A DNA stretch of 64,000 nucleotides, from the sequence record PX441839.1, one strand, 5' to 3'. The notes beneath the pieces were generated by a model. The model was not told the DNA's origin. It did not search any database and saw only the letters and a list, made by a program, of their open reading frames with translations. Below are positions 1 through 64,000 of this stretch, piece by piece (within the stretch, counting starts at the first letter, position 1; each line of letters begins with the position of its first letter). This DNA comes from a phage. The translations under genes and the position numbers were made by a program.

Positions 1-2769
1 ACACTGGAAATTCGGCAAGGTGCTCTGTATGTGCGCCCACAAGAGACCCAGATCTCTCAAGATCCTGCAAACAAGATTGAACTGAAACCTGACGGTATCT
101 TTGTAGAAACCGTAAAAGGTGATAAGGGAGATACAGGTGAGCAAGGACCAGCAGGTCCAGAAGGTCCTCAGGGTCCAGCAGGTAAAGACGGCGCACCTGG
201 TGTAGAAGGTCCTCGTGGACCAGAAGGTGAAAGAGGTCCGGCTGGAATCGGCATCAATGTTATTGCTCAGTTGGCAACTGTTGATCAGCTTCCTCCTGTA
301 GAGAACTACGAAGATGGTGACACCTTCGTTATTGATGGTCACTTCTGGACTAAAACTACAGTAGGTGATACATCCCAGTGGACTGATGTCGGATCTTTCA
401 TTGGACCAGAAGGTCTGGATGCCTATGAGGTTGCTGTACAAGATGGTTTCGAAGGTACAGTTGATGAATGGTTGGCAAGCCTTCGTGGTGCTGACGGTAT
501 CGGTCTGCAACTCTTAGGTTCATTCAGAAGCGTTGATGACCTCCCAATGGAAGATAACAAGGCAGGTGATGCCTATATCGTCCAAGAGCAGATGTGGGTT
601 TGGGACACTGTTCAGTGGGCACCTGTTGGACAGGTTGGCCCAGAAGGTAAGTCAGCGTATCAAGTTTGGTTGGCTAATGGTAACACTGGTTCGCAGAATG
701 ACTTCTTGGCATCCTTAAAAGGAGAGAAAGGAGACAAGGGCGATAAAGGTGATAAAGGAGACAAGGGTGAAGACGGTAAGAACGCCAACGCCGTAAACAT
801 TCTTGGATCTGTTGAAACCGAGGCTGACCTTCCTGACGGTGCTGATGCCGGGGACGCATACCTGATCGGAGAGAACGTATGGGTATCCGATGGCGCAGGT
901 AAATGGACAGACCTTGGCTCTTTCCGTGGTCCAGAAGGTCCTCGTGGAGTACCTGGTGAAAAGGGTGACAAGGGCGATACTGGTGCTCAAGGTGGTACAG
1001 GTAAGAGCAACTATGACCTCGCTGTAGAGGAAGGATTCACTGGAACTGTTGCCGAATATTTGGAATCCATCAAGGGTGAAAAAGGAGACCAAGGTCCACA
1101 AGGTCCTCGTGGACTGACCGGACCTAAAGGCGACAAAGGTGACACTGGAACAGGACTTACAGTTAAAGGATCTGTTGCATCTGTAGAAGACCTACCTGCT
1201 GCTGGAAATGCAGAAGGTGATGCCTATTTCGTTGGTACTCATATGTATGTTTTCCTGTCTGGTGCATGGGAAGATGTCGGTGAGTTGAAAGGTGAAAAAG
1301 GCGATAAGGGTGACACAGGACCTAAGGGAGATACAGGCCCACAGGGTCCAGCGGGTGAGCGTGGTCCTCAGGGTGTTCAAGGTCTTAAAGGCGACACTGG
1401 CCCAGTGGGTCCTCAAGGACCAGCAGGTAGGGACGGTGTAGACGGTACAAACGGAACCGATGGTAAAGACGGAACAGGTCTGATGCCAAAAGGCACCGTT
1501 GCAACTCAGGCGGATCTCCCTGCAACTGGTAATTCTATCGGTGATTTTTATACGGTAGAAGAGGAAGGAAGGGGTTACGCTTGGAACGGAACAGAGTGGA
1601 TCTACTCCGGTGTGGCTCAGGGTCCTCAAGGACCAGCGGGTGAAAACGGTGCTGATGGTGCTACAGGTCCTCAAGGCCCACAGGGTCCTAAGGGTGACAA
1701 AGGAGACATGGGGCAAGGTATTCTGCCGAAGGGAACTGTCCCGACTCAGGCTGACCTTCCTACCGAAAACAATGAAATTGGTGACTTCTATGTTGCTGAT
1801 GACACTGGAATCGGTTACGCTTGGAATGGCACAACCTTCATTAACTCTGGGATTTCTCGTGGTAAAGACGGGGAACAAGGTCCACAGGGTGAACAGGGTA
1901 TTCAAGGTGAGCAGGGTCCTGCTGGTCCTAAGGGAGATACGGGGGATACTGGTCCTCAAGGCCCACAGGGGGATATTGGCCCAGGTGTAGAAATCATCGG
2001 TAAGCTGAATGATCCTTCTGAACTTCCGGCAACCGGAGAACTTGGTCAAGGATACCTGATCGAGGGTGACTTCTGGGGTTGGACAGGTCAAGCTTACGAG
2101 AACTTGGGACAGATTCGCGGACCTGCGGGTCCGGTTGGTCCACAAGGGAACCCAGGTCCTGTAGGTGAGCAGGGTGTTCGTGGTGAGAAGGGTGATCAAG
2201 GCTCCTTATGGATCGTCTTTGGTAGAGAACCTACTCCTGCTGATGGTCGCGTAGGTGACTACTTCATGAACTCTTCCACTCTGGAGTTCTTCCGTAAGAC
2301 TTCTGCAACCAACTGGGCATCTCTTGGTTACATGGGTGGCGGTAACGTCTACGATGCACCTAAAGATGGGAAGCAGTACACCCGTTTAGATGGTGATTGG
2401 GAAGTTCTTTCTGTTACTGAGGCACCTGAGGACGGTGGGTACTACATCCGTACCAATGGTCAATGGCAAAAATTAGATCGTTACGACCTCCGTGTTGTTG
2501 AAACTACAGGTGCTATGGACGTATCTGTGAGTAACTGCTTCAAGGTTGACGGGACGGCTAATAAAACCATGTCTCTCACAGGACTCCCTCCTGACAGGGC
2601 GATGACTATTGTTATTCGCTTCTTGGGTAAAGGGGCGCAGTTGACTTGGCCTTCAAACCTTGCTTGGTCAAATGGTACACCTCCTGCTCTTGGCACAACC
2701 CGTACAGTGGTAACTCTGTTCTGGGACGGTGAATTCCTGACTGGGACTCAGGCGATGACTGTTGACTAA
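1..2769 (+). CDS. collagen-like repeat fiber protein (5-prime partial)
   Basis: ORF 31..2769 has no in-frame stop back to the window edge. Long Gly-X-Y tracts ([25 protein letters not shown]...) are interrupted by at least 6 copies of a ~50-aa module (DLP...GD.Y...W.W.G). TAA stop is followed by a terminator. Confidence 0.8.
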   Translation, partial: TLEIRQGALYVRPQETQISQDPANKIELKPDGIFVETVKGDKGDTGEQGPAGPEGPQGPAGKDGAPGVEGPRGPEGERGPAGIGINVIAQLATVDQLPPVENYEDGDTFVIDGHFWTKTTVGDTSQWTDVGSFIGPEGLDAYEVAVQDGFEGTVDEWLASLRGADGIGLQLLGSFRSVDDLPMEDNKAGDAYIVQEQMWVWDTVQWAPVGQVGPEGKSAYQVWLANGNTGSQNDFLASLKGEKGDKGDKGDKGDKGEDGKNANAVNILGSVETEADLPDGADAGDAYLIGENVWVSDGAGKWTDLGSFRGPEGPRGVPGEKGDKGDTGAQGGTGKSNYDLAVEEGFTGTVAEYLESIKGEKGDQGPQGPRGLTGPKGDKGDTGTGLTVKGSVASVEDLPAAGNAEGDAYFVGTHMYVFLSGAWEDVGELKGEKGDKGDTGPKGDTGPQGPAGERGPQGVQGLKGDTGPVGPQGPAGRDGVDGTNGTDGKDGTGLMPKGTVATQADLPATGNSIGDFYTVEEEGRGYAWNGTEWIYSGVAQGPQGPAGENGADGATGPQGPQGPKGDKGDMGQGILPKGTVPTQADLPTENNEIGDFYVADDTGIGYAWNGTTFINSGISRGKDGEQGPQGEQGIQGEQGPAGPKGDTGDTGPQGPQGDIGPGVEIIGKLNDPSELPATGELGQGYLIEGDFWGWTGQAYENLGQIRGPAGPVGPQGNPGPVGEQGVRGEKGDQGSLWIVFGREPTPADGRVGDYFMNSSTLEFFRKTSATNWASLGYMGGGNVYDAPKDGKQYTRLDGDWEVLSVTEAPEDGGYYIRTNGQWQKLDRYDLRVVETTGAMDVSVSNCFKVDGTANKTMSLTGLPPDRAMTIVIRFLGKGAQLTWPSNLAWSNGTPPALGTTRTVVTLFWDGEFLTGTQAMTVD

Positions 2770-2775
2770 TAAGCT

Positions 2776-2796
2776 GGGGGCTTCGGCCCCCTTTTT
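2776..2796 (+). terminator. rho-independent terminator
   Basis: GGGGGC-TTCG-GCCCCC hairpin followed by TTTTT, directly after the stop at 2769. Confidence 0.7.
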
Positions 2797-2810
2797 AAAA
2801 GGAGATTTAA

Positions 2811-3461
2811 ATGGCAGTAGATCCAAACAGCAAGATTGAAGCTTGGACACCCATGATCAGAATTTCTGACATGAAATATCCAGTTTACCTGCGTGACTAT
2901 CTTGAGGAGTACAAAAACGTCAGTATCGGGTCTTTCGTGTGGGAAAGCGGGATGCGTGAGGTTGGATACTTTAAAGTCCACGATGTAGAAATCCCTATTG
3001 GGGATGTAGTCGTAGAAGGTGAACCAGCCTATAACGAGGAAGATGAACTTTGGTATAAGACTTGGATTGTCAGGGATTTCACCGAAGAGGAGATTGCTCA
3101 CAATCTCTATATGGCAAAAGAGGACGCTAAGTCTCAAGCTTATCGAATTTTTACCAATGATCAATCTTCCGGTGTTCTGGTAGATGGAGATCAGTTTAAT
3201 GTTGAGCCTCGTGAGATTACCAACTTAAGAGGTACACTCGAACTTGCCAATTTAGCAGGTGATGAGGAGAAGTTTCTTGTTCGCAAGGCAGACTTTTCAA
3301 TTCTGGAGCTTACTGCAAAAGAGACTGTTGAAAAGGTCACAAAAATAATTCTAGAGCAAGGAAAGTTACACCAAGCCCTTCTGAGCCATGTAAAAGAAAT
3401 CATGGATGCGGAAGACAGTGATTTAATCCCACCAACCCCACACACTTTCTTAGGAGAATAA
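2811..3461 (+). CDS. hypothetical protein (structural module)
   Basis: 216-aa ORF, AAAGGAG RBS about 7 nt upstream of ATG, co-oriented with structural genes. Confidence 0.6.
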   Translation: MAVDPNSKIEAWTPMIRISDMKYPVYLRDYLEEYKNVSIGSFVWESGMREVGYFKVHDVEIPIGDVVVEGEPAYNEEDELWYKTWIVRDFTEEEIAHNLYMAKEDAKSQAYRIFTNDQSSGVLVDGDQFNVEPREITNLRGTLELANLAGDEEKFLVRKADFSILELTAKETVEKVTKIILEQGKLHQALLSHVKEIMDAEDSDLIPPTPHTFLGE

Positions 3462-3462
3462 T

Positions 3463-3813
3463 ATGTCTGCAATCGGCGGAACATCTTTAGGTCTGATTAC
3501 TGGCTATGCGATCATGGATCAGTCAACTGGTGAAACAAAAACCATCTCCGAGTTACTCAGTGGTGCTGGGGGCGGCACACCGGGTCCTGTTGGACCTAAG
3601 GGAGATCAGGGTGAAGTTGGACCTCAAGGACCTAAGGGCGACACAGGCCCTGCTGGACCGCAGGGTCCTCAAGGGGAGCAGGGTGTAGGTATTGCACATG
3701 CCAATACAAAAATTGATGGACGTAATGTAACCATTATGTTTACGATGACGGATAACACAGTGAAAGAAGTTGTTTTCACAATTCCTGAACCAACCCCGAC
3801 CCCCTCTGCCTGA
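3463..3813 (+). CDS. small collagen-like repeat protein
   Basis: 116 aa; Gly-X-Y tract [37 protein letters not shown]; AGGAG RBS; start overlaps previous stop (TAATATG). Confidence 0.65.
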   Translation: MSAIGGTSLGLITGYAIMDQSTGETKTISELLSGAGGGTPGPVGPKGDQGEVGPQGPKGDTGPAGPQGPQGEQGVGIAHANTKIDGRNVTIMFTMTDNTVKEVVFTIPEPTPTPSA

Positions 3814-3825
3814 TATATTTACACC

Positions 3826-3848
3826 ACCGCCCTTCGGGGCGGTTTTCT
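3826..3848 (+). terminator. rho-independent terminator
   Basis: ACCGCCC-TTCG-GGGCGGT hairpin followed by a T-run. Confidence 0.6.
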
Positions 3849-3870
3849 TGTATCTGCTTAAGGAGAAATT

Positions 3871-4545
3871 ATGGCAAAGCTTAAGGGTATTACTGGAAAT
3901 CAAAATGGGGTATTCTATGGTTATGCCCTCTATGATTTAAAATCTGAGAAGCTTATTCCTTTTAATGAGATTGGGGTAGGAGGCGGAGAAGCAGAGCAAG
4001 GTCCGGTAGGTCCTGTTGGACCACAAGGACCTAAAGGTGACAAAGGTGATCCTGGACCTCAAGGTTTGAGAGGTCCTCAAGGTCCTCAGGGACCTAAAGG
4101 TGATCCTGGCGCAAAGGGTGATGAAGGGATCGATGGTGCTGTTGGACCACAAGGTCCAAAAGGGGATAGGGGAGAACCAGGACCAGAAGGACCACAAGGT
4201 CCAATCGGACCCCGTGGACCAGTGGGACCTGCGGGAGCGACGGGTCTTAACTGGAAGGGACAGTATTCTGACTCTGTTACTTATCTTCTTGACGACGCTG
4301 TCGCGTTTAATGGTGCAACCTACTTTTCTGTCAAGGAGTCAACAGGGATAAGCCCAGCGGAAGATACAGTTCAAGAATACTGGGCTGTAATGGCAGCTTC
4401 TGGGGTAAAGGGAGACCAAGGTCCACAAGGTCCCGTGGGACCAGTGGGTCCTCAAGGTGAAAGAGGTGAACAGGGTATTCAAGGACCGAGAGGTCCAGTT
4501 GGAGAGACAGGACCTGCTGGACCTCGCGGACCGGAAGGGATTTAG
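3871..4545 (+). CDS. collagen-like repeat protein (ends at in-frame TAG)
   Basis: 224 aa with several Gly-X-Y tracts and a globular insert ([24 protein letters not shown]...). The stop is TAG at 4543-4545 and the same frame continues as collagen-like sequence. Confidence 0.6.
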
Positions 4546-4860
4546 GGACCACAGGGACCTCAAGGTATTCAGGGTCCTCAAGGTAAAAAGGGAGTTAATT
4601 GGAGGGGGAACTGGTTTAGAAACACCACATACACGAAAGATGACGCTGTTTATTTTGAAGGTACGAGTTGGATTTGCGATATAGACCATTCCTCGTCAGA
4701 TGACAATAAACCGGGAAGCCCTCAAAGATTTAAGTGGGCAGTTTTCGCCAAGAAAGGGGAAGACGGTCCTCAAGGACCTGCGGGAGAGCCAAAGAAAATC
4801 AACCATGTACTTCGGAATTGCTCCTGGAAATGGGGTGACATCATTCCTTGGACTTCCTAA
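4546..4860 (+). other. collagen-like reading frame continuing after the TAG, no start codon of its own
   Basis: Same frame as 3871..4545 encodes GPQGPQGIQGPQGKKG, a second copy of the NW.G....TY..DDAV.F.G module, and GEDGPQGPAGEP, then a TAA stop at 4858-4860. Confidence 0.4.
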
Positions 4861-5203
4861 TTCACCTACCCTTATGTTGGCGATACGGGGATTGGCGGAT
4901 AAGAATATTTCCGTAGGGCTTGTCTCTGGCGGTGCAGACAAGAGAGTTTCTTACAGATTTAGCTCTTTGTATGGTGGAGGTGGTGTTGATGGTCAATTTA
5001 ACCAATCTTACAACTTAACAAATGGTCTTCCTTTTATGGTTGACACACTCTATTACATGGACTCTCAAGAGAACCAAGTGATACTTATAAGTGATCTTGA
5101 AACTGGACAGGTATGGAGAGCGGATATGTGGGGAATAAACAGAAGATATTTTGTCGAGGTCTTTGAATTGACCGATGGCCCACAAGAGTACAAAATATAT
5201 TGA
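4805..5203 (+). CDS. hypothetical protein (possibly a C-terminal domain joined to the collagen-like gene by a frame change)
   Basis: +1-frame ORF from ATG 4805 (MYFGIAPGNG...); no convincing RBS; overlaps the end of the collagen-like frame. Confidence 0.35.
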   Translation: MYFGIAPGNGVTSFLGLPNSPTLMLAIRGLADKNISVGLVSGGADKRVSYRFSSLYGGGGVDGQFNQSYNLTNGLPFMVDTLYYMDSQENQVILISDLETGQVWRADMWGINRRYFVEVFELTDGPQEYKIY

Positions 5204-5208
5204 TAACT

Positions 5209-5236
5209 AGCCACCTTCGGGTGGCTTTATTTTTTA
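5209..5236 (+). terminator. rho-independent terminator
   Basis: AGCCACC-TTCG-GGTGGCT hairpin followed by TTTATTTTTT. Confidence 0.6.
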
Positions 5237-5264
5237 TGACTTTCGTAACGATATGTGGTAATAT
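5236..5264 (+). promoter_or_regulatory. putative sigma70/sigmaA-type promoter with extended -10 (TGgTAATAT)
   Basis: TGnTAATAT about 25 nt upstream of the RBS of the 5290 gene; weak -35 (ATGACT). Confidence 0.4.
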
Positions 5265-5289
5265 GTAATCTAACAATAATGGAGGTTAT

Positions 5290-5820
5290 ATGACCAACGA
5301 AGAACTGATTGAACTGGTCAGGGCTTTCCTCGGCAACGCTGATTCAGAAACCCTGCCTGATAACATAATCCTTCTGTTTTACAATAAGTGGGGGTTGTCT
5401 ATGGATCTAGACAATCACCCAGAAAGATTTCCAAACGTGCTATACAATACGGTTGTAGACTGCGTAAGATGGTTAATTGCTCAAGAGGTTTCAAGTGGTG
5501 CATCCTCAATAACTGAGCGATTTGAAAAGATAGGTGATGAAACTATCTCTGTGAAGGGAGGTTCATCCTGGAAATCGTGGCAAGACTTCCTTGAATGGCT
5601 TCTTCTGAACCCTGATTACATAGATCCCTCATTGGCTATGAACTCCTCGCTGGTGATCATAGGTGGTGTAAGAAAGGACAGATTCATGTCTGTTAAGAAC
5701 AACCCCAATTCTTATAATGGGTTTATGGAACAGGGGGTTTTCCCTACTCCAGCGATACCGAAGAAGGCTAAATGGCCCGGAGGCGGTGGAGGTTATCGCA
5801 GTAGCCCGTGGCTTCGATAA
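5290..5820 (+). CDS. hypothetical virion protein (possible head-tail adaptor)
   Basis: 176 aa; GGAGG RBS; N-terminus (EELIELVRAFLG...) loosely resembles gp6-like connector proteins; sits between fiber genes and the tail genes. Confidence 0.5.
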   Translation: MTNEELIELVRAFLGNADSETLPDNIILLFYNKWGLSMDLDNHPERFPNVLYNTVVDCVRWLIAQEVSSGASSITERFEKIGDETISVKGGSSWKSWQDFLEWLLLNPDYIDPSLAMNSSLVIIGGVRKDRFMSVKNNPNSYNGFMEQGVFPTPAIPKKAKWPGGGGGYRSSPWLR

Positions 5821-5833
5821 ATAATTGACTTTG

Positions 5834-5862
5834 TTGATTTTGCAAAGCTATTGTGGTAAAAT
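5834..5862 (+). promoter_or_regulatory. putative promoter TTGATT-17-TGgTAAAAT
   Basis: Near-consensus -35 TTGATT, 17-nt spacer, TG-extended -10 TAAAAT about 20 nt upstream of the GTG start at 5883. Confidence 0.5.
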
Positions 5863-5882
5863 AACTTTCATGAGGTAATTCT

Positions 5883-6344
5883 GTGGGTTATAAGTCCAAA
5901 CAAGACCTTTCTGAAATGGAAAGATACTTCGGGCAACTCACTGATTTGGCGGACAAAGAGGTTGAGTATGGCTTTTATGATGAGCAACATTACTCGGGCC
6001 TGAATATGGCAACTCTTGCCGCCATCCATGAGTATGGGTGGAATAAGCTTCCCGAACGTAACTTTATATATTCAACATCTATCCATTACAAGCAAGGATT
6101 GCAGAAGCATATAAGGAATATGCACACTGCAATTATCCAAGGGAAGTCTTTTGACAGTCACCTGAACAAGATTGGAAAGGATGGTGCCGACAGCATCAGA
6201 ATGACTATCCAACAAGGAGGATTTTCCAATCCTAAGGTATCAAAAGACTGGGCGCGTGTAAAAGGATTCGATGACGCAATGATTCACTATGGAGATTTGG
6301 CTTCCGCAGCAACTTACAAGGTTGTCAAATACCAAGGTAAATAA
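5883..6344 (+). CDS. hypothetical protein (connector/neck region)
   Basis: 153 aa; GTG start with GAGG 8 nt upstream. Confidence 0.55.
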   Translation: MGYKSKQDLSEMERYFGQLTDLADKEVEYGFYDEQHYSGLNMATLAAIHEYGWNKLPERNFIYSTSIHYKQGLQKHIRNMHTAIIQGKSFDSHLNKIGKDGADSIRMTIQQGGFSNPKVSKDWARVKGFDDAMIHYGDLASAATYKVVKYQGK

Positions 6345-6357
6345 ATAAGGGGTGAGT

Positions 6358-6798
6358 ATGGCTAGGCGATACCTCTTGTTGAGCAACAGGAACCGACTAA
6401 TCCCCCGTATTGAAGTGACGTGCCGCAGAAGATCTGCGGTAAAGACTGATCCAGACAACCCATTTGAAAATGGCTCCTTGGTAATGCAGTATGAGGAGTT
6501 CACCGCAGTGGAGTGTACTGTTCAGCCAATGCGTGGTAAGGCGGCTCGTGATCAGAACAACCAGTTACAGGTGGAAGGTGAAGTTGATTATGATTCCTAC
6601 ACCGTATACTCGGAAACCATTCTGCATCGTGCTCAAGAAGGTACGAACGAGTATTCTGACCAAATGTTACTTCCTGACTCTGTTGGGAAAGATACTTGGT
6701 TCACAGTCATGAAGGCAGATAGGTTTATAAGTTCAGGCGTTTCACGATACAGATACTATCTTATCGCTGTTCCTGAGGGAACAGAGGGAGGAATGTGA
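6358..6798 (+). CDS. hypothetical protein (connector/neck region)
   Basis: ATG at 6358 preceded by AGGGG; the track ORF begins at GTG 6352. Confidence 0.55.
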   Translation: MARRYLLLSNRNRLIPRIEVTCRRRSAVKTDPDNPFENGSLVMQYEEFTAVECTVQPMRGKAARDQNNQLQVEGEVDYDSYTVYSETILHRAQEGTNEYSDQMLLPDSVGKDTWFTVMKADRFISSGVSRYRYYLIAVPEGTEGGM

Positions 6799-7376
6799 TG
6801 AGTGATGTACCTATCACAGGACTTCCCTTTACAAATTCCGACGAGGTTATGGACTCGCTTACCAAAACCATTGGTAGGTTATGTGCCCAAGTGACAAACT
6901 ACAAAGTTGTTGAGGCAGATGATACACTACCTAAGGTGGATGGTCCATTCATTCTTGTAGATCTTTCATCTTTAGATCCCCTCGACTGGAAATCCGCAGA
7001 ATTGGTAGATGAGCAGGGTAGATATCATGCTGTTCATAACTACCAAGCGACATACACACTTACAGCTTATCGTGGAAAACCACATTGGGCCTTGTCAAGG
7101 GTTATGCAATCTTTCGGCTTGCAATTCATCTATGATAAGTTTTTCCCTTACGGGTCCCCTTATGCATATTCATCGTCTTCAACTATTGCACGGTTGCGTA
7201 TTCCGTTGAATGCCCAATATTTTGAAAATAGGGCACGAGTTCAGATTACCTTCAACGTAGCATTTGTGGAAGGCGATTTTGGTCTGTTTGAGGATCTGGA
7301 AGGAATTAGCATTGACATGGGTGTTGAATACCCAGGCGGGAAGTTGGAAGTTCCTGTAGAGGTGGAGACGGAGTAA
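6798..7376 (+). CDS. hypothetical protein (possible tail completion)
   Basis: ATG 6798 overlaps the previous stop (ATGTGATG); GAGGGAGG RBS. Confidence 0.55.
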   Translation: MSDVPITGLPFTNSDEVMDSLTKTIGRLCAQVTNYKVVEADDTLPKVDGPFILVDLSSLDPLDWKSAELVDEQGRYHAVHNYQATYTLTAYRGKPHWALSRVMQSFGLQFIYDKFFPYGSPYAYSSSSTIARLRIPLNAQYFENRARVQITFNVAFVEGDFGLFEDLEGISIDMGVEYPGGKLEVPVEVETE

Positions 7377-7381
7377 TCCGG

Positions 7382-7430
7382 TTATTGATAGGCATTGCTT
7401 ATCAGTGACAAATCAAGGGGCTTCGGCCCC
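7382..7430 (+). promoter_or_regulatory. inverted repeat plus GC hairpin upstream of the sheath gene
   Basis: TTGATAGGcattgCTTATCAg imperfect palindrome, then GGGGC-TTCG-GCCCC hairpin with no following T-tract. Confidence 0.3.
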
Positions 7431-7479
7431 ATATTGGCACAGAAGTGCTTAGTCAATAATCGTTCAAGTAGAGGACAAC

Positions 7480-8895
7480 ATGGCTTATAATGATAAGGTA
7501 GTTGAAGTTGAGGTCAACCTCGGCACCCAGCCTATTAGCACGGCAGGGTTTGAAACTCCGATGTTCCTTGCAATTCACAACGTATTCCCAGAGCGTGTGA
7601 GATTCTATATCTCCACGGAATCTATGGTGGAAGATGGTTTTGCAGTTGGATCTCCGGCACACCAGTTTGCAACAAACGCATTCATGGGTAACTTCAAGCC
7701 AAGCATGATTGCTATTGGTAGAATGGCTCAGTCTGCTGTCAAGGTAGATTTCACTGGCACAACCAACACTGATCGGGTTGTTGTTAACCTGACTGTAAAC
7801 AGGGTTGTAAAAGCTGTTCAGTTAACTCCGGCACCTGGTTCAACACCAGCGGCAATTGCAACTGCATTGGCAACTGCAATTACAGAAGACCAAGACCTCC
7901 CAACCATTACCGCAGTTGCTAACGGAACTTCTGTTACCATCACCGCAGGTGAAGGTGATGTGATGAGTGTTGGTAAGGGAGAGGGAAATTACAAGGTAGT
8001 TTCTGAATCACCGGAGACTGTGGCAACTGCACTTCCTCAAGTAATGGCAGAAAACCACGACTGGTATTTCCTGTCAACAGAGGCACGATCTGATGCAGAT
8101 ATTGTTGCAGCGGCGGAGTTCGCACAGGCAAACTACAAGCTACATGTTTTCAACAGTTCAGACCCCGATGCCTATGCACCGATGAATGTCAGTGCTTCTG
8201 TTTTTGACACCCTGAAAGCTCTGAGCTACACTTCTTTAGGAACAACTGATGCTGATGCGGATGTTGAGTTCACAGAAGGTTCAGTTGTTGGTGCGATGGC
8301 AGGTAATGACCCATCATATGGTGATTCTCTGCACCTGAAAACCATGCCTGGTATGAAGCCTTTCCAAGGTTCAGAAACCCAGCGTATGAATGCTTGGAAT
8401 AGGAACGCAAACACGTATCGTGCCATGTATGGCGGTAACAGCTACATCGAGGGTCGTGTTTCAAACTCTCAGTATGTTGACGTTATTCGCTTCTCACACT
8501 GGGTTAAATTCCGTATGGAAGAGTCCCTGTTTGCGTACATGAAGCGTCGTTCCGATATGGGTCTGTCAATGAAGATGTCAGACGCAGATCTTCCAGTAAT
8601 TAAATCTGTTCTGATGAACAACCCGATCAACATCGGTATCCGTAATGGCGGGATCTTGACTGGCTATGACTCTGTGAATAAGGTCATGTATGACCCGATT
8701 ATCACTGTGCCACGTCGAGCAGAGATCCCAACCAACGATCTTGCTAACCGTATCCTGCGTGATGTTAAAGTTGACTTAGTTTACAACAACTCACTGCATT
8801 ACGTCAAGATTCGTGCTTCTGTGGTTCTCGACCGTCCAGCAGGTCAAGGCACTAATGCCCAGACCCCTATGACCTCTTCCGCTGTAGGAGTGTAA
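7480..8895 (+). CDS. putative tail sheath protein
   Basis: 471 aa; assigned from gene order only (large protein, then 160-aa protein, then frameshifted chaperone, then tape measure); no sheath motif recognised. Confidence 0.6.
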   Translation: MAYNDKVVEVEVNLGTQPISTAGFETPMFLAIHNVFPERVRFYISTESMVEDGFAVGSPAHQFATNAFMGNFKPSMIAIGRMAQSAVKVDFTGTTNTDRVVVNLTVNRVVKAVQLTPAPGSTPAAIATALATAITEDQDLPTITAVANGTSVTITAGEGDVMSVGKGEGNYKVVSESPETVATALPQVMAENHDWYFLSTEARSDADIVAAAEFAQANYKLHVFNSSDPDAYAPMNVSASVFDTLKALSYTSLGTTDADADVEFTEGSVVGAMAGNDPSYGDSLHLKTMPGMKPFQGSETQRMNAWNRNANTYRAMYGGNSYIEGRVSNSQYVDVIRFSHWVKFRMEESLFAYMKRRSDMGLSMKMSDADLPVIKSVLMNNPINIGIRNGGILTGYDSVNKVMYDPIITVPRRAEIPTNDLANRILRDVKVDLVYNNSLHYVKIRASVVLDRPAGQGTNAQTPMTSSAVGV

Positions 8896-8898
8896 TGA

Positions 8899-9381
8899 AT
8901 GAGCACGAACGCATCTAAGATTATTACGTTTAATGCGTATGACCCAGAGAAAACTTTTCTCTACATGTTCGGTCAGAGAGTCAGCGGCTTCGCTGCTGAC
9001 ACCAAGATCGTCATCACCCGTAACAATGATAACATCATCCCCCATGTTGGTGTAGACGGAGAGATCAGTAACGCACTGGTACGTGACCGTTCTGGTGTGC
9101 TTACTGTTTCCTTACAGAACACTGCGCCGTGGAATGGTTATTTTGCACAATGGCAGAAACAGGCTGATGTGACAGGTCAGATTTATTTCCCTGTCCAGGT
9201 GGAAGGTTCACAGGGCCTGTCGATGAACACAATTGGGTGGATTCAGCGCCAACCTGACTTAACTTATGGTCAGGAAGTTGGGCAGATGGATTGGGAGATT
9301 GGTGTTCTTGACGCATGGCTGGCACCGGACAATATCCAAGGTGCTGCATTCGGACTCGCAGGTCTGATGGGCGTTATGTAA
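8899..9381 (+). CDS. putative tail tube protein
   Basis: 160 aa, directly downstream of the putative sheath and upstream of the chaperone; AGGAG RBS. Confidence 0.6.
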   Translation: MSTNASKIITFNAYDPEKTFLYMFGQRVSGFAADTKIVITRNNDNIIPHVGVDGEISNALVRDRSGVLTVSLQNTAPWNGYFAQWQKQADVTGQIYFPVQVEGSQGLSMNTIGWIQRQPDLTYGQEVGQMDWEIGVLDAWLAPDNIQGAAFGLAGLMGVM

Positions 9382-9457
9382 TAACTCGTGAGCCACAAGG
9401 ATGTGGCCTTTATTCACAGAAGGATTTAGCTACTTATCTGACACAGGAGTGTACACG

Positions 9458-9931
9458 ATGATTAAGTTTAAGAAGTCCACAGAGATTACTCTGTGTGGTG
9501 GAAAGAGATTTACAATTTATCACTGGTCGCCTAGCCAGGTTATCAGAAACATGCCGAAGATTGGGCGATTGGTTGCTGTACCTATGGGGACCATGGCAGG
9601 TTCTGCCCTCACTGGTGGGGAAAACTTCCAAGATGCTGTTCCAACAGCTATCCTCTACATCCTCGACCAAATTGAAGACGGCGGTGATGAGATTATTAAG
9701 CTGATGCTTGAAGGTGTCGAGGTTGACGGAATGGGCGGTCAAATCGATATTGACGAAGTGTTTGATGGTCATGTTAACGATCTGTTTACCCTGTTGCAGA
9801 AAGTCATTGAAGTGAACTACGGCTGTTTTTTCGGCCAGGGCGGTTTCGGGGCACTGACAGGACTGTTCCAAAAAATGGGACTGGTGAAGGCAGTGGAAGA
9901 ACTGGATCAGACTCTGGAAACGGAAGCCTGA
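9458..9931 (+). CDS. tail assembly chaperone (G-like)
   Basis: ATG 9458 with AGGAG 8 nt upstream (track ORF begins at 9401); immediately upstream of the tape measure gene; contains a slippery heptamer. Confidence 0.7.
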   Translation: MIKFKKSTEITLCGGKRFTIYHWSPSQVIRNMPKIGRLVAVPMGTMAGSALTGGENFQDAVPTAILYILDQIEDGGDEIIKLMLEGVEVDGMGGQIDIDEVFDGHVNDLFTLLQKVIEVNYGCFFGQGGFGALTGLFQKMGLVKAVEELDQTLETEA

Positions 9932-10197
9932 GACCGCTGAGTACGGTAGAGAAAGCAATAGAGTTCACGAGAAAGAACTCATCTCTTAAGTGGTTCGACT
10001 ACCTGTACCTTAGAGTTATGGAACGCTTCAACGTTGATGAGTTGTCAATAGAGTCTGGAGACATGGAGGACCTTCTCAAGAAGAATGAATATCTTGATAT
10101 GAAGGACTACATAGAGGAAGCGAACCATAAGGAGCAGGAAGAACAGCGGAAACGCGCTCAGGCCGAAGCCGACGCCCGTAGGCGAAGAGGCTGGTAA
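9458..10197 (+). CDS. tail assembly chaperone -1 frameshift fusion product (GT-like)
   Basis: The -1 frame is open from 9811 to a TAA at about 10195-10197; joined to the 0 frame at T_TTT_TTC 9826-9832; the extension is basic/acidic-rich and ends ...RKRAQAEADARRRRGW. Confidence 0.6.
9826..9832 (+). promoter_or_regulatory. -1 programmed ribosomal frameshift slippery site T_TTT_TTC
   Basis: X_XXY_YYZ heptamer in the 0 frame (codons TTT TTC) inside the window where the -1 frame is open. Confidence 0.6.
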
Positions 10198-10203
10198 AAC
10201 ATA

Positions 10204-10236
10204 GGCCACGGTCGAAAGACCCTGGCCTTTTTCTTT
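10204..10236 (+). terminator. terminator-like hairpin between chaperone and tape measure genes
   Basis: GGCCAcGGTC-GAAA-GACCcTGGCC imperfect hairpin followed by TTTTTCTTTTT. Confidence 0.4.
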
Positions 10237-10248
10237 TTGGAGGGTATA

Positions 10249-12726
10249 ATGGCTTCGAGCAACCAGATCGTAACTAAAACGGTCAACAGGACTACGTTTG
10301 AAGTTGATAAGGCTTCATATAATAGTACGATCAAGAAAATACGCAGCGTCAAGAAGGAATGGGAAAAGGCAGGTGAGCCTATCTCAAAACCTAAGAATGA
10401 CCCTGCAAAGCAGTACAGTAGATCTGCCGAACAGATCAAACTTGTGAATAAGCGTCTCATGGAGACCCGCAAGAGAGAAGAAGAACGTGCAGTTGCTCAT
10501 AGCCTTGCCCTCGCTAAGAAAGAGGCTCGTGCCAAAGAGCAGATTCAGAAGCAGTCTGCGGCTCGTATCCGTCAAACTATGAATCAGATGACTGCAAAGA
10601 ACCCGCAAGCCGCTGAAATGAGGAAGTTTTATCAGCAGCAGGAGAGGGAGGCCAAGAAAGCCAGTCGTCGTATGCAGAATACCTCTCCAACTCCACTTGG
10701 ACCAATGAATATTCAGCGTATGAACTCTGTTCAGCTTCCTCCTAGGGGTGGTGCTGGAACAGGTATGATTGGGAATCCTAACAAGCCATATTCTCCAGAG
10801 ACGATAGCCAGGCAGAACGCAGAAATGGCAAGAGCTATTCGTCAGCAATCCAAACAAAAAGATAAAGCTACAGCAGAGCAGACAAGAAAGGCAAGGATCG
10901 AAGCAAACAGGCAAGCACGTATTCAGGACGTGATGGCACAGCAAAGGATCAGACTGTCTAGCAAGTACGGAAGCACATACAACTCAACACTTGGAAGGGA
11001 TAGCGCTGGAAGAGGTATCCAAGACCTTAACAGACAGTTTAAATCCGGCGCTCTGTCGGCTGGACAGTATAGACAAAGCATACAAGCACTTGAACGCCAG
11101 TTTAGGGCATCTCAAGGTGCAGCAATGTCTTTCGGTAGTGTCTTGGAGAACGTCAGAACAGGACTTGTTAGTGTTGGTGCCGCATATGGGGTATTCAACT
11201 CTGGTGCCGCTGTTCTTCAACAAGGTCAGTTCTTCCAGGGGCTTGAGGCATCCATGCTTATGGTGTCTAACTCCTCAGAAGAGGCTGCGGGAAGAATACA
11301 GTTTGTCCGTGATGAGTCCTACAGATTAGGTCTTTCTCTTAAAGAAGCTTCTCAGGGATATACCCAGATGGCTATCGCGGGTAAAGAACTGATGAGCGGA
11401 GATCAGTTGAACAGTTTGTTCTCTGCGTACTCTGAATACTCAACAGCCTTGCAAGTTGACCCTGTAAGATTCCAGCGCGGTATCATGGCTATCCAGCAGA
11501 TGATGGGTAAAGGCCAGGTAATGGCGGAAGAATTGAAGGGGCAGTTGTCAGAAGCAATACCTGGTTCACTGGACATCTTTGTTAAGGCGGCACAGGAGGC
11601 ATTTAACGATACCTCTATAGATACTGCCAAATTCATGAAGATGATGGAAAAAGGTGAAATCACGGCTAAAAAGCTTATGCCTCTGATCGGCAAGTATTTC
11701 AGCGAAGCAGCTAACCGTGGTGGTGCTCTGGAGAAAGCCTTGCAGGGGAACCGTGTTGCTATGCAGCGTATGCAGCAGTCATGGGTTAACATGCAGAACG
11801 CTATCTTCATGGGTGGATTCGGCGATGCAATGACTAAGATATTCAACGACCTCTCTCGTCTCATGGAAACAAACATGGACACTGCAAAGAGTTTCGGTGA
11901 AATACTCGGTCAATTAATCACTGGTGCCTGGGATGCCGCAACCGCAGTATACAACGCATTCGTGTTCATGGGCAGGGCAATTGAATACTTTGCGGAGAAG
12001 CTGGGTTACGAGGGCGACATACTCTCTGAAATGTTCGACTGGGCAGCGTATGTTGCAGGTGTCGGTCTGTTTATCATGGCCCTTAAGAAGGTGTACGGGA
12101 TTGTCTCATCAATCGCGGGACTGAGAGGAGCATTAGGCGGAGTCCGAGACGCATTGGGCGGAGACTTGGCGTCGGGAGGCAGAGCAGGAGGTCCAAATAC
12201 CGGAGGAAGAGGAGGAAGTCCTTGGGGAAGACCTTCTGGAGGCAGCGGAGGAGGCTGGCTTGGTAAGATCGGGGGAGGTCTAAAAGGACTTGGTGGATTT
12301 GCTCTGAGAAGAAACCCATATGTTACCGCAGCGATGATCGTCGGTGGTGAACAGCTTCTCAGTGAGGAGGGCCAGGCCAGAGGAAAGGCAATAGCTGATG
12401 CTATGGCACCGTCAAGGGATCTTCAAAACCCACTTGCGGCTGCAACTGGCGGTGACATGTCAACTCTTATGGCCCTAGCGTGGAACAGCTTGTCAGGTGG
12501 AGGATCTAAACCATCTCCTAACATAGACCCAGACAGGTTAGCGCAGAACGCTGTAGTTCAGACTAACCCGTTCCCATACCCACTCCCGCTTGCGGCACAG
12601 CAACAGCAAGAAGGTAAGATTACGGTTGAAATCAAGGCTGGTGATCTTAAGCAGTATATTCGTGCGGTTGTTGATGAGAATAACATGATGAACTTTAACT
12701 TGTTAACTCAAGGTGGTCAAGGATAA
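10249..12726 (+). CDS. tail tape measure protein
   Basis: About 825 aa from ATG 10249 (GGAGGG RBS; track begins at TTG 10237); N-terminal K/E/R/Q-rich helical region, Gly-rich segment; directly after the frameshifted chaperone. Confidence 0.85.
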   Translation: MASSNQIVTKTVNRTTFEVDKASYNSTIKKIRSVKKEWEKAGEPISKPKNDPAKQYSRSAEQIKLVNKRLMETRKREEERAVAHSLALAKKEARAKEQIQKQSAARIRQTMNQMTAKNPQAAEMRKFYQQQEREAKKASRRMQNTSPTPLGPMNIQRMNSVQLPPRGGAGTGMIGNPNKPYSPETIARQNAEMARAIRQQSKQKDKATAEQTRKARIEANRQARIQDVMAQQRIRLSSKYGSTYNSTLGRDSAGRGIQDLNRQFKSGALSAGQYRQSIQALERQFRASQGAAMSFGSVLENVRTGLVSVGAAYGVFNSGAAVLQQGQFFQGLEASMLMVSNSSEEAAGRIQFVRDESYRLGLSLKEASQGYTQMAIAGKELMSGDQLNSLFSAYSEYSTALQVDPVRFQRGIMAIQQMMGKGQVMAEELKGQLSEAIPGSLDIFVKAAQEAFNDTSIDTAKFMKMMEKGEITAKKLMPLIGKYFSEAANRGGALEKALQGNRVAMQRMQQSWVNMQNAIFMGGFGDAMTKIFNDLSRLMETNMDTAKSFGEILGQLITGAWDAATAVYNAFVFMGRAIEYFAEKLGYEGDILSEMFDWAAYVAGVGLFIMALKKVYGIVSSIAGLRGALGGVRDALGGDLASGGRAGGPNTGGRGGSPWGRPSGGSGGGWLGKIGGGLKGLGGFALRRNPYVTAAMIVGGEQLLSEEGQARGKAIADAMAPSRDLQNPLAAATGGDMSTLMALAWNSLSGGGSKPSPNIDPDRLAQNAVVQTNPFPYPLPLAAQQQQEGKITVEIKAGDLKQYIRAVVDENNMMNFNLLTQGGQG

Positions 12727-12729
12727 CAA

Positions 12730-12751
12730 GGGGGCTTCGGCCCCCTTTTTT
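12730..12751 (+). terminator. rho-independent terminator
   Basis: GGGGGC-TTCG-GCCCCC hairpin followed by TTTTTT. Confidence 0.7.
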
Positions 12752-12759
12752 ATTGGTCG

Positions 12760-12776
12760 GCTTCATGGTAAAATAC
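12760..12776 (+). promoter_or_regulatory. putative extended -10 promoter element (TGgTAAAAT)
   Basis: Same TGnTAAAAT motif as at 5854-5862, about 20 nt upstream of the 12794 gene. Confidence 0.35.
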
Positions 12777-12793
12777 CACAATAGGAGGGTATT

Positions 12794-13675
12794 ATGCAAC
12801 CAGGAACTTACAAGATGGGGACTTATTCTCCAGAGCAGATTGCTGCTATTGACAAGGCTTACAAAGAGGGTCAGGCAGAGGAAGCAAGAAAGAAGCAAGC
12901 TGTTGACGTACAGAAATCCAAAGAGGGTGTCAGGTACACAATATTTGCATCGGGATTAAGGAATGGACGGTTCAGTGAGCTAGAGGGGAAGAACTCTACC
13001 ACAGATATCGCAATTATTTTCGACGCTGTTGAAAACCACACCTACGGAAAGTCTTACAATAAGACAAGTTATGCAGTAGAATCCAGAGTAAAGGCTTCTG
13101 ATCATGTGGTAACTCAGGATGGGACTTTCTCTTTTACGGGAAGGATAACTTCCAGCCCATATTTCATTGATAACCGTAATATAATTGATGTGGATACGGA
13201 TTGGGAACACCCAATGGAGGCCAAGAGGCCAGAAAAGGCCCTTGAAATACTTCAAAGGGTTGCCGACTCTCATCAACTTATTTCCTTGGTCACTGAGGAT
13301 AATATTTTATCTGGCTATGTGATAACAAGGTTCACAGTAACAAGAACAACAAGCGAAGGTGCAGCCATTGTTGTCAGTGTGGAACTTGAAGAGTTTAGAT
13401 TTAAGCAGGTTGGGAGAACTGTTCTTGCCAGAACCGCAGATCCTAAGAAGGCAGGAAATAAAAACTCAGGATCTAAACAGACAGCCGCAGGTGGTGCTGC
13501 TGACGATGCAGCAAAAGGAAAAAGGCAATCACCTTACTTAGGTGGTTCAAGGGAAGCCTATGAGTACATGGAGAATAAGGGATTTGGCACAACAGACTTC
13601 TCGGGCAAAGCTGGGGCACAAATAAAACCAACCGTTAAGTTTGACCCAGCTTCCCTTCAAAGACCGGGGGCATAA
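12794..13675 (+). CDS. hypothetical tail/baseplate protein
   Basis: 293 aa, first gene after the tape measure; AGGAGGG RBS. Confidence 0.55.
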   Translation: MQPGTYKMGTYSPEQIAAIDKAYKEGQAEEARKKQAVDVQKSKEGVRYTIFASGLRNGRFSELEGKNSTTDIAIIFDAVENHTYGKSYNKTSYAVESRVKASDHVVTQDGTFSFTGRITSSPYFIDNRNIIDVDTDWEHPMEAKRPEKALEILQRVADSHQLISLVTEDNILSGYVITRFTVTRTTSEGAAIVVSVELEEFRFKQVGRTVLARTADPKKAGNKNSGSKQTAAGGAADDAAKGKRQSPYLGGSREAYEYMENKGFGTTDFSGKAGAQIKPTVKFDPASLQRPGA

Positions 13676-14031
13676 TGGCAGATTTTACTCGCACATACGA
13701 TTTCGAACTTGATGGCTACCCTGATCAGAGTTTCAGGGTTGTTTTAGACTCCGCAACCTACGAAGTTAGATTTATCTGGAACGAGAGGGACGAGTCTTGG
13801 CTTTTTGCGATGGGTGACGTTGGGGCTGCGCCAACATTCACCTGTAAGTTAACCTGTTTTGTTGATCTGCTTGCACCATACAGGTACAAGGATAACGTCC
13901 CTAGGGGAAACCTTTACCTATTCCCTTCCCGAGATGTTAGGGAAAGAGCAGGGAGATATAATATTGGTCCTATTTCTGGCGTAGAGATGGCATATGCTTC
14001 AAGAAATGAGGATATTGAGGAGATTGAATAA
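13675..14031 (+). CDS. hypothetical tail/baseplate protein
   Basis: 118 aa; start overlaps the previous stop (TAATG). Confidence 0.5.
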   Translation: MADFTRTYDFELDGYPDQSFRVVLDSATYEVRFIWNERDESWLFAMGDVGAAPTFTCKLTCFVDLLAPYRYKDNVPRGNLYLFPSRDVRERAGRYNIGPISGVEMAYASRNEDIEEIE

Positions 14032-15000
14032 ATGAGAGCGATGGAGAGGACATATACACTGGTTGTTGGTAGGCCAGTATATATCGGAGAGAAGCCTGTC
14101 AACATTGAAAAATATGTCAATACAAATACAGGCGATGCCTATAAGATTACAGACCTCCATATTGAATTTGAGGTTAAGAAGGACAACTCCAAGGAACCAA
14201 ACAAGGGGTATATTACTGTTTACAACTTGTCAGATGAGATGGTAAACTACCTAGATCAGAACCAAAGGGAATCCCTTGCAGTGATGCTCCATGCAGGATA
14301 CAATGGAGATGAGAAGTTAATATTCTCAGGGACTGTTGAGTATGTTCAGGACAGATTTGATGATGAGACAAGAGAGACCAAAATGATACTTGGTGACGCA
14401 ACCCTTAATCTCATGACGGCTCAAACTGCAAGGTCTTACCGTAAAGGGACTAACCTGAATGTTGTTCTTAATGACCTTATTTCTGATCTTAAGTTGCCGA
14501 AGGGGAGGGTTGTAAATTTCTCCGGTCAAACACTTCAACACTCTATGGCATTCTCTGGCACCGCATCACAAAACCTAGAAAATCTGGCGAGAAACACAGG
14601 ATCTACCTTCTCTGTACAAGATGGGGCGGTATACTGGACAAGAGAGGGTTCCAGATTTGAAAGCACGATGTTTGAGATATCCGAAGATGGCGGGATGGTT
14701 GGATCGCCAACACCAAAAAACCCCAAAACGGGCAAAAGAAGATTGGCACAAAGATCTGGAAAAGAGACCGTTGCCGATGCAAGTGAGAAGAAAAAGGCAG
14801 AGGTTAAGGAAGATGCTGGCCTATCTGTGACCACGCTCCTAAACGGAGCTATTCTCCCTGAGTCAACAATATACCTCAAGAGTAGAAGGTACACAGGGTT
14901 TTATAAGGTGGTGTCTTTGAGACATAGGGGTGGTTTTGAGTCAGGAGATTGGATCACTGAAATGGATCTTTCAGAAACCCGTGGGGAATTAATTAAGTAA
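14032..15000 (+). CDS. hypothetical tail/baseplate protein
   Basis: 322 aa; ATG immediately after the previous TAA; position in the baseplate module. Confidence 0.55.
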   Translation: MRAMERTYTLVVGRPVYIGEKPVNIEKYVNTNTGDAYKITDLHIEFEVKKDNSKEPNKGYITVYNLSDEMVNYLDQNQRESLAVMLHAGYNGDEKLIFSGTVEYVQDRFDDETRETKMILGDATLNLMTAQTARSYRKGTNLNVVLNDLISDLKLPKGRVVNFSGQTLQHSMAFSGTASQNLENLARNTGSTFSVQDGAVYWTREGSRFESTMFEISEDGGMVGSPTPKNPKTGKRRLAQRSGKETVADASEKKKAEVKEDAGLSVTTLLNGAILPESTIYLKSRRYTGFYKVVSLRHRGGFESGDWITEMDLSETRGELIK

Positions 15001-15009
15001 GGTTACTTT

Positions 15010-15657
15010 ATGGCTTCCGTAGATCGTTATGATGCTGCATATAATGTGTTTATCAGCAGGTATGTTAGAAACAACCTTCATACAAACATACGTGGAAAGG
15101 TTGTTGGGGTAGATTACAGTGGACCATCAGTAGATGTTCAACCAATGACCTATACCCAATTCCCATCAGGGACAAAAGATTCCTATCCTGTTATTTATGA
15201 TGTCCCCATTCTCCTTCCTTCTGGGGCAAATGGAAAGGCCAGGTTGACAATGCCTATCAAAGTTGGGGATATAGTTGGCCTGTCGTTTTCAGAGAGAAAC
15301 GAGAGCGATGTCATGGATATGAACACCCACCAGCTATTCCCAGGTTGGGCAGTGACTCAAATATTCACAGACGGGAACAGGAAACCAATAGACCCTGATA
15401 ACGTTGTCCTTGAGAACGATAAGTCGATTATGACCTATAAGCCAGATGGGACTATGACATTCAAAAACCCTTCTGTCAACATCGAGGCAAAACCAAACGG
15501 CCAGGTCTTTGTGAATGGCTGTGAGATAACCCCTGACGGAAACGTGATAACCAGGGCTGGTGTGAACCTTAATGAATTTTGGCAGAAATATGTATCTCAC
15601 GTCCACCCAGGTGTCCAATCAGGCGGGTCTTCAACTCAGCCAACAACACAAGTTTAA
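15010..15657 (+). CDS. putative baseplate protein
   Basis: 215 aa; assigned by position only. Confidence 0.5.
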   Translation: MASVDRYDAAYNVFISRYVRNNLHTNIRGKVVGVDYSGPSVDVQPMTYTQFPSGTKDSYPVIYDVPILLPSGANGKARLTMPIKVGDIVGLSFSERNESDVMDMNTHQLFPGWAVTQIFTDGNRKPIDPDNVVLENDKSIMTYKPDGTMTFKNPSVNIEAKPNGQVFVNGCEITPDGNVITRAGVNLNEFWQKYVSHVHPGVQSGGSSTQPTTQV

Positions 15658-15666
15658 GGAGATTAT

Positions 15667-16191
15667 GTGGCTACAAATTTCGTCGATTTTGCTCTGGACC
15701 CTTTGACAGGGGATCTTGATTTCTCAGGACAGGCTATCAACCTAATTGAGTCCAATCAGTTGTCCCTGAGGCAGAGGCTGTACCTCAGGTTTGCGGTATG
15801 GGCAGGAGATTGGTGGTTTGATGAAACTTTCGGATTTCCATATAGAGCCTTTATTTCGAAAAAGACCATCAAATCAGTTCTTGACGGCAGAATAAAATCT
15901 GAGGTGAGAATGGAACCTGATGTCATGGAGATATCTGAGTTCCGGTCTGAGATGGACGTTGTCAACAGGACATATCAATGTTTCTTCACTGTCGTTACCC
16001 AAGAAGGTATTGAGGTGAATATGGCCTTTATGGGCCAAGACAACTTCGAATACCCAACACCTCCAGAAAGTAACGTATCTCTGTGTGGTGATGAGGGAGT
16101 TGTAATCCAGTTCAAGAATAAACTGTACTACTTAATAAACTTCCGTTTACCATCCTATGGTGATGCCACTTGGGTAAATACTTGGAAATAA
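15667..16191 (+). CDS. putative baseplate protein (gpW/gp25-like)
   Basis: 174 aa; GTG start with AAGGAG 6 nt upstream; N-terminal FALD...GDLDFSGQ resembles small baseplate wedge proteins (from memory). Confidence 0.5.
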   Translation: MATNFVDFALDPLTGDLDFSGQAINLIESNQLSLRQRLYLRFAVWAGDWWFDETFGFPYRAFISKKTIKSVLDGRIKSEVRMEPDVMEISEFRSEMDVVNRTYQCFFTVVTQEGIEVNMAFMGQDNFEYPTPPESNVSLCGDEGVVIQFKNKLYYLINFRLPSYGDATWVNTWK

Positions 16192-16198
16192 TAATAAA

Positions 16199-16224
16199 GG
16201 GAGCTTCGGCTCCCTTTTCTTTTA
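16199..16224 (+). terminator. rho-independent terminator
   Basis: GGGAGC-TTCG-GCTCCC hairpin followed by TTTTCTTTT. Confidence 0.7.
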
Positions 16225-16225
16225 A

Positions 16226-16250
16226 TTCGTATCTGAATATGATAAAATAC
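16226..16250 (+). promoter_or_regulatory. putative extended -10 promoter element (TGaTAAAAT)
   Basis: TGnTAAAAT motif between the terminator and the 16286 gene. Confidence 0.4.
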
Positions 16251-16285
16251 GACTATCGCCTAATTTAGGAGCACAGGAGGAGACT

Positions 16286-17773
16286 ATGGCTTCCAATTAC
16301 GGCTTGACAAGCAGCGGATTCAACCTCCCGGCTCTTGATGACCTGACGGAGGAAACCAAGAAGGCTTTCCGCCAGGCTTTCGGAGAAAACTTCAATACCG
16401 GAAGTAACTCAGTTGCTGACAAGCTGATCTACATTCTCAACGAGAGAGAATATCAACTTTATCTTTTAATGGCCTCTGTTTATTCTGCTCAAACAATGCA
16501 GGGTGCCGAGGGAATCTATCTTGACGATTTGCTGGGTAAAAGAGGTATTTACCGCTTAGGCAAAACAAGAAGTACCGGGACAGCAGTTCTTACTGTTGAC
16601 GCTTCCGTTCCCTACAATATGATCTATAACGCTTCCAGTTACAGCATTGACGGTGGAAACTACGAACTGGCAACTGATGTTCAAGTAGCAGGGAACATCA
16701 TAGCACAGGTGATCAGAGGAACTGATCTGGTTGTTGGTAATTATAGATTAACAATTCAAAACGTCAATGATCAATCTCAAAGGACAGTGACCCACAACCT
16801 CACCGCAACGAGCGGTGCCCCTCTGACAGTTTTCTTTAACGTCATAAAAGATTTCATTGTCACAAACACCATTTTGTCCAACCAAGACCGAATTGTCATT
16901 GATTCGGTAGAGGGTGCCATCTACATTGGATACAACACCAGCAAGGAGATGATTGGACTTTCAAGCCGTGTTGATTTCAGAACATCACCGCTGGCAGGGA
17001 ATAAGACAATCCTTATTGATGTAAGATCGGTAGAGCCAGGTGCAATATCACGAGAGGCACACAGTATTAGGTCGATCTCTCCAACCCCTAGTGGTTTTGT
17101 TGCTATAGATAACCTGAGTGCATTTACCGATGGTTCAGACGTAGAGTCAGATAACGAGTACAAGCTTCGTGGGGCCATGTCCGTTAACTCAGGGAAGGCA
17201 ACCCGACCTGCTATCCTCTCTGCCCTTTTGAACGGAGTGGAAGGGATAGAGAAGGTTCGCATATTCAACAACAATACGGATAAGACTAACGCACTAGGTA
17301 TCCCACCTTATCGCTTTCAGGTTGTTGTTTATGGTGGCACAACAGAACAGATCAGTCAAGTCCTTTATGATACGATAGCGGCATCTAATAATACCTTTGG
17401 TACAACTTTCCACGACATCACTACAGAGGATGACCAGGTGGAAAGAATATGGCACACAAAGGCATCAGAAAGAAGGTTAGCTATTCGAGTACGCTACAGA
17501 GGACGACCGTTGTCTATGACTGAGGAGACAGCCATTGCAAACGGGTTGGTCACGATAGTTAACGGATCTAATATCGCAGACACGATCTACAACGTTCAGT
17601 TGGTAGGTACAGTAATGAGTTCCACAACACCGGGTAGATTCACCCAAGTGTTTGTAGATATTAAGAATAAAGGGGCACCTGATTCGGAATTTGTAAACTC
17701 TGACATAACAGCAGGTGTTACCGAGGTATTCAACCTTGAACCGGAAGATGTCCAGTTCAGCCAAGTTGTGTAA
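16286..17773 (+). CDS. putative baseplate J-like protein
   Basis: 495 aa; GGAGGAG RBS; size and position after the gpW-like gene match the P2/PBSX-type order. Confidence 0.6.
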   Translation: MASNYGLTSSGFNLPALDDLTEETKKAFRQAFGENFNTGSNSVADKLIYILNEREYQLYLLMASVYSAQTMQGAEGIYLDDLLGKRGIYRLGKTRSTGTAVLTVDASVPYNMIYNASSYSIDGGNYELATDVQVAGNIIAQVIRGTDLVVGNYRLTIQNVNDQSQRTVTHNLTATSGAPLTVFFNVIKDFIVTNTILSNQDRIVIDSVEGAIYIGYNTSKEMIGLSSRVDFRTSPLAGNKTILIDVRSVEPGAISREAHSIRSISPTPSGFVAIDNLSAFTDGSDVESDNEYKLRGAMSVNSGKATRPAILSALLNGVEGIEKVRIFNNNTDKTNALGIPPYRFQVVVYGGTTEQISQVLYDTIAASNNTFGTTFHDITTEDDQVERIWHTKASERRLAIRVRYRGRPLSMTEETAIANGLVTIVNGSNIADTIYNVQLVGTVMSSTTPGRFTQVFVDIKNKGAPDSEFVNSDITAGVTEVFNLEPEDVQFSQVV

Positions 17774-17781
17774 GGTGAATT

Positions 17782-18432
17782 ATGGCAGAAGAAGTAGATA
17801 ACGTCACGGTGAAAGACGTTAACCACATCCACCCTCTGCCCAATTTCGTCCAAGAGGGTATAGATTACATACCCTCTAATCTTTTCGAAGGAAAAGAAAA
17901 CTTCCTTAAAACATTGACCATCTTTCTTGAAAGGCTGGAGAGCATAGATAAGAAGATGGTTGAGATGGCAGAAATGAGGACGATCCTCAATGCCGAAGGG
18001 GAGAACCTGGATGAGATAGGCAGACAACTGGGGATCTTTAGAAACGGCCTCAACGACCCTGAGTACAGGGCAGTTATCATGATTCTTACAGGTAACAACT
18101 CTAAGAGTGGGACCAGAGCCGATATTATTGCAACTTTGAAGCAACTATTCGGTGATGAGGGCGTTACAACATACAAGGGTCATAATTACAGGCTGGATAT
18201 AAATATATTCAACACCTGTATGGAAGTCACTGACATACTTCCGCAAATATTGGATATGTTGCCCCTTGTCACCCACCTCCGAGTTGTAGAAAACAACGGA
18301 TATCCTTTTGGGTTTGAGGGCGACAACCAATCTTTTGGTTGGTCGTCAGTTTGGGATGAAAGGCCAACAGGCGCGGGTGGAATGGCATCACTGATCTATG
18401 TGTCCGATGATGAAGACCCTTTCTTTTCTTGA
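17782..18432 (+). CDS. putative baseplate/tail protein (gpI-like position)
   Basis: 216 aa, between the J-like gene and the tail fiber gene. Confidence 0.5.
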   Translation: MAEEVDNVTVKDVNHIHPLPNFVQEGIDYIPSNLFEGKENFLKTLTIFLERLESIDKKMVEMAEMRTILNAEGENLDEIGRQLGIFRNGLNDPEYRAVIMILTGNNSKSGTRADIIATLKQLFGDEGVTTYKGHNYRLDINIFNTCMEVTDILPQILDMLPLVTHLRVVENNGYPFGFEGDNQSFGWSSVWDERPTGAGGMASLIYVSDDEDPFFS

Positions 18433-18445
18433 GGAGATTTTATAA

Positions 18446-19936
18446 ATGGCTAAACCACGCAGCCAGCTTGTCGTTTGGGCAAGACAAGATGTTGCTTTGC
18501 CAAACACTGGCAGGATCAACAAAGTAAAACCTATTGATGACCTGTTGAATAAGGGTTATGATAAAGGTCAGAAGCCAGCGGCAGAAGAATTCAACTACAT
18601 CTTGAACATGTGTACCGATTGGGTACGATACATGCACGATGAGAAATTTCCAGAGTTTGAGAGGCAGATAGAAGAGAAGCTTGAAGCCTTCAAAGACGAG
18701 ATGGAAAAGGAGATGGACAAGGTCCGTGGGGAAATGGACCAATTGGAAGCCTCTGTTAATAATAAACTGGCGGCTTTTGAATCTTACCTTGTTCCAGTAG
18801 GGGCGGTTATTGCTTGGCCCTCTACAACAATACCGAAGGGTTGGTTAGAGTGTAACGGACAAGGTTTCAATATTGGTCAGAACCCCCGTCTGTATGCGGC
18901 ACTCGGAAGAGGTAACGTACCGGATTACCGTGGATTGTTCTTGCGAGGATGGGCACACGGTTCTGGTGAATATGATCCTGATGCAGGAAGGACTCTTGGC
19001 TCCATTCAGGGTGATGCCATTAGGAACATCACAGGTCGATTCGCTGCTGACCACGGTGAAACATGGATCATTGGTGCCTACAACGAGGGGGCCTTTTATG
19101 ATGCAGGTGTTGCTGGGTCTGGTGACAAGGGCGGGAAGGCAAACGAAACCCGTCAGATCCGATTTGATGCCAGTCGTGTTGTACCAACTGCGCCGGAAAA
19201 CCGACCTAAGAACATCGCAGTAATGTACATCATAAAGGCAGATGCTGCAACGGCAACTGGTGGTAATGTCCCAACAGGACTGGAAGTGACACCTGAAACA
19301 TTTGAGGGCCTTGTAGGTTCTACTTTCAGAGCCTCTGCTCAAGTTCTTCCAACGAACATGGCTCCTCAGTATCCTGTATCGTGGACCAGTCAAAACCCAG
19401 CAGTGGCAACTGTGGACGCCCAAGGTAATGTAAGAATTGTTGGTCAGGGGACAACAAGCATTATCGCATCAATATCTTCTGGGATGAACTCTAGGATCTC
19501 CATTGTGGGTCACAAACCTCTTACTGGCCTCTCTATCGCCCAGTTTGAAAATTTAGAGGTCGGTGGGAGCATAAGGACGACTGTAGCAAGAATACCATCT
19601 GATTCAACAGAACCCTTAATCTTCTCCACTGGCAACACAGGGATCGCCAACGTAACTCAAGATGGGGATGTTGTTGGGGTTGCAGAGGGAACAACTACCA
19701 TTTCTGCAAGGGGTCGGTTCACAGGGATAACTGCCAGAGCAAGCATAACCGTTGTTCCAGAAGAGGTTGTGACAACTGTTGAAGACATTATGCTGGGTAT
19801 TGAACAGCAAGCTCCAAACGCTGCACCAAAAGGATGTGTAATAACATACGTCGATGGTGGTGAAAACATGGAGTATGTCAGATATAAGCCCATCCAGAAG
19901 AAGGTAAATGGGGTGTGGGTAACTATTGAGGGTTAA
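18446..19936 (+). CDS. tail fiber protein with tail-collar domain and Ig-like repeats
   Basis: Coiled-coil N-terminus; collar-domain-like motif GWLECNGQGFNIGQNPRLYAALGRGNVPDYRGLFLRG; two or three Ig-like (Big_2-type) repeats (VLPTNMAPQYPVSWTSQNPAVATVDAQGNVRIVGQGTT...). Confidence 0.75.
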   Translation: MAKPRSQLVVWARQDVALPNTGRINKVKPIDDLLNKGYDKGQKPAAEEFNYILNMCTDWVRYMHDEKFPEFERQIEEKLEAFKDEMEKEMDKVRGEMDQLEASVNNKLAAFESYLVPVGAVIAWPSTTIPKGWLECNGQGFNIGQNPRLYAALGRGNVPDYRGLFLRGWAHGSGEYDPDAGRTLGSIQGDAIRNITGRFAADHGETWIIGAYNEGAFYDAGVAGSGDKGGKANETRQIRFDASRVVPTAPENRPKNIAVMYIIKADAATATGGNVPTGLEVTPETFEGLVGSTFRASAQVLPTNMAPQYPVSWTSQNPAVATVDAQGNVRIVGQGTTSIIASISSGMNSRISIVGHKPLTGLSIAQFENLEVGGSIRTTVARIPSDSTEPLIFSTGNTGIANVTQDGDVVGVAEGTTTISARGRFTGITARASITVVPEEVVTTVEDIMLGIEQQAPNAAPKGCVITYVDGGENMEYVRYKPIQKKVNGVWVTIEG

Positions 19937-19938
19937 TT

Positions 19939-20454
19939 ATGAAGATGGAAAACTTTGAAGTTTACTCTCCAGAATTTAAAAGGTTTGGAGAGGGCGTCCA
20001 ATATTTTAGGGATGCAGAAGGAAGAGACTTCTATGAGAGTCGTGATCTTTTCACCAAGAAGTATTGCGTGTTCTACGACGAGCATGGGGTTGTAAGGGGT
20101 ATCTGCAAATCAGTGGAGGTTACGAGGGGGAACCCTAACGGTCTATCTATTGCAGATCTCAACTCCTTGCCCAGAGGGTTTGAGATGTTCAAGGGTATCT
20201 GGAAATTCGACGGAAAGAGGATAATTCCTTGTGATTTTGACCCTGCCATAACAACCAAGATGCGGAAGGATAAGTTATTCAAAGCTCTTGCCTCACGACT
20301 TGCCCCTCTTCAAGATGCTGTTGAATTGGAGGAAGCCACAGAGGAAGAGACCTTGGAATATAAAAGGCTCCGTTCATTAAGGGTTAAGCTTCTCCGAGTC
20401 CCAGATGACGAGTCCCCTAGTAATGTAGCTTGGGAAGATTTCTCGGGTATTTAA
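19939..20454 (+). CDS. hypothetical protein (possible tail fiber assembly/chaperone)
   Basis: 171 aa directly after the tail fiber gene; GAGGG RBS. Confidence 0.45.
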   Translation: MKMENFEVYSPEFKRFGEGVQYFRDAEGRDFYESRDLFTKKYCVFYDEHGVVRGICKSVEVTRGNPNGLSIADLNSLPRGFEMFKGIWKFDGKRIIPCDFDPAITTKMRKDKLFKALASRLAPLQDAVELEEATEEETLEYKRLRSLRVKLLRVPDDESPSNVAWEDFSGI

Positions 20455-20463
20455 TAGCTGCCA

Positions 20464-20482
20464 GTGCCGACCCTGTCGGCAC
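20464..20482 (+). terminator. stem-loop (possible terminator or RNA structure)
   Basis: GTGCCGAC-cct-GTCGGCAC perfect 8-bp hairpin, no clear T-tract. Confidence 0.35.
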
Positions 20483-20494
20483 ATAGGAGATAAA

Positions 20495-20833
20495 ATGATT
20501 CTTGATATAATGGCAGTTCTTAAAGCACTCTGGGGATTTGCCACTTTTATTTTGTTGGGGATTCTCAAAATTACGTATTCTGACTTCAAAAAGATGCAGG
20601 AACGTCAGGACACTCTTGAGAAAGATATTATCCGACTCAGGAGTGAGATGGTTACTAAGGACAGTCTTGATGATATTTTTGATCGGAAGATGAAACATAT
20701 TCAAGACACTATCCAGGATATACGTGGGGATCTCGCAGACATGCGAGGAGAAACAAAGGACGAGGTTACTGCCTTACGTAATGAAATCAGGACTGTTTTG
20801 AATGTAGTTTTGGAGAGAAGCAACAGACAATGA
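20495..20833 (+). CDS. small membrane protein with coiled-coil
   Basis: 112 aa; N-terminal hydrophobic helix (LKALWGFATFILLGILKI) then charged helical region. Confidence 0.5.
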   Translation: MILDIMAVLKALWGFATFILLGILKITYSDFKKMQERQDTLEKDIIRLRSEMVTKDSLDDIFDRKMKHIQDTIQDIRGDLADMRGETKDEVTALRNEIRTVLNVVLERSNRQ

Positions 20834-21291
20834 TATCTTCCCTGTTCTACGGGATGTGCTTCCTGATTGTCCTTATGAACCCTTGCGTTCGTACAAAAAT
20901 AATGGCGGGGCTATGCCTCGCCTATATTGTAATAGAGAATATGATGCTTTGGTACACAATAACCAATGTTATCCATTTCGATATTACCCTTTATCATACC
21001 CTCGGGTGGATATTGGATTCAACTCTTTTGTTTGCAGTGGGTTGTGTTTTAAGAGGAAAGAGGCAGATCCTCATCATAGCTTCCGCAATACCCCTTATGG
21101 TGTCTCAAGTGTTAGCAATCCAATATCCTTCTATGTTCCCACCTGATGTATACCAGTGGGTAATTAAAGATGCTCACATGTATTTTATTGAGATGTTTAT
21201 CTTCGCTCATTCTTGGAAAGACAACACAGTAAAAGAGTGGTTAAAGACAGGAACAGTGTTGGGCCTTGTTGTTGCTGCACATTTAGTTTGA
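20830..21291 (+). CDS. multi-pass membrane protein
   Basis: 153 aa, about 4 hydrophobic segments; ATGA overlap with the previous gene. Confidence 0.5.
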   Translation: MISSLFYGMCFLIVLMNPCVRTKIMAGLCLAYIVIENMMLWYTITNVIHFDITLYHTLGWILDSTLLFAVGCVLRGKRQILIIASAIPLMVSQVLAIQYPSMFPPDVYQWVIKDAHMYFIEMFIFAHSWKDNTVKEWLKTGTVLGLVVAAHLV

Positions 21292-21310
21292 TTGATATTA
21301 CAGGTGGTAT

Positions 21311-21583
21311 ATGTTAAAATTCCTAAAGGACTTGATCCGGTCCACAACCGACCCTGCCAAGGCTTCACATACAAAGCTTTGGTCGAATATCGGTATGGCT
21401 TCAATGACTGCGGTGTTTCTCTGGTATGGTTTCAAAGGAACCCTCCCTGAGTGGTATTTGTGGGTTTATGCCCCTTCCGTTGCTGCACCACAGTTATTTA
21501 GCAAACTGATCGCCCTTCGTTGGGGAATAAACCCCAACCAGAAGAATACAGAAGATGAATTAAAAGGAGATCCTCGTGGCTGA
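21311..21583 (+). CDS. small membrane protein
   Basis: 90 aa with a hydrophobic segment (IGMASMTAVFLWYGF); AGGTGG RBS. Confidence 0.45.
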   Translation: MLKFLKDLIRSTTDPAKASHTKLWSNIGMASMTAVFLWYGFKGTLPEWYLWVYAPSVAAPQLFSKLIALRWGINPNQKNTEDELKGDPRG

Positions 21584-24500
21584 TGATATTATTCAACTGA
21601 TCAGTGCAGAAGCTGACGCCGCTGTTGACCAAATCATTGAAGACTCTGTAAGGCTTCATAAAGTTGTAAATGGAACTGGAGTTGAGACAGTTGTAACAGA
21701 AGATGGTAGCATAATCCCTTCTGTTCGAAAAGCCCTGATTGACAACTTGTATTTTAAGACCCCTCCAATTCCTTGGAGACAAGGAACACAGGTAAGAGAG
21801 TTTAACCAACTTTATTCCTTTACCGATGTAAACGGAAAAGCCACTTGGTGGTATGCACCAGGAGCTACAAACAGTTCACCAGTGACGCAAGGTGATCAGC
21901 CAGCTACGGATACAAGATGGAGAGTGTTCTTAGATGCTGGGAATATGGATGGGATCTATGCTCCGATCCTGTCTCCAGATTTCAAGGGAAATCCGAGAGT
22001 ACCCACCCCTGCGGAAGGTGATGAGAGCACCTCAATTGCAAACACACTGTGGACAAAAAATGCGATAGCAAAAGCTATTGACATTGCACTTCCTAACTGG
22101 GATGATGCAATTTTTAACAACATCACTGTTAAAAATAATTCGGTGCTCAATAATCTCAGAGCAGACGGGCAGGTAACTTTTACTGGTCCGAAGGTCGATG
22201 CTGTTGATTCAGAGTTCAACCTTAAAAAGATCAATCTCGTCGGGGAAGATGCAGAAATAAATTTCCTTTGGTCTGATGGATCAGGTTACAGAACAAACCT
22301 GACACCCAACAAGATCTTCACTGCGGAAATGACGGCAAACAGGGTCAAAGGTTCGTATGTTGAATCAGGAGAACCTCGTGCTGTTGGAACAACTATGCGT
22401 GGGCATGGAGAGGCAATCTTTGATACTGTGCATATCTCAAAAAACGAAAGACAGCCAGTGGATGCAGACACATTATCTGTCACTGGGATAACCCGTGTTC
22501 AAAACCTCATTGTAGAGGGAGAGGCAGTAGGGATCAAGTCTAACGTAGATGGAACAACCATCGCACCGAGCAACATAAACAATGATGGGCATATTAATAC
22601 CAAATCCCTGTATGTCTCCGAAGAGACTCAATTGGATGGTATTACAAGGATCGGTGATGTAGAATTCTTAGGGACTGTCAAGGGACTTGATATGAATATC
22701 GAGTTCGACGAGATGAACCTTAAGAGTTTAAATGTCGCAGAATCCCTTGTTGTTGGTGGACAAACAACAATGTCTGCCGCTGTTATCGGAGATGTTGTTT
22801 TCACTGGATCTGTGGCGGGTATCGTATTGCCACCTGCCAATGTCGATGGACAGGAAATAAAACCTGCCTCTGTTGAGACAGAAACTCTCGATGTGTTGGG
22901 AGAGACCGTTCTTGAGAACCTGACAGTAAATGGAACGGTGACTGGCATTGACATGTCTGTAGATGGAACAGACATATCCCCATCAAATGTTACGACAGGA
23001 AACTTAACCGTTAATGGACAGCTTACCATGAACGGGGCTATCCAAATTAACAATATTGATGGTGACTCTGTCAAGACGAAAACGTTAGAGGTCTCCAACT
23101 TAGCAACTGTTCAGAATCTGACTGTTCCAGAGGAAGGGACTATAACGGGTTTTGGAAAGGTTGTCAATGAGCAAGATATCCTTCCAAACTCTGTCTCTGT
23201 AAAAGAGGGGTTGTCTGTAGGAGGAACTACTAACCTGAGAGATGTGAACATCTCTGGGAAAGTAACTGGACTCAATCCCGATTTCGGGCCTGGTTCAACG
23301 ATTACCTCTGACACGGTAAATGCTAAAACGGTAAATGCTGATACTGTCAATGCAACTACTTCCAGGACTGGGAACATAACGGTTACTGGAAGGATCTTAG
23401 ATGCAGAAGGAAATGATTTTGCTCTCCGTGTAAGTCCAGAACAGATTGGTGAAGCTATCAAGGTTCTTGATATCCAGCCAAAAACCATTGTTACTAAAGT
23501 CAGTGATGAGGATAAAGGATCTGTAACCACAGGTACAATCACGGCTGATAATGGAAACATTGGAACTTTAGGGACCAGCAACCTCACCATGCAAAATGGT
23601 ACGGTAAACGGATCTTTGAAGGTGATGGGAGAGATCCTGGACAAGGATGGAAACCCTGTTGCAATTATGGACATTCCGAGCATGATTGCTGGGAAGGACA
23701 TCGCACCGAAGGACGTTAGATCCTCTGGCTCTGTAACTGCCGCTGTGGACCTTACCGTCAATGGAAAGGCCAAGGTAGGTGGAACCTTAGAAACAGGCTC
23801 TGTGACCGTTACAGGAGGTCTCAGCACAACAGGCAGTGTCACTGTAACTGAGCAGCTATCTGTTCTTGGCAACGCTGTTGTTTCTGGAAGTCTACAGTCA
23901 ACAGGTGCGGACATTGGAGGAACGACCTCTGTTGACAATCTGATTGTAGCTGGAACCCTTACAGATGCACAAGGGAACCCAATTGGATCTGTCGAGTCAA
24001 TCACAGGGAAGGATATCAATCCTCGTGCTGTAACTGCAACTGGTAATATTTCCACAACAGGGACTATTACCGGACAGTCTGGTAGAGTAGATGAATCATT
24101 CACTGTAGGAACTGACCTTGGGGTTTCAGGTAAGTTGTCAGCAGGAGAGACAACACTTGGAGTCACAAAAACATCTTCTCTGGAAACAGGTCCAATAAAG
24201 ACATCTGGAATATCTGTCCTTGAGGGTAGTATTTCGACAGGCAAAGCTGTGACTGTAGGAACTGACCTTACTGTAACAGACAATGCCGTCATCGGTCATG
24301 TAGATATGGATTTTGACGGTGATCGGTTGAAGGTTGTGGGGAACCAACGGGTAGAGGGGAACCTGTATGTAACTGGAAACATCAACGGGAACGTAGATAT
24401 TTCTGGGCAGGATATTAACCCGAGATCTGTAACTGCCTCTGGTAATATTTCGGTTGCAGGTACAATTAGCTCCGACATTGGAGATTTCAACTCTGTCGAG

Positions 24501-25064
24501 ATTGGTGTTTCTGGAACTGCGGTTGGCCTCAGGGTCCTCAATAATGCAACTTTTGCTGGAGATCTCACTGTCTCAGGAAAGGTCAATGCAACTATTGACC
24601 AATCCGAGCAAGATGTAGTGACAAAGAACCTGCAAACTGGTAATATAACTGCAACGGCTATAACTGCTGGAAGTTTAAATGTTACTGGTGCTCTTAAGGC
24701 CCCGACTTCGGATGTTGAGGCAAACAGTGTCACTGCAAACAAGTTCATGGTCACACCTCAAGAAAGAACGCTAGATACTGGGGCATTTATCCCTGATGGA
24801 ACAACCAATATCTACAATATTGTATTGACACAGAATACAAGAATTGAGGCCCCTAGTCAACTTATTCAAGGTGGCAAGGGTGGTTCTATCATTATCTACT
24901 TGAACCAGGATGCAACTGGTGGTAGGGAGGTAACATTCTCCACAGAGTATCAAGCTCTTAATGATGGTGAAATAAATATGAACCCTAGTGGTGTTACTGT
25001 GGTCCAGTTGATGTATTCTGGACATGGAAGCATCATTGATACACTTATCCTTCCTAGAGTGTAA
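21576..25064 (+). CDS. large repeat-rich tail fiber/tailspike-like protein
   Basis: 1162 aa; GTG start with AAAGGAG RBS; T/G/V/N-rich with many degenerate repeats of DI.P..V...GN..V.G type (for example DINPRSVTASGNISVAGTISS, DINPRAVTATGNISTTGTITG). Confidence 0.7.
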   Translation: MADDIIQLISAEADAAVDQIIEDSVRLHKVVNGTGVETVVTEDGSIIPSVRKALIDNLYFKTPPIPWRQGTQVREFNQLYSFTDVNGKATWWYAPGATNSSPVTQGDQPATDTRWRVFLDAGNMDGIYAPILSPDFKGNPRVPTPAEGDESTSIANTLWTKNAIAKAIDIALPNWDDAIFNNITVKNNSVLNNLRADGQVTFTGPKVDAVDSEFNLKKINLVGEDAEINFLWSDGSGYRTNLTPNKIFTAEMTANRVKGSYVESGEPRAVGTTMRGHGEAIFDTVHISKNERQPVDADTLSVTGITRVQNLIVEGEAVGIKSNVDGTTIAPSNINNDGHINTKSLYVSEETQLDGITRIGDVEFLGTVKGLDMNIEFDEMNLKSLNVAESLVVGGQTTMSAAVIGDVVFTGSVAGIVLPPANVDGQEIKPASVETETLDVLGETVLENLTVNGTVTGIDMSVDGTDISPSNVTTGNLTVNGQLTMNGAIQINNIDGDSVKTKTLEVSNLATVQNLTVPEEGTITGFGKVVNEQDILPNSVSVKEGLSVGGTTNLRDVNISGKVTGLNPDFGPGSTITSDTVNAKTVNADTVNATTSRTGNITVTGRILDAEGNDFALRVSPEQIGEAIKVLDIQPKTIVTKVSDEDKGSVTTGTITADNGNIGTLGTSNLTMQNGTVNGSLKVMGEILDKDGNPVAIMDIPSMIAGKDIAPKDVRSSGSVTAAVDLTVNGKAKVGGTLETGSVTVTGGLSTTGSVTVTEQLSVLGNAVVSGSLQSTGADIGGTTSVDNLIVAGTLTDAQGNPIGSVESITGKDINPRAVTATGNISTTGTITGQSGRVDESFTVGTDLGVSGKLSAGETTLGVTKTSSLETGPIKTSGISVLEGSISTGKAVTVGTDLTVTDNAVIGHVDMDFDGDRLKVVGNQRVEGNLYVTGNINGNVDISGQDINPRSVTASGNISVAGTISSDIGDFNSVEIGVSGTAVGLRVLNNATFAGDLTVSGKVNATIDQSEQDVVTKNLQTGNITATAITAGSLNVTGALKAPTSDVEANSVTANKFMVTPQERTLDTGAFIPDGTTNIYNIVLTQNTRIEAPSQLIQGGKGGSIIIYLNQDATGGREVTFSTEYQALNDGEINMNPSGVTVVQLMYSGHGSIIDTLILPRV

Positions 25065-25071
25065 TGTAAAC

Positions 25072-25101
25072 AATAGCCCCTACTAAGGGGCTATTTTACT
25101 T
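25072..25101 (+). terminator. rho-independent terminator
   Basis: TAGCCCCT-acta-AGGGGCTA hairpin followed by TTTTACTTTT. Confidence 0.65.
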
Positions 25102-25114
25102 TTGAGGAGACAAA

Positions 25115-27613
25115 ATGATACCTTTCCCATTATTAGGTGGAAAATCACCAACTCCACCACCGCCACTTCCAAAGGGCGTTTCTGGGTACTCAGGAACTAC
25201 CTACATAGGTGAAGATGGTGAAACTTGGTCTTGGAACAGGCAACTGGAGAGATGGATTAAAAAAGATCCGTTTCCAGTTGACGAAGGGCATCCTGAACAC
25301 TTCATGGTGGGGCCTGCAAAGATAGGCACAGATGGTTCTTTCCGATACTTCAATACTGTAACCAACGCTTGGGAAGATGTTCCTAACGGGAGCACCTTGG
25401 GGATGGTCCCTCTGACCCTGACAGATGAAGGCGTAAACATAGGGACATCGGTATTTGTAGAGTATCCCATTTATCAATCCGCTGGGTATGCCGTAGGTCT
25501 TGGAGGGTTCGCAAGACTGCTTGGGACGGAGGTACTGGGAAGACCAGATCTTATGGACCTGTACCTTATAGGAAGAAGAGGGGATTTCTTTTCACCTTCT
25601 CCTGCAAACCCTGACTCCACCAACGCAATTCTCGTAATTCGAAATGTTAAAAGGGATAGGGTGTGGAATACTTACCTGAACATGGTTGTGGAAACAAGTG
25701 ATGGGGAGATGTGGGCTTGGGGAATGAACTTCTATAATCAGTACGGCCCTTGGATAAGAAGCGGAGTAACAAGTTCCAGTCAACCACACATGAAGATAAA
25801 CCCATTCTCTAAAATATCTGATTTTCCAGTACCACCTGAGAAAATAAAAGATATCTTCCCCGGTGTAACAATGGTCATAGTTGCAGACACTGACGGGAAA
25901 TTCTGGTCCAAAGGGATTAACATTGGTCAGTTTAACGATATTGATGACCAAATTAGGACAGCCTGGGTAGAGATACCCGCAGATAGGTTCCCAGGGTTTA
26001 AAAAGTTTTATCGGAGTCTTAACGGAACAGGTGCCGCCAATGATCTTGCTTACACCAACTGCGTTTGGTATTTGACAGATACAGGGATAAGACATTTTGG
26101 AAATGTGTATGGAGTGATGGACGGTTCCCCACTTGTATCTGCAACAACTAGGGATCTCCCTGACAGTAAAGTTCACTCAGCCCCTGTAGGATTGCCTGAA
26201 AGGAATGATGAGCCTAAAATAGTGAGTTTTTCACTGGCCAGATCTTCTGACTATATCCTTATTGCTGTTTGGTATGATGACCCCGAAGAGATGTATGTTG
26301 CCTATCCTACTTCTGGACTTATTTGGGACCACGCAGATGGAGTAACGTATGGGAGGAGATTCAATAAATCCTCAGCCCCTGTAGGGAAGCATAGGAACCC
26401 CATACTGGACTTCAATAAAGAGGCCACCCTTATAACGGGGTTTGATGGAAAATTCTATGCTTCTGGGACCCCAAGTGTAAATAACGGGCTATACTCAAGA
26501 ACCAGCCCAACCACTTTTATCGACCAGAAGATGCCATCCTCTCTCGTTTATCAGGTTGAGCTATCCGACTCTGTAAACGGAAAAACTCAACTGTTGAGAA
26601 ATGATAGGCGTTCTTTAATGATAGCCGACCTTTCGGGAGGAAGCAACTACTTTGGAAATGGAACTTTCTGGAAACCAACTGCAACGATTAAGTGGCCTGA
26701 CTATCCAGACGCAATTCCAATAGTGTTCAAGAATGATGGTGTCACTATCTCGGGATCTGCTGAAAGGGTAGATACGTTTTGGGGGTGGAATGTTAGCAAC
26801 TACAACACTGTCAGCAGTACAGCCGGAGACCAGTACGGTGCTCCCAGTGGGGATGCTGTGCATGTCTCAGGGGAAGGGCACCTTACAATCTGGAAAGATG
26901 ATAGCAGTATCCTTGTTGGTGGTTACAACATAGGTGGAGTGTTTGGTGCTTTTAACCAGTGGAAGCAACCACAAGGTGCTGGAAGGTGGGTAGGCACAGT
27001 AAGAGAGTCTTTTACTGGCACATCGACAGTAAGCTGCGGAACCACTATTGCTTGGGATGGAAAAGATCATTACATATTTGGCAAAAACTACTGGGATGTT
27101 GCAAACGGACAACCAGTAATAAAGTTCAGTTCCTCTGCACCTGTAAAATGGAACAGTAAACAGGGATACCCGAACCTCCCTAATTTTATAAAATGGATTC
27201 CTGCAATTATGGGATATTCTGATGACGAGGGTTCTTTGCAACAACCCTTCTTTATGTATCGGGGTACTGACGGTCTGTTTTATGCTGCGGGTAGCAATAC
27301 AACAGGTGCCTTGGCGACAGGGACCCCACCTGAGACAAGGGATGAGCAAAGATGGACTTTTGAGGTAATGAAGGGATCTGAGGTGTTTGTTGGTAAAAAT
27401 GTTAAGGTTTACCACGGACACGGAAATACCTCTTGTTTGTTGTTCGCTTGCGAGGGAAAGGTGTACGGTGTTGGATTACCTAACAGTATGAAATGGAATG
27501 ACACCGGAACCATCCCTGACCCGTTCTTCCCTGGTTTCAACAGAAGGCTTAATGAAATCACCTACCTGATGGATTTGCCGGATGTTATCTATACCCGACC
27601 AATAGAAGAATAA
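25115..27613 (+). CDS. RCC1-like beta-propeller repeat protein (candidate distal fiber/receptor-binding protein)
   Basis: 832 aa; GAGGAG RBS; at least 5 repeats of [DG].G..[WYF]..G.N..G type (EMWAWGMNFYNQYG, KFWSKGINIGQFND, KFYASGTPSVNNGLY, LFYAAGSNTTGALATG, KVYGVGLPNSMKWND); last gene of the plus-strand operon. Confidence 0.6.
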   Translation: MIPFPLLGGKSPTPPPPLPKGVSGYSGTTYIGEDGETWSWNRQLERWIKKDPFPVDEGHPEHFMVGPAKIGTDGSFRYFNTVTNAWEDVPNGSTLGMVPLTLTDEGVNIGTSVFVEYPIYQSAGYAVGLGGFARLLGTEVLGRPDLMDLYLIGRRGDFFSPSPANPDSTNAILVIRNVKRDRVWNTYLNMVVETSDGEMWAWGMNFYNQYGPWIRSGVTSSSQPHMKINPFSKISDFPVPPEKIKDIFPGVTMVIVADTDGKFWSKGINIGQFNDIDDQIRTAWVEIPADRFPGFKKFYRSLNGTGAANDLAYTNCVWYLTDTGIRHFGNVYGVMDGSPLVSATTRDLPDSKVHSAPVGLPERNDEPKIVSFSLARSSDYILIAVWYDDPEEMYVAYPTSGLIWDHADGVTYGRRFNKSSAPVGKHRNPILDFNKEATLITGFDGKFYASGTPSVNNGLYSRTSPTTFIDQKMPSSLVYQVELSDSVNGKTQLLRNDRRSLMIADLSGGSNYFGNGTFWKPTATIKWPDYPDAIPIVFKNDGVTISGSAERVDTFWGWNVSNYNTVSSTAGDQYGAPSGDAVHVSGEGHLTIWKDDSSILVGGYNIGGVFGAFNQWKQPQGAGRWVGTVRESFTGTSTVSCGTTIAWDGKDHYIFGKNYWDVANGQPVIKFSSSAPVKWNSKQGYPNLPNFIKWIPAIMGYSDDEGSLQQPFFMYRGTDGLFYAAGSNTTGALATGTPPETRDEQRWTFEVMKGSEVFVGKNVKVYHGHGNTSCLLFACEGKVYGVGLPNSMKWNDTGTIPDPFFPGFNRRLNEITYLMDLPDVIYTRPIEE

Positions 27614-27621
27614 CAACCAAT

Positions 27622-27653
27622 AAAAAGGCTCCCGAATGGGAGCCTTTTCTTTT
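27622..27653. terminator. bidirectional rho-independent terminator between convergent operons
   Basis: AAAAAGGCTCCC-gaat-GGGAGCCTTTTCTTTT, A-run on one side and T-run on the other, between the + gene ending 27613 and the - gene ending 27659. Confidence 0.7.
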
Positions 27654-27658
27654 ATGTA

Positions 27659-28858
27659 TTACAGGACATAAATCACGTGGTTAGGATATTGAAGCCCTAC
27701 CGGAGCGAAGGGGATGTCATCATCGAAATCCATAACATCTGGGGTGTAGTCCAGATGACCATCATCGCTTACCGGAACTTGAGGATTAGTATCCTGAGGT
27801 TTTTGTTCCAGTTGAGGTTCAGGGGCTTTTTCTGGAGACGCGTCTTTCCGAACAAGGTCTTCTGTCGCATTGATGAATCGGAAGGTTGTTTCCACATTCT
27901 CAATAAACTGATCAATACCTTCTTGACTGTGTCGAGCAGCCAAGATACCGGATTGGCCCAGACGAGCACCAAACGCATAATCATCCATACCTTTGAACTC
28001 TTCCCGCAGCTTGGCCTTGATGGTATCCATAGCTTTCAGAACCTGCACCACAATAATTTGCTGATCGACGATAGCTGCATTTGGGAACATTGCATCTGTG
28101 ATAGTCAGTGCGTTGCCTAAACGAATCGGCAAGTCATCCTTTCCACCTTTACGGGAACCACCTGCACCACCTGCACCTTTTGGACCATAAGCCTTGAAAG
28201 CACTGATTGAACCATCAGCCGCCCGCTGACCAGCCAAACGACCACCCTCTTGGATCTGGGAGAGTTGCTCGTCTGACAGCTTAACGGTAACATCGCCATT
28301 ATCTGTCTTCACTACAACGTCTGAGCCGCTCACAGAGACGATTTCTCCGTAAACCTTAGTGGTTGCACCACCTGCACCTTGAGAGCCTCCCTGAGGTGTC
28401 TGAGAGCCTTGCGGAGCTACATCTCGAGCACCAGATGCATCGGTAATTTTAATTTTGTTCTTTTTACCCTCGGTGGAGGTTCGTTCATTACCCTCTCGGT
28501 CTTTGTAATATTTAACCTGCACTGGTAGACGAATCTTCATGCCTGGTTTAAGGCTTACATATTTGTCACCTTCTTTGATCTGGAACTGATCTTCGTATTT
28601 CAAGTTCTTAACTTCACCTTCTCCAAAAGAGATCCAAGCTGAATCTTCACCTTCTTTCAACAGGATAGAATAGCGATGGGTAGACTTGATAGTCTTACCT
28701 GCATTTGGACCCTTGTTGATGTGGGTGATTTTAGGACTACCGTCCTCATTGATACGTTTGATATTGATACGTTCAATTGTTCCAGCGGCGACGTGTACAG
28801 TCACATCATTAACAGCATCATAAACAGAGTTAACAACTTGAATTTTAACTTCGGACAT
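27659..28858 (-). CDS. hypothetical protein (Gly-rich linkers; internal DDDIPF motif)
   Basis: 399 aa; contains DFDDDIPF, which resembles the SSB acidic tail motif but is not at the C-terminus; function unassigned. Confidence 0.55.
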   Translation of the reverse strand: MSEVKIQVVNSVYDAVNDVTVHVAAGTIERINIKRINEDGSPKITHINKGPNAGKTIKSTHRYSILLKEGEDSAWISFGEGEVKNLKYEDQFQIKEGDKYVSLKPGMKIRLPVQVKYYKDREGNERTSTEGKKNKIKITDASGARDVAPQGSQTPQGGSQGAGGATTKVYGEIVSVSGSDVVVKTDNGDVTVKLSDEQLSQIQEGGRLAGQRAADGSISAFKAYGPKGAGGAGGSRKGGKDDLPIRLGNALTITDAMFPNAAIVDQQIIVVQVLKAMDTIKAKLREEFKGMDDYAFGARLGQSGILAARHSQEGIDQFIENVETTFRFINATEDLVRKDASPEKAPEPQLEQKPQDTNPQVPVSDDGHLDYTPDVMDFDDDIPFAPVGLQYPNHVIYVL

Positions 28859-28889
28859 TTATTTCTCCTTCGGAATTAAGCCTCGTTTG

Positions 28890-28925
28890 AGGCCGGAACA
28901 ACATATTATCACAAATACTTAGATT
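28890..28925 (-). promoter_or_regulatory. putative promoter (TTGCAA ... TGaTAATAT) for the 27659..28858 gene
   Basis: Minus-strand TTGCAA, about 16-nt spacer, TG-extended TAATAT upstream of the AAGGAG RBS. Confidence 0.35.
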
Positions 28926-28931
28926 TGCAAC

Positions 28932-29306
28932 TTACAAGTAGACACGTTGGACTTCTTTGTCTGCCTTTTCGAACATCATGTTTGCCATGTTAATATCCTT
29001 GATCACCACCTCTGTAATCTCGTCCGGACGAAAAGCCTTAAGTGACCGTTTAAAGATGATAGTCGGATCTTCACATGGATCACCTGATGTGTCAAACAAT
29101 TTCACCAGCATCTTAACAGGAACTTGACAAGACACCTTTCCCCCATAGTTGATTGCATACGCTGCGCCGACCTCTGCCTGACGGTCTCCCAGTTCATACA
29201 CCAAATTCAGGTTTACATATTTACAACCTTGACCTGCCGTTATGTTCTTTGTTGCAGAGATGCAGTTCCAACCTGGTTCAATAAAGGTGTTGTCAAAAAT
29301 GCTCAT
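28932..29306 (-). CDS. hypothetical protein
   Basis: Start moved to the ATG of MSIFDNTF (AAGGAG RBS lies inside the longer track ORF). Confidence 0.5.
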   Translation of the reverse strand: MSIFDNTFIEPGWNCISATKNITAGQGCKYVNLNLVYELGDRQAEVGAAYAINYGGKVSCQVPVKMLVKLFDTSGDPCEDPTIIFKRSLKAFRPDEITEVVIKDINMANMMFEKADKEVQRVYL

Positions 29307-29371
29307 GGTGAAATCTCCTTTCATTAAGTTATGGGTCTATTATATAAGACCCACCTCAATTAAGTCAACAC

Positions 29372-29728
29372 TTAAATACTTTTCTCAAAGCCTTCCGCTT
29401 GGAAGTAGGCTGTTTTCTCAGAGGTCTCAATTGAGAAACTTACCTGGGACAGTTCAGCAGCCAAGTGAGCAGCAATCTGTTTTGCCATGTGGACAATCAT
29501 ACCTTCTTCTTTTGGGAAGCGAGGGTACTGGATAAGTCGCACAGTAAACCCCTTTTCCATCCCTCCCGTATAGATATAGTCAGTTTTAGTAAGCTGAATA
29601 CATCCTCGCTCCGCATGGGTAAGGTACTTCCTAAGAATATGACGAGCAAAGTCAATATCCCCTGCCATGTGGATCGTCACATAGAATGTTTTCTCGGTTG
29701 CCTTTTGAACGAAATTTACATTAGCCAC
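29372..29728 (-). CDS. hypothetical protein
   Basis: 118 aa; GTG start immediately after the upstream TAA. Confidence 0.5.
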   Translation of the reverse strand: MANVNFVQKATEKTFYVTIHMAGDIDFARHILRKYLTHAERGCIQLTKTDYIYTGGMEKGFTVRLIQYPRFPKEEGMIVHMAKQIAAHLAAELSQVSFSIETSEKTAYFQAEGFEKSI

Positions 29729-30112
29729 TTATTTTCTCCCCTTCTTACGGTGATAAACTCCACGTTTGGACAGAGGAATTTCCTCTGCATCTCTTCCATC
29801 AACACCATCTTCACCAGGTTCACCTTGAGGACCCATTGGACCTGCTGGTCCCATTGGCCCCATAGGTCCTACAGGTCCAGTGACAACACGAATGTCTTTA
29901 GGTTTGTACAGAGAATAACCCAAGCATCCAAACCAACCGATAAGTGTAATTACGCTCGGAGGCAAAAGGAAGAAGATAACAGTAAAGACAGAGATCATCC
30001 ACTTATTCCTGTGATCCTTCTTCCATGCGATAATTATTGGGGAAAAACTAATTGCCAATAAAATTAACAGAAAAACAAGACCGAGAGTGATGGCAGCTTC
30101 TGCAATTATCAT
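29729..30112 (-). CDS. membrane protein with C-terminal collagen-like repeat
   Basis: Two hydrophobic helices, then VTGPVGPMGPMGPAGPMGPQGEPGEDGVDG (about 9 Gly-X-Y triplets). Confidence 0.55.
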   Translation of the reverse strand: MIIAEAAITLGLVFLLILLAISFSPIIIAWKKDHRNKWMISVFTVIFFLLPPSVITLIGWFGCLGYSLYKPKDIRVVTGPVGPMGPMGPAGPMGPQGEPGEDGVDGRDAEEIPLSKRGVYHRKKGRK

Positions 30113-30390
30113 TAACGAAGACCCTCTTTGATTTTAAGTTCAATCAACCCTGCATCCAGGGTATACATGTATCCAGTGTTATCCCGAAAGTAACAAAGGA
30201 CTCCCTTGGGTTCGGATTTTCTTACTATGACCCGACCCCTTTGATAACCAGGTTGTGTTTCACAAACCTTGTACAGTTCCTGAATACGGGAAGGCAGAAT
30301 AGTATGAGAATTCTTGTACTTATCCTCACCTTCTTCCAGACACCCTGTCAAAAGTACAGAGCACAGTAGTGCAATAATTAACTTTTTCAT
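30112..30390 (-). CDS. putative lipoprotein
   Basis: Start at MKKLIIALLCSVLLTGC (signal peptide with lipobox LTGC); ATGA overlap with the upstream small ORF. Confidence 0.6.
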   Translation of the reverse strand: MKKLIIALLCSVLLTGCLEEGEDKYKNSHTILPSRIQELYKVCETQPGYQRGRVIVRKSEPKGVLCYFRDNTGYMYTLDAGLIELKIKEGLR

Positions 30391-30563
30391 GCGCAGAATG
30401 CCGCCACAATTAGTGAAAAGGGCCACACGATCCCGAAAATTACAGAGGGTCCTTTGTCAATTCTGCAAAATCGACGATAGAATAGTCGCCCTGCTCCAAC
30501 ACTGATCAGGATATAGAGTAAAGATACAAGTAACTCAAGTGCATATAATGTTAAAAAATTCAT
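30387..30563 (-). CDS. small two-helix membrane protein (not in the ORF track; holin-like topology)
   Basis: 58-aa ORF MNFLTLYALELLVSLLYILISVGAGRLFYRRFCRIDKGPSVIFGIVWPFSLIVAAFCA; AAGGA RBS; stop overlaps the lipoprotein start. Confidence 0.45.
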   Translation of the reverse strand: MNFLTLYALELLVSLLYILISVGAGRLFYRRFCRIDKGPSVIFGIVWPFSLIVAAFCA

Positions 30564-30565
30564 AA

Positions 30566-30943
30566 TCAGATTCCTTTTCTTTCTCTGCGTTTACGGCGGA
30601 TATCCTCTTCAACCTCTACCTCAGCCTTGTCGATAATCTCGTATACGGACGGAACTGATTCAGATGGGGAAAACATCTTGTGCAGGTTCCTGACCATCAT
30701 TACCAACTTCCCCCTTACCTTGAAATCATATCTCCAAGATCTAAAGTGGAAGCAATCATGACGCCATTGGAACATATAGCATATCTCTTTTGCACGGTTA
30801 CGAGTAACACCCAGTAAGTTTGCAAACTCTCCATGAGGATCTCCATTTGGATCTCCAAGAATATATGCTGTTGCCCAATGCTTCTTCGCCAAGTTGTACT
30901 CTTCAACCGTCATGTTTACTTTCGTGTTCATATTGCCCTCCAA
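30566..30943 (-). CDS. hypothetical protein
   Basis: 125-aa ORF, co-oriented and tightly packed. Confidence 0.5.
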   Translation of the reverse strand: MEGNMNTKVNMTVEEYNLAKKHWATAYILGDPNGDPHGEFANLLGVTRNRAKEICYMFQWRHDCFHFRSWRYDFKVRGKLVMMVRNLHKMFSPSESVPSVYEIIDKAEVEVEEDIRRKRRERKGI

Positions 30944-30995
30944 GATACTCTACTCCAAGATTATGGGGAGTATAACGCCCCTTGTCAACAATTAC

Positions 30996-31592
30996 TTAAT
31001 CACAACTGCAAGATGACCCTGAGTCACAGGAAGAATAGCTGTCTGAACCACCGTAGCTGGACGAAGAACTATACGATGAAGTGTAGTTGCAATTGTCATC
31101 ACTGCGGTAAGAACTTGAACCAGACGTCACGATTGCAGTGGAAATACCTGCAACGGTGGCGATATTCAAAATATCATCACTATCCTGGTGAACTGGACGA
31201 GATGGACTTGAAACCGACATTGGACGACCATTTGATCGTGACCGCTTAATGAACTCTTTCTTCGCCTTAGGTGGTAATTTACGACCTTTGGCGTAAGCTG
31301 GGAGTTCAACTTCTTTCAGTTTATCATTCAGAGTCTTACCCTGTTTAATTACAACTTTGGAATCATCCTGTACGATCTCCGCGACCTTGACAGTGTTCTC
31401 TTTGGTATTGACTGCTGTGACCACCTCTTTGTCACCCAGAGGCTTGTCGATAGGTTTGGTTCCCACTTCAACCATTCGAACATTAACATTGGTAGGTTGT
31501 TTACTGATGTATTCATCAACCTTCACTTCGTCAATTTCAACCTTGGAGGAAGAGAACAGACCTTTAAACCAAGATACCAGCTTCTTAAACAT
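30996..31592 (-). CDS. hypothetical protein with Ser-rich C-terminus
   Basis: 198 aa; C-terminal low-complexity S/Y/G/C/D tail. Confidence 0.5.
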   Translation of the reverse strand: MFKKLVSWFKGLFSSSKVEIDEVKVDEYISKQPTNVNVRMVEVGTKPIDKPLGDKEVVTAVNTKENTVKVAEIVQDDSKVVIKQGKTLNDKLKEVELPAYAKGRKLPPKAKKEFIKRSRSNGRPMSVSSPSRPVHQDSDDILNIATVAGISTAIVTSGSSSYRSDDNCNYTSSYSSSSSYGGSDSYSSCDSGSSCSCD

Positions 31593-31602
31593 ATTGTTTC
31601 TC

Positions 31603-31824
31603 CTATTCGCTAATGACTACTAGTTGAGTAATTCCGATCAGACCTGCACTAAACAGATCGTCAATTGCAGCTTGCCCGTCAAGACCTTCTTCATAACATT
31701 CTTTGAGGGTATCATTGTCAAGCAGCCATTTGTTTGCCACGTCCTCTGACGTGAAGACCAAATCTTGCTGACCAATATCCCATTCAGACCAAATAGAGTA
31801 CATTATTTTGCACTCCCGTTCCAC
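31603..31824 (-). CDS. hypothetical protein
   Basis: 73-aa acidic ORF. Confidence 0.4.
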   Translation of the reverse strand: MERECKIMYSIWSEWDIGQQDLVFTSEDVANKWLLDNDTLKECYEEGLDGQAAIDDLFSAGLIGITQLVVISE

Positions 31825-31997
31825 ACTGCGTCCACAACACCCTTGAGTCCAACACTATCTACAGCTTGGATAAGCTCAACAGCGCCCCAAATCATCACAC
31901 CAATACCTACAACGGTCATCGCAAAAACAATACCGATACCGATCTTGATTGCATTTTTTGTCCGGTTAAAGGATTTGTTGAAATCTGAACTAATCAT
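31803..31997 (-). CDS. small membrane protein
   Basis: 64 aa with a hydrophobic helix (IGIGIVFAMTVVGIGVMIWGA). Confidence 0.4.
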   Translation of the reverse strand: MISSDFNKSFNRTKNAIKIGIGIVFAMTVVGIGVMIWGAVELIQAVDSVGLKGVVDAVWNGSAK

Positions 31998-32327
31998 TTA
32001 ATATCTCCCATTATCAAATTCATTTCTTGCCCATTGGACTGCCTTTATGAGCACATCTCCGTGACAAGGTTGCGGTGAGCAGAAGCAGACTAGGTCTTTG
32101 CCCTCCAACTCAAGAAGATCACCAATTGTTATTCTACCTTCTTTTATCTGAGTCCACAACCACTTTCTGTATCTTTCGATTGTGGCCCCTCTCGGCTCAT
32201 CATTTGACAATTTGAAAGGGTTGGCAAATCTCGATTGGAGTAGCCCGAAGTGGGGCATTCTCCTCCCGATATAAACTGCATTCTCTGGTATGACCTTCCC
32301 TAAGTGGTAGAAGTTCAATACCTTCAT
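31998..32327 (-). CDS. DUF4326-like protein
   Basis: Start at internal ATG (MKVLNFYHLGK) with GAAGG RBS; motifs AVYIGRR, FANPF, RYRKWLW, LVCFCSPQPCHGDVL recalled as typical of DUF4326. Confidence 0.5.
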   Translation of the reverse strand: MKVLNFYHLGKVIPENAVYIGRRMPHFGLLQSRFANPFKLSNDEPRGATIERYRKWLWTQIKEGRITIGDLLELEGKDLVCFCSPQPCHGDVLIKAVQWARNEFDNGRY

Positions 32328-32328
32328 A

Positions 32329-32664
32329 TTACTTACCTTCACGGTCCTTGTCAATAATTTTCTGTGCCAGATCGGATAGCTTGTTGCCAATGAATGGCAT
32401 CTTGTCCAGCAATTTTGTGGATTTTCTCTCCAGATCATAAAATAGGTCAGTGGCCTTGTCGAAGATCCATCCTCCAAACTTACCGATATAAACAAAGACA
32501 AGGGCCAGTGTCCTATGGGGATTAATAACCAGCAAGGCAAAGAGTAAACCTGCCATCTTACTGTGGAATTTGACCTCTTTCCAAAAATGTTTTAACTTAG
32601 TCACCATATAGTTGAGTCTCCGGAATAATATCTTCAATAGAGTCGTCCCAAACAACACAGCCAT
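32329..32664 (-). CDS. hypothetical membrane-associated protein
   Basis: ORF with a hydrophobic segment (MAGLLFALLVINP...); exact start uncertain. Confidence 0.4.
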   Translation of the reverse strand: MAVLFGTTLLKILFRRLNYMVTKLKHFWKEVKFHSKMAGLLFALLVINPHRTLALVFVYIGKFGGWIFDKATDLFYDLERKSTKLLDKMPFIGNKLSDLAQKIIDKDREGK

Positions 32665-32998
32665 AATGTCGGTACGGGTTCTCTCCGTAAGTGTTTGGCG
32701 ACACCCAAACTTTGTTTATGTCTGCTGTAACAAGGTTTCCCTTATCTACGTGCATGTAGAAGTGACGGTAAACGGGGATTGGGGTGATTTCCCCTTTCCC
32801 GCTATCACAGCACCAAACTTGATGCTCTTTCAGTTCAACGGGATCTTCATCTTCGTCAATGGACAGTTGTAGGTCAGGGTAGAATCGTAAAATTCGCATT
32901 TCTGCATCTTCTACGGACAACCCATCCAATGAGTTCAGAAACTCCTCGAAATCATCCATTGCTTTTTCATTAATGGATGGACACTGTTCACTCATCAT
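32597..32998 (-). CDS. hypothetical acidic protein
   Basis: Start set at internal Met (MMSEQ) to avoid a 62-nt overlap. Confidence 0.45.
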   Translation of the reverse strand: MMSEQCPSINEKAMDDFEEFLNSLDGLSVEDAEMRILRFYPDLQLSIDEDEDPVELKEHQVWCCDSGKGEITPIPVYRHFYMHVDKGNLVTADINKVWVSPNTYGENPYRHYGCVVWDDSIEDIIPETQLYGD

Positions 32999-33428
32999 CT
33001 TCTTCCTTGCTCCCCTCGACCTTCGTGAATGAATACTCTGTACGTACAACCTCTTTGGAGGTCATGTTTACATAGTAGGCGTACTCCATCCAGTCAATCT
33101 CTTCTGGATTGCCGTGTTTTCCGCCGCCGTACCAATATGTCCAAGATACCCAACCGAACGGTGTTTCACGGGCAACTTGATCACTTTCATAATGGCGACT
33201 CATTTCTGGGAGAAGATTGGTTACAATTCCTGAGCTTCGGAAATCGTATTGAACTTCCCACAGGCTATCTCCATCCACACCCTCAAACTCATTATCTTCA
33301 ACCTTATCCCAGAGTTCGGCAATAGCTTCTTGGTTCATATTACGGATATCTTCCCGTGATACAATACCCTCTAAAACCTCTGCAAGAATTTCTGCACGGA
33401 TTGCGTATTCAGCGGTAACTTTACTCAT
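32988..33428 (-). CDS. hypothetical protein
   Basis: 146-aa ORF. Confidence 0.5.
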   Translation of the reverse strand: MSKVTAEYAIRAEILAEVLEGIVSREDIRNMNQEAIAELWDKVEDNEFEGVDGDSLWEVQYDFRSSGIVTNLLPEMSRHYESDQVARETPFGWVSWTYWYGGGKHGNPEEIDWMEYAYYVNMTSKEVVRTEYSFTKVEGSKEEDDE

Positions 33429-33441
33429 TTTATCTCCTCAA

Positions 33442-33663
33442 TTAAAAGTCAAACTGCTTTGTCAACTTCGCCATAGATTTCTTGTATGAGGGGTGCAGTC
33501 GATAATTACACCCCTTCTCCACACACCAGTCGCTCGCCTTGTTTCTAAGAGCAATTAAGCCGCACCAAGCGCAAACTTGCTTACCTGCATTTTTGTCCAG
33601 ATAGAAGTGGTGACGCTCGTAATGGTATTCTTCCTTCTGGCTCTTGTCAATCTTTTTTACCAT
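33442..33663 (-). CDS. small Cys-rich (zinc-ribbon-like) protein
   Basis: 73 aa with CAWCG ... C..EKGC Cys pairs. Confidence 0.45.
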   Translation of the reverse strand: MVKKIDKSQKEEYHYERHHFYLDKNAGKQVCAWCGLIALRNKASDWCVEKGCNYRLHPSYKKSMAKLTKQFDF

Positions 33664-34325
33664 CCGAATTTCTCCGTTGGAAGGTAAACCTGTTGTTGGT
33701 TACGAAGAACCAAGCGTAGGTCTGTTTGAGGCTCAAGGTAGTCCGTCTCGGTCACACGAATAAGGTATCGCCAACCTGGAGCACGGGCTTGCTGTGCCGT
33801 GTGGATTTCCCACCAATCCCATTCAACAACCTGACCATCAGGTGCGTTGTAAGCGTCAATAAACCCTTGCTGTTCCATCTCTGCGACTTGAGAACTTATA
33901 CCCGCATAAAGGTTTGGAACATCAACGTTAAGGTTCAAGTTACGACTGTGGATAAACTTCGTAGGGCAATCCCCACCCACAACCAAAAGATGATACCTCG
34001 GCGAAGATGCTTGCTCCTGCATGTGGATATTGGGTTCACCTTTTGCAGGGGACATCTTTCCACCACGAGGGACACCATCCGTATGCCAACCAGGGATGGC
34101 GGGAATCATACCCGGCATGAGCATATGGGTCTTTACGTCCACCACAATATGTTTTCGATCACCGTGCAGATTCATGGCTTGTAATGCTGCTCTTGTTAAG
34201 TCCCCTCCGAAACGAAAGGCGTCATCAAAAGATGCATTCCAAAGACCTTGTGTGTTCTTAATATCATCCTGTGAGGGTTTTTCAATTTTGTTTCCGAATT
34301 TTACTACACCACGGTTAAATTTCAT
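33657..34325 (-). CDS. hypothetical protein (possible 2OG-Fe(II)/PhyH-like oxygenase)
   Basis: Contains WHTDG, reminiscent of the HxD iron-binding motif of PhyH-type dioxygenases; weak, motif-only. Confidence 0.4.
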   Translation of the reverse strand: MKFNRGVVKFGNKIEKPSQDDIKNTQGLWNASFDDAFRFGGDLTRAALQAMNLHGDRKHIVVDVKTHMLMPGMIPAIPGWHTDGVPRGGKMSPAKGEPNIHMQEQASSPRYHLLVVGGDCPTKFIHSRNLNLNVDVPNLYAGISSQVAEMEQQGFIDAYNAPDGQVVEWDWWEIHTAQQARAPGWRYLIRVTETDYLEPQTDLRLVLRNQQQVYLPTEKFGW

Positions 34326-34557
34326 CTTTTCCTCCAAATATCGCACAAGCTAGTGATTTATCTATGTGGCCCATTACATTGTGGCCTTCTTTCTTTAAGC
34401 ATTTGCTGCATATTCTGTAGATATTAGACTCTTTTGACGAAGGTGTCAAGTGGGCAGGTGTGTCATGCTCCCTTACAAAATGGACAACTTCGGTTATATG
34501 CCATTGGTGGCTACATACTTTTTTCTTTTGACGTTTAAAGGGCCACATATTAACCAC
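34315..34557 (-). CDS. small Cys/His-rich protein
   Basis: 80 aa with C..W.H ... CSKC motifs. Confidence 0.4.
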   Translation of the reverse strand: MVNMWPFKRQKKKVCSHQWHITEVVHFVREHDTPAHLTPSSKESNIYRICSKCLKKEGHNVMGHIDKSLACAIFGGKDEI

Positions 34558-34735
34558 CTATCAACTTAAAGCTGCCATATACAGACGTTTCGAAGACAAC
34601 CTGAGTTTGAACACCCTCATCGTTGATTACTTCAACCATCTTCTTGTTTGGAGACATGACGAGGATCTTGTATTCCTTACCAGTTGTGAATAATCCCCAA
34701 TCTGCATAGTGGCTGTTGGTGCATAAAAGCTTCAT
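34550..34735 (-). CDS. hypothetical protein
   Basis: 61-aa ORF in the co-oriented array. Confidence 0.4.
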   Translation of the reverse strand: MKLLCTNSHYADWGLFTTGKEYKILVMSPNKKMVEVINDEGVQTQVVFETSVYGSFKLIGG

Positions 34736-34739
34736 ATTC

Positions 34740-34958
34740 TTATACTCCTGGAGGTAAAGTTACGCCGCCTACGCTACGGCAGTTTCCCATACACTGGGTA
34801 TTTGAACGTGCCAGTTGTTCTTCCAGTTCGTCATTCTTGTGCTGTTGGTACGCCATGAATTGTAACATTTCCCACATCTTGTCCATTAGGTGGTCTTTCT
34901 TTAAAGTCTTCCAGTATTTACGGAAGGCCACTTCATCCTCTTTGGTTAATGGTTTCAT
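34740..34958 (-). CDS. hypothetical protein
   Basis: 72-aa ORF. Confidence 0.4.
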   Translation of the reverse strand: MKPLTKEDEVAFRKYWKTLKKDHLMDKMWEMLQFMAYQQHKNDELEEQLARSNTQCMGNCRSVGGVTLPPGV

Positions 34959-35062
34959 TTGTTATCCCTCTTTCGTTTGGTATGGGATCATTATGAGGGT
35001 TCTGAGCAAGGAAGTCAACACCTTTCTGCAAATAAAAAGGCCACCCGAAGGTGGCCTTAATT

Positions 35063-35455
35063 TTATTCCAGTTCTGCCAATTGTTTGCGGATTTCTTCCG
35101 GAGTTAATTTCTGTAACTCACGGGCCTCTGCATCTGCCAATTGCTGCAACAGAGCTTCACGCTTCTGTCGTTTTGCCGTTTCTTCCTGCTGTTTGGCAAT
35201 CTCCTCTTTGCGGACCTTGATCACATGTTTAACAATTTCCATCGCCAGTTCAAGGCGTTCGTCCACAGAAGTCTTGTCATCAACAAAAGATTTTTCCCCT
35301 GCGGCCTTGATTTGCTTGTCAACAGATACTGCGATGGAGTTCAGGCTAACATTGTTACCTTTCAGCGGAAGTTGCCATAAATCTTCAACGGTGATCAGGC
35401 CACGCTGGGTTTCAAAACGCAGTTTTGCACGGGATGCTTTTTCAAAAATAGACAT
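35063..35455 (-). CDS. hypothetical coiled-coil protein
   Basis: 130 aa, K/E/Q/A-rich helical C-terminal half. Confidence 0.5.
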   Translation of the reverse strand: MSIFEKASRAKLRFETQRGLITVEDLWQLPLKGNNVSLNSIAVSVDKQIKAAGEKSFVDDKTSVDERLELAMEIVKHVIKVRKEEIAKQQEETAKRQKREALLQQLADAEARELQKLTPEEIRKQLAELE

Positions 35456-35495
35456 ATTTGTTCTCCTCAGTAATAAGTGATTTCGTGTTAATTAT

Positions 35496-35511
35496 GGGGC
35501 CTTTCGGCCCC
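35496..35511 (-). terminator. GC hairpin without U-tract (possible terminator or processing site)
   Basis: GGGGCC-tttc-GGCCCC between the 35520..37538 gene and the 35063..35455 gene. Confidence 0.35.
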
Positions 35512-35519
35512 GTTGTCAA

Positions 35520-37538
35520 TTAAAATTTAATTTTCAGTGTTCGGGTGAAAGAACCAGACACTTTCACAGTAACTTCGTTTCGCACGGTATCCGAGAAACC
35601 AATACCTGCCAACTGACGATCAGACTTGGCAACCTTCATCTTAGCTGCAAGGTGTTCAAACACCTTACCGTGATCTTTAGCCAAATCGTTACGAAGATAC
35701 TCATTATAGAATCCACGAGTACCCTCTGGATTGGCACAGCCCTCAAGGATGAAGAACATGTGCTTGTTTCCTACTCCTTGACCATCCCAATGGTTAGGAG
35801 AGTTCATCACCATAGAAACTTTCTGGAACTGCTCTGTGGCGATACCCCACACTTCCTTGGACTGCTTGGTGCTGCCAATGGAGTCAAGAACCTTGATCCC
35901 GTGGATTCGAGAATACTCGAACGACAACACCTTGACAGAACCTTTCTCACTTACAGCCTTGTCATAAACAAACTGTGTGGAGTTTCCACGGAAATCCAGT
36001 TCAACAACAAAACCTTCACGGTCACGAAGACGTTTGTTAAAGTTTTGAACCTCTACGCGATACACACCCTCAACCATACGGTTCATGTTAGGCCATGTAA
36101 TGTTCTCAACCGGATTGAAAGCATCAGATTCTCCGTATGCGTTCATATCGACATCCAGTTCAGCACCCGTGTTACCAAAACGGTTGCCAAAGTACACACG
36201 ATTCCCGTTAGGTTCAATCAGGTACAGGTCAAGGTCATCTGGGTTAAACCACGACAGAGATACACGCAGTTCACCAGAAACACTACCACCCGCCGCCTTT
36301 ACACGTTCCTTGATAGAGTCTGTAACTTCACCATTGTATGACCAAGAGAAGTTGTTATCCCATTTCAGCATATTAGGTGCATCTGGGTATACAGGTGCCA
36401 CTAACGTCATCAGATTTGGAACATGACGGTTTTCTACCAGAACTTCCAGAGCCTCTGCTTTAGGCAGGACGTTGGAAATAAAGTCTGCAATGCTGATCTC
36501 TTCTGCCTTGGCAGGTCCAGCCTTGGGCTTCTTAGCCGTGGCTAACAGGTCATCAAATGCATTCATCGCCTTCTTAGCTGAACGATCTGCAAACAGAACG
36601 TTATTGATAGTCAGGTCTTCTGCAACAGCATATCGACGAGGCAGTGAATCCATCATGCCCAACTCTTCAACTTTTTCCTGAGCCTTCTTGATCATGGCTT
36701 CTGTAACCAGCGCTGTCGGACGCTTATAGTTTGCCGGGGCCATTACATTTTCCCAACGCTTAACCGCAGTTTCCAGATCCATGCCGTCAGAAAGATCTTG
36801 CAGCAGTGTACCTACCGCAGTGTTTCGGAACTTACCGAAAGCACCAAGTTCTTTACTCTTGGTCCATAAGAACGCATCACGGGACTCATCATTGTCGATA
36901 TTATCAAACTCACGTTTGATTGCAACAAACTTCTCCAGTGTACCTTTGGCTTCATTGCCACGATACAGGGAGTTCTGAGCAATTAGTTCTAAAGCGGTTT
37001 CAGCAGAATCTGTGGTCAGTTCTTTCAGAGAACGTTCCAGAACTTGCTTGTTTCCACGGCTATCGTTTAACTTGGTCGGGATCTTGTCACCTCGCTCAAC
37101 GTACTGGGACGGGAGAACCGCATGGAAGTGATTGAAGATGATAGTCTTCTCGTCACCAGCGCCTAAAATAACAGACCGCTCAGTACCAACCTTCGCCTGG
37201 AAGTGCAGAAACTCGTCAGTTACCTTTGCAGACTTAATAACATCCGCCATGGTATCAACCACCACCTGGTAGTAGCTTGGTACGGAGATGTCCCAAATAG
37301 TTACCATCTTGCCATCAACGAAAGTTACAACTCGACCAAGGTCACGAATAAACTGCTTGCAGCAGTTGCAATCATATTCACGTCGCTCTTTGTAGATCAG
37401 GTTGGTTCCTTCTGGGAAAGAATCCAGGTAGGTGTTCCAAACAAGATCCTTATCCAAGGCCACCTCAAACAGGCCCGTCTTAGCCATCTTGGAAAGTTGT
37501 TTCTGCATTGCTGTTACAAAACCGTGGAAGTTGCTCAT
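35520..37538 (-). CDS. large hypothetical protein (672 aa)
   Basis: Long uninterrupted ORF with RBS; N-terminal Cys cluster (YDCNCCKQF); no family recognised. Confidence 0.6.
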   Translation of the reverse strand: MSNFHGFVTAMQKQLSKMAKTGLFEVALDKDLVWNTYLDSFPEGTNLIYKERREYDCNCCKQFIRDLGRVVTFVDGKMVTIWDISVPSYYQVVVDTMADVIKSAKVTDEFLHFQAKVGTERSVILGAGDEKTIIFNHFHAVLPSQYVERGDKIPTKLNDSRGNKQVLERSLKELTTDSAETALELIAQNSLYRGNEAKGTLEKFVAIKREFDNIDNDESRDAFLWTKSKELGAFGKFRNTAVGTLLQDLSDGMDLETAVKRWENVMAPANYKRPTALVTEAMIKKAQEKVEELGMMDSLPRRYAVAEDLTINNVLFADRSAKKAMNAFDDLLATAKKPKAGPAKAEEISIADFISNVLPKAEALEVLVENRHVPNLMTLVAPVYPDAPNMLKWDNNFSWSYNGEVTDSIKERVKAAGGSVSGELRVSLSWFNPDDLDLYLIEPNGNRVYFGNRFGNTGAELDVDMNAYGESDAFNPVENITWPNMNRMVEGVYRVEVQNFNKRLRDREGFVVELDFRGNSTQFVYDKAVSEKGSVKVLSFEYSRIHGIKVLDSIGSTKQSKEVWGIATEQFQKVSMVMNSPNHWDGQGVGNKHMFFILEGCANPEGTRGFYNEYLRNDLAKDHGKVFEHLAAKMKVAKSDRQLAGIGFSDTVRNEVTVKVSGSFTRTLKIKF

Positions 37539-37568
37539 GTATATCTCCTTTGTAATTGGTTTCAGGTA

Positions 37569-37883
37569 TTACTTAATTGTGATAAAGTTTACTTTATTTT
37601 CTGCCAGGATGTCAATACGTAATTGACGTTCATTTTCACGATAGTCGTCTATAATCTTATCCAACCTCTCTTTTTCCTCCTCATATTTTTCAGGAGGAAG
37701 TACACGGATTATGCTTTCAGCACGGTAATAGCTGTAATCATTTACCTTTACTGACCCATCCCCTTGAAGAAATCCCTTGCTGACCCTGTATTTTGGAAAA
37801 AGGTCATACTTAACAATCGCCGTAACTGGCATTCCAAGTTCCCCCATCTTACACCACCTTTCTCTCCATATAAGCTTTAGCAA
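37569..37883 (-). CDS. hypothetical protein
   Basis: 104-aa ORF. Confidence 0.45.
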   Translation of the reverse strand: MLKLIWRERWCKMGELGMPVTAIVKYDLFPKYRVSKGFLQGDGSVKVNDYSYYRAESIIRVLPPEKYEEEKERLDKIIDDYRENERQLRIDILAENKVNFITIK

Positions 37884-38088
37884 CTTGAATCCCTAATCGC
37901 TCCTGCGGGGTAGCTTCTTTGAAGCCTTCCCCCATCATTTTACGAAGTTGATACTGAGTCATTGCAGATTTAATGGTCTCTTCGTAACACTCGATTTCAA
38001 CTGTAAACTTGACGATTTTCTTATCAGTCATGTTGGCCCCCTTTGTGCTTCGATGGGTGTATATTACCAGCTTTGATCTTGAAGTCAA
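37849..38088 (-). CDS. hypothetical protein
   Basis: 79-aa ORF. Confidence 0.45.
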   Translation of the reverse strand: MTSRSKLVIYTHRSTKGANMTDKKIVKFTVEIECYEETIKSAMTQYQLRKMMGEGFKEATPQERLGIQVAKAYMERKVV

Positions 38089-38102
38089 CAGTTTTATGCA
38101 AT

Positions 38103-38128
38103 AAAAAACCGCCCCGAAGGGCGGTTTT
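38103..38128 (-). terminator. rho-independent terminator (end of the leader-family cassette)
   Basis: AAAAAACCGCCC-cgaa-GGGCGGTTTT; on the minus strand the hairpin is followed by a T-run directly after the stop of the 38131 gene. Confidence 0.65.
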
Positions 38129-38130
38129 AA

Positions 38131-39258
38131 TTAATCTACACTTGCACTTATTTCAGTCGCAAGTCTAAAGCTCCCTTCGACCAAGCCAGGGATCTCCTCA
38201 ACATTGTTAATTACAACATTTGACACTCTGACAGGAGGAGAACTCGGCAGGTAATCCTCCACCTTGCTTGCCACAACATCACCGTTTGTGTTTTTGACCA
38301 CCAGTTTCGAGGCAGATCTTGATGTAGTGGTTGGAGCCTTTGTGTACGTTGTAACCTGAACAGCTTTTATCTGTTGACCACCTGGTGCTCTCCAGCTTGG
38401 GGACAGGGCTACAATTGGTGCCTTCCCTACAGTTTCAGATGCCAATGAATTCACAGCAGGGGAGTTCATAGCCCTCCCCATTGTATTTGAACCCCCATAG
38501 ACGATATCTGAAATTGTTTGTGTCGTTCCTCCAGAGAAGCTACCTATGTCAGTGACACTTTGTGTTGTTCTTGTTATTTGGGGTTCACCCAAGAACTCAA
38601 AATTCCCTTCTTCATTGTATGCAGTATACATCCTTCCAAACATTAGTGGGTTAACAGTGTCGCCAAAGGCAACTCCATCGTACAAAGCACCAGAGAACCC
38701 TATGAAAAGTCCAGTCCCAACTGGCATACGCTCTGCGAAAGTGTAAGGACCAAGCGGCCCTGCCGGGGCATCTCCGTTGAGTGAGTTCCATGTCTCAAAG
38801 CTATCTTCACTGACCTTTCTTATACACACCTCCATGTAGTTATAACCAGGGGTGTACGATGATCGCATCAGGACTGTAGATGGGTCAACCCCATTGAACT
38901 GGTTTGTAAGTATCCCCGTCCGGAGGAATCCTCTATTAAAGGGGAAGAATACCCGATACCCGAAGGTAAAGGTGGCATTCACTGGAGCTTCAAGAAGTAT
39001 CTTCCTGACATCTATGGTGAACCCACCATAATCTCCAGTGGAGCTTGTAAACCTGATTGCGAACACGGGGGATGATCCTCCACTCTGGGAGGCGGTCATA
39101 AGGGACCCCGGCAAGGTAGGTGATTTTATCATAGATATTGACACACCGAGCTTTTTTGACAGGTACTCCTCAAGACCCTTTTCATAATCGTTGCTGGAAT
39201 TATATGCGAATGGTGTCATATCCAAAAAATCTGTAAATCCGAGTATTGCCATAATCAC
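38131..39258 (-). CDS. paralog family protein, copy 3 (375 aa)
   Basis: Shares N-terminus (MIMAILGF) and internal motifs (YMEVCIRKVS; AYNEEGNFEFLG) with the 39449 and 40752 genes. Confidence 0.6.
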   Translation of the reverse strand: MIMAILGFTDFLDMTPFAYNSSNDYEKGLEEYLSKKLGVSISMIKSPTLPGSLMTASQSGGSSPVFAIRFTSSTGDYGGFTIDVRKILLEAPVNATFTFGYRVFFPFNRGFLRTGILTNQFNGVDPSTVLMRSSYTPGYNYMEVCIRKVSEDSFETWNSLNGDAPAGPLGPYTFAERMPVGTGLFIGFSGALYDGVAFGDTVNPLMFGRMYTAYNEEGNFEFLGEPQITRTTQSVTDIGSFSGGTTQTISDIVYGGSNTMGRAMNSPAVNSLASETVGKAPIVALSPSWRAPGGQQIKAVQVTTYTKAPTTTSRSASKLVVKNTNGDVVASKVEDYLPSSPPVRVSNVVINNVEEIPGLVEGSFRLATEISASVD

Positions 39259-39452
39259 TCCTTAATTGGTGATGTTAAGACTTCTGTTACCACGAGTAGC
39301 GTGTTCTGTGCCAACTCAGGTTGAAGGAGAACCTCTGTGACCACAATGCCGACATTGGCAGAAAATTGTGGTGTAATAAGAACCTCTGTTGTCACTAAAT
39401 AGACGTTGGAAAACATTGCCTGTTCCCCAACGGCGGTCATGATTTCAATCAT
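39255..39452 (-). CDS. leader microprotein with 3 x 17-aa tandem repeats (VVTEVL type)
   Basis: MIEIMTAVG leader, then three 17-aa units with core V(V/T)TEVL; stop overlaps the start of the 38131 gene (ATGA). Confidence 0.55.
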   Translation of the reverse strand: MIEIMTAVGEQAMFSNVYLVTTEVLITPQFSANVGIVVTEVLLQPELAQNTLLVVTEVLTSPIKE

Positions 39453-40525
39453 ACATCCACAACCCTCTCGCTGGAAGCAACGAACGAAAGACCTGCCAAC
39501 TGGTCCCTTCCTGAAAGTGGAATAGTCACCTTGCTAACCCCACGGGCGTAATCTTGACTATCGTTCTTTATGCTTTTCGATTTCAAAAGCTCACCATCAG
39601 AACTTACTATCTGAGATGTGATATCCACAGACTTGCCTTGTACACTTGATCTTCCAACTAGTGTAGAGCTAACCGCAGCAATCTTCACAGAAGGGTCAAG
39701 AGTTGAAAGATTAGCTTTTGCCACTGCTGGGTTTACTAGGGTTGTTGGACCCAGCAATCCTCCCAAGTGATTATAGTTTAATCTGTTGGTAAGTGTTGCC
39801 TCCCCGTTTGGGTTATCACCTCCAGATACCAGTGTGTTTGGTAATGTTCTTACCGAGCAAGTTCCCAAACGCTCCTCAAGACCTTCCTTGTTGAATGCCC
39901 AATATTGGTCCATAAATGTTACCTCCACTTGAGTGGTTGGTAACTTATTGGTGGTAAGAGGGGACCAATTATACCCAGTGCCTATTACCATTTGCTGGGG
40001 AAGAGAGTTTACAGAATCGTTTTGCAAGACAGTGCCGTCAACCCAAGCCCTTAGTCGATATGAGGTTGCAGAAACTTTACTTACTTCAAGCTCCACGTAC
40101 ACTGATCTTTCTGATCCCGAGTACCTCTGCATAGGGTAATCCAAAACTGCTGCCAAAGATCCAGAGGTAAACCCTCCCAACCTTAGGTCTGCGGTCATAT
40201 ATTCTTGGGGGATGATTACTCGGCTTCCGACCGTAAGGGTATCGCCAACATCCACAATCCAAGGCCCAATCGACGTCACAGTTGCTGCGTATGATGTCAT
40301 CGTCGGAAAGAATGACACCTTATTTTGACCAACGGTTCCGTACATGGTGCCGGATGAAATGTAGTAATCGAATCTACCTCCGTTTGAACCCACAGGGGTT
40401 TTTGGAATACAAGCGGCATTTAATGTTTGTAGCAGCAGGAGCGCATCGTTACCTTGTATTTGCCCCTTGTTAGGGAATTCCCTGAGGGAACCGAACCCAT
40501 TGATGTGAAAAATCATACAACTCAC
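39449..40525 (-). CDS. paralog family protein, copy 2 (358 aa)
   Basis: MSCMIFHINGF; DVGDTLTVG; YVELEVSKVS; RAWVDG; FMDQYWAFNKEGLEERLG; homologous to the 40752 gene. Confidence 0.6.
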   Translation of the reverse strand: MSCMIFHINGFGSLREFPNKGQIQGNDALLLLQTLNAACIPKTPVGSNGGRFDYYISSGTMYGTVGQNKVSFFPTMTSYAATVTSIGPWIVDVGDTLTVGSRVIIPQEYMTADLRLGGFTSGSLAAVLDYPMQRYSGSERSVYVELEVSKVSATSYRLRAWVDGTVLQNDSVNSLPQQMVIGTGYNWSPLTTNKLPTTQVEVTFMDQYWAFNKEGLEERLGTCSVRTLPNTLVSGGDNPNGEATLTNRLNYNHLGGLLGPTTLVNPAVAKANLSTLDPSVKIAAVSSTLVGRSSVQGKSVDITSQIVSSDGELLKSKSIKNDSQDYARGVSKVTIPLSGRDQLAGLSFVASSERVVDV

Positions 40526-40713
40526 CCCACAGTATAAAGATATTCTTGAACAAAAGCCGCTGAGTTAATCTCTGACGGGACATAATACAGATATTCTTGA
40601 ACAAAAGCAACAGTATCTGTATTTGTTGGGGAGTAGTACAGGTACTCCTGAACAAAAGTCACAATCTCAGGATTAATGGCTCCACTTCCAGAGGCTGTCA
40701 TCATCTCCAACAT
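40522..40713 (-). CDS. leader microprotein with 3 x 17-aa tandem repeats (FVQEYLY type)
   Basis: MLEMMTASG leader, then (V/A)(T/A)FVQEYLY x3 at 51-nt period; GAGGTAA RBS; stop overlaps the 39449 gene start. Confidence 0.55.
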   Translation of the reverse strand: MLEMMTASGSGAINPEIVTFVQEYLYYSPTNTDTVAFVQEYLYYVPSEINSAAFVQEYLYTVG

Positions 40714-40719
40714 AGCATT

Positions 40720-40745
40720 ACCTCAATAAGACGCCCCGAAGGGCG
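40720..40745 (-). terminator. intra-cassette hairpin (possible attenuator)
   Basis: ACGCCC-cgaa-GGGCGT hairpin between the 40752 gene stop and the 40713 start. Confidence 0.4.
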
Positions 40746-40751
40746 TGTGAC

Positions 40752-41804
40752 TTAAACATTCGGTTCTTTTTCCCTTGAAGATACGAAACTGTAGTTTGTA
40801 AGTTCAGACATTGGTTTATCACTCACATCCAAAACTGTTTCACAGAAACCTCCACGATAATCAGGGGTTACAGATTCCTTTGTGGTTGAGGATACTACCT
40901 TTCCAGTGTGATCCAGAATCTGACTGGTCACCGGAGCAGGAACTCCCGTTACCGACGACTTACCTACAGTTGTCATCTTAAAAGCCTTAATCCTTAGGTT
41001 AGGGTTCGGGCTTGGCATATTCACCTTTTGTACCATAGGGTCGCGAAGGGTTATCGGGTCCTGAGACCCTTTCGAGAGATCCCAATTAACCCTTGCGGTC
41101 CCCCAAGTGGACCCACCAGGGTTTTCACTTCCTGCCGTTAATGTTCTTGGGACTTGGGTCACGGTTGCTCTCCCAATTCTCTCATCCCTTCCCTCAGTAT
41201 TAAATGCAAAATAGATATCTTGGAAATAAAAACTCCCCGCTGGGTTGGTGTTGGATTTCCAAAGAACACTTGTTCCAATAGCACCATAGTTGAACAGTTC
41301 CGACCCTTGACCCGCTTTCCTCAAAAGACCGTTTACCCACATCTCGTAAGTGTATGGGTAATCAGGATGATCTGTTTTTCTAACTACCATCTCCACATAC
41401 GGATTAGCTGTCCTATCTGTGTGGTCACAAACCATGGTTAATGACGACAGATACCCATTTGAAAATCCACCAACCGCAGGTAATGAATTTGCGTGAGTAG
41501 ATGTCATACCCAATCCACAACCAACCGTCAAAGCGTCCCCAACATCAATAATTATGGATGGGAGGTGAATATTCAAACATCCGATCCCTGATGGACCCAA
41601 TACGTTCATTGACAACCTGTTGGTCCCAGGTAAAGATAGATTAGGGCTAGAACTCTGGTATGCATAATTTGCAAAAGTTGCACCTTGCTTTGGGCTTTGT
41701 GGGTGCCCGTACCGCAGAGAAGTTAAAACGGTTTGGATATCGTTAGTGCTTACCAAGTTAGTTAATGGCTCCCACACAGAAAACCCCTGAATTCCGATAA
41801 TCAT
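40752..41804 (-). CDS. paralog family protein, copy 1 (350 aa)
   Basis: MIIGIQGF; DVGDALTVG; YVEMVVRKT; MWVNG; FQDIYFAFNTEGRDERIG. Confidence 0.6.
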   Translation of the reverse strand: MIIGIQGFSVWEPLTNLVSTNDIQTVLTSLRYGHPQSPKQGATFANYAYQSSSPNLSLPGTNRLSMNVLGPSGIGCLNIHLPSIIIDVGDALTVGCGLGMTSTHANSLPAVGGFSNGYLSSLTMVCDHTDRTANPYVEMVVRKTDHPDYPYTYEMWVNGLLRKAGQGSELFNYGAIGTSVLWKSNTNPAGSFYFQDIYFAFNTEGRDERIGRATVTQVPRTLTAGSENPGGSTWGTARVNWDLSKGSQDPITLRDPMVQKVNMPSPNPNLRIKAFKMTTVGKSSVTGVPAPVTSQILDHTGKVVSSTTKESVTPDYRGGFCETVLDVSDKPMSELTNYSFVSSREKEPNV

Positions 41805-42001
41805 ACACTTTCCTCTATAACGTATAAATATTCCGGCATTAAACCTATCGTACTTACATCGGGAATGATGGAGTACAAGTATTCCGGCATAATGCCTATA
41901 AGATTTACCTCTGGGGCCAGAATATAAAGATATTCCGGCATAAGACCTATGACCTCAACTGGGGCCTTTCTTACCCCTGATGCCGTCATCAATTCTATCA
42001 T
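41801..42001 (-). CDS. leader microprotein with 3 x 17-aa tandem repeats (MPEYLY type)
   Basis: MIELMTASG leader, then IG(L/I)MPEYLY x3; stop overlaps the 40752 gene start (ATGA). Confidence 0.55.
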   Translation of the reverse strand: MIELMTASGVRKAPVEVIGLMPEYLYILAPEVNLIGIMPEYLYSIIPDVSTIGLMPEYLYVIEESV

Positions 42002-42013
42002 ACATACCCCCGA

Positions 42014-42850
42014 TTACACTTTTCTTGCATTGCTGGGAAATTCTCGTTTCTCCGTATCACCCCATATGATCCTTACAGCAGATGCACCTGGGGCATTTGA
42101 AGATCCGTGTCCAGACCCACCTCCGAAGTTTCCTCCTCGTCTACCACTCTGGTCTTCGCCTCCAGACCCACCTCTTGCACTTGTGGGGATTTGACCACCC
42201 CTGCCCCCTGCACCATTGACACCTACTCCGTAAATACCCACTCCACCACCGCCACCTGAGTTTTCACCAGATGACCCTGAGAAGTAATATCCTACAGATC
42301 CTCCACCCCCACCACCTTCCCCGCTACCTCCAGCGGAGTAATTTGTAGAAGGGGGGTATGCATTACCTCCGTCCCCTCCCTTTCCTATATACCCTGCTGC
42401 ACCTCCAGCGCCAGCACATCTTTTCCTGTCATTGGCGGAGGAGTTACTCCCTCCAGCACCACCTTTGTTTATTACCGCACCACCCATATCAGGATACGAT
42501 CCTGTGTAAGGTTCCGGTCCAGAACCAAACCCTGCGACAACCAGCGGAGTTCCATCCCGAAAAAGTCCAACAACAGTTGTCCCATCATCGCTGCCTCTTG
42601 TGTGGACCTGTAGAGTCTCCCCAGGTAGCACAGGTATGTGGTTTCTCCATACTAGGTCTCCCCCAGCACCACCTCTACGTGGGAGAGGATCTGTTTGAGG
42701 CATCCCTCCTTGACCGACACACACTACGCTAATATCTTCCACATTGTTTGGAACAACCCACAACTTAGGTGCAGTAGTGAGGGAAGTGTACTCCACATTC
42801 CCTAGTTTAACTGGAGCTTTAGTTTTTACCGTCGCTGTCATTAATTCTAA
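42014..42850 (-). CDS. Gly-rich protein with the shared N-terminal leader
   Basis: Start at internal ATG (MLELMTATVKTKAPV) with AAGAGGAAA RBS; C-terminal 60% is poly-Gly-rich (GGAGGSNSS...GGSGEGGGGGGSVGYYFSGSSGENSGGGGGVGIYG...). Confidence 0.55.
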   Translation of the reverse strand, partial: LELMTATVKTKAPVKLGNVEYTSLTTAPKLWVVPNNVEDISVVCVGQGGMPQTDPLPRRGGAGGDLVWRNHIPVLPGETLQVHTRGSDDGTTVVGLFRDGTPLVVAGFGSGPEPYTGSYPDMGGAVINKGGAGGSNSSANDRKRCAGAGGAAGYIGKGGDGGNAYPPSTNYSAGGSGEGGGGGGSVGYYFSGSSGENSGGGGGVGIYGVGVNGAGGRGGQIPTSARGGSGGEDQSGRRGGNFGGGSGHGSSNAPGASAVRIIWGDTEKREFPSNARKV

Positions 42851-43269
42851 CATAACTTTCCTCTTTAAGATACTAATTCTAGAACGGGTCTCCATCCAAG
42901 ATCGGTATTAGCTGTACCGTTAATCTTCCCACCGAAGATATTCCCAGTAGACTAGGAGATACCTCTGCGTGGAACATGTTATTTTGGTACATTGTGAATT
43001 CAGTCGATAGTGAGTACCTGCCGTAAATTGGAGGGTTAAAGTCCGTAGTTGGCAAAGTCAGAAGTGTCATAAGTACCTCTCTAAAATTCAATGCAATTGG
43101 ATCGCTGTTTATAAAACCATAAAGTCTTCCTTCCAAATTACCACAATTTCAAGCATTATTTACCCTCTGTGTTGCATGGAAGGATCTTTATTGATCCTCG
43201 ACGTACCGCAGGATTCTTATCACTCCTTGCACACTGTTGTCGGGTACTGGTGAGTATAGCCTAGGTATC

Positions 43270-43806
43270 TCAAGTATATATAAACTCCCCTGTAAAGTTT
43301 ACATCCGTGTATATTCCACGAAACGGAGATACAATCTTCATCAACCCGCTTACAGGGTCTAAGTACACAAAATTAGTAACCGTATATCCTAAGTAACTGG
43401 AGTAAGAGTTACTGGTGTGGTTATTCCTTGAAACCGAAATATATTGATTATAAGTAACAGTTACTGTTTTCGTTATAAGGACGGTAGAATTAGTCCGCAG
43501 CAGGGCTTGGTACGTACCATACGAAGGTGAGGCATGTTGCGCTACCAGATACCACCAAGAGTCGTAAGTTACCGAAGTTCCGTATGGGCTTCCCCACATC
43601 CTCCCGTCTGTTGAGTACACTTTCCCGACATCATACGCCATAGTTTGGGCCGGAGCAGTGACCTCGGGTATCCAAGACCCTGCCGCCTGATTGTCAGGGA
43701 TACGGAGTATTCCCCTTTGTTGGTCTAGCCATTTTAGAAACACAGGATAGGTCATGGGGCCCTCGATTGGGGCGGATGCCCCTGATACCGACAGTAACTC
43801 AAGCAT
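43270..43806 (-). CDS. hypothetical protein with the shared N-terminal leader
   Basis: Start at internal ATG (MLELLSVSGASAP) with GGAGAG RBS; the longer track ORF would run through the upstream terminator. Confidence 0.5.
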   Translation of the reverse strand: MLELLSVSGASAPIEGPMTYPVFLKWLDQQRGILRIPDNQAAGSWIPEVTAPAQTMAYDVGKVYSTDGRMWGSPYGTSVTYDSWWYLVAQHASPSYGTYQALLRTNSTVLITKTVTVTYNQYISVSRNNHTSNSYSSYLGYTVTNFVYLDPVSGLMKIVSPFRGIYTDVNFTGEFIYT

Positions 43807-43824
43807 AAATCTCTCCAATATTTG

Positions 43825-43847
43825 AAAGGGGCCGAAGCCCCTTTTTT
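43825..43847. terminator. bidirectional terminator hairpin
   Basis: AAA-GGGGC-cgaa-GCCCC-TTTTTT between the DNA polymerase exon 2 and the leader cassette. Confidence 0.6.
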
Positions 43848-43862
43848 CTTTGTACAGAGGGT

Positions 43863-43895
43863 ATTTTAACACGGACGCTTTGAATTATCCACAAG
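43863..43895 (-). promoter_or_regulatory. putative extended -10 promoter (TGtTAAAAT) for the leader cassette
   Basis: Minus-strand TGTTAAAAT just upstream of the terminator hairpin and the 43806 gene; -35 is weak. Confidence 0.3.
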
Positions 43896-43928
43896 GTATA
43901 AAACCACCCCATAGAACAAGCGCATAAC

Positions 43929-44228
43929 TCAGTGACATTGCCCCCAATTAAGTCCTGTCAGATACTCACCTGTGATATGTACAGGTGCCTTCATCATCTT
44001 AGCTGCTTGTTCAACGCAACGAACAACCATTTCACCGACAGGGCAGTAGATGATAGTGAATATTCCATTCTCATCGGGGTCGCACTTAAACTTACCTTCC
44101 TTGACACAATGACCATCCAGAACCATACGCTTCTTGAGGCAATCCTCAACAAAAGCTTTTGCTTCGACTTCATTGTCAAACTTCCATTCCTTCTTGAACT
44201 TATTTGGAACTTCAAGCTGGTATTCATC
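43929..44228 (-). CDS. DNA polymerase family A, exon 2 (C-terminal end)
   Basis: Begins at DEYQLEVP (second half of the Pol A motif C, HDE...E.P) and ends ...TGLNWGQCH, like the Pol I C-terminus; the leading Met of the track ORF is probably intron-derived. Confidence 0.6.
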   Translation of the reverse strand, partial: DEYQLEVPNKFKKEWKFDNEVEAKAFVEDCLKKRMVLDGHCVKEGKFKCDPDENGIFTIIYCPVGEMVVRCVEQAAKMMKAPVHITGEYLTGLNWGQCH

Positions 44229-44998
44229 CAAAGTTTAGCAGGTTCGTTAATCCTGCCCACACCATTACGTGTTGCCATACGGTTTCCCGTAGGATCGGAC
44301 TATATCACCACCCTTTTCAGGGTGCTCCCCATTTCGACGCCACTTGGTCGCCTACGCCTCTCGGCTAGTCTCTGAACGTTAAGACCACGTATACTTCTCG
44401 GAAATATGCTTCCACTGCCGACGCTGCTTAATGGCTCGTACTGTTGCATAGGGGAATCCCATGTCGCGTACCTCTGCCTGGCTCATTCCGCTTTCAAGAA
44501 GCTGGCAAATGGTCATCACTTCGTCTTCTGTGAGGGCACTATTAGCATTGTTGATACCTTCCGCGCTGCGACAGTTGTGGCGATAGGCGTTCTCTATGTT
44601 TTTGCCTCTCGTAACCCACTGTAGGTTGTCTTTGTGGTTATTCCTTTTATCGGGCCACTTGTGATCAACCTCTGGAAGATTGTTCGGATTGGGAACAAAA
44701 CATTCTGCCACCAAAACATGGACCGCCTTTGTCGTCGCCTTTTTGTTAAGGTAAAGACTGACAATTGCATACCCTCTTCCATTATCAACATGCTTCATAG
44801 GTTTACCTCGACGACCTATAATGGTCCCGTCCTCGTAAACTTTATATCCGAAATAGTCTTTGTACTCCACGTAGTCCTCTTCGCTGCTGATTAACATAGC
44901 TGCACTTTAGTTTATTATTAACCCAGTGTCAACCTTAGCCTTCCAGCAATTAAAGGAGTTTTCGATGTAGGTTGCCCTACAAAGCCACAATGTTACTT
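44229..44998 (-). mobile_element. group I-like intron in the DNA polymerase gene, carrying an HNH homing endonuclease ORF
   Basis: About 770 nt separate the exon 1 end (...VRRIIYYH) from exon 2 (DEYQLEVP), splitting motif C. It contains an HNH ORF and an 80-nt core conserved with the second intron. Boundaries approximate. Confidence 0.55.
44379..44897 (-). CDS. HNH homing endonuclease
   Basis: 172 aa; HVLVAECFVPNPNNLPEVDHKWPDKRNNHKDNLQWVTRGKN is an HNH-type motif; lies between the polymerase fragments. Confidence 0.75.
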   Translation of the reverse strand: MLISSEEDYVEYKDYFGYKVYEDGTIIGRRGKPMKHVDNGRGYAIVSLYLNKKATTKAVHVLVAECFVPNPNNLPEVDHKWPDKRNNHKDNLQWVTRGKNIENAYRHNCRSAEGINNANSALTEDEVMTICQLLESGMSQAEVRDMGFPYATVRAIKQRRQWKHISEKYTWS

Positions 44999-47326
44999 AT
45001 GGTAATAGATAATACGACGAACTCCCTCGTCATACCATCCCTTCTTGACCAGTTGCCAGTGAAGCAAGATTCCAACCAGGTCAAATAGTGCTGCACCACC
45101 ATTCTGCTGAAATGCGTTCAACAGGGAGTGCTTTGAACGAGTCCAAATCTTACGCCCATCCAAACCATAGATGAATCTTTTCCCTGTCGCTTCCCAGAAT
45201 TTCTCCAGCGCTTCTTTACGACCTTTTAATCCGATGTTGCTATCCCAGAATGCGTTGATTACATCCTGTGCCTTATCTACTGTGATTCCAAGCATGGATG
45301 CAATCTTGGGTGCCTGAGCGCCGTACATGATTCCATACGTGATACTCTTTCCCTCGCCACGAGAAACCTTCTTCCCCGCTGCCTTTGTGTATGCCTCTGC
45401 GTTTCGGGTGTGGGCGTCCCCCGACTCCATGATTTCAAGGTAAGCGCCACCATCGAACTCATACGCACCCCAAGCCGCAATCATACCTTCCAGGTTAGAA
45501 CCATCAATACCCACTTGGTACTTACCCTTTGGTGCTCGCCAAAGGGAACGCATCTCATAACCAAACAACACCTTCGGATCAGGCTTAGGCATGTTTGCGC
45601 AGATCGTGTGCTTACGACGCCCAGTGTTGGTAATCCCTGAGAACCTTGCTGGTAATCGACCATCAATCTTCAAGCGTGGGTGGTTAAGAAGTCCAGTATC
45701 AACCTTATCCTCTTTCAGTGGATCAAGGACAGATCGTCGGTTACGTGCAGATAACCACTGAACAATGCCTTTAGCCATCGCACCATCCACCTTTTCCAAG
45801 TTTGGGCACAATCCCTGCTGGTCTTTCAACTGAGGGCTTGTTGGCAATGCACGGGCCTTCTTACGGAAGAATTTGAACATCTTCTCCTTGTCTGCCCACT
45901 GCTTAGGGGTAATGTGCAAGTTCTTAAGGATAAGATCACGATATTCTGTCTGATCTAGTTGCTCAATATACTCCCGCACAATTGCATCAACTTCACCATC
46001 CGGACGTTGCTTTTTAAACTGGTCCTTTGTTGCATCCTTTGTACGCCAAATTGTTGGAATCCAACCCGCATCTCGGATGAGGAACTTCTTAACATCATCC
46101 TGGTTACCGATACGCATCGGAATCATTATATCTGGCATGGTCTTATTCTTCAAGTCCGCCAAAGCCCGTGCCATATCCTCTGGAGGTAGTGGCTCCAGTG
46201 TGGATTGTTTTTCGTTCTGACTACGAATGAACTGAGGCATTTGATCCTCATCTTCCACCCCGTGGTCATTACAGTATTTAATAGCCGCAGCCGTAAGTGA
46301 ACCATCTGCCTTAAATGCTTTAGCCGGAGGCCCCTTGAAATCAAGGGCTTCCCAATTAATATTGTATCCTAACTTCTCCAGCCATTTCCAACCTGTGCCG
46401 GACAATGTCCCGTCACCCTTGAAAGGTTTGGATGGGAAAGTTGGTTGTGCGGATTTAGCCATCTCTTTCTTCGGAAGCTGAGGCTCAACCTCTTCCTCAA
46501 TCTTCTTCATGAAGGCATCAACCGTATCGCGGAGTTTCAGCGCCGCCTCTATGTCAAAATCAACACCTTGGATTTCTTGCTCAATCATCAGGTAATCGGT
46601 AAGCATACCTCGACGAAGAGAGTCTTTCCAGTTGATCATTTTATATTTTGTTGGGACACGCTCATCTTTAAACATGAAGCGTTTATCATCTGGGTACGCA
46701 TCGCAGGTGATTTCCTTCATAAGGGCGTCCCACACCTTTTCGTTGATGATAACGTCCTCAATGATACGGTCACAATACTTCCACAACGGGAGTCCACGCC
46801 AATCATCAATGGCGACTTTCAGGTTGGCTACTCTCATACCCCATGCTTCCAGACCATGAGGGCCAACAGGTTTCATCTTTCCTGTGACAGGGTTTTTAAC
46901 CATTTCTGGGCAACCCTTCGGCAATGGGCGGTCAGGGTAGAGTGTACGAGACATAGACAAGGAGTCAAACAGGTTAACCTGTTTTCCATTGATCGTTCCC
47001 ATGCACTTAGGATCGGCAAACATATCGTATTGTGTACCGAACAGCTTCTTGAACAGACGTAAGTCATATCCAAACAAGTTGTGAATAACAATGCTACTAG
47101 GGACTTCTGTGAACCATCTATTAAGGTCAGAGAAGTTCATTACATGCAGATTGAATCCCTTCGCATTAACGAAGTTCAAAGCCTCTTGATAACCCTCTCG
47201 CGCTGGGTCCATGAAGAGATACCAGTTATCCTTTTTGTACTCCTTGAAGAGGATGCAGTGAGCATGTAAGTTCTCCTCGTCAAGTAAACCAGATGCTTCC
47301 GCATCACCTACCCATAAACCTTTCAT
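44999..47326 (-). CDS. DNA polymerase family A, exon 1 (3-5 exonuclease and polymerase domains through the start of motif C)
   Basis: Motif A-like DGSNLEGM (D.S..E), motif B-like KSITYGIMYGA (K...YG..YG), N-terminal exonuclease-like region; ORF ends abruptly at ...VRRIIYYH-K-stop inside motif C. Confidence 0.8.
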
Positions 47327-47371
47327 CTTGTTCTCCTTTTCTCATACCTTCTGGTAAGATAACCCATTCCC

Positions 47372-47401
47372 CATAAAAGATCAAGCCCAGCTTTCACTGG
47401 G
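47372..47401 (-). terminator. putative terminator after the 47410 gene
   Basis: Minus-strand GCCCAG-tgaaag-CTGGGC hairpin followed by a T-rich run. Confidence 0.4.
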
Positions 47402-47409
47402 CTTCTGTA

Positions 47410-47745
47410 TTAAGGTACAACCTGCATATGGTTAGAATCGCAACCATCGTACCAGTGGTCAAAGAAAATCTTCACTGTGTCATCCCAGGCGAAAACATTC
47501 GCACGTTTTAACTCCTCGTTGAACTCCTTAATAAGTTCATGTGGATTGAAGGATTCAAAAGAGAAATCATAGCTCTCTTCATCACGTTTGATAAAAAGAA
47601 TCATGTTCCCATCGTAGTTCAATTTCAGGTTCGATTCAATTTCTTCCAGCCACTCTTGCAGGTCGATATGCTCAGAATTTTCATAGCCACCTACCGGAAT
47701 AGCCATCTCTGCCATCACGCCGAAAGTTATACGTTGATTACTCAT
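47410..47745 (-). CDS. hypothetical protein
   Basis: 111-aa ORF. Confidence 0.45.
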   Translation of the reverse strand: MSNQRITFGVMAEMAIPVGGYENSEHIDLQEWLEEIESNLKLNYDGNMILFIKRDEESYDFSFESFNPHELIKEFNEELKRANVFAWDDTVKIFFDHWYDGCDSNHMQVVP

Positions 47746-48005
47746 TTCTTATTTCCTCCCCAAATTTCAAAAGATGGTTCCCAGCACAAAGAGATCTTAC
47801 AAGAATAGATCAGTTTGTTGTCCTCATCGTACAGTTCACAATTAACATCACCCTCCTTCCAACTTTCCCAACCATCGTGGTAATCTCGATAATCAGCAGC
47901 GGCCTGTTGAGCAATTGATTCCAGATCCCATTCATCCTCTAAGTCAAAAATGGTCATATCTGGAGCGAAGGTGTACTCGTAACCTTGAATAACATACTTA
48001 ATCAT
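47742..48005 (-). CDS. hypothetical protein
   Basis: 87-aa ORF, ATGA-type overlap. Confidence 0.45.
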   Translation of the reverse strand: MIKYVIQGYEYTFAPDMTIFDLEDEWDLESIAQQAAADYRDYHDGWESWKEGDVNCELYDEDNKLIYSCKISLCWEPSFEIWGGNKK

Positions 48006-48271
48006 TAATACTCTCCTCTCAGAAGGCCATCTTTGTCAGGGAAGGTGGCACCATCACCACCTTCAAACATTCCGTCCAGGTCTGCGATTACAAGAGCACC
48101 CTGCTCACCTGACTGAACAAACCGTAGAGATCCTGAATAAGAACCACCACCAAAAATTTGGATACCTAGGGCCTGAGCTTGTCGCCCGTAACGGGACAGA
48201 CCTTTTGCAATACGCTCAACTTCTTTTGGATCTAAACCTGCTGCTTCACACTCATCAACATTCGCGTACAT
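48005..48271 (-). CDS. hypothetical protein
   Basis: 88-aa ORF. Confidence 0.45.
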   Translation of the reverse strand: MYANVDECEAAGLDPKEVERIAKGLSRYGRQAQALGIQIFGGGSYSGSLRFVQSGEQGALVIADLDGMFEGGDGATFPDKDGLLRGEY

Positions 48272-48639
48272 TATTTCTCCAGATATTCCAAGCGAGGGTA
48301 TTTTTTACCTGCGTAGGTTTCGACATTACCACACTTGTTACAGGTATGTGGGTACTTTATCGGGCTGGACAGAAGTGCATCTCCACGAGACTCCATTTCC
48401 CCACCGCATTCGCAATACATGTGGATAAAGTAAGGTTTTGCCTCTACTCGCCGTTCACCCTTTGTCGGCTTAGGATCTGTGGCCCTCATGTTCCATTGTT
48501 CTTGGAGATAATCAAATCCGTGTTCTGTTCTTTTCTGACAGCCGCAGTTCCCACATTCGGCAACGTACCGATCAGAGTACCTTTTCTCCTCATATGTGTA
48601 TGCTTCACTCCCGCAGAACGGACAAGGTTTAAAGTTCAT
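48271..48639 (-). CDS. Lar-family-like zinc-ribbon protein (possible restriction alleviation)
   Basis: N-terminal KPCPFCGSEA...CGNCGCQ...EQWNMR matches the Lar-family pattern recalled from the E. coli Rac prophage Lar; a second Cys cluster lies C-terminally. Confidence 0.5.
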   Translation of the reverse strand: MNFKPCPFCGSEAYTYEEKRYSDRYVAECGNCGCQKRTEHGFDYLQEQWNMRATDPKPTKGERRVEAKPYFIHMYCECGGEMESRGDALLSSPIKYPHTCNKCGNVETYAGKKYPRLEYLEK

Positions 48640-49081
48640 TATCGACCTCCAGACTTAACTCAACCATAGCTTTCTGCCCTGTTGCGCCATAATAAAAAAC
48701 TTGGAAACTGTCGAAAGTGTAATAAATATCCCACATATCAGGATCTGTAGGCCAGCACTCGATCAATTTACCGCTGTCCCATTCATCCCCTACCCACTCA
48801 TCATAACCCTCAACATTTTTGTAGTGCTTGCTCCCACTTTTCCCATTCGGGTATTCTGCCAAGCAACGTAAGAGGAAATTAACAAAACGTTTAAGGTCCT
48901 TTTCCCCTTCAAATACAAACACTTCATTTTTGTAACCGTCTGCATCACCAATCATCCAGCGAGCTTCAACCGTGTAGACATTGAAGTGTTCCAGAGGGAC
49001 AAGTCCGGTAATGTTAAGATCTTTGACCTTGTAGGTTTTTGTGTCTCGAAACTCTTGAGTTACAAACGTTTTCTTTATCAT
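48629..49081 (-). CDS. hypothetical protein
   Basis: 150-aa ORF. Confidence 0.45.
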   Translation of the reverse strand: MIKKTFVTQEFRDTKTYKVKDLNITGLVPLEHFNVYTVEARWMIGDADGYKNEVFVFEGEKDLKRFVNFLLRCLAEYPNGKSGSKHYKNVEGYDEWVGDEWDSGKLIECWPTDPDMWDIYYTFDSFQVFYYGATGQKAMVELSLEVDNEL

Positions 49082-49090
49082 AGTGTTTCC

Positions 49091-49804
49091 TTATTGGTTG
49101 TGTAGGAAAACTGCCTTTGCCAAACCCCTTGGGGTAAGGGAGCGTATCAGTTTTGTACGTGCCGATTTACCACCTAACTTATTATGCTGCTCAGAATATC
49201 CCTGTGCGACACCGACAGGCGACTTCACTGGCATCTTGAACCCTTTCCCCGTCCAAAGGCATGTCTTCTTAGGATAAGCGTCACGAGCCTTAATGTACTC
49301 AGGGAAAAATGGATTCACATCATCCTCCGGTAAGTAACCACCATACTCATATGGGTGGAACTGGTAGTCAGATTTTCTCCATTTTGTTGCCAAAACACTT
49401 ACAGGGTTTTCTATCATGTAAGGGCAGTCGAAAACAAACTCTGCCAAGTATGCCGGAATTTTTGCAGTACGTACAGCATTTATTTGGAAAAATGGATCTT
49501 TTGCTGCTTTTCTTTTAAAGTGGGCTGCACCGCTCACCGCCATATCTGTGCAGGGAGGGAAGGCAAAGATAATATCTGGGTTTGGGATTCCCAAACTTTC
49601 AACATTCTCTGCCCACTCCATGTCAATCCACGCATCCACATACGTCACGTTCGGGTGATTAACTCTTACATTATCATACAATCCGTGGTCAGCCTCCTTA
49701 GCGTTGAAGCAGAAGCACAGGTGACCAGCTTTTGCCCAATCAAAGACCATTGCCCCAGATCCATCAAACAAAGACCAAACAACCTTTTTAGACATGCTTT
49801 TCAA
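49091..49804 (-). CDS. putative DNA (cytosine-5) methyltransferase-like protein
   Basis: Ordered motifs SLFDGSGA (motif I, F.G.G), FPPCTD (motif IV, PC) and IENPV (motif VI, ENV); short (237 aa) for a complete C5-MTase. Confidence 0.45.
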   Translation of the reverse strand: MKSMSKKVVWSLFDGSGAMVFDWAKAGHLCFCFNAKEADHGLYDNVRVNHPNVTYVDAWIDMEWAENVESLGIPNPDIIFAFPPCTDMAVSGAAHFKRKAAKDPFFQINAVRTAKIPAYLAEFVFDCPYMIENPVSVLATKWRKSDYQFHPYEYGGYLPEDDVNPFFPEYIKARDAYPKKTCLWTGKGFKMPVKSPVGVAQGYSEQHNKLGGKSARTKLIRSLTPRGLAKAVFLHNQ

Positions 49805-50165
49805 ACCCCAAGGTGGTTACCAATTGCTCGTAATCCCAAGTATCCAGGTATGCTTTCTCTCCATGTTTGGCAAAACCTCGCCACTTATTGGTTCGATACA
49901 GGAACCAAAGTTGTTTCGCAACATTCTTATCATCAACATACCCCAGCAGAAATGCCCAACGGTGGGTTGGAATGAGGCCAACAGCAATACGATTAAGTTC
50001 GTCCCATTGGTTTGTTTTCACATTAAAAACCCAAAGTCGTTTCCTGATCACCTCTTTACTTTTCAGGAGGTCACGTAAATGTTCTGCACGTTTAATCATT
50101 GTGTCGTGTACATTCGCGGCACGGATCAGTGTGTTTTTGTTAACTTCGATCAAGGTGTTACTCAT
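49788..50165 (-). CDS. hypothetical protein
   Basis: Start set at internal Met (MSNTLIEV). Confidence 0.45.
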   Translation of the reverse strand: MSNTLIEVNKNTLIRAANVHDTMIKRAEHLRDLLKSKEVIRKRLWVFNVKTNQWDELNRIAVGLIPTHRWAFLLGYVDDKNVAKQLWFLYRTNKWRGFAKHGEKAYLDTWDYEQLVTTLGFEKHV

Positions 50166-50406
50166 GTTCTTCCTCCTCCGCAATCTCACCAATGGCAACA
50201 AACTGATCATGGTCAAGAGATACCCATGCACCAAGGATTCCGTTGTGTACCCAGAAGGTGAACATGTCACCGCTTTCGTCTACGGCGCAGTAATTTACAC
50301 CATCTTCGTCCTCGTATTCATTAATTACTTCAAGGAAGGACCCTACCCGTAAGACATTACTTAACGTTACCTTTATTTTCACCTTTGCCTCCAAAATCAT
50401 GTTCAA
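50158..50406 (-). CDS. hypothetical protein
   Basis: 82-aa acidic ORF. Confidence 0.4.
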   Translation of the reverse strand: MNMILEAKVKIKVTLSNVLRVGSFLEVINEYEDEDGVNYCAVDESGDMFTFWVHNGILGAWVSLDHDQFVAIGEIAEEEEHE

Positions 50407-50415
50407 GTTTAATGA

Positions 50416-50673
50416 TTATACTATCTTGTCACCAATGATGCAAGGAACATACACAGACCCGCCATTACTGTTGGTAATCTTTACTTTTGGGGATGAGGTC
50501 ATCAAAATATCCTCCTCATCCACCCCAAACCAGTCTTCACCATATTCCAGTAAGGCATTCAGTGTGCGAATTACGTAGATAGCTTCCTCTGTACCACAAT
50601 CGTAGAGATCCTCTTCACTCTCTTGTCGTTCAATGGCAGTACGTTTGTCCAGTTTCACAAAATAACGGCTCAT
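50416..50673 (-). CDS. hypothetical protein
   Basis: 85-aa ORF. Confidence 0.4.
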   Translation of the reverse strand: MSRYFVKLDKRTAIERQESEEDLYDCGTEEAIYVIRTLNALLEYGEDWFGVDEEDILMTSSPKVKITNSNGGSVYVPCIIGDKIV

Positions 50674-50876
50674 TTCTTTTTCCTCTTTGATTCAACTTTT
50701 GGTTCCACTAGTCGGGCTTGGTAAGAATGAGGTGTGACGTACCGCCATGTTTTCTTTAAGTGTTCAACAAGTTCTTTCAGGTTTTCTTCGTCGGTGGCCC
50801 AACCCAAGGTTAGGGCAGGATCACCTACCGACATCTGGCACTTGACATACCAACGGGTAACTGTAGGATGTTTCAT
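50670..50876 (-). CDS. hypothetical protein
   Basis: 68-aa ORF, 4-nt overlap with neighbours. Confidence 0.4.
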   Translation of the reverse strand: MKHPTVTRWYVKCQMSVGDPALTLGWATDEENLKELVEHLKKTWRYVTPHSYQARLVEPKVESKRKKK

Positions 50877-51127
50877 TTCATTACCTCCAGAAAGGATTTA
50901 AACTCTTCAACATTCCGTTTGTGTACAATTTGGGGCCAGTTTTTAAGAATATCTCGAAACTTTACATAGCGTTCTCGGAATCCAACCACCCCTCCAATAC
51001 ATAACAGGGTTACCCCTTCAACACCGACAAAAGTTACAACTTCCACAATCTTGGAGTTATCATACCCACGATTAACAACGAGATCCCCGATCTCAAAGTC
51101 AACATTTTCATTTGATGAATAGTTCAT
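50873..51127 (-). CDS. hypothetical protein
   Basis: 84-aa ORF. Confidence 0.4.
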   Translation of the reverse strand: MNYSSNENVDFEIGDLVVNRGYDNSKIVEVVTFVGVEGVTLLCIGGVVGFRERYVKFRDILKNWPQIVHKRNVEEFKSFLEVMK

Positions 51128-51187
51128 TTTGTCCTCTCCTTATTTGATAGGGTAAGTATAAGTGAGATTTTGCCCCATGTCAAATGA

Positions 51188-51214
51188 AAAAAGGCCCCCG
51201 AAGGGACCTTTTAT
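51188..51214 (-). terminator. putative terminator after helicase exon 2
   Basis: AAAAAAGGCCCC-cgaa-GGGACCTTTT, imperfect stem with flanking A and T runs. Confidence 0.4.
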
Positions 51215-51700
51215 TTAGAAAGGTGGTTGGTCATCCCAATCACTGTCGTCTTCCACAACCTCAGGTGTGACTTTAGATTCTTCCGGTTTGGAATCCTCTT
51301 TAATCTCCATCTGCTGTGGTTCAATGTCATCTTCATCATCAGGGATATCGTCTTCCTTGAGATCAGATAGACCTTTCTCCGAGTTCTCTTGTGATAATGG
51401 CTGCATTTTACCAACAGCCTTCTCAACATAATGTTCAGAACTTGGATCATCTTCTGGATGAATCGCATACCACTCTCGAAGAGTTTCATATGGACTGTCC
51501 AAGAAGCCTTCTGGCGGTTCTAAGTAATCACCTGTGTCAATATCATAGAACACAGGGAACTTCCCGCTACGCCCGTGCTTACGGTCATCTAGAATTACAA
51601 ACCAAGAGGTATTTCGCTCTTTCATTGGCAACTCTGGATCTTTGTTACGCTCAATACCCACCATAAAATAAGTGTTCTTTTTGTCCAGTGGGTTCGCTAC
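51215..51700 (-). CDS. primase-helicase, exon 2 (helicase C-terminus with acidic tail)
   Basis: FMVGIERN ... GRSGKFPVFYDIDTGDYLE and acidic C-terminus ending DWDDQPPF resemble the T7 gp4 C-terminal region (from memory); exon start approximate. Confidence 0.55.
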   Translation of the reverse strand, partial: VANPLDKKNTYFMVGIERNKDPELPMKERNTSWFVILDDRKHGRSGKFPVFYDIDTGDYLEPPEGFLDSPYETLREWYAIHPEDDPSSEHYVEKAVGKMQPLSQENSEKGLSDLKEDDIPDDEDDIEPQQMEIKEDSKPEESKVTPEVVEDDSDWDDQPPF

Positions 51701-52532
51701 TCCCACCCGGTGCGATTCCTGGCACCCGCCTACACTTTCGTGCAGGAACAGACTATATCATCACCTTTCGGTGCTCTCCGCTTCGGGACCGCTTGGCCCT
51801 AACGCCTTTCGGCTAGTCGTTGAGGTTTTTGCACGTTCTGGGTACATCTTCCAAGAATACAAGTCCCCGACCTCTTTCCAATCCCTTCGGGAGCGGATAT
51901 TGAGGACTGCTGACCTTGTTACAGGTAATCCACTATTATCGACAATCTTCTGCGCTGACCAACCCTCAGAAAGAAGCCTACAAATTTTGTGAACCTCTGC
52001 CTCTGTGACTTTGGACCTGTAATGATCCTCTCCCCTCTTTGGAAGCTTATTGGCAATAGAGTGCTCAAGATTTTGCCTACCAGTGACCCATTCCAGGTCA
52101 TCTTTGTGGTTAAATTCCTTGCCTCTTTTATGATTAACTTCGGGTAAGTTCAGCGGGTTTGGAATATAAGTCTTAGCTACCAACCTGTGAACATACTCGG
52201 GCGTTCTCTTACCTTTAAGTATCACATTGACAAAATAATACCCTGTACTCTTGTTTCGAATGTTCTTCAAAAATTTATTTGTGAACAAACTAAATACCTT
52301 GCCATCTTCTGTTACAAGATATTTACTACCCTCTTCTATTGGTATCATGTTTCCCCCTTCTTTATTCTAACAAAAGGGTATAATACACAAAAGAATTTGA
52401 ATATGCAACTTACCTGCTGATTACCCAATCCTCTGTCTTTTCAAACATTCACGCCCACCCTTACGGGTCACGTTGTAGTGCCAGAGGCTCTAAGGGCTTC
52501 CCAGCAATTCAAAGAGTTTTACATGCGCTAAA
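51701..52532 (-). mobile_element. group I-like intron in the primase-helicase gene, carrying an HNH homing endonuclease ORF
   Basis: Separates helicase motif H4 (...GSRAMMR) from its continuation; contains an HNH ORF and a core segment homologous to 44300-44380. Confidence 0.55.
51761..52348 (-). CDS. HNH homing endonuclease
   Basis: HRLVAKTYIPNPLNLPEVNHKRGKEFNHKDDLEWVTGRQN, paralogous to the 44379 HNH; the C-terminal tail of the track ORF probably reads through intron RNA core. Confidence 0.65.
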   Translation of the reverse strand: MIPIEEGSKYLVTEDGKVFSLFTNKFLKNIRNKSTGYYFVNVILKGKRTPEYVHRLVAKTYIPNPLNLPEVNHKRGKEFNHKDDLEWVTGRQNLEHSIANKLPKRGEDHYRSKVTEAEVHKICRLLSEGWSAQKIVDNSGLPVTRSAVLNIRSRRDWKEVGDLYSWKMYPERAKTSTTSRKALGPSGPEAESTER

Positions 52533-54071
52533 TCAACGCATCATCGCACGAGAACCTGCAAACTGTGCCGACTGAACCTGACCACCAAATTCATGGGGTT
52601 TTCCAGATTCCGGTTTGTTCAAGTGACAGAAACAATAATATGTGAAACCTAAGTCCTTTGCAAGGATAGAGATCTCATCTGAAAATCGTTCCAGTTCTGT
52701 GTTAGCATCACCTGGTGACATACCTTGCACAAGTCGAGTAATTGGGTCGATAATAATATCTTCACAACCCTCCACCAAGACTGCGTGGCGGATTGCACCC
52801 TTCACCTCGTCCCATACTGCACGACCATAGTTGGAATAATAAATGATCTTATCGCCAACATAATCTGTAGCTTGGATTAGTTCTTCATGCTTGAAGTATC
52901 CACGTTGTCCTTCAAAGATTTCGTTACCCCAAACATCTCGGTAAGTCCCATCTTCCTGAGGGATCATTACCTTTTCTGCGTTAATGAAGTCCTTGTGGTA
53001 AATTTTACCTGCAACCTTCTTACAAGTGATGTCGTTCTCTTCTTCAAACTTAAAGATACCGACTTTCTTCTTGTCTTTTTCAATGATGTGCTCGACAAGT
53101 TGGTTAACAAACTCGGACTTACCGATCTTAACACCTGCACCAAGGAAGTATCCCTCTCCTTTACGACGACCCAGTGTCAACTTGGTCATGGTAGGCCAAG
53201 GCCATGATTTACCAAGTTTTGGAATCTCGTGCGCTTTGTCTCGAAATTGTGCATACGTAGAGAAACCTTCTGGTACATAGTCCTTTGGCTTCATTGCTGC
53301 CCAGAATAATTGGTCAGCCATTCCCTTGATGTACATGTCGCATGGGTCCATGTCCTCTGGGATGTCAACAACCTTCATCTGAGGAATTACTGAGTAAACC
53401 GCTGCAACAGCATCCTTACCTTTCATAATCCCCTTGGCCTTTTCTGCCTCCGTTGCACGATCAGCATCAAAAGCTACAATAATCTCTTCAAACTTGTTCA
53501 GAAGCTTGTAGTTGTTCTTCTGAGCTAGGTTCTGCACGGCATTAGATGTGCCGTTGGAAATTGAGACCACCGTGAAGTTTGGTTTACGTGCATTTCCATC
53601 CTTAGATTTATACTTTTCTCGGAGAACCTGCCACAACACTGCCGCATCGTACTCGCCCTCCGTGATAAAAATCATGCGACGTGAGGATTTATTTGCACCC
53701 TCCAGACCAAACAGGTCACAAGCGACAGATTGGAAACCAATCGTACTAAAGTGGCCCTTCTGTTGCTTAGGAATGGTCAGATCTCGCTTCTTAAAGCCGA
53801 CGATCTTACCCTCCAGTGTGTAGGGAAAATAGTGCGCCTCTGGTGTCATCCCATCCTTGGCAGACAGCTTAGTCCTGATTCCAAAGCGCTCTGCCGTCTT
53901 CTGATCGATACCTCGCTCAGGGATGGCTTTAAATGGGTAAGTTTTTACATCTTCTACTGTTTCTTCAACCTTGTTCATACGACCACCCCCTACTGAACGA
54001 GATACCGATGCCTTCGGGTTCTTGTACCCCGTCTTATAACCACCAAACAGACCTTCACCTAATGTGCTCAC
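52533..54071 (-). CDS. primase-helicase (T7 gp4-like), exon 1
   Basis: GTG start with AAGGAG RBS; TOPRIM-like ITEGEYDA; helicase Walker A GAGVKIGKSEF; DIIIDPITRL; ends within the H4-like region. Confidence 0.75.
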   Translation of the reverse strand: MSTLGEGLFGGYKTGYKNPKASVSRSVGGGRMNKVEETVEDVKTYPFKAIPERGIDQKTAERFGIRTKLSAKDGMTPEAHYFPYTLEGKIVGFKKRDLTIPKQQKGHFSTIGFQSVACDLFGLEGANKSSRRMIFITEGEYDAAVLWQVLREKYKSKDGNARKPNFTVVSISNGTSNAVQNLAQKNNYKLLNKFEEIIVAFDADRATEAEKAKGIMKGKDAVAAVYSVIPQMKVVDIPEDMDPCDMYIKGMADQLFWAAMKPKDYVPEGFSTYAQFRDKAHEIPKLGKSWPWPTMTKLTLGRRKGEGYFLGAGVKIGKSEFVNQLVEHIIEKDKKKVGIFKFEEENDITCKKVAGKIYHKDFINAEKVMIPQEDGTYRDVWGNEIFEGQRGYFKHEELIQATDYVGDKIIYYSNYGRAVWDEVKGAIRHAVLVEGCEDIIIDPITRLVQGMSPGDANTELERFSDEISILAKDLGFTYYCFCHLNKPESGKPHEFGGQVQSAQFAGSRAMMR

Positions 54072-54232
54072 TCACCAATCTCCTTTACCATCGTTGCTAC
54101 AAAAATGGTGTTTCCGTTACCATTTATACCAACAGTGACCGGACCTGCGAGTTTGTAACCGTATCCGTACCACTTCTCGATAGTATCTTCAAGGACCTGC
54201 ATGTTGGTGTAATTTAACAGTTTCACTTCCAT
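54068..54232 (-). CDS. small hypothetical protein (not in the ORF track)
   Basis: 54-aa ORF MEVKLLNYTNMQVLEDTIEKWYGYGYKLAG...; GGAGG RBS; start overlaps the upstream stop and its stop overlaps the helicase GTG. Confidence 0.3.
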   Translation of the reverse strand: MEVKLLNYTNMQVLEDTIEKWYGYGYKLAGPVTVGINGNGNTIFVATMVKEIGE

Positions 54233-54507
54233 CAAAAACCTCCAGTTTCCTCGTTAAATGCACGATTTATTTGTGCATCACGAATTTGGGCCGAGATCTC
54301 AGAATAGATTACCTGCTCTGGAATGTCAACAAGGATCTTCTCTCCTTCGTCGAACACCTCAACAGAGATAATGTCGAGATAATCGCTGGCATCCCAATCC
54401 GATTGAGGATTCTTAATACCCTTGTGGAGCATAAACTCTACTTCAACAATGATCTCTTTAGCCATGTCTACGTTGAAATATGGAAAATCAATAGTTACTG
54501 TACGCAT
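54232..54507 (-). CDS. hypothetical protein
   Basis: 91-aa ORF. Confidence 0.4.
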   Translation of the reverse strand: MRTVTIDFPYFNVDMAKEIIVEVEFMLHKGIKNPQSDWDASDYLDIISVEVFDEGEKILVDIPEQVIYSEISAQIRDAQINRAFNEETGGF

Positions 54508-54528
54508 TGTTTGCTCCTTCTTTTATTA

Positions 54529-54720
54529 TCACTTCTTTCCAGAAATCTGATCTTCTTTTACTTGGGTCTTCACACCATCAGGCATTTCCACGAGGTACGC
54601 ATTGCAGGAGAGGTATTCCTGTTGCATCAAAACCTTCCCGTTTCCACGTAAATCCCACTTCATGGGGCCTTGGTCAAAAACAACCACCTCATTAATTTCG
54701 TACTTGAAAGTATTCTTCAT
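54529..54720 (-). CDS. hypothetical protein
   Basis: 63-aa ORF. Confidence 0.4.
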   Translation of the reverse strand: MKNTFKYEINEVVVFDQGPMKWDLRGNGKVLMQQEYLSCNAYLVEMPDGVKTQVKEDQISGKK

Positions 54721-54913
54721 CTGTAATCACCTCGGTTAGCATTTCAAATCCATCTTTTTCAAGATAGAACTTCATACTGGCCTTATCCACAGGCATTATT
54801 AGCCACATTTCGTCATTTTTGCAACAATACAGGTTTATGCCGTAACCCAGGTCACAAGCCCGATCAAATCCATTCTGTGTTTTTCTTACTTTGCACCGCA
54901 CATTCTTAACCAT
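54692..54913 (-). CDS. hypothetical protein
   Basis: Start set at internal Met (MVKNVRCK) to abut the upstream stop. Confidence 0.4.
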   Translation of the reverse strand: MVKNVRCKVRKTQNGFDRACDLGYGINLYCCKNDEMWLIMPVDKASMKFYLEKDGFEMLTEVITDEEYFQVRN

Positions 54914-55167
54914 TACTCCACCTCCAAATATTTCTTCAATGTTTTGGCAATATGGGTTCTGAGTTGTTGGGTCTTCCCATACGTTACGCAAACTTCCCGA
55001 ATGTCATTCACCATTTGGTTAAAGAGGTGGGGTTTGATCTTAGTACCACCTCTGGAACACTCAAGCTCCTCAAGCGTCTCAATCGCCTTCTGAGCGATAT
55101 CTGTCATTTGCCTAGGGTTATCATGGGCTGCGTCTTCAAAACGCTCCCAGAGGCGGTACGCTTTCAT
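54913..55167 (-). CDS. hypothetical protein
   Basis: 84-aa ORF. Confidence 0.4.
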   Translation of the reverse strand: MKAYRLWERFEDAAHDNPRQMTDIAQKAIETLEELECSRGGTKIKPHLFNQMVNDIREVCVTYGKTQQLRTHIAKTLKKYLEVE

Positions 55168-55344
55168 TTACTCACCTTTCTCCTTGCGTTCTTCGAGAAG
55201 ACTGTGAATTTCGTTCTCGTAGATAATTTGGTGACGGTATTCTTCCGCTAAACGGGCGGTGTTGGCAACCGCCAAGTCACGAAGACTTAGCAGTTGACGC
55301 GTTGTCAGGTTGTTTAGCTCTTTGCTGAAATCAATAACTTCCAT
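55168..55344 (-). CDS. small hypothetical coiled-coil protein (not in the ORF track)
   Basis: 58-aa ORF MEVIDFSKELNNLTTRQLLSLRDLAVANTARLAEEYRHQ...; AGGTAGG RBS; TAATG overlap upstream, TAA-ATG abutment downstream. Confidence 0.3.
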   Translation of the reverse strand: MEVIDFSKELNNLTTRQLLSLRDLAVANTARLAEEYRHQIIYENEIHSLLEERKEKGE

Positions 55345-55583
55345 TATTTACCTACCTTAGTGATCTCTTCTTCCGTAAGAATGTACAGGCGAGAGTACAG
55401 TTTCTCAGAGAACTCCTCCCCCGCAGTGTCATAAATTTCCACGAGGGTTACATCGTAAACAATACCCTCACCATCCTCGGTAACACGTTCACCACGAATA
55501 TACGCAGTGCCATGCCAATAATCGGACCCCCAAGTGGTCTTTTCATTGAAGTGTACGAAATCACCGCTCTTGTACTTACTCAT
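55344..55583 (-). CDS. hypothetical protein
   Basis: 79-aa ORF. Confidence 0.4.
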   Translation of the reverse strand: MSKYKSGDFVHFNEKTTWGSDYWHGTAYIRGERVTEDGEGIVYDVTLVEIYDTAGEEFSEKLYSRLYILTEEEITKVGK

Positions 55584-55585
55584 AA

Positions 55586-56998
55586 TTAACCTCCAAAAAT
55601 TTGTGGGAATGTTCTTTTATAAAAATCAGCCACTTGCTGGTCAACAATAATATCTTTCACCCGCAACGGCTTAGACAAACGCAGACCCTCTACACTTCGG
55701 GCACGAGACAGCATAACATATGTCTGACCTGCTGTAAATGCCCCGTATCCAAGGTCAATATTAACCTTGTCTAAGGTTAACCCTTGACTCTTGTGTCCGG
55801 TAATAGCATAACCCAGTTTGAGTGGAAACTGCAAGAACTTTCCGATCTCCTTATCCACAAGGCGGGTTGCCTCTACCTTCTTCTTGACGGTTTTCTTTGT
55901 CCCGTCAGGCATATCAACTTCCTCTTCCACCTCTTTCCAATAGGTCTCTGGAACCTGAATGTTGTTTTTCCACTCATTTCTTCCCAGCGTCACAGGGACA
56001 CCGTCTACATTAACAACTACGAATGTACGGGCAATACGGGATACAATTCCAACAGTCCCATTAACATATTGTGGCTCACCCTCCCCCTCTTTGGGGTTGT
56101 GGTTTACAGTAATCATTACCTTTAGCCCAACCTTCAAGCTTAAGGTTTCCTGTACCGGACGGTCAGGGAACTCTCCACTAATATGAGCTTGGAACTCATG
56201 AGCCTCTGCCTTAATTTTGGCAAACTCACGAGCATTGATTGCCTCTGCCATCTTGTTTGTTGTGGTCAAGGTAACAGCATCCGCAAGAGGCGCTTTCCCA
56301 AAGCAACAGTTCTTATTGAGGAACTCTACAGCTTCGTTTAAGTTCTTACCAACACGGATGTTGTTCAGATGGTTAGCATACACAGGGTCTGCCTGTCGGT
56401 GAACCTTCGGCAGATAGCAGTTCGTAAAGTTTAAAGAGTTCCATACATCACTTTCGAAAGGGATCTCATCTCCATATAGGCGACGGAATTCCGCAATTTC
56501 GTTACGAACCAGAACAGGCTTAATCTGGAACCCATCCCCAAAAGCGATGACCTGTAGGCCACCAAATGGCTTGTTAACTTTCCGATGGTGTCGGAGTTTC
56601 ATATCCATCTCTTTCAACTTATCTCTCCGCACCATAGAGATCTCATCGATAACAAGAGCTTCTAGGGCATCGGAGGATAACAGCATCGCCGCCTTCCGAG
56701 ATTTCGCCTTGTAGTCCTCGTCTGTCGTGATGCCAAAAGTAAGTCCAAAAGCCTTGTGGCAAGACATCCCCGCAATATTAAGTGCAGCAATCCCCGTTGG
56801 GGCAACGAACAAAAAACTCTCCCCAAAGAACTCCCTGAGAGACGAGATCATCATACTTTTACCAGAACCACCTGGTCCAGTGATGAACACATTCTCCCCT
56901 GCCATAATAGCTTCCATCCCTGCATCATTTCCGATTACTGTTTTACTCACCAATATACTCCTCGATTTCGTCAGGGTAAAGGACGTATGTCTTTCCAT
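55586..56998 (-). CDS. SF1B DNA helicase (Dda/PIF1/RecD-like)
   Basis: Walker A ITGPGGSGKS, Walker B VIDEISMV, AFGDGFQIKPV, ITGHKSQGLT, YVMLSRAR, in canonical order. Confidence 0.8.
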   Translation of the reverse strand: MERHTSFTLTKSRSILVSKTVIGNDAGMEAIMAGENVFITGPGGSGKSMMISSLREFFGESFLFVAPTGIAALNIAGMSCHKAFGLTFGITTDEDYKAKSRKAAMLLSSDALEALVIDEISMVRRDKLKEMDMKLRHHRKVNKPFGGLQVIAFGDGFQIKPVLVRNEIAEFRRLYGDEIPFESDVWNSLNFTNCYLPKVHRQADPVYANHLNNIRVGKNLNEAVEFLNKNCCFGKAPLADAVTLTTTNKMAEAINAREFAKIKAEAHEFQAHISGEFPDRPVQETLSLKVGLKVMITVNHNPKEGEGEPQYVNGTVGIVSRIARTFVVVNVDGVPVTLGRNEWKNNIQVPETYWKEVEEEVDMPDGTKKTVKKKVEATRLVDKEIGKFLQFPLKLGYAITGHKSQGLTLDKVNIDLGYGAFTAGQTYVMLSRARSVEGLRLSKPLRVKDIIVDQQVADFYKRTFPQIFGG

Positions 56999-57125
56999 CC
57001 ACTAAGGATTCACATAAGTAACTTTGAATGAATCCATCGTGAAAATCTAAAACCTTAAATACATGACCCGCCTTTGGGTGGTCGAGTCTGTCACTATAAT
57101 CCGCCGTCAGATACACTTTCTTCAT
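56943..57125 (-). CDS. hypothetical small protein
   Basis: Start set at internal Met (MKKVYLTADY) to avoid overlapping the hydrolase gene. Confidence 0.35.
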   Translation of the reverse strand: MKKVYLTADYSDRLDHPKAGHVFKVLDFHDGFIQSYLCESLVDGKTYVLYPDEIEEYIGE

Positions 57126-57640
57126 TTTACCCTCTCTTTGTAAAATATGTGGTTTCCGATTATTACTGTTCTTACCATACTGGCTATCCAATAGGGCCTG
57201 ATCTTCTTTGTATGGTAATGCGTAGAACCATTCGTGAAATCATAAGATGAGTATACAGCAGGGTACTTGTGCAATGCAAGAATAAATTTGGATAATTTCT
57301 TTGCCTTCTCCCAAGTAGCTTTATCCCTGATCCGGTAATTCTTGCCGGAGTTTGCCCAAGAGAACTGGGAATCTTGATAAACAACACCTTTTACGGAATC
57401 TGGATATCTGTCCTTATCTTTTCTGTTGAGAGTTACAAAACCAACAGCGAGCATACCTCTCTCACCTTCACCAGATGCCTCTTTAAACATGTTACATGCA
57501 AGGGCATTGACTGCATTATCATTCTTCTTGCAGACGTGGACAACGGGTGGGTTTTTCGGTGCGTTCTCTTTAGCCAAAGCCGAGGCGGTGGATAGAGACA
57601 ACGTACAGGCCAAAAGAATGGCGGTTATCCGCTTCTTCAT
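57122..57640 (-). CDS. secreted cell wall hydrolase (SleB/CwlJ-like)
   Basis: Sec-type signal peptide MKKRITAILLACTLSLSTASALA; FKEASGEGERGMLAVGFVTLNR, YQDSQFSW, THYH, IGNHIFYKE match SleB-family motifs (from memory). Confidence 0.7.
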   Translation of the reverse strand: MKKRITAILLACTLSLSTASALAKENAPKNPPVVHVCKKNDNAVNALACNMFKEASGEGERGMLAVGFVTLNRKDKDRYPDSVKGVVYQDSQFSWANSGKNYRIRDKATWEKAKKLSKFILALHKYPAVYSSYDFTNGSTHYHTKKIRPYWIASMVRTVIIGNHIFYKERVK

Positions 57641-57698
57641 GAGGACTCCTAAAATAATAAAGGCCCAGTGTACTTAACTGGGCCAGTGTGTCAATAGC

Positions 57699-59117
57699 TT
57701 ATCGCTTCATTTGTGAAAATAAATATGTTTTAGCTACCTTCGAGATACGGCTACCAACATCCTTCATAGTTAACCCCGAAGTCTCCAGTGTATCGTACTC
57801 CTCCTTGTAGATATCTGAGTTAAGCCACTTTAAAAATTCACCAACTTTAGGCCCAAGTTCAACAGGGTCTTCGCCAAATACCTCAGTAAGGGCTTGGTCT
57901 AGTCGAGATTTGGTTAAAGCATACTCAACAAACTTCTCCACAGACTCCAACTTCTCAGGGTCAACCGTCGCCAGTTTCTTCACCTTTGAAGACGAGTGTT
58001 TTTCACCCTTAACCTTAAACCATGTCCCAGAGTTCTTTGCAAGTTCCTTCTTAAGGGGTTTCCATACAACACCCTCACCAATACCAGTCACCCCAAAGAA
58101 CTTACCGATGGGACAAGCGTCTTCAACCTGGGTGGTGATCTCTACAAGCCGATTTGTTGATTTTTCAGGGTCATTGAAGTCAATAACCTCAGTGAACCAG
58201 CCAAAATCCATAGCATTGTAGACCTTTATATGCGGTGCAGAGAGAGCCATCATTGAAATTGTATTCGTCCACTTCATCCCTTGATTATCTCGACCAAAAG
58301 CCACACCAATAATCATGAATGTTCGCTCAAGCTCAGATACGGCAACGCCCTTTTGAATGCCCTTCCCCATCCACTCACCAGCAATTTCGATAGGGTATTC
58401 TACAGGAATGCCTTTGGATCGTGCAATGAACTTTGCTTGCTCAAAAAGGTGCTCTACTTGGACAATCTTCTTAGCGAAGAATTCAGCAAACCCGTTGTTG
58501 TCTGACACCAAAGGTAACAGTTTACGCTCTTTACTTTGGAAAGCGATCTCTCCATCAGCGTACTGAACGAAACTCCCATTTGTTCCGTGGGCCTTTACCG
58601 TACCAATGTACACCTCTTTTGCATCCGAAGGCATAGGTTTACGAATGACGTTTCCATCCTCATCCACACCTCCAAATGTCAGAGTATTCTGAACATTCTT
58701 AACAACATTTCGGAATTGACCCGTGGAGGGGTATTTAATAGCTGATTTGTCCACAGGTTCAGACTGCATAAGGTCATGTTGACCGGATACGATCCGAGAT
58801 TTTAATTCTTCCCACATTTCAACTAGGTCTTCACCCGTGACAACCTCTTGAACCTTTTCCCCAACCAACTTGTAGGCGCTGTTACGAGTAATTGCGTACA
58901 GTTCACCATCTTTTGCGGCAAATCCGCAAACATAGGATGTTCGGATATCCGAAGAATCTCGGAATCGATTCCCCATATCCTTTTCCAAATTACCAAAAAG
59001 ACAAATTGCCTTACTTCCTTTCAATAGACCTTCCGTGACAATACCGAAGTCAACACTACCTTCAACACGGAGTTCCCCACAATAGCGACGACCTTCAATA
59101 ATCTTATCCAATTTCAC
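57699..59117 (-). CDS. ATP-dependent RNA ligase-like protein (Rnl2-type KxHG motif)
   Basis: Nucleotidyltransferase motif I-like GTVKAHGTNGS (K-x-H-G-x-N as in T4 Rnl2, from memory); 472 aa with an about 170-aa N-terminal extension. Confidence 0.55.
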   Translation of the reverse strand: MKLDKIIEGRRYCGELRVEGSVDFGIVTEGLLKGSKAICLFGNLEKDMGNRFRDSSDIRTSYVCGFAAKDGELYAITRNSAYKLVGEKVQEVVTGEDLVEMWEELKSRIVSGQHDLMQSEPVDKSAIKYPSTGQFRNVVKNVQNTLTFGGVDEDGNVIRKPMPSDAKEVYIGTVKAHGTNGSFVQYADGEIAFQSKERKLLPLVSDNNGFAEFFAKKIVQVEHLFEQAKFIARSKGIPVEYPIEIAGEWMGKGIQKGVAVSELERTFMIIGVAFGRDNQGMKWTNTISMMALSAPHIKVYNAMDFGWFTEVIDFNDPEKSTNRLVEITTQVEDACPIGKFFGVTGIGEGVVWKPLKKELAKNSGTWFKVKGEKHSSSKVKKLATVDPEKLESVEKFVEYALTKSRLDQALTEVFGEDPVELGPKVGEFLKWLNSDIYKEEYDTLETSGLTMKDVGSRISKVAKTYLFSQMKR

Positions 59118-59610
59118 TCTCCTTTAATACATACACGGTAACATCCCAATGAGATAGATTTTTATCAATCATCTTAGAGATAATTTTCCAATCACCTCCG
59201 GCAAGACCTGCACCAAGCTTAGGTAAACCCACCCGAAGTTCATTTTTTGGTACGTCCAATAAACGAACCTTTCCGTGAAGAGATGCGTTCATCATTTTTA
59301 AAGCCTTGTCTAAGGCATCATAATCAAGGTCCATCTTCCCCTGTTTACGTAACCACCAACCAAACTGACCGTAGAGGTTGTACACAAGGGTTGCGGATTC
59401 GAAGCAAAAAGCCTCTGTTATAGTCCCTAGCTTACCTTGATCACCCTTCTTTGTGTTTTGATCAACGTAGTAAGCCTCTGGAAATGATTTTGCAATCAAG
59501 GGAGCAATCCCAGATTTCATAGTGTTGAAACAATTGCAGCAGTGAGCGATAACATCCACCTCTTTGTCTTTAGCTGCCTGGATAAGATCACCAACCTTGT
59601 ATTTTATCAT
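59104..59610 (-). CDS. macro domain protein (ADP-ribose binding/hydrolase-like)
   Basis: GDL...VDVIAHCCNCFNTMKSGIAPLI and GLPKLGAGLAGGDW match the two Gly-rich loops of macro domains; overlaps the RNA ligase gene start. Confidence 0.6.
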   Translation of the reverse strand: MIKYKVGDLIQAAKDKEVDVIAHCCNCFNTMKSGIAPLIAKSFPEAYYVDQNTKKGDQGKLGTITEAFCFESATLVYNLYGQFGWWLRKQGKMDLDYDALDKALKMMNASLHGKVRLLDVPKNELRVGLPKLGAGLAGGDWKIISKMIDKNLSHWDVTVYVLKESEIG

Positions 59611-59816
59611 ACCTTGCCCCGAATTTCCTTAGATGCTTTATCTGCTGCCGAAACAACCTCAGAGAATGATTGCGATACATGAGCAATATCCCCGTCGAGA
59701 TACTCAATAGTCGTGCAAGGTGCATTACCTACCTCATCCGACCAAAAAGATTTAACGAGGTTAACAGGGATGGCAACAGGTGTGTTTGTACGAGCATAAT
59801 TCAGAACCATAAACAT
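59607..59816 (-). CDS. hypothetical protein
   Basis: Start set at internal Met (MFMVLNYA). Confidence 0.4.
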   Translation of the reverse strand: MFMVLNYARTNTPVAIPVNLVKSFWSDEVGNAPCTTIEYLDGDIAHVSQSFSEVVSAADKASKEIRGKV

Positions 59817-59817
59817 A

Positions 59818-60045
59818 TTAAACAACCTCCCCACTGATGTGTTTCTTAGCCTCATTGACAAGTCGGAGTGCAGTATCAAAGTCTTGTTGGATCACAATAG
59901 CCTCGTCATCATAGGTCTCCACGATAACTGCCTTAATCTTATCTCCGTTTGGGCCGTCTACCCAATCCCCCACTAAACGTTTGATGTTACTTGCATCCTC
60001 TGCATAAGGGTTCCCGCCATTCAGGTAGTTAAAAAGTACAAGCAT
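59818..60045 (-). CDS. hypothetical protein
   Basis: 75-aa ORF. Confidence 0.4.
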   Translation of the reverse strand: MLVLFNYLNGGNPYAEDASNIKRLVGDWVDGPNGDKIKAVIVETYDDEAIVIQQDFDTALRLVNEAKKHISGEVV

Positions 60046-60054
60046 ATTATCTCC

Positions 60055-60246
60055 TCAATAGGTCAATGATTTTATTGCTTCGTTGCAAATAGTATAGATG
60101 TCTTTATCGGTTATGCCTGGGAAAATCCTTTTCATTTCATCAAATAAGGGTTTTTTCTTAAAGAACCTTCCAGATCTAGCCAAAGTTACAAATGTGACTA
60201 TGACTTCAAAATCATCAAATTTTAAAGGTACTTCCATATCAGCCAT
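60055..60246 (-). CDS. hypothetical protein
   Basis: 63-aa ORF. Confidence 0.4.
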   Translation of the reverse strand: MADMEVPLKFDDFEVIVTFVTLARSGRFFKKKPLFDEMKRIFPGITDKDIYTICNEAIKSLTY

Positions 60247-60479
60247 TGTGTAGCCTCCTCATATGAGTTAAATACCTTTGACTCTACGGTAATCCATCCG
60301 AGATTATCTATAGCATCTTCCTCATAATCTTCCTCGTCTTCGTCCCAAATTTCTTGGACGTCTACAAAGATCTTCCCTTCAAAATTAACGTCGCTACATA
60401 TCTGAACATCCCCGTGGAGTTTAGCCTCCACTTTGGAGGCAGTTTCATCAAAAATCTCAAATGCTGTATTATCTGTCAT
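60222..60479 (-). CDS. hypothetical acidic protein
   Basis: 85-aa ORF. Confidence 0.4.
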   Translation of the reverse strand: MTDNTAFEIFDETASKVEAKLHGDVQICSDVNFEGKIFVDVQEIWDEDEEDYEEDAIDNLGWITVESKVFNSYEEATQWLIWKYL

Positions 60480-60919
60480 AAATCCCCCAAGCTTAATCTT
60501 CCACCTTTACGCATCTCAAGAAATGCCTTGAGATCCCCGAACTTCCCTGTTTTCACTACTCCACTTGGCGCTTTGTTATAGTCCCAGGCTTCCTTCGCCT
60601 CCTCGATATCACCAACTCGTTTCTCAATCCGCTTTCTTAACTCGTAAGCGGAATATCCTGAACGGATGATTCTGGGCGGTATGTAATTTGAAACAAGATC
60701 ACCGTTTGGAAGATATCTCCCACTTCCAACCTTAGTTGTGTGCATCTTGATACAACGGACAACATACTCCTCGAACTCTTTTTTAAACGCCGGATGAATA
60801 AGAGCCTCTGGTGCAAAGAAATGAACAGTTCGGTACTTACCATCCTCGCCTTTGAAGTATTTAACCTCTGGGCGACCGAACTGGACTGTAACATCAAAAC
60901 CTTCAACTTCAAATCTCAT
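60476..60919 (-). CDS. hypothetical protein
   Basis: 147-aa ORF. Confidence 0.45.
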   Translation of the reverse strand: MRFEVEGFDVTVQFGRPEVKYFKGEDGKYRTVHFFAPEALIHPAFKKEFEEYVVRCIKMHTTKVGSGRYLPNGDLVSNYIPPRIIRSGYSAYELRKRIEKRVGDIEEAKEAWDYNKAPSGVVKTGKFGDLKAFLEMRKGGRLSLGDL

Positions 60920-60975
60920 CTAAAAAGTCCTCACTTGTTACAATGAGGACAGATTACATGATCCTTTTTAAGTTG

Positions 60976-61284
60976 TCAACTCAGGAGTTGAATCTTTGGA
61001 CCTTTTTCTTTATCTTCCTCTCGGATTCGTTGACGAACGTACTTTTCGATATCTGTTGGTCGCCAAAGTTCCACAATAACAACTTCAAATCGCCCAGGGC
61101 ATCCTGATTGAATGTTCATAAAACCCTTCATTTCATTAGCACTTGCCTCATCTGCAAACACCGCCTTGGCCCAAAGAGTGAGTCCTTCTGAGGTCTCACC
61201 GAGAGATAAGGAGGGCACATTGTGACCGTCTTGGGTATCATTGATTGCATACAGCAGCGTAGAACCTAATTCTTTCATGCTCAT
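60976..61284 (-). CDS. hypothetical protein
   Basis: 102-aa ORF. Confidence 0.4.
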   Translation of the reverse strand: MSMKELGSTLLYAINDTQDGHNVPSLSLGETSEGLTLWAKAVFADEASANEMKGFMNIQSGCPGRFEVVIVELWRPTDIEKYVRQRIREEDKEKGPKIQLLS

Positions 61285-61293
61285 AAACTCTCC

Positions 61294-61626
61294 TTATTCG
61301 CCTTTTATTAATTCCAGATCGCTTTCTGGGATGTAGTAGATACCTTTGCGGTAGAACCACTCATAACCTTTATCACCCTCAGTGATCTCTGCTCCGACAA
61401 TGGTGAATGTTTTACCGGAGAATTTATCTTTCACGACATCTCCAATCTTGAACTTCGCCAAACCTACCTCACGTATACCACGAAGACACTCCCGTGTGGA
61501 AATAGCCTCATGCAAGATACCACGAAGGCGACCTATAGGATAATCAATCACATCATCATCGTCAAAACCGGGATACGTTGTCTCGATCTCTTGAAGAATA
61601 TCCTCCATTGACAGTCCATCAATCAT
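61294..61626 (-). CDS. hypothetical protein
   Basis: 110-aa ORF. Confidence 0.4.
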   Translation of the reverse strand: MIDGLSMEDILQEIETTYPGFDDDDVIDYPIGRLRGILHEAISTRECLRGIREVGLAKFKIGDVVKDKFSGKTFTIVGAEITEGDKGYEWFYRKGIYYIPESDLELIKGE

Positions 61627-62341
61627 TCTTAGGACCCTCTAGCATATCCATGTTACCACCAAGTGACTTGATCCCTGTCCGCACAATCATATTATTAATT
61701 GTAGCCTCAACCTCCGCCTGAGCTTTTGTTACAATGATCTCAGAATTCTCCTTGAACGTTGACAAAGCGTGGGCCGTTGTCTCAGGTAGTCGGCTGTGAA
61801 GACGAGACAATTGGCTCAAGACTTTTGTCAATTCTCCTTTGTTGGCCTTACCTTTAGCGACCAAATCACGAAGTTCATCCAAACCTGTGTTGAAATCCTT
61901 TACCAGATCCTTGAGGTTGGCCTCTATGTCGATATTTGCCATCTCTTCACTGGTATTCTGATTTTCAATCAGAGGGATGGCTGGTTCACCTTTCACGTAG
62001 CGTAGCGTACAAGGCACCCCTCTTCCACTGTGACAAGATACCAATGCAGCCCATTGGAAAGATGTCATTTCAATCTCAACGATTGACCCTGTTCTACGTG
62101 GCGCTGTGCGATACTCAGGGATTCCGTATGCTGTTTCCTCGTAACCGACATCAACCCGAAGACTGATTCGCTCATTGTGCTTAATATCTGACCCAAACAT
62201 CTCCACATTGCCACCAGAAGGGTGGCTTACACTAACAATACCATATGCAGGGTGCTCTTGAATAACCCGTGGTGTGGGAAAATCCTCAAATCGAACAGTG
62301 GGTCGAGTTCGAGGGTATCTTGCCTGTTTTTCTTTAGTCAT
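61619..62341 (-). CDS. hypothetical protein
   Basis: 240-aa ORF. Confidence 0.5.
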   Translation of the reverse strand: MTKEKQARYPRTRPTVRFEDFPTPRVIQEHPAYGIVSVSHPSGGNVEMFGSDIKHNERISLRVDVGYEETAYGIPEYRTAPRRTGSIVEIEMTSFQWAALVSCHSGRGVPCTLRYVKGEPAIPLIENQNTSEEMANIDIEANLKDLVKDFNTGLDELRDLVAKGKANKGELTKVLSQLSRLHSRLPETTAHALSTFKENSEIIVTKAQAEVEATINNMIVRTGIKSLGGNMDMLEGPKND

Positions 62342-62342
62342 A

Positions 62343-62570
62343 TCATTTGCTCCCTAGTCCATAAAATTTATCGAACTGAATGCTCCAAAGGTTTACATAC
62401 GCCTTTCCACGAGGTCGTAGCTCGTTGACATGAGTATCGTAAATCTTACCTTTGAGGCGCATCTCATTGCCATATTTATTAACACAGTAGTGGTTAAAAA
62501 TGTTCTTGCTGATACTGTTATCCATGCCAACCTTATCATTTTCACTGAAAAGAATTTGTACTTTAGGCAT
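62343..62570 (-). CDS. hypothetical protein
   Basis: 75-aa ORF. Confidence 0.4.
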   Translation of the reverse strand: MPKVQILFSENDKVGMDNSISKNIFNHYCVNKYGNEMRLKGKIYDTHVNELRPRGKAYVNLWSIQFDKFYGLGSK

Positions 62571-62779
62571 TAAATATCCTCCACTCGTGCGACATAGTCG
62601 CCAGATTTGTTTATTCGTTTAGGTTTCTCAGAGTTACTTACTCTATACTCAATCGTTACCATAGTCAAACTTTTATTGTATCCAACAACCCTGCCAACTC
62701 CCAAACCGTGTCGTTGGAATTCAGAAAATACTACCTTGTCTCCGACAAACAACTCAAGACCATTGACATCCTGGATCAT
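62570..62779 (-). CDS. hypothetical protein
   Basis: 69-aa ORF. Confidence 0.4.
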   Translation of the reverse strand: MIQDVNGLELFVGDKVVFSEFQRHGLGVGRVVGYNKSLTMVTIEYRVSNSEKPKRINKSGDYVARVEDI

Positions 62780-63786
62780 TTCTTTCCTCGCTTCTTAAGT
62801 TTGTTGTGTCCATTACCACGGCGAATCTTCACCTGTTTCCAATCTTTTACTGGCTTTTCCACCTCGGCAATAGCGGAAAATTCATCAATGATATTTTTGC
62901 CAATTGGTTTACCAGCCTCCAGCAGTGCAACTTTATTGTATTTGGACATAAGGGTTTTTACCTTCTCAGAATCTAAAATTTCAACATTAGACAGATCCAT
63001 GTCCTCTTTCCTCGCACCATACATTGTTTGGTACATTGCCGTCTTTAATGCAGTTTTTGTCCCAAAGTAAATTTCAACCTTGTACTCAGAAGCCAGCCTA
63101 ATCAACCTCTTCATTACAGAGTCTATATTGTTAATTGAGGATGCACAACCCGGTACTGACTCTACAAAAATAGGTGTCATGGGCCAACCTGTGTACTCAA
63201 CAGTTGCTTTTGTTCTTTCCAGCATACACTCTAACCTTGTAAATTCATCTGGGTCTTCGACAAGGTCCGTAATTTTGAAAATAACAGGATGCTTGGTGGG
63301 AATATCCTGCATACATAGCTTCTCCAGTTCTTCCCAATCAACGCCGCTCTCCATGTCTAAATACAAATCACCATCCTTTGGGATCGACAATGTCTTTCCA
63401 GATGGGGATGTATTAGGGAGATAATTATAGTTAAGCCGACCAGTTGGTCTACCGTCCCGTTTTTTAATGAAGTCAGCGTAGAGTTTATCACCATCCTCTA
63501 ACACCTCATCAAACCAGACAAAACTGTTTACACCCAACTGATCGGTATCAGAAGTGAACTCAGATCCGGGGGTAGCGATAGCCCTTACATTTTTCAAATG
63601 ATCACGAAAGAAAGGATCTGGAATAAAGAATTCCCTGCTTAGAAACATTCTTGATTTATTCTCATCTTCGTGGGTTGAGATGAGGGATTCTTCAAAATCA
63701 TGACCTTTGGATTTGTAATTCATAAGTTTTAATTCCTTGTTTTGTTTTGATAAGGGGATATTACTCCCCTTTCTGACTCGTGTCAA
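62776..63786 (-). CDS. hypothetical protein
   Basis: 336-aa ORF; no family recognised. Confidence 0.5.
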   Translation of the reverse strand: MTRVRKGSNIPLSKQNKELKLMNYKSKGHDFEESLISTHEDENKSRMFLSREFFIPDPFFRDHLKNVRAIATPGSEFTSDTDQLGVNSFVWFDEVLEDGDKLYADFIKKRDGRPTGRLNYNYLPNTSPSGKTLSIPKDGDLYLDMESGVDWEELEKLCMQDIPTKHPVIFKITDLVEDPDEFTRLECMLERTKATVEYTGWPMTPIFVESVPGCASSINNIDSVMKRLIRLASEYKVEIYFGTKTALKTAMYQTMYGARKEDMDLSNVEILDSEKVKTLMSKYNKVALLEAGKPIGKNIIDEFSAIAEVEKPVKDWKQVKIRRGNGHNKLKKRGKK

Positions 63787-63789
63787 CAG

Positions 63790-63996
63790 CTATTTCATGA
63801 ATATTTCTACGTGGAGCCAGGCATGAATCAAAGTGTCCGCAATTAAATACATCACAAAGGCCATCAAAGGAATGATCAGGATGTCAGCTTTCTTAACTGA
63901 GCTTCGTGTTTCCTTTTTGCACAAACCCCAAGTTGTTTTCAGAATGTGAAATGCATCATAAGCAAACAAAGCAATAGCTGAGATAATGCCCCACAT
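63790..63996 (-). CDS. small membrane protein
   Basis: 68 aa with two hydrophobic segments. Confidence 0.35.
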   Translation of the reverse strand: MWGIISAIALFAYDAFHILKTTWGLCKKETRSSVKKADILIIPLMAFVMYLIADTLIHAWLHVEIFMK

Positions 63997-64000
63997 AACC

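Follow-up and report, generated by a model that had tools for sequence, protein, structure and literature searches.

The question raised by this locus is why five genes on the minus strand, located next to the DNA polymerase gene in an rV5-like phage, begin with the same short peptide. In the ORF listing and the sequence, five minus-strand starts have the form M-[LI]-E-[LIM]-[LM]-(T/S) with differing codons, and each is preceded by a Shine-Dalgarno-like sequence. The window, which is the whole 64,000-nucleotide stretch analysed (PX441839.1), holds 188 candidate starts (in ORFs of 50 aa or longer in all six frames, each start preceded by a Shine-Dalgarno sequence); the motif x-x-E-[LIMVF]-[LIMVF] fits five of these, all inside one 5.7-kb block. 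The common N-terminal peptide of five genes reported in an earlier note on this DNA is thereby confirmed, with the second start corrected by three bases from 42850 to 42853. Pairwise comparison over nine codons showed that identical non-Met residues are mostly encoded differently (5/5 for g3 and g5), and the 20 nt upstream of the leader genes are unrelated, with 3–9 of 20 positions identical. This indicates that the leader is conserved at the protein rather than the nucleotide level, as that note had proposed.

The block consists of nine genes, those named here being g1 to g8, plus a decayed sixth leader gene, and is flanked by a C-terminal piece of the DNA polymerase and by a DUF8224 gene. 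Its features, from upstream to downstream, are:

43863..43891, minus strand: promoter-like element, TGGATA, 17 nt, TG-n-TAAAAT
43862-43871, minus strand: extended -10 TGTTAAAATA of the promoter-like element
43825..43844, minus strand: GGGGCUUCGGCCCC hairpin with UUCG loop, -13.7 kcal/mol, z -3.2, between the -10 and the g1 ribosome-binding site
43270..43806, minus strand: g1, 178 aa, leader MLELLSVSG and a globular domain, phrog_6409
42879..43156, minus strand: decayed sixth leader gene, with MLEIVVIWKEDFMVL* at 43156-43109
42014..42853, minus strand: g2, 279 aa, leader MLELMTATV and a glycine-rich domain, phrog_4474
41801..42001, minus strand: g3 adaptor, 66 aa, leader MIELMTASG and three IGLMPEYLY repeats with a 17-residue period
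40752..41804, minus strand: g4, 350 aa, leaderless, paralog of g6 and g8
40731..40746, minus strand: internal UUCG hairpin in the g4/g5 gap, -11.4 kcal/mol, z -2.7, weak U tract
40522..40713, minus strand: g5 adaptor, 63 aa, leader MLEMMTASG and three (V/A)(T/A)FVQEYLY repeats
39449..40516, minus strand: g6 (P0002), 355 aa, leaderless, paralog of g4 and g8
39255..39452, minus strand: g7 adaptor, 65 aa, leader MIEIMTAVG and three (V/T)VTEVL repeats
38131..39252, minus strand: g8, 373 aa, leaderless, phrog_28811, concanavalin-A-like lectin/glucanase jelly roll and C-terminal beta-sandwich
38103..38128, minus strand: intrinsic terminator at the block end, ACCGCCC-UUCG-GGGCGGU and U6, -17.1 kcal/mol, z -3.9

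The leader genes had been described as consecutive, but the three small ones alternate with three leaderless genes of 350–373 aa. All lie amid replication genes, on the strand opposite to the tail module. The promoter-like element expected at the upstream end is present (TGGATA-17-TAAAAT with TG, 43891-43863) and the block ends in a canonical intrinsic terminator with a UUCG loop, which together support its treatment as a separate transcription unit. Both hairpins previously taken as its bounds exist, but the upstream one sits downstream of the -10 and not upstream of the promoter. Related loci retain this hairpin at the equivalent position, in most cases together with a T-run. Possible roles are termination of transcripts coming from the DNA polymerase gene, attenuation close to the promoter, or a 5' stem-loop; standing after the -10 and before the ribosome-binding site, it could also block expression. 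In SSBI34, CR9, L130, L132 and L138-L141 the cassette is likewise preceded by this promoter element, at a distance of 48–66 nt. In the window, TGNTAAAATA occurs five times against 0.71 expected, with three copies directly upstream of tail/baseplate genes. The TGnTAAAATA element is common to the cassette, three tail/baseplate genes of the window and the SSBI34 ortholog of the virion protein pTE203, and this sharing suggests that the cassette is co-expressed with structural genes.

The small leader genes and the large leaderless genes form pairs. A leader-plus-three-repeat ORF directly precedes 13 of the 13 large-family genes examined, often with overlapping stop and start; the start of g4 overlaps the stop of g3 (ATGA), and the stop of g6 overlaps the start of g7 (ATGA). 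The earlier note did not mention this pairing. The three repeat Glu residues are spaced exactly 17 residues apart in 15/15 adaptor proteins, and repeat identity is 0.71 within a protein versus 0.34 between proteins, showing that the repeats evolve in concert. An ortholog of g5, P0005, occupies the equivalent locus of Certrevirus-like contigs. Among the large proteins, g4, g6 and g8 all have the beta-jelly-roll sandwich of concanavalin-A-like lectins/glucanases, followed in g4 by a C-terminal beta domain, and residues Y139, E141, K146, Y209, N213 and E219 (g8 numbering) are invariant. None of the three reached a Pfam model, and their family comprises only 16 clusters among 1.84 billion representatives. 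Among the BFVD structure matches of the cargo were Mtd-N, a virion structural protein of S-PM2, tail fibre proteins and minor tail proteins, so that at the level of fold the adhesin-like character suggested earlier is supported. When g7 and g8 were joined by a linker and modelled with AF2, strands were predicted for repeat 3 (pLDDT ~79) and for the g8 N-terminus (~75), their 1:1 contact being read from secondary structure and confidence rather than coordinates. The leader is disordered in this model, and would therefore be available for another partner. A 1:3 construct was of low confidence (pLDDT 59.9, pTM 0.35, adaptor pLDDT ~25).

The remaining leader genes carry cargo of their own. The homologs of g1 in the jumbo phage Ea35-70, Ea357_279 (MLELLMYAG) and Ea357_278 (MLEMLMGSK), adjoin the DNA polymerase gene of that phage. 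The ortholog of g2 is PVP-SE1 gp018, starting MFEMMLATS; many g2 homologs, including the Ea35-70 and SSBI34 neighbours, carry PF21722, for which g2 itself fell below the Pfam threshold. In the decayed gene, MLEIVVIWKEDFMVL* is out of frame with an 85-aa ORF (43136-42879) that retains a LamG C-terminal segment, and tblastn with residues 151-166 of a 221-aa leader-LamG protein of SSBI34 gave 75% identity in this region (E 2e-5).

The position of the block had been interpreted as an insertion. Comparison with relatives instead identifies the site just downstream of the DNA polymerase gene as a conserved variable locus of Vequintavirinae, the myophage type to which this rV5-like locus belongs; this phage and SSBI34 have different cassette contents, though they are 98% identical in the neighbouring C-terminal polymerase piece. 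At this locus in Vequintavirinae and in jumbo Erwinia phages the leader occurs on at least six unrelated cargo types (phrog_6409, the PF21722 glycine-rich domain, PF13385 LamG, the CB7_55 family, a 240-aa protein of L139 and the repeat adaptors), and 43 leaders were gathered. Glu is invariant at position 3, position 4 is M/L/I in 40/43 and position 5 is M/L in 39/43, giving a consensus of ~7-9 residues, M-[LIFQ]-E-[MLI]-[ML]-[TLM]-[AVG]-[GST]-G, in which the initiator Met is probably retained. Homologous cargo can bear MQE, MNE or MLE/MIE variants, and blastp links CB7_55 (MQEMM), KaOmega gp63, PhiEaH1 gp082 (MLESM) and gp085 (MLEMM) and a 258-aa protein of L138 (MIEML). Occurrence on unrelated proteins fits the common targeting or anchoring signal envisaged in the earlier note; the proteolytic processing offered there as a possible function finds no counterpart in the sequence, which has no protease-type site after the leader. 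PhiEaH1 encodes the same cargo domain alternatively with an FN3-like N-terminal domain, in an array annotated as virion structural proteins, and this suggests that the N-terminus is an attachment module.

Virion incorporation, also among the earlier suggestions, is supported indirectly by proteomes of related phages. CB7_55 is a virion protein confirmed by MS/MS (4 peptides, 24% coverage) and the sole confirmed structural protein of CB7 encoded outside the structural region (PMC7344957); CB7_251 was confirmed as a virion component by one peptide (PMC7344957). Its ortholog pTE203 (phiTE_203), a LamG-like protein starting MNELLLIG... (MQEMLTVA... in the SSBI34 ortholog), was detected in phiTE virions by MS with an emPAI of 533 and is the most abundant MS-detected virion protein of that phage without assigned cryo-EM density (PMC11972413), although its abundance is modest. 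Both MS-supported families (CB7_55; phiTE_203/CB7_251) are absent from this cassette and carry MQE/MNE variants.

These observations favour, with a probability of about 0.55, a reading in which the leader is a portable peptide that docks exchangeable accessory modules of lectin/adhesin type to the virion by their N-termini; most likely it attaches proteins to the virus particle, directly or through the three-repeat adaptors. The block would then be this phage's form of a rapidly changing accessory locus for lectin/adhesin-like minor virion proteins, with g1–g8 predicted to be in the virion and each module brought to the particle by the common peptide of ~7-9 residues. This peptide would be carried directly by g1, by the glycine-rich g2 and by the decayed LamG gene, while the leaderless g4, g6 and g8 would each be coupled to it by a co-translated adaptor of 63–66 aa (g3, g5 and g7). 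Each adaptor is pictured as a leader followed by three almost identical repeats of 17 residues, every one of them forming a short beta-strand around the invariant Glu and specific to the cognate large protein, with at least one modelled beside a strand of that protein's N-terminus. One adaptor probably binds three copies of the large protein, a putative 1:3 stoichiometry, and docking perhaps takes place at a low-copy flexible site, for which the fibre network is a candidate. The large proteins are predicted to bind glycans. Points against this reading are the position of the genes amid replication genes and opposite to the tail module, the hairpin that could block expression, the low confidence of the 1:3 model, and the RAY lysate and Pfam results given below.

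Other explanations have to be weighed against this reading. Derivation of the common N-terminus from gene duplication, as a remnant without function of its own, would be expected where g3, g5 and g7 are paralogous, as are g4, g6 and g8; it is nevertheless improbable, as the leader persists where codon choice and the remaining protein sequence have diverged past recognition, is carried by unrelated folds and is conserved across phage lineages, jumbo phages and metagenomic PF21722 proteins among them. Least probable is that the small proteins are RiPP-like precursors, with a leader and three core repeats that the neighbouring large protein would modify or cleave. The conserved leader, tandem core-like repeats and tightly coupled downstream gene superficially resemble multi-core precursors. 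This candidate is largely refuted: the leader also occurs on globular proteins of 170–280 aa, the gene downstream encodes a jelly roll of lectin type without a maturase-family match in Pfam, NCBIfam or PDB, and the block contains neither protease nor transporter.

Two further possibilities carry more weight, though both are unlikely. The somewhat better one is T4-type capsid targeting, by which the leader would direct cargo to the prohead scaffold core, inside the head, to be ejected with the DNA like IPI/II/III and Alt. A short common N-terminal peptide on diverse proteins at a variable locus is the T-even internal protein pattern (PMC3012670), a T4-like prohead core protease is encoded by Vequintavirinae (CB7_5; PMC7344957), the genes sit among early/middle-type genes, and the MS signal of pTE203 without assignable cryo-EM density would also suit internal proteins. 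On the other hand, the leader does not end in L/I-x-E and a small residue, its sole Glu being residue 3 and followed by M/L/I; ConA-like/LamG and glycine-rich cargo is usual for surface proteins but not for internal proteins, which are small and charged; PADLOC returned no defence-system or anti-defence family match for the eight proteins; and the three-repeat adaptors have no T4 counterpart. Slightly less probable is an intracellular tag (for example for binding by a phage or host chaperone, assembly timing or stability) rather than an anchor, with cargo that acts in the cell or is loosely associated with the particle. This would accord with the location amid replication genes and with modest MS support, all of it from relatives; the proteins detected in a RAY/Deimos-Minion crude lysate do not include RAY gp282-284, the orthologs of the Ea35-70 leader genes, and a Pfam scan of limited sensitivity over ten tail, baseplate and fibre proteins of the window found no docking partner, that is, no T4 gp10-like branching domain or gp9/gp10-like match. 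Against such a tag stand the leader-type proteins seen in two independent virion proteomes, the carbohydrate-binding types of the cargo folds, and the alternative FN3-like N-terminus in PhiEaH1, which points to an attachment module.

If the leader is a docking tag, it would account for the carriage and rapid exchange of minor lectin-like proteins encoded outside the structural operons and invisible in cryo-EM maps, such as pTE203 in phiTE. Such proteins would form a hidden layer of host-range and adsorption determinants in rV5-like therapeutic phages and jumbo phages, and the peptide of ~9 residues could be used for protein display or loading on large myophages. With its three repeats, the adaptor points to a compact route to multivalency for a monomeric lectin. 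A more speculative extension, offered tentatively, is that M-x-E-phi-phi is a general portable beta-strand docking code of distantly related large myophages, spanning Vequintavirinae, jumbo phages of Erwinia and many uncultured phages that encode PF21722 proteins. Any cargo would be plugged by its N-terminal copy into one conserved particle site, and each of the three diverged copies of the strand motif inside an adaptor would catch one cognate lectin subunit, so that a 65-residue protein would make one docking site a trivalent glycan-binding head. This would represent a new way to build and swap accessory host-recognition modules, and a ready-made tag to load foreign proteins onto phage particles.

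The architecture had been thought to resemble no described phage system, but related peptides are known, the nearest kinds being the tailspike docking peptides of K1-5/KP32 type (7–11 residues) and the T4 capsid targeting sequence. The T4 proteins IPI, IPII, IPIII and Alt share an N-terminal targeting sequence of ~10 residues, the sole conserved part of a diverse set (PMC3012670). As here, a common peptide is carried by diverse fast-changing proteins from a variable locus outside the main structural operons. The T4 sequence, however, ends in a prohead-protease site and is removed, unlike this leader, and its cargo consists of anti-restriction or enzymatic internal proteins rather than lectin-like ones. 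The LamG/concanavalin-A-like domains of phage virions sit in long fibres, whereas g4, g6 and g8 are separate small proteins. Tailspikes of K1E, K1-5 and SP6 have conserved N-terminal docking peptides of 7 and 11 residues that bind the gp37 adaptor, and KP32/KP34-type Klebsiella phages have a conserved tailspike docking peptide, e.g. MALxxLV (PMC6872550; PMC13352976). In common with these systems, a very short, mostly hydrophobic N-terminal peptide is found on otherwise unrelated proteins (here, 43 leaders), the modules are exchangeable and attachment can go through a small separate protein that serves as adaptor. The cargo differs, being monomer-type lectin folds and a glycine-rich domain in place of beta-helix tailspikes. 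Their genes are neighbours of the DNA polymerase gene instead of being in the tail-fibre region, with no tailspikes or depolymerases, and the T4 gp10-like branching domain of those systems was not among the Pfam results for the ten tail-module proteins. Unlike the K1-5/KP32 peptides, the leader contains an invariant Glu and occurs in two phage groups that differ greatly, and its adaptor, unlike theirs, contains three internal putative cargo-binding repeats.

The five shared N-termini described in the earlier note were confirmed, and a Shine-Dalgarno-like sequence lies upstream of each; the second start, placed there at 42850, was corrected to 42853. The genes had been taken as five consecutive ones, but the block (38131-43895, minus strand) actually consists of nine genes and one pseudogene. 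A scan of the whole window, in all six frames, for SD-preceded starts of ORFs not shorter than 50 aa gave 188 candidates; the pattern x-x-E-[LIMVF]-[LIMVF] fits exactly five of them, all inside the block. The view that conservation of the leader is at the protein level was upheld: the codons for identical non-Met residues differ in most cases and the 20 nt 5' of the leader genes show no relatedness among them, which indicates that selection acts on the leader peptide. A search of viral_contigs with the DNA pattern ATGHTNGARHTNATGACNGCN gave 120 single-match loci, nearly all due to chance, with no repeat proteins and no clusters.

The window was placed in the Vequintavirinae (rV5-like myophages) by tblastn and megablast. 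Its closest relative is Salmonella phage SSBI34, in which the DNA polymerase C-terminal piece is 98 % identical, followed in order by Certrevirus (CR9, PBES02, phiTE and CB7) and Seunavirus (PVP-SE1). Tail, baseplate and fibre genes are on the plus strand, up to ~28 kb of the window. The block and its surroundings are flanked as follows.

35520-37538, minus strand: conserved DUF8224 gene, 672 aa, one flank of the block
43929-44231, minus strand: last piece of the HNH-interrupted DNA polymerase A gene (separate C-terminal piece, 100 aa), other flank of the block
44379-44897, minus strand: HNH-type endonuclease gene, 172 aa
44993-47326, minus strand: main part of DNA polymerase A

The same split of the DNA polymerase A gene (43929-47326, minus strand, in the window) occurs in relatives, but with other homing endonucleases. 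Elsewhere, a 912-aa protein (31-2769, plus strand) contains seven stretches of collagen repeats along with a weak fibritin-C-like match, and an 832-aa protein of the fibre region (25115-27613, plus strand) has an RCC1-like repeat segment.

Within the block, the leader stands on globular bodies in g1 (178 aa) and g2 (279 aa, glycine-rich), between which lies a decayed leader gene (MLEIVVIWKEDFMVL, then a stop) with a LamG C-terminal remnant out of frame. After g2 come three pairs, each consisting of a 63-66-aa leader protein (the adaptors g3, g5 and g7) and a leaderless 350-373-aa protein (g4, g6 and g8, paralogs of one another), with tight or overlapping coupling of the two genes. None of the eight block proteins had a significant match in Pfam or NCBIfam; PDB sequence searches gave none for the large-family profile or g2 and only three insignificant matches for g1 (E 0.15-0.81). 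Among viral proteins, structural neighbours of the cargo fold were found in Mtd-N, in fibre and minor tail proteins and in a virion protein of a cyanophage.

In each adaptor the leader is followed by three repeats of 17 residues, whose invariant Glu falls near residues 23, 40 and 57, and the leader skeleton, x-phi-E-phi-phi, is the same as that of the repeats. The large family is uncommon, with 16 clusters in a set of 1.84 billion representatives, and a leader-plus-three-repeat ORF was found directly 5' of the large-family gene in 13 of 13 examined cases, including one ORF left uncalled by the gene finder. Across 15 small proteins, repeat identity was 71 % inside one adaptor versus 34 % across adaptors and Glu spacing was always 17; this indicates that the three repeats co-evolve as three equivalent sites. 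In an AF2 model of a g7-linker-g8 construct, ordered strands were present only at g7 repeat 3 (pLDDT ~79) and the g8 N-terminal residues (~75), and the leader was disordered; with one adaptor and three large proteins, strands formed on all three repeats, but at a pLDDT of ~25, too low for this model to count as evidence. Processing by a prohead protease, raised by the phi-x-E in the repeats, was rejected because a bulky hydrophobic residue invariably comes after the Glu and because the models show the motif as a strand.

At the same position, Certrevirus-like genomes and contigs have one or two pairs, sometimes with extra leader-bearing cargo genes. The SSBI34 cassette has another make-up: two pairs, one LamG protein and two proteins of the glycine-rich type. 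One leader gene of this locus (3671-4513; start MLELMTATVQT) is unannotated and falls in an annotation gap; its 280-aa glycine-rich product is 80 % identical to g2. The PVP-SE1 locus has the g2 ortholog gp018 only (start MFEMMLATS), and no leader genes were found at this locus in the rV5-type phage APECc02. About 10 kb downstream of the cassette of one Certrevirus-like contig, a gene at 12005-12190 that is truncated by the end of the contig and has a called length of 216 aa starts with MNEIMIIGKSS and may encode another leader-type protein.

Leader-type N-termini also occur on PF21722 glycine-rich, PF13385 LamG, phrog_6409, CB7_55 and other families, and among 120 metagenomic g2 homologs the motif stands at the start of 14. 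A set of 43 leaders gives the consensus M-[LIFQ]-E-[MLI]-[ML]-[TLM]-[AVG]-[GST]-G. Beside the DNA polymerase gene of the jumbo Erwinia phage Ea35-70, two homologs of g1 (starts MLELLMYAG and MLEMLMGSK) come after a glycine-rich protein, and starts of this type are seen in two PhiEaH1 proteins with a virion-structural annotation (MLESMNMSGG and MLEMMMGGSG). That mere paralogy accounts for the shared N-terminus is very improbable. Arrays of six to eight paralogs annotated as virion structural were seen in PhiEaH1 (639-6585 of the locus) and CR5 (514-10095); these share a central domain, and an FN3-like domain forms the N-terminal head, replaced by an MLE-type leader in gp082 and gp085 of PhiEaH1.

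The promoter-like element and the bounding hairpins of the earlier note were likewise recovered, the former as TGGATA-17-TG-n-TAAAAT at 43891-43863 (minus strand) and the latter as UUCG-loop hairpins at 43825-43844 and 38103-38128, of which 38103-38128 is a canonical terminator. A further UUCG-loop hairpin lies inside the block (40731-40746). The element TGNTAAAATA is enriched in the window, with five matches versus 0.71 expected.

5854-5863, plus strand: TGNTAAAATA copy
12766-12775, plus strand: TGNTAAAATA copy
16240-16249, plus strand: TGNTAAAATA copy
43862-43871, minus strand: TGNTAAAATA copy of the cassette
59600-59609, minus strand: TGNTAAAATA copy

Besides the cassette copy, three copies precede tail/baseplate genes by 20-45 nt, and two of these directly follow UUCG-loop terminator hairpins; no gene start is evident downstream of the 59.6-kb copy. 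The element also occurs upstream of the cassette in eight related loci and upstream of the SSBI34 pTE203 ortholog, and is a candidate for a promoter, perhaps a late one, of structural genes in this phage group. Before the first cassette gene, the -10 element and the ribosome-binding site are separated by a GGGGCTTCGGCCCC hairpin, mostly accompanied by a T-run, both in the window (43825-43871, minus strand) and in seven related loci (L001, L003, L130, L132, L138, L139 and L141); a structure resembling a terminator thus stands immediately behind the promoter. This hairpin might keep expression low; it may serve as an attenuator, as a target of antitermination or, at the 5' end, as a stem-loop that stabilises the mRNA.

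Proteins of relatives provide links to the virion. CB7_55 (start MQEMMIVTS), whose gene lies just before the polymerase gene, is the sole MS/MS-confirmed CB7 structural protein from outside the structural region (PMC7344957). Outside the cassette, a search of the SSBI34 genome that covered all but the tail module at 62-85 kb found a single leader-type gene, encoding a 216-aa LamG-like protein (start MQEMLTVA) with the orthologs phiTE_203 (MNELLLIG) and CB7_251. The latter is MS/MS-confirmed in CB7 (PMC7344957), and, of the MS-detected proteins that the phiTE cryo-EM study did not assign, pTE203 is named there as the most abundant (emPAI 533; PMC11972413). An ORF at 801-1445 of the CB7 locus is identical to phiTE_203, with its MNELLLIG start 90 nt upstream of the annotated 891; the deposited CB7_251 start is probably too short, hiding the leader. 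Directly upstream of phiTE_203 (2501-3145) lies the pseudo-ToxI ncRNA of phiTE (2392-2450), which the annotation gives as a site of recombination with the ToxIN plasmid of the host. The leader-gene orthologs gp282-284 were absent from the MS list of a RAY lysate, a weak negative.

The simplest account is a putative plug-in system in which minor virion proteins with folds of the carbohydrate-binding type would be attached in a flexible manner. The conserved peptide at the N-terminus would serve as a common docking element, and the small adaptors would recruit the leaderless lectins, with their three co-evolving repeats binding the lectin that is cognate to them; a small number of copies and a flexible attachment would make pTE203 visible by MS and not in maps. 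We put the probability of this reading at about 0.55. The MS-supported relatives have cargo families other than g1-g8 and leaders of the MQE/MNE variant, and a Pfam search of the tail module found no gp10-like receptor for the leader. T4-style capsid targeting, in which the leader would direct proteins to the capsid, is unlikely, as the leader is without a protease site and the cargo folds are of surface type. Still less probable is a leader that acts as an intracellular recognition tag, and a RiPP-like system was rejected as scarcely credible. A defence or anti-defence reading was dropped because PADLOC gave no match.

Literature searches found no published description of the leader or of three-repeat adaptors. 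Docking by a short N-terminal peptide is established for the exchangeable tailspikes of K1E/K1-5/SP6 and has been modelled or validated in KP32/KP34-type phages (PMC6872550, PMC13352976), while the T4 capsid targeting sequence is the classical leader common to diverse virion proteins (PMC3012670). Although the block system did not match these systems in receptor domain, gene location, cargo type or protease site, its leader would, on the proposed reading, work like both the tailspike docking peptides and the T4 capsid targeting sequence.

What the first reader, a model, noticed from the sequence alone, without database searches (positions are those of the whole stretch)
39255..42001. Three microproteins each built from a leader plus 3 x 17-aa tandem repeats, each coupled to a 350-375-aa paralog
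The unit is repeated three times in tandem. Each 63-66-aa ORF is leader plus three 51-nt (17-codon) repeats. The repeat cores differ between copies: IG(L/I)MPEYLY in 41801..42001, (V/A)xFVQEYLY in 40522..40713, and (V/L)VTEVL in 39255..39452. Each microprotein stop overlaps the ATG of the following large gene (ATGA), which implies translational coupling. The three large proteins are mutually homologous (MIIGIQGF / MSCMIFHINGF / MIMAILGF; DVGD(A/T)LTVG; YVE(M/L).V.K; FQDIYFAFNTEGRDERIG / FMDQYWAFNKEGLEERLG) but divergent, and contain WVNG/WVDG-type motifs that could indicate a jelly-roll or lectin-like fold (speculative). The pattern of a diversified small partner plus a diversified large partner in three copies resembles a multi-specificity adhesin or receptor-binding array, or a cognate small-partner/large-partner system.
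Basis: partly seen in the sequence, partly recalled or inferred. Interest (0 to 1): 0.85.

Follow-up and report, generated by a model that had tools for sequence, protein, structure and literature searches.

The report
Phage adaptor microproteins with lectin-like partners
A phage carries three gene pairs, each a 63-66-residue protein (a shared 7-residue N-terminal tag plus three 17-residue strand repeats) followed by its own lectin-like jelly-roll protein; the small protein most likely tethers copies of the large one to a common docking site, probably on the virus particle, and neither family has been described.

Summary
On the minus strand at 42001-38131 lie three tandem pairs: a 63-66-aa microprotein followed by a 350-373-aa paralog. 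Every microprotein has Glu at positions 3, 23, 40 and 57, giving an N-terminal tag M-[LI]-E-[LIM]-M-T-A plus three 17-aa repeats. The repeats exist only at protein level.

In relatives it heads LamG, Gly_rich_2 and other proteins, including CB7_55, a mass-spectrometry-confirmed virion protein of phage CB7.

All 17 large homologues in 11 related loci follow a microprotein with 2-3 repeats of strict 17-aa period. The microproteins are under purifying selection and co-vary with their partners.

AlphaFold2 folds the large protein as a ConA-like jelly roll plus a beta-sandwich. In a fusion model one repeat docks as a confident beta-strand.

Best reading (about 0.45): a shared docking heptapeptide, as in branched receptor-binding-protein systems, with the microprotein as a separate multivalent adaptor for a tag-less lectin- or lyase-like protein. 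This is a new variant of a known kind. Virion attachment, the acceptor and the stoichiometry remain unproven.

The parts
43270..43806 (-). Tag-bearing 178-aa protein (MLELLSVSG...), phrog_6409
   Evidence: ORF and motif; phrog_6409 at E 2e-24. Homologues MLELLMY.../MLEMLMG... lie just downstream of the DNA polymerase in jumbo Erwinia phage RAY. Its C-terminal part resembles the C-terminus of CR5_143, annotated 'virion structural protein'.
42879..43156 (-). Decayed remnant of a tag-bearing LamG gene: MLEIVVIWKEDFMVL* followed by a fragment EGRLYGFINSDPIALN
   Evidence: Translation. The fragment matches residues 151-178 of the SSBI34 tag-bearing Laminin_G_3 protein at E 4e-7.
42014..42853 (-). 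Tag-bearing Gly-rich 279-aa protein (MLELMTATVKTK...), phrog_4474
   Evidence: It is 83% identical to the SSBI34 orthologue. The orthologue in PVP-SE1 is gene 19 (MFEMMLA...), directly after the split DNA polymerase.
41801..42001 (-). Microprotein 1 (66 aa): tag MIELMTA plus 3 x 17 aa, core IG(L/I)MPEYLY
40752..41804 (-). Large protein 1 (350 aa), with ATGA overlap to micro1; ConA-like jelly roll plus C-terminal beta-sandwich
   Evidence: AF2 pLDDT is 85-95. Fold matches.
40731..40746 (-). GC-rich TTCG-loop hairpin between pair 1 and pair 2
   Evidence: Sequence read. CCCTTCGGGG occurs 4 times in the window against 0.15 expected.
40522..40713 (-). Microprotein 2 (63 aa): tag MLEMMTA plus 3 x 17 aa, core (V/A)xFVQEYLY
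   Evidence: Against the L008 orthologue, pN is 0.21 and pS 0.79.
39449..40516 (-). Large protein 2 (355 aa from the ATG at 40516; alternative GTG at 40525 overlapping the micro2 stop)
39255..39452 (-). Microprotein 3 (65 aa): tag MIEIMTA plus 3 x 17 aa, core (V/L)VTEVL
   Evidence: dN/dS is 0.24 against the SSBI34 orthologue.
38131..39252 (-). Large protein 3 (373 aa from the ATG at 39252; alternative GTG at 39258)
   Evidence: phrog_28811 at E 1.6e-31. It is 53% identical to the SSBI34 orthologue while flanking genes are 92-100% identical.
38100..38128 (-). Terminator-like hairpin (CCGCCCTTCGGGGCGG followed by a T run) closing the cluster

Best explanation
The locus 43806-38131 (minus strand) is a hypervariable cassette island just downstream of the split DNA polymerase gene of a Vequintavirinae-type myophage. 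All its products are built around one N-terminal heptapeptide, M-[LI]-E-[LIM]-[LM]-[TS]-[AV].

I read this heptapeptide as a docking tag. It plugs diverse small glycan-binding-type proteins (Gly-rich, LamG, phrog_6409 and others) into one common acceptor, most likely on the virion. Short N-terminal hepta- and undecapeptides do this job in branched receptor-binding-protein systems.

The three microproteins are free-standing adaptors. They carry the tag followed by three 17-residue units. Each unit offers a roughly 10-residue beta-strand (hydrophobic x3-4, an invariant Glu, a hydrophobic residue, then Leu) that binds the tag-less protein encoded immediately downstream. That partner is a ConA-like jelly roll plus a beta-sandwich. 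One tag would therefore carry two or three copies of a lectin- or lyase-like protein. The three diverged pairs would give three specificities.

Shown:
- The anatomy of the locus.
- Conservation of the pairing.
- Purifying selection on the microproteins.
- Co-variation of microprotein and partner.
- The ConA-like fold (predicted).
- Sharing of the tag among unrelated proteins.

Inferred:
- Repeat-to-large binding, which rests on one AF2 fusion model and the pattern of evolution.
- The stoichiometry.
- Virion location, which rests on one proteomic precedent in a relative.
- The glycan ligand.
For: 1. Tag sharing. The motif occurs only at five gene starts in the window, all in this cluster. Synonymous codons vary between copies, so it is conserved as protein. 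In relatives the tag heads a Laminin_G_3 protein and a Gly_rich_2 protein in SSBI34. It also heads 258- and 310-aa proteins, PVP-SE1 gene 19, and RAY gp282/gp283.

2. Obligate pairing. In SSBI34, CR9 and nine metagenomic contigs, every large homologue is directly preceded by a 46-67-aa tag-plus-repeat gene.

3. Selection on the repeats.
- The period is 17 in 17 of 17 microproteins.
- Repeat cores are 75% identical within a microprotein and 34% between microproteins.
- Within a microprotein the repeats differ at many synonymous sites, so selection rather than gene conversion keeps them alike.
- dN/dS is about 0.24.
- Microprotein and large-protein divergence are correlated, r = 0.57, 0 of 5000 permutations.
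- Two-repeat variants arise by loss of exactly one unit.

4. Structure. The AF2 model of micro1-linker-large1 has pTM 0.79, with the large part at pLDDT 85-95. Repeat 3 (residues 49-62) is a strand at pLDDT of about 90, while the tag and repeats 1-2 are below 50.

5. Fold.
- Foldseek hits the BoNT receptor-binding domain, TtX122A, Aly36B and calreticulin.
- BFVD neighbours include a 'virion structural protein' of Achromobacter phage AchV4.

6. Virion link. CB7_55 was the only MS/MS-confirmed virion protein encoded in gene region 2, outside the morphogenesis region, of Certrevirus CB7. It lies next to the DNA polymerase and starts MQEMMIV (PMC7344957).

7. Hypervariability. Flanking genes are 92-100% identical to SSBI34, while micro3 is 61% and large3 53% identical, and the other cassettes differ altogether.

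8. Precedent. Hepta- and undecapeptide docking is known in K1-5/SP6 and KP34-like phages ('MALxxLV'). KP32 gp38 uses Leu2, Asp3, Phe5 and Asn6 (PMC6872550, PMC13352976).
Against: - The cluster lies in the replication/early-type gene block on the strand opposite the tail module. It is 10-16 kb from the tail-fibre genes.
- No acceptor was found. Pfam and PHROG scans of 13 tail-module proteins of the window show no T4 gp10-like branching domain.
- PVP-SE1 gene 19 and RAY gp282-284 are annotated only as hypothetical. They were not listed among MS-detected proteins where I could check.
- Repeat-to-large docking rests on one single-chain fusion model built from 15 sequences, and I could not inspect its contacts. 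The strand that docks is the one nearest the artificial linker.
- The 1:3 fusion model failed, with pLDDT 48.
- Variants with two repeats rule out an obligatory three-fold arrangement.
Confidence: 0.45

Rival explanations
1. The system acts inside the infected cell rather than on the virion. The locus would be an arms-race island, for example counter-defence, host takeover or superinfection exclusion. The shared heptapeptide would be a targeting, recruitment or turnover tag recognised by a host or phage factor. The microproteins would bring their jelly-roll partners to that factor.
For: - The cluster lies in the replication/early-type block next to the DNA polymerase, in both Vequintavirinae and jumbo phage RAY.
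- It is hypervariable against a conserved backbone, as is usual for defence or counter-defence genes.
- Most homologues are annotated as hypothetical rather than structural.
Against: - CB7_55, a tag-bearing protein, was found in purified virions.
- All recognisable domains are of extracellular, glycan-binding types (ConA-like, Laminin_G_3, Gly_rich_2) rather than nucleic-acid or nucleotide-handling ones.
- The phrog_6409 domain recurs at the C-terminus of annotated virion proteins of jumbo phages.
Confidence: 0.22
2. The microprotein is an assembly chaperone or scaffold for its large partner. It would act as a transient strand donor that templates folding or oligomerisation, rather than as a permanent tether. 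The shared N-terminus would then serve something other than docking.
For: - The gene pairs are tight, with cognate co-variation.
- AF2 places a repeat as an added strand on the large protein.
- Phage fibre proteins often need dedicated small chaperones, and a Caudo_TAP gene is present in the tail module.
Against: - Known fibre chaperones are encoded downstream of their client, not upstream.
- Known fibre chaperones do not share an N-terminal tag with unrelated globular proteins.
- Two to three near-identical strands kept alike by selection suggest multivalent binding rather than catalytic folding help.
Confidence: 0.12
3. The pairs are a RiPP-like system. The microprotein would be a precursor with a leader and three repeated core peptides, and the large protein would be its modifying or processing enzyme.
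For: - The architecture of a leader plus repeated cores, with invariant E-Y-L-Y-type motifs.
- Tight linkage to a larger gene.
Against: - The 'leader' also heads 170-310-aa globular proteins.
- The large protein is a ConA-like jelly roll with no match to any RiPP maturase, RRE or peptidase family in Pfam or NCBIfam.
- No transporter or protease gene is present in the locus.
Confidence: 0.03
4. The small ORFs are not translated and the repeats are incidental upstream sequence of the large genes.
For: There is no direct expression data, and most public records annotate them only as hypothetical proteins.
Against: - dN/dS is about 0.24 with saturated synonymous sites.
- Glu positions and the 17-aa period are invariant across 17 homologues.
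- Each ORF has its own ribosome-binding site.
- Gene callers predict them independently in 11 loci.
Confidence: 0.02

Closest known systems
Branched receptor-binding-protein systems with short N-terminal docking peptides: K1-5/K1E/SP6 tailspikes on adapter gp37; KP32 gp38 and KP34-type RBP2 on the T4gp10-like branching domain of RBP1 (Leiman 2007 as cited in PMC6872550; PMC13352976)
   Same: - Several otherwise unrelated proteins of one phage share a very short conserved N-terminal peptide rich in hydrophobic residues. Known examples are 7-11 aa, such as MALxxLV, or Leu2-Asp3-x-Phe5 in KP32 gp38. Here the peptide is M-L-E-L-M-T-A.
- The variable parts are glycan-directed.
- The locus is a cassette hot-spot.
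   Different: - The carriers are small (170-370 aa) ConA-like, LamG or Gly-rich proteins, not trimeric beta-helix tailspikes.
- The genes lie next to the DNA polymerase, not in the tail module.
- No T4gp10-like acceptor was found.
- For one protein family the tag sits on a separate 63-66-aa microprotein that binds its partner through repeated strands. I found no precedent for this in the papers read.
Donor-strand complementation or beta-strand augmentation, as in chaperone-usher pili (from general knowledge)
   Same: A short amphipathic strand supplied by another polypeptide is predicted to add to a beta-sandwich of the partner (AF2).
   Different: - There is no sequence or fold relationship.
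- Here two or three identical donor strands are strung on one peptide.
- The interaction is only predicted.
ConA-like lectin/glucanase superfamily, including PL7, PL18, PL20 and PL36 polysaccharide lyases, CBM22, calreticulin and the botulinum-toxin receptor-binding domain
   Different: - There is no sequence-level membership: no Pfam, NCBIfam or PDB sequence hit.
- Lyase catalytic residues are not identifiable.
- An extra C-terminal beta-sandwich is present.
T4-type gp38 adhesins (Gly-rich receptor-binding tips)
   Same: Small Gly-rich proteins in a phage, thought to bind cell-surface receptors. The 279-aa tag-bearing neighbour is Gly-rich.
   Different: No detectable homology. This concerns the neighbouring gene, not the micro/large pairs.

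Membership tests
Branched RBP systems with N-terminal docking peptide | A short conserved N-terminal peptide shared by two or more otherwise unrelated proteins of the same phage | tested here: met
   Five intact genes and one remnant in the window start with M-[LI]-E-[LIM]-[LMV]-[TSV]-[AVI], and the motif occurs nowhere else as an N-terminus. The same holds in SSBI34, CR9, L003, L011, L013 and RAY.
Branched RBP systems with N-terminal docking peptide | An acceptor protein with a T4 gp10-like branching domain | tested here: inconclusive
   Pfam and PHROG scans of 13 tail-module proteins of the window gave no gp10-like match. No profile-profile or structure-based search for such a domain was possible.
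Branched RBP systems with N-terminal docking peptide | The tagged proteins are virion-borne receptor-binding proteins encoded in the tail module | tested here: not met
   The genes lie downstream of the DNA polymerase on the opposite strand from the tail genes. A virion location is supported only for the relative CB7_55, by published MS/MS.
Branched RBP systems with N-terminal docking peptide | Physical dependence of incorporation on the peptide | not testable with these tools
   This needs deletion mutants or binding assays.
ConA-like lectin/glucanase superfamily | A beta-jelly-roll sandwich fold | tested here: met
ConA-like lectin/glucanase superfamily | Sequence-profile membership, for example Laminin_G_3 | tested here: not met
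   The three large proteins have no Pfam hit at E <= 1. The SSBI34 tag-bearing 221-aa protein does match PF13385 at E 3e-8.
PL7-like polysaccharide lyases | Catalytic Arg/Gln/His/Tyr constellation in the cleft | not tested
The invariant residues of the family (Y136, E138, Y198, N202, E208 in large1 numbering) do not obviously reproduce the PL7 motifs.
RiPP precursor plus maturase | A leader restricted to precursor peptides, and a recognisable modifying enzyme or RRE | tested here: not met
   The leader is shared with globular proteins. The large proteins have no enzyme-family hits.
Tail-fibre assembly chaperones (Caudo_TAP type) | Profile match, and a gene downstream of its fibre | tested here: not met
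   The microproteins have no Pfam or PHROG match and lie upstream of their partners. A true Caudo_TAP gene is at 19939-20454.
phrog_28811 (uncharacterised phage protein family) | Profile match over most of the length | tested here: met
   Large3 matches at E 1.6e-31 over residues 1-331. Large1 and large2 match partially at 4.5e-7 and 6.9e-5. The family carries no functional annotation.

The most novel reading that the evidence does not exclude
A 'plug, cable and socket' display system not yet described in phages. One universal N-terminal heptapeptide plug is carried either directly by small lectin-type proteins or by a dedicated 46-67-aa 'cable' microprotein. The two or three identical 17-residue strands of the cable each capture one copy of a cognate ConA-like protein. 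This would give the particle arrays of exchangeable, multivalent glycan binders or depolymerases. The cassettes would sit beside the homing-endonuclease-invaded DNA polymerase gene and spread with it between unrelated phage lineages (Vequintavirinae and nucleus-forming jumbo phages).
Probability: 0.3. Interest if true: 0.75.

Novelty: new variant of a known kind. Interest (0 to 1): 0.62.

Why it matters
If the reading is right, it matters in three ways.

- **A new way to diversify particle surfaces.** Short docking peptides on receptor-binding proteins are already used to re-engineer host range. A free-standing microprotein that carries the docking peptide and two or three identical capture strands would be a ready-made, tiny, multivalent adaptor. 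It would explain how tag-less lectin- or lyase-like proteins are recruited, and it could serve as a design part for synthetic phages.

- **Function for uncharacterised genes.** It would assign a role to several families of 'hypothetical proteins' (phrog_28811, phrog_4474, phrog_6409) in Salmonella, Cronobacter, Pectobacterium and Erwinia phages that are studied for biocontrol.

- **Host-range prediction.** It would show that host-range-type cassettes can hide in the replication module, outside the region normally inspected.

If the rival intracellular reading is right, the shared tag would instead mark a new targeting signal in infected cells.

Tried and rejected
- **Tandem Repeats Finder** on 36000-45000 found no DNA repeat in the microprotein genes. 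The repeats exist only at protein level.
- **Megablast** of the 5.9-kb cluster against 50,697 phage records found no match.
- **Sequence-family searches.** Pfam and NCBIfam gave nothing for the large, micro, Gly-rich or 178-aa proteins. PDB sequence searches gave no hit.
With large1 alone it returned only three weak partial matches (29% over 84 residues), which I did not follow.
- **Programmed frameshift** fusing microprotein and large protein: rejected. The relative frame differs between loci: -1 in the window, +1 in CR9 and in one SSBI34 pair. Each large gene also has its own ribosome-binding site.
- **Tag conserved as an RNA or DNA signal:** rejected, because codons vary synonymously between copies.
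- **AF2 of one microprotein plus three large copies in a single chain** (1191 aa, 7 sequences) gave mean pLDDT 47.9 and pTM 0.31. It says nothing about stoichiometry.
- **afdb50 fold library** was unavailable.
- **The PVP-SE1 proteome paper** (PMC3194984) is not held.
- **RAY mass spectrometry** used crude lysate and listed only about 44 proteins, without gp282-284. It is uninformative.
- **CB7_55 versus the 258-aa tag-bearing protein of L003:** similarity not significant, E 0.41.
- **Promoter and terminator consensus scan** of the cluster was no better than shuffled sequence.

Full report
**1. What is in the sequence**

The window is part of a Vequintavirinae-type myophage.
- Its plus strand (1-27.6 kb) encodes sheath, tape measure, baseplate and several tail-fibre proteins.
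- Its minus strand carries replication-type genes.
- The closest record is Salmonella phage SSBI34. Its DNA polymerase, DUF8224 protein and small neighbours are 92-100% identical at protein level.

On the minus strand, downstream of a DNA polymerase gene split by an HNH endonuclease gene, lie the following genes:

| Coordinates | Product |
|---|---|
| 43806-43270 | 178-aa protein |
| 43156-42879 | decayed gene fragment |
| 42853-42014 | Gly-rich 279-aa protein |
| 42001-41801 / 41804-40752 | micro1 / large1 |
| 40713-40522 / 40516-39449 | micro2 / large2 |
| 39452-39255 / 39252-38131 | micro3 / large3 |

The three large proteins are paralogs. They share 28-35% identity and all match phrog_28811.

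Each microprotein has Glu at residues 3, 23, 40 and 57, which gives three 17-residue units behind a 20-residue head.

- Only pair 1 has an ATGA overlap. Pairs 2 and 3 have GTGA overlaps, with better-supported ATG starts 9 and 6 nt downstream. Each of these has its own Shine-Dalgarno sequence.
- No DNA-level repeat is detectable. Tandem Repeats Finder finds none, and the units are 42-74% identical in nucleotides.
- The unit extends beyond the stated range on both sides.

**2. The small ORFs are real genes and the pairing is obligate**

The large family is very rare. A profile search of 1.84 billion representative proteins gave 16 hits, and a word-indexed search of 5.8 billion gave 2.

I retrieved the genomic context of eleven loci: SSBI34, CR9 and nine metagenomic contigs. 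All 17 large homologues in them are immediately preceded by a 46-67-aa gene of the same design.

Features of these microproteins:
- The Glu of the head and of every repeat is invariant.
- The period is 17 in 17 of 17 microproteins.
- Three microproteins have two repeats, and one of them is an exact one-unit deletion of a three-repeat relative.
- Orthologous microproteins have saturated synonymous sites (pS 0.67-0.79) but pN of 0.21-0.31, giving dN/dS of about 0.24.
- Repeat cores are 75% identical within a microprotein and 34% between microproteins.
- Within a microprotein the repeats differ at many synonymous positions. Selection on the peptide, not recent gene conversion, therefore keeps the two or three strands of one microprotein alike. 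This is what is expected if each strand must fit the same site on the same partner.
- Microprotein and large-protein divergence are correlated (Mantel r = 0.57, 0 of 5000 permutations). Adjacent genes would also co-diverge by co-inheritance, so this is only consistent with binding.

**3. The 'leader' is a shared N-terminal tag**

The heptapeptide M-[LI]-E-[LIM]-[LM]-[TS]-[AV] occurs in the six-frame translation of the window only at five gene starts. These are the three microproteins, the Gly-rich 279-aa protein and the 178-aa protein. A sixth copy, MLEIVVI, heads a 15-codon stub. The stub is followed by a fragment homologous to the SSBI34 tag-bearing Laminin_G_3 protein (E 4e-7), so it is a decayed cassette. 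Codon usage differs between copies, which places the conservation at protein level.

In relatives the tag heads the following proteins:
- a Laminin_G_3 protein and a Gly_rich_2 protein in SSBI34;
- 258-aa and 310-aa proteins in metagenomic contigs;
- PVP-SE1 gene 19;
- gp282 and gp283 of the jumbo Erwinia phage RAY, which again lie directly downstream of a DNA polymerase gene.

The tag also resembles the repeat core: IEIMTA compared with TEVLIT, PEYLYI and QEYLYY. The microprotein therefore looks like one canonical strand motif plus two or three specialised ones. This is an observation, not a proof of common origin.

**4. Structure**

I built a single-chain fusion of micro1, a 20-residue Gly/Ser linker and large1, using a paired alignment of 15 such fusions. 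AlphaFold2 gave pTM 0.79.
- The large part is at pLDDT 85-95.
- Repeat 3 (residues 49-62) is a continuous beta-strand at pLDDT of about 90.
- The tag and repeats 1-2 are below 50.

Fold comparisons:
- Foldseek against the PDB adds botulinum-toxin receptor-binding domains and calreticulin.
- Among predicted viral structures the nearest are 340-370-aa phage proteins of the same two-domain build. One of them is annotated as a virion structural protein, in Achromobacter phage AchV4.

Caveats:
- I could not inspect the coordinates.
- The docked strand is the one nearest the linker.
- A 1:3 fusion model failed (pLDDT 48), so the stoichiometry is open.

From geometry alone, 17 extended residues span about 56 Å. 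That is enough for one jelly-roll domain per repeat. This is inference.

**5. Where do these proteins act?**

Evidence for the virion:
- In Pectobacterium phage CB7, ESI-MS/MS of purified particles found CB7_55 as the one structural protein encoded in gene region 2, outside the morphogenesis region (PMC7344957). In the record it lies beside the DNA polymerase and begins MQEMMIV, a variant of the tag.
- The domain of the 178-aa protein recurs at the C-terminus of CR5_143. That protein is annotated as virion structural and sits in a block of virion genes.
- All recognisable domains are glycan-binding types.
- The island is hypervariable in a conserved backbone.

Evidence against the virion:
- The locus is in the replication module.
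- No acceptor domain was identified.
- Other homologues have no structural annotation.

**6. Mechanism proposed**

Short N-terminal hepta- and undecapeptides are an established way of docking secondary receptor-binding proteins onto a T4gp10-like branching domain or an adapter protein. Examples are K1-5/SP6, KP34-type 'MALxxLV', and KP32 gp38, whose Leu2, Asp3, Phe5 and Asn6 make the predicted contacts and whose peptide is required for incorporation (PMC6872550, PMC13352976).

I propose that M-L-E-L-M-T-A is such a plug. I further propose that the microproteins are separate adaptors that lend the plug to a tag-less ConA-like protein. They would capture two or three copies of it through repeated donor strands. 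This works like a branched RBP system.

It is not a demonstrated member of that kind. Tag sharing is met. Tail-module location is not met. The acceptor is unresolved, and incorporation is untestable here.

My confidence is about 0.45. The rivals are:
- an intracellular arms-race function in which the tag is a targeting signal (0.22);
- a chaperone or scaffold role for the microprotein (0.12);
- a RiPP-like system (0.03);
- non-coding small ORFs (0.02).

**7. Novelty and score**

No record or paper I could search describes the microproteins, the large family or the shared tag. Public records call them hypothetical proteins.

The principle of short docking peptides is known. The split adaptor microprotein with repeated capture strands, the lectin-type cargo and the location beside the polymerase are new. 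I therefore rate it a new variant of a known kind, with interest 0.62.

Noticed in passing
window 43929-47326 (minus strand): The DNA polymerase I gene is split. The N-part is 47326-44993 (777 aa) and the C-part 44231-43929. A free-standing HNH/AP2-type endonuclease gene lies between them at 44897-44379. SSBI34 has the same polymerase uninterrupted (876 aa, 98% identical). CR9, CB7 and PVP-SE1 carry other endonuclease insertions at this gene.
   Followed up: partly
window 42879-43156 (minus strand): Pseudogene of a tag-bearing LamG protein. A stub MLEIVVIWKEDFMVL* is followed by a fragment homologous to residues 151-178 of the intact SSBI34 gene. It shows cassette decay in this island.
   Followed up: yes
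L001 (SSBI34) 6713-7796: The large homologue paired with the LSIEYA-type microprotein is broken into a 236-aa ORF and a 123-aa ORF in another frame. This is either a frameshifted pseudogene or a sequencing error in the record.
   Followed up: no
L016 (Erwinia jumbo phage RAY) 5882-8026: A Gly-rich protein (MIGLLL...) and two tag-bearing phrog_6409 homologues sit directly downstream of that phage's DNA polymerase gene. The same neighbourhood thus occurs in an unrelated, nucleus-forming phage lineage. This suggests the cassettes travel with, or insert next to, the polymerase gene, possibly by hitch-hiking on homing-endonuclease traffic.
   Followed up: partly
window 3830-3839, 38112-38121, 40734-40743, 51196-51205: CCCTTCGGGG (a GC stem with a TTCG loop) occurs four times against 0.15 expected, each time on the transcribed strand at a gene end. 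It is probably the phage's standard terminator or RNA-stabilising hairpin. Two copies delimit sub-units of the cluster.
   Followed up: partly
window 35520-37538 (minus strand): A 672-aa DUF8224 protein follows the cassette island in every related locus. It is 92% identical to SSBI34, has a Cys-rich N-terminal part and a weak P-domain-like C-terminal jelly roll, and its function is unknown.
   Followed up: no
window 25115-27613 (plus strand): An 832-aa protein at the end of the tail-fibre block has no PHROG match and only a weak RCC1-like beta-propeller hit. It is a possible unusual receptor-binding or acceptor protein.
   Followed up: no

Follow-up and report, generated by a model that had tools for sequence, protein, structure and literature searches.

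A glycine-rich phage protein that shares a short N-terminal tag with its neighbours: a candidate accessory adhesin in a variable island downstream of a DNA polymerase gene

A gene for a glycine-rich protein lies among the replication genes of a large phage, and its product begins with the same few residues as several of the proteins encoded next to it. What kind of protein is this, what might the common start be for, and where would such a protein act? We addressed these questions in a stretch of 64,000 nucleotides (record PX441839.1), which we refer to as the window and which belongs to the genome of a large Vequintavirinae-type myophage.

The glycine-rich gene and its setting

The DNA around the glycine-rich gene is 73-86% identical to that of Cronobacter phages CR9 and PBES02, Salmonella phage SSBI34 and others. 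Bases 1-27613 of the window carry the tail module on the plus strand, with genes for a collagen-repeat fibre and a fibre of 1162 aa, a tape measure, a tail collar/Ig protein, baseplate J, an RCC1-like protein of 832 aa and a tail-fibre assembly protein. Fibres are encoded at 31-2769, 21576-25064 and 25115-27613, and the tail collar protein at 18446-19936. From 27.6 kb on, the genes are on the minus strand and of replication type, and the GC skew flips accordingly. The DNA polymerase gene of this block is in two pieces (44993-47326 and 43929-44231), with an HNH endonuclease gene (44379-44897) between them. The glycine-rich gene sits on the minus strand within this block, a short way downstream of the polymerase C-fragment and about 14 kb from the tail module. 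Its features are as follows.

42014..42853, minus strand: glycine-rich gene, a CDS of 279 aa plus stop codon (ORF list, Shine-Dalgarno sequence, starts of orthologues)
42859..42864, minus strand: Shine-Dalgarno-like AGAGGA, 5 nt upstream of the ATG of the glycine-rich gene (read from the sequence)
42827..42853, minus strand: N-terminal tag, residues 1-9, MLELMTATV (alignment of five ORFs, motif scan, codons, pLDDT)
42518..42802, minus strand: TNF-like beta-sandwich, residues 18-112
42080..42517, minus strand: glycine-rich domain, residues 113-258, 36% Gly, a predicted bundle of polyglycine-II type
42017..42079, minus strand: C-terminal closing segment, residues 259-279, AVRIIWG..REFP.. (alignment, AlphaFold2 model, profile alignment, conservation)

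The true start of the gene is likely the ATG at 42853-42851 rather than the upstream ATG at 42895, because AGAGGA precedes the former and because PVP-SE1 gp18 and other homologues begin at the corresponding Met. The initial annotation had ended the gene at 42850, three bases short. The gene has been missed, or put on the wrong strand, in several published genomes, and gene callers skipped or mis-called it in SSBI34 and RUS_R7.

Glycine accounts for 25.4% of the whole protein, for 14% of its residues 1-112 and for 36% of residues 113-262. Its longest glycine runs number six and five residues, so the region is not homopolymeric, and the final 17 residues are of ordinary composition rather than Gly-rich. 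Among ORF stretches of 150 aa or more in the window, none is richer in Gly, except for a frame of the same DNA that overlaps it. A glycine-rich C-terminal region, described earlier as about 60% of the protein, is thus real, but it covers about 52%.

Family membership and predicted fold

Database searching recovered 178 homologues of the glycine-rich protein, many of them flagged as PF21722 (Gly_rich_2). The closest are PVP-SE1 gp18 (69% identity), whose gene likewise follows that of the polymerase closely, and an unannotated ORF of SSBI34 (83% identity). Chance is excluded as the origin of the ORF and its leader, since the leader is specific to five ORF starts in the window and the gene is conserved at these identities and across the 178 homologues. 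The Pfam scan of the protein returned nothing even at E ≤ 1, below both the gathering and the reporting threshold of PF21722, and a PF21722 match was also absent when it was scanned as the first member of an alignment of 85 sequences, 44 of which pass PF21722. The NCBIfam and PADLOC scans of the protein and its neighbours gave nothing useful, and searching the PDB by sequence, first with the protein itself and then with the family profile, gave no real match. The PHROGs scan of the same proteins assigned solely families of unknown function (phrog_4474, 6409 and 28811), with a strong match for the glycine-rich protein.

We therefore built a test profile from 52 PF21722-positive proteins alone, independent of the Pfam thresholds. 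The glycine-rich protein scores 184.5 bits against this profile over residues 6-276, whereas 400 composition-matched shuffles, some of which keep the regional composition, reach at most 2.3 bits. The signature motifs of the family are present in the alignment columns and in the profile alignment (VP.GV...CVG.GG; GG.GG.L...N.I.V.PGE; GGAGGY.G.GG; runs of five to six glycines; AVRIIWG..R.FP). Judged on these scores, the protein is a true but divergent member of the Gly_rich_2 family; the homology spans the full domain with the same set of motifs, although the Pfam model itself is not reached. No function is assigned to PF21722. Other family members among the homologues have FN3 domains or long fibre-type N-termini.

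The structure prediction recommended in the initial annotation was run with AlphaFold2 on the 85-sequence alignment and gave a confident, ordered fold (pLDDT 89.3, pTM 0.89, no segment below 50). In the model, beta strands occupy residues 18-108 and no helix is predicted anywhere. The N-terminal 17 or so residues before the sandwich, which comprise the tag and a short linker (residues 10-17), have a pLDDT of about 60 and lack secondary structure. Residues 113-258 are ordered and have hardly any DSSP-assigned structure, as would be expected of extended segments of polyglycine-II type. About 12 conserved Gly motifs are predicted to pack as polyglycine-II-type strands in a bundle that projects from the sandwich, and the strand at residues 259-264 (VRIIWG) rejoins the sandwich sheet. 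It belongs to the closing segment, the most conserved portion of the family. The Gly motifs are position-specific, conserved columns among the 85 diverse homologues, with variable loops in between that accumulate insertions and deletions (residues 136-146, 164-173, 187-198, 220-226, 233-241 and 249-256).

These results do not agree with the earlier description of the region as low complexity of the kind found in flexible linkers: the domain is predicted to be ordered with high confidence, its Gly motifs are conserved and the loops alone vary, which argues against a linker and favours an adhesin-like protein. The skewed composition, the missing direct matches in Pfam and NCBIfam and the skipped or mis-called gene in SSBI34 and RUS_R7 would all fit a disordered linker, a low-complexity filler or a spurious ORF. 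Set against the high-confidence model, the position-specific conservation of the Gly motifs in 85 homologues, the score of 184 bits over at most 2.3 for shuffles and the presence of a Shine-Dalgarno sequence, that reading is hardly credible.

Foldseek matched the model to the receptor-binding module of the tail fibre of cyanophage Pam3 and to two tail-tip proteins of mycobacteriophage Bxb1, in support of the comparison with phage adhesins made in the initial annotation. Against predicted viral structures there were 111 matches at E ≤ 1e-3, including many 'glycine-rich domain-containing proteins', and several are named tail fibre, minor tail or baseplate protein. On the strength of the model, the protein would be a folded glycine-rich binding domain of the kind known from phage tail fibres.

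The comparison with Pam3 shows both a likeness and its limits. The TNF-like plus glycine-rich module of Pam3 forms the distal part of the fibre, with conserved Gly motifs and a variable tip, and is proposed to act in receptor recognition (PMC9608196). Pam3 gp24 (PDB 7YPX, 7YFW) combines a TNF-like sandwich with a glycine-rich domain, as the protein studied here is predicted to do. However, gp24 trimerises and docks to the baseplate through a long alpha-helical domain at its N-terminus, whereas the glycine-rich protein has a 17-residue tag plus linker and no predicted helix. Pam3 gp24 also has a dedicated chaperone, gp25, whereas no recognisable chaperone gene adjoins the glycine-rich gene (the neighbouring ORFs have no Pfam match), although a chaperone of a novel kind is conceivable; the sole Caudo_TAP gene of the window is in the tail module (19939-20454).

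In Bxb1, the 'tail wing brush' gp33 and the tail spike gp29 (PDB 9D93) match the predicted fold at 16-19% identity, from an unrelated host and phage lineage, and no counterpart of their attachment partner (gp31/gp30) was identified in the phage of the glycine-rich gene. A PPII/polyglycine bundle resembling that of the S16 gp38 adhesin has been recognised in the Bxb1 domains (PMC13243192), and gp33 is an accessory tail component (PMC12646305). The gp38 of S16 and T2-type phages is a small fibre-capping protein with a receptor-binding polyglycine-II sandwich, in which conserved Gly motifs alternate with hypervariable segments (PMC9608196, PMC13243192). The glycine-rich protein has the same alternation of conserved motifs and variable segments, but it gave no sequence or fold match to gp38 (PDB 6F45), an adhesin of Salmonella phage S16 type that attaches to a long tail fibre's tip and sets the host range. 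Outside phages, the predicted combination of a TNF-like domain and a polyglycine-II bundle is also that seen in the ALK/LTK glycine-rich domain. The latter is a domain of animal receptor tyrosine kinases with more helices, whereas the phage protein stands alone at 279 aa, and no sequence relationship was detectable by Pfam or by PDB sequence search with the family profile.

Since it has no helical shaft and no evident chaperone, and since the sequence and fold comparisons with gp38 were negative, the glycine-rich protein is neither a fibre of the Pam3 type nor a gp38; by analogy, it may work like an adhesin tip rather than being one. According to the model it cannot form a fibre by itself, because just 17 or so residues without secondary structure precede the sandwich. 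Any attachment to the particle would have to run through that short peptide or through its globular body.

The shared N-terminal tag and the island of tagged genes

To delimit the common start, we scanned all six frames of the window for M[LIFVQM]E[LIMVAFY][LIMF] followed by at least 40 codons. The pattern has exactly five occurrences, each at the start of an ORF and all within 39.2-43.8 kb. The shared leader reported earlier is therefore confirmed: the start MLELMTA... is common to the glycine-rich protein and exactly four other ORFs, all neighbours, namely a 178-aa protein and three small proteins of 63-66 aa. The consensus is M-[LIF]-E-[LM]-[LM]-x-x-x-G, or more broadly M-[LIFQN]-E-[LM]-[LM]. 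The island around the glycine-rich gene contains the following elements.

43863-43891, minus strand: promoter-like site TGGATA-17-TG-TAAAAT, in the gap that separates the polymerase C-fragment gene from the island (weakly supported)
43824-43846, minus strand: GC-rich hairpin, in the same gap (weakly supported)
43270..43806, minus strand: first island gene, encoding the tagged 178-aa protein (MLELLSVSG...) of the phrog_6409 family (ORF list, PHROGs, tag alignment)
43109..43156, minus strand: decayed small tagged ORF (MLEIVVIWKEDFMVL*), read from the sequence
42879..43136, minus strand: 85-aa ORF, probably a remnant, with a start that resembles the N-terminus of the large paralogues
41801..42001, minus strand: small tagged protein 1 (66 aa), in which the tag is followed by three repeats, each of about 17 aa
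40752..41804, minus strand: large paralogue 1, an untagged protein of 350 aa, with a start codon that overlaps the stop codon of small protein 1 (ATGA)
40522..40713, minus strand: small tagged protein 2, 63 aa
39449..40516, minus strand: large paralogue 2
39255..39452, minus strand: small tagged protein 3, 65 aa
38131..39252, minus strand: large paralogue 3, phrog_28811, related to CR9 gp061

The scan for promoters and terminators around the island found 9 promoter-like sites where 10.8 are expected by chance, so the site at 43863-43891 is not significant on its own.

The five copies of the tag differ at synonymous codons, and their upstream sequences are unrelated except for the ribosome-binding site. 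Since the codons differ, the tag is conserved as a peptide and not as DNA, and a nucleotide-level repeat or gene conversion was rejected as the source of the common start. A Sec-type signal peptide was likewise rejected, as the tag has neither a charged n-region nor a hydrophobic core.

Each small tagged protein is followed by an untagged protein of 350-375 aa, with stop and start codons that overlap or nearly do so, and a fourth small-plus-large pair lies decayed at 42879-43156. The small proteins each contain three repeats of about 17 aa, and the core of the repeat (two hydrophobic residues, any residue, Glu, a hydrophobic residue, Leu) resembles the tag itself. The large paralogues form a very small family, with three relatives found by word-index search and 18 representative clusters found by exhaustive search among 1.84 billion proteins. 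An AlphaFold2 model of a large paralogue, from six sequences, was poor (pLDDT 47). The tag apart, the glycine-rich protein shows no similarity to the large proteins of the array. The earlier proposal that it belongs to the same functional system as its neighbours thus stands by virtue of the common tag, conserved at the peptide level, and not by paralogy with the large array proteins.

The content of the island varies between relatives. In SSBI34 it encodes, besides the orthologue of the glycine-rich protein, one more Gly_rich_2 protein, a Laminin_G_3 protein and two small-plus-large pairs, and the large partners alone are untagged. At the same place, PVP-SE1 has only the glycine-rich gene and CR9 has one small-plus-large pair, and two metagenomic relatives have other combinations.

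The tag itself extends to unrelated cargo (Gly_rich_2, Laminin_G_3, RCC1-like proteins and others) in both related and unrelated phages. Its strict form is found on 17 of the 120 listed homologues of the glycine-rich protein, and a looser form on many more. In the unrelated jumbo phage RAY, the DNA polymerase gene is followed by a gene for a Gly_rich_2 protein with a looser, tag-like start (MIGLLL...), and the same locus encodes two strictly tagged proteins of phrog_6409 type. In PhiEaH1, the tag is found on 'virion structural protein' genes that adjoin a tail-fibre gene. A search of IMG/VR with a degenerate DNA pattern of the tag gave mostly chance matches among the matches listed; it led to one tagged RCC1-like protein (L049) and thence to the coliphage W70 proteins described below. 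Searching open-access text for the tag strings and for PF21722 found nothing, a weak negative; the fold and the family are already known from PF21722, Pam3 gp24 and Bxb1 gp29 and gp33, and at a greater distance from S16 gp38 and ALK, and within that text we found no description of the tag or of a variable island of tagged modules.

Could the tag be a leader for export? Near their N-termini, some members of the family have the spacing E-x-x-x-hydrophobic-x-G-G/A/S (MIEALTMSGG, MLELLSVSGA), which resembles class II microcin leaders, as if a double-glycine-type leader preceded a secreted, glycine-rich, bacteriocin-like product. However, the start of the glycine-rich protein (MLELMTATVK) has no Gly-Gly, known double-glycine leaders are much longer than the tag, the cargo proteins are folded and 180-400 aa in length, virions contain tagged relatives, and no peptidase-ABC exporter gene was seen among the ORFs inspected. 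An export leader is thus extremely improbable.

Virion association and possible roles

Six tagged proteins of three related phages (CB7, W70 and phiTE) are present in purified virions according to published mass spectrometry, and most of them are encoded outside the core structural module. In Pectobacterium phage CB7, CB7_55 was singled out as the one structural protein from the replication region (4 peptides, 24% coverage), and CB7_251 was also confirmed in virions by MS/MS (PMC7344957). The former begins with MQEMMIVTS, and the full ORF of the latter, an orthologue of phiTE_203, begins with MNELLLIGCQ. In virions of coliphage W70, W70_237, W70_238 and W70_239 were detected with 233, 196 and 141 spectra, respectively (PMC11370258). 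These are tagged RCC1-like proteins (starts MLEMLNLG, MLEMLNLSG and MLEMMNLGS), and their genes sit among small genes of unknown function. In phiTE, phiTE_203 has an emPAI of 533 and is the next most abundant unidentified virion protein, and it was not placed in the cryo-EM maps (PMC11972413). It is Laminin_G_3-like, below the Pfam cutoff. The crude-lysate mass spectrometry list of Erwinia phage RAY does not contain gp282-284, which is uninformative.

Mainly because all six of these tagged relatives are in particles, the glycine-rich protein is itself expected to be particle-associated. We infer its virion incorporation, a docking site and ligand binding, and propose that the tag recruits it to the exterior of the particle, with the peripheral tail or fibre apparatus as the likeliest site. 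There, the variable loops between the Gly motifs would bind a ligand on the host surface, so that the protein would serve as an accessory adhesin, one of several interchangeable tagged binding modules encoded in the variable island downstream of the DNA polymerase gene. We give this reading a probability of roughly 0.55.

An alternative is that the protein acts away from the particle, in the infected cell or upon release at lysis, for example by binding envelope glycans or a receptor for superinfection exclusion or as a decoy. The gene's place among the replication genes, with the tail genes on the other strand, is consistent with such a role. Its orthologue in PVP-SE1 points the same way: RefSeq lists gp18 only as a 'hypothetical protein', while ORFans outside the structural module of that phage are named 'virion structural protein', a naming that we take to reflect the published proteome. 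Yet the six proteins with the same tag are virion components in three phages, most of them encoded outside the core structural module, and the sequence has neither a signal peptide nor a membrane segment. We consider a non-virion role distinctly unlikely.

Where on the particle the tagged proteins dock is a separate matter. Because phiTE_203 is abundant by mass spectrometry and yet unplaced in the cryo-EM maps, tagged proteins possibly dock inside the capsid, and phiTE_203 could be located there. The tag could then act like the capsid targeting sequence of T4, packing its cargo into the prohead core for ejection with the DNA and action in the next host, for example against defences, and the island would be equivalent to the hypervariable T4 locus of internal proteins. 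The diverse internal proteins of T4 have just the capsid targeting sequence in common, a short N-terminal peptide that is the sole conserved feature of a rapidly exchanged, virion-incorporated set (PMC3012670), and the same holds for the tag. The conservation of a short peptide on otherwise unrelated cargo, the variation of the island even among close relatives, its location amid replication and early-type genes, and the presence of tagged proteins in virions with phiTE_203 absent from the ordered cryo-EM density all fit this possibility. In contrast, every cargo fold that can be identified is of extracellular-binder type (TNF-like plus glycine-rich, ConA-like lectin, RCC1-like propeller), all solved phage relatives of the glycine-rich fold sit on tails, the tagged genes of PhiEaH1 flank a tail-fibre gene, and the tagged proteins are larger than T4 internal proteins and, unlike them, not basic. 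The two peptides also differ in sequence, and that of T4 is removed by the prohead protease. We thus regard the likeness to T4 as an analogy only and internal packaging as unlikely.

A third possibility places the protein on the capsid surface as a Hoc-like decoration, with the tag inserted at the centres of the capsomers. Tagged relatives are in virions and none is located in the well-resolved models of the phiTE baseplate, tail and connector, while phiTE capsids carry poorly ordered proteins at the hexamer centres (PMC11972413). However, the hexamer-centre protein of phiTE was assigned to pTE217, which lacks the tag, the solved relatives of the fold are tail proteins, and the spectral counts of W70_237-239 are nearer to those of baseplate than of capsid proteins. 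Decoration of the capsid is therefore quite improbable.

If the glycine-rich protein is an accessory adhesin recruited by its tag, the tag may also have a more general meaning. The 9-residue peptide could be a portable virion-incorporation tag with which large myophages (Vequintavirinae-like and at least some jumbo phages) attach interchangeable binding modules to a common dock. The modules would be encoded as movable cassettes that lie outside the structural operon, notably at a hot spot that follows DNA polymerase downstream. The modules would include the polyglycine-II domain, the ConA-like lectin and the RCC1-like propeller, and the small proteins, with their three tag-like repeats, would be adaptors that carry an untagged partner. 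We put this forward tentatively, at somewhat less than even odds. If true, it would amount to a plug-and-play host-range system, of which we found no description in our limited search of open-access text.

Taken alone, the glycine-rich protein is a further divergent and poorly annotated example of a structural class of phage receptor-binding modules that is already known. If the tag directs entry into the particle, it would also explain the 'orphan' structural proteins of CB7, W70 and phiTE virions that are encoded among replication and metabolism genes. It would provide a simple sequence rule for accessory host-recognition proteins that annotation has overlooked, as well as a short peptide handle for the display of foreign proteins on phages that are candidates for therapy. 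Tagged genes are repeatedly associated with DNA polymerase genes.

Small tagged proteins and their partners

Three small genes of the island encode proteins in which the tag, the N-terminal peptide shared with the Gly-rich protein, is followed by three tandem repeats of ~17 aa each. Two further ORFs, which overlap, resemble such a gene and its partner:

39255-39452 (-), small tagged protein
40522-40713 (-), small tagged protein
41801-42001 (-), small tagged protein
42879-43136 (-), 85-aa ORF starting LYGFINSDP, similar to the N-termini of the large paralogues
43109-43156 (-), tagged ORF of 15 codons (MLEIVVIWKEDFMVL, then stop), tag at its start

The repeat cores (for example IGLMPEYLY, AFVQEYLY and VVTEVL) resemble the tag itself, and an untagged protein of 350-375 aa is translationally coupled to each small tagged protein. 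The small proteins may be adaptors, each presenting three tag-like units. Judging from their sequences, the ORFs at 43109-43156 and 42879-43136 probably represent a fourth small-plus-large pair that has decayed.

The polymerase locus and annotation of the Gly-rich gene

The island lies downstream of the DNA polymerase gene, which is split in the window:

43929-47326 (-), DNA polymerase gene, in two parts encoding 777 aa and, for the C-terminus, 100 aa

The gene is interrupted by an HNH endonuclease gene (44379-44897), an arrangement also found in CR9, and is unbroken in SSBI34 and two metagenomic relatives. In the Erwinia jumbo phage RAY (NC_041973, 3051-7026), the DNA polymerase is followed by a Gly_rich_2 protein and then by two tagged phrog_6409-type proteins. 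This gene order is thus not confined to the Vequintavirinae, to which RAY, a nucleus-forming jumbo phage, is not kin.

The Gly-rich gene is wrongly annotated in published relatives (PQ002170, 7056-7827; MZ520832, 7240-8079). Its Gly codons give rise to spurious ORFs of considerable length on the complementary strand, such as 42358-42732 (+) in the window. In phage RUS_R7, the annotation replaces the gene with short ORFs on both strands, one of which, on the opposite strand, is labelled 'minor tail protein', and the SSBI34 annotation has no CDS at this position.

Tagged proteins in other phages

The annotated start of CB7_251 (KY514263, 1748-2392), confirmed by MS, is an internal Met, and this conceals its tag. 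The full ORF starts MNELLLIGCQ, matches phiTE_203 from residue 1 and is near-identical to it over the whole length. In PVP-SE1, ORF179 (NC_016071, 20250-20552; 100 aa) starts MFEMLLGGK; this tagged RCC1-like protein is truncated and shares homology with the N-terminal part of the family that comprises W70_237-239. Two tagged 'virion structural protein' genes of PhiEaH1 (NC_023610, 2639-3571 and 5411-6688) adjoin a tail-fibre gene; one product starts MLESMNMSGG and the other MLEMMMGGSG, 8 codons inside the annotated start.

Tail-module and other proteins elsewhere in the window

The tail module encodes a 912-aa fibre with collagen repeats and a weakly Fibritin_C-like end (31-2769, +), and an 832-aa protein (25115-27613, +) with an RCC1-like domain, a domain that also occurs as a cargo type in the W70 tagged virion proteins. 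A predicted membrane protein of 127 aa (29729-30112, -) carries a collagen-like GPVGPMGPMGPAGPMGPQGEPGEDG segment close to its C-terminus, and a 198-aa protein (30996-31592, -) has a C-terminal low-complexity tail rich in Ser, Cys and Tyr (SSYSSSSSYGGSDSYSSCDSGSSCSCD).
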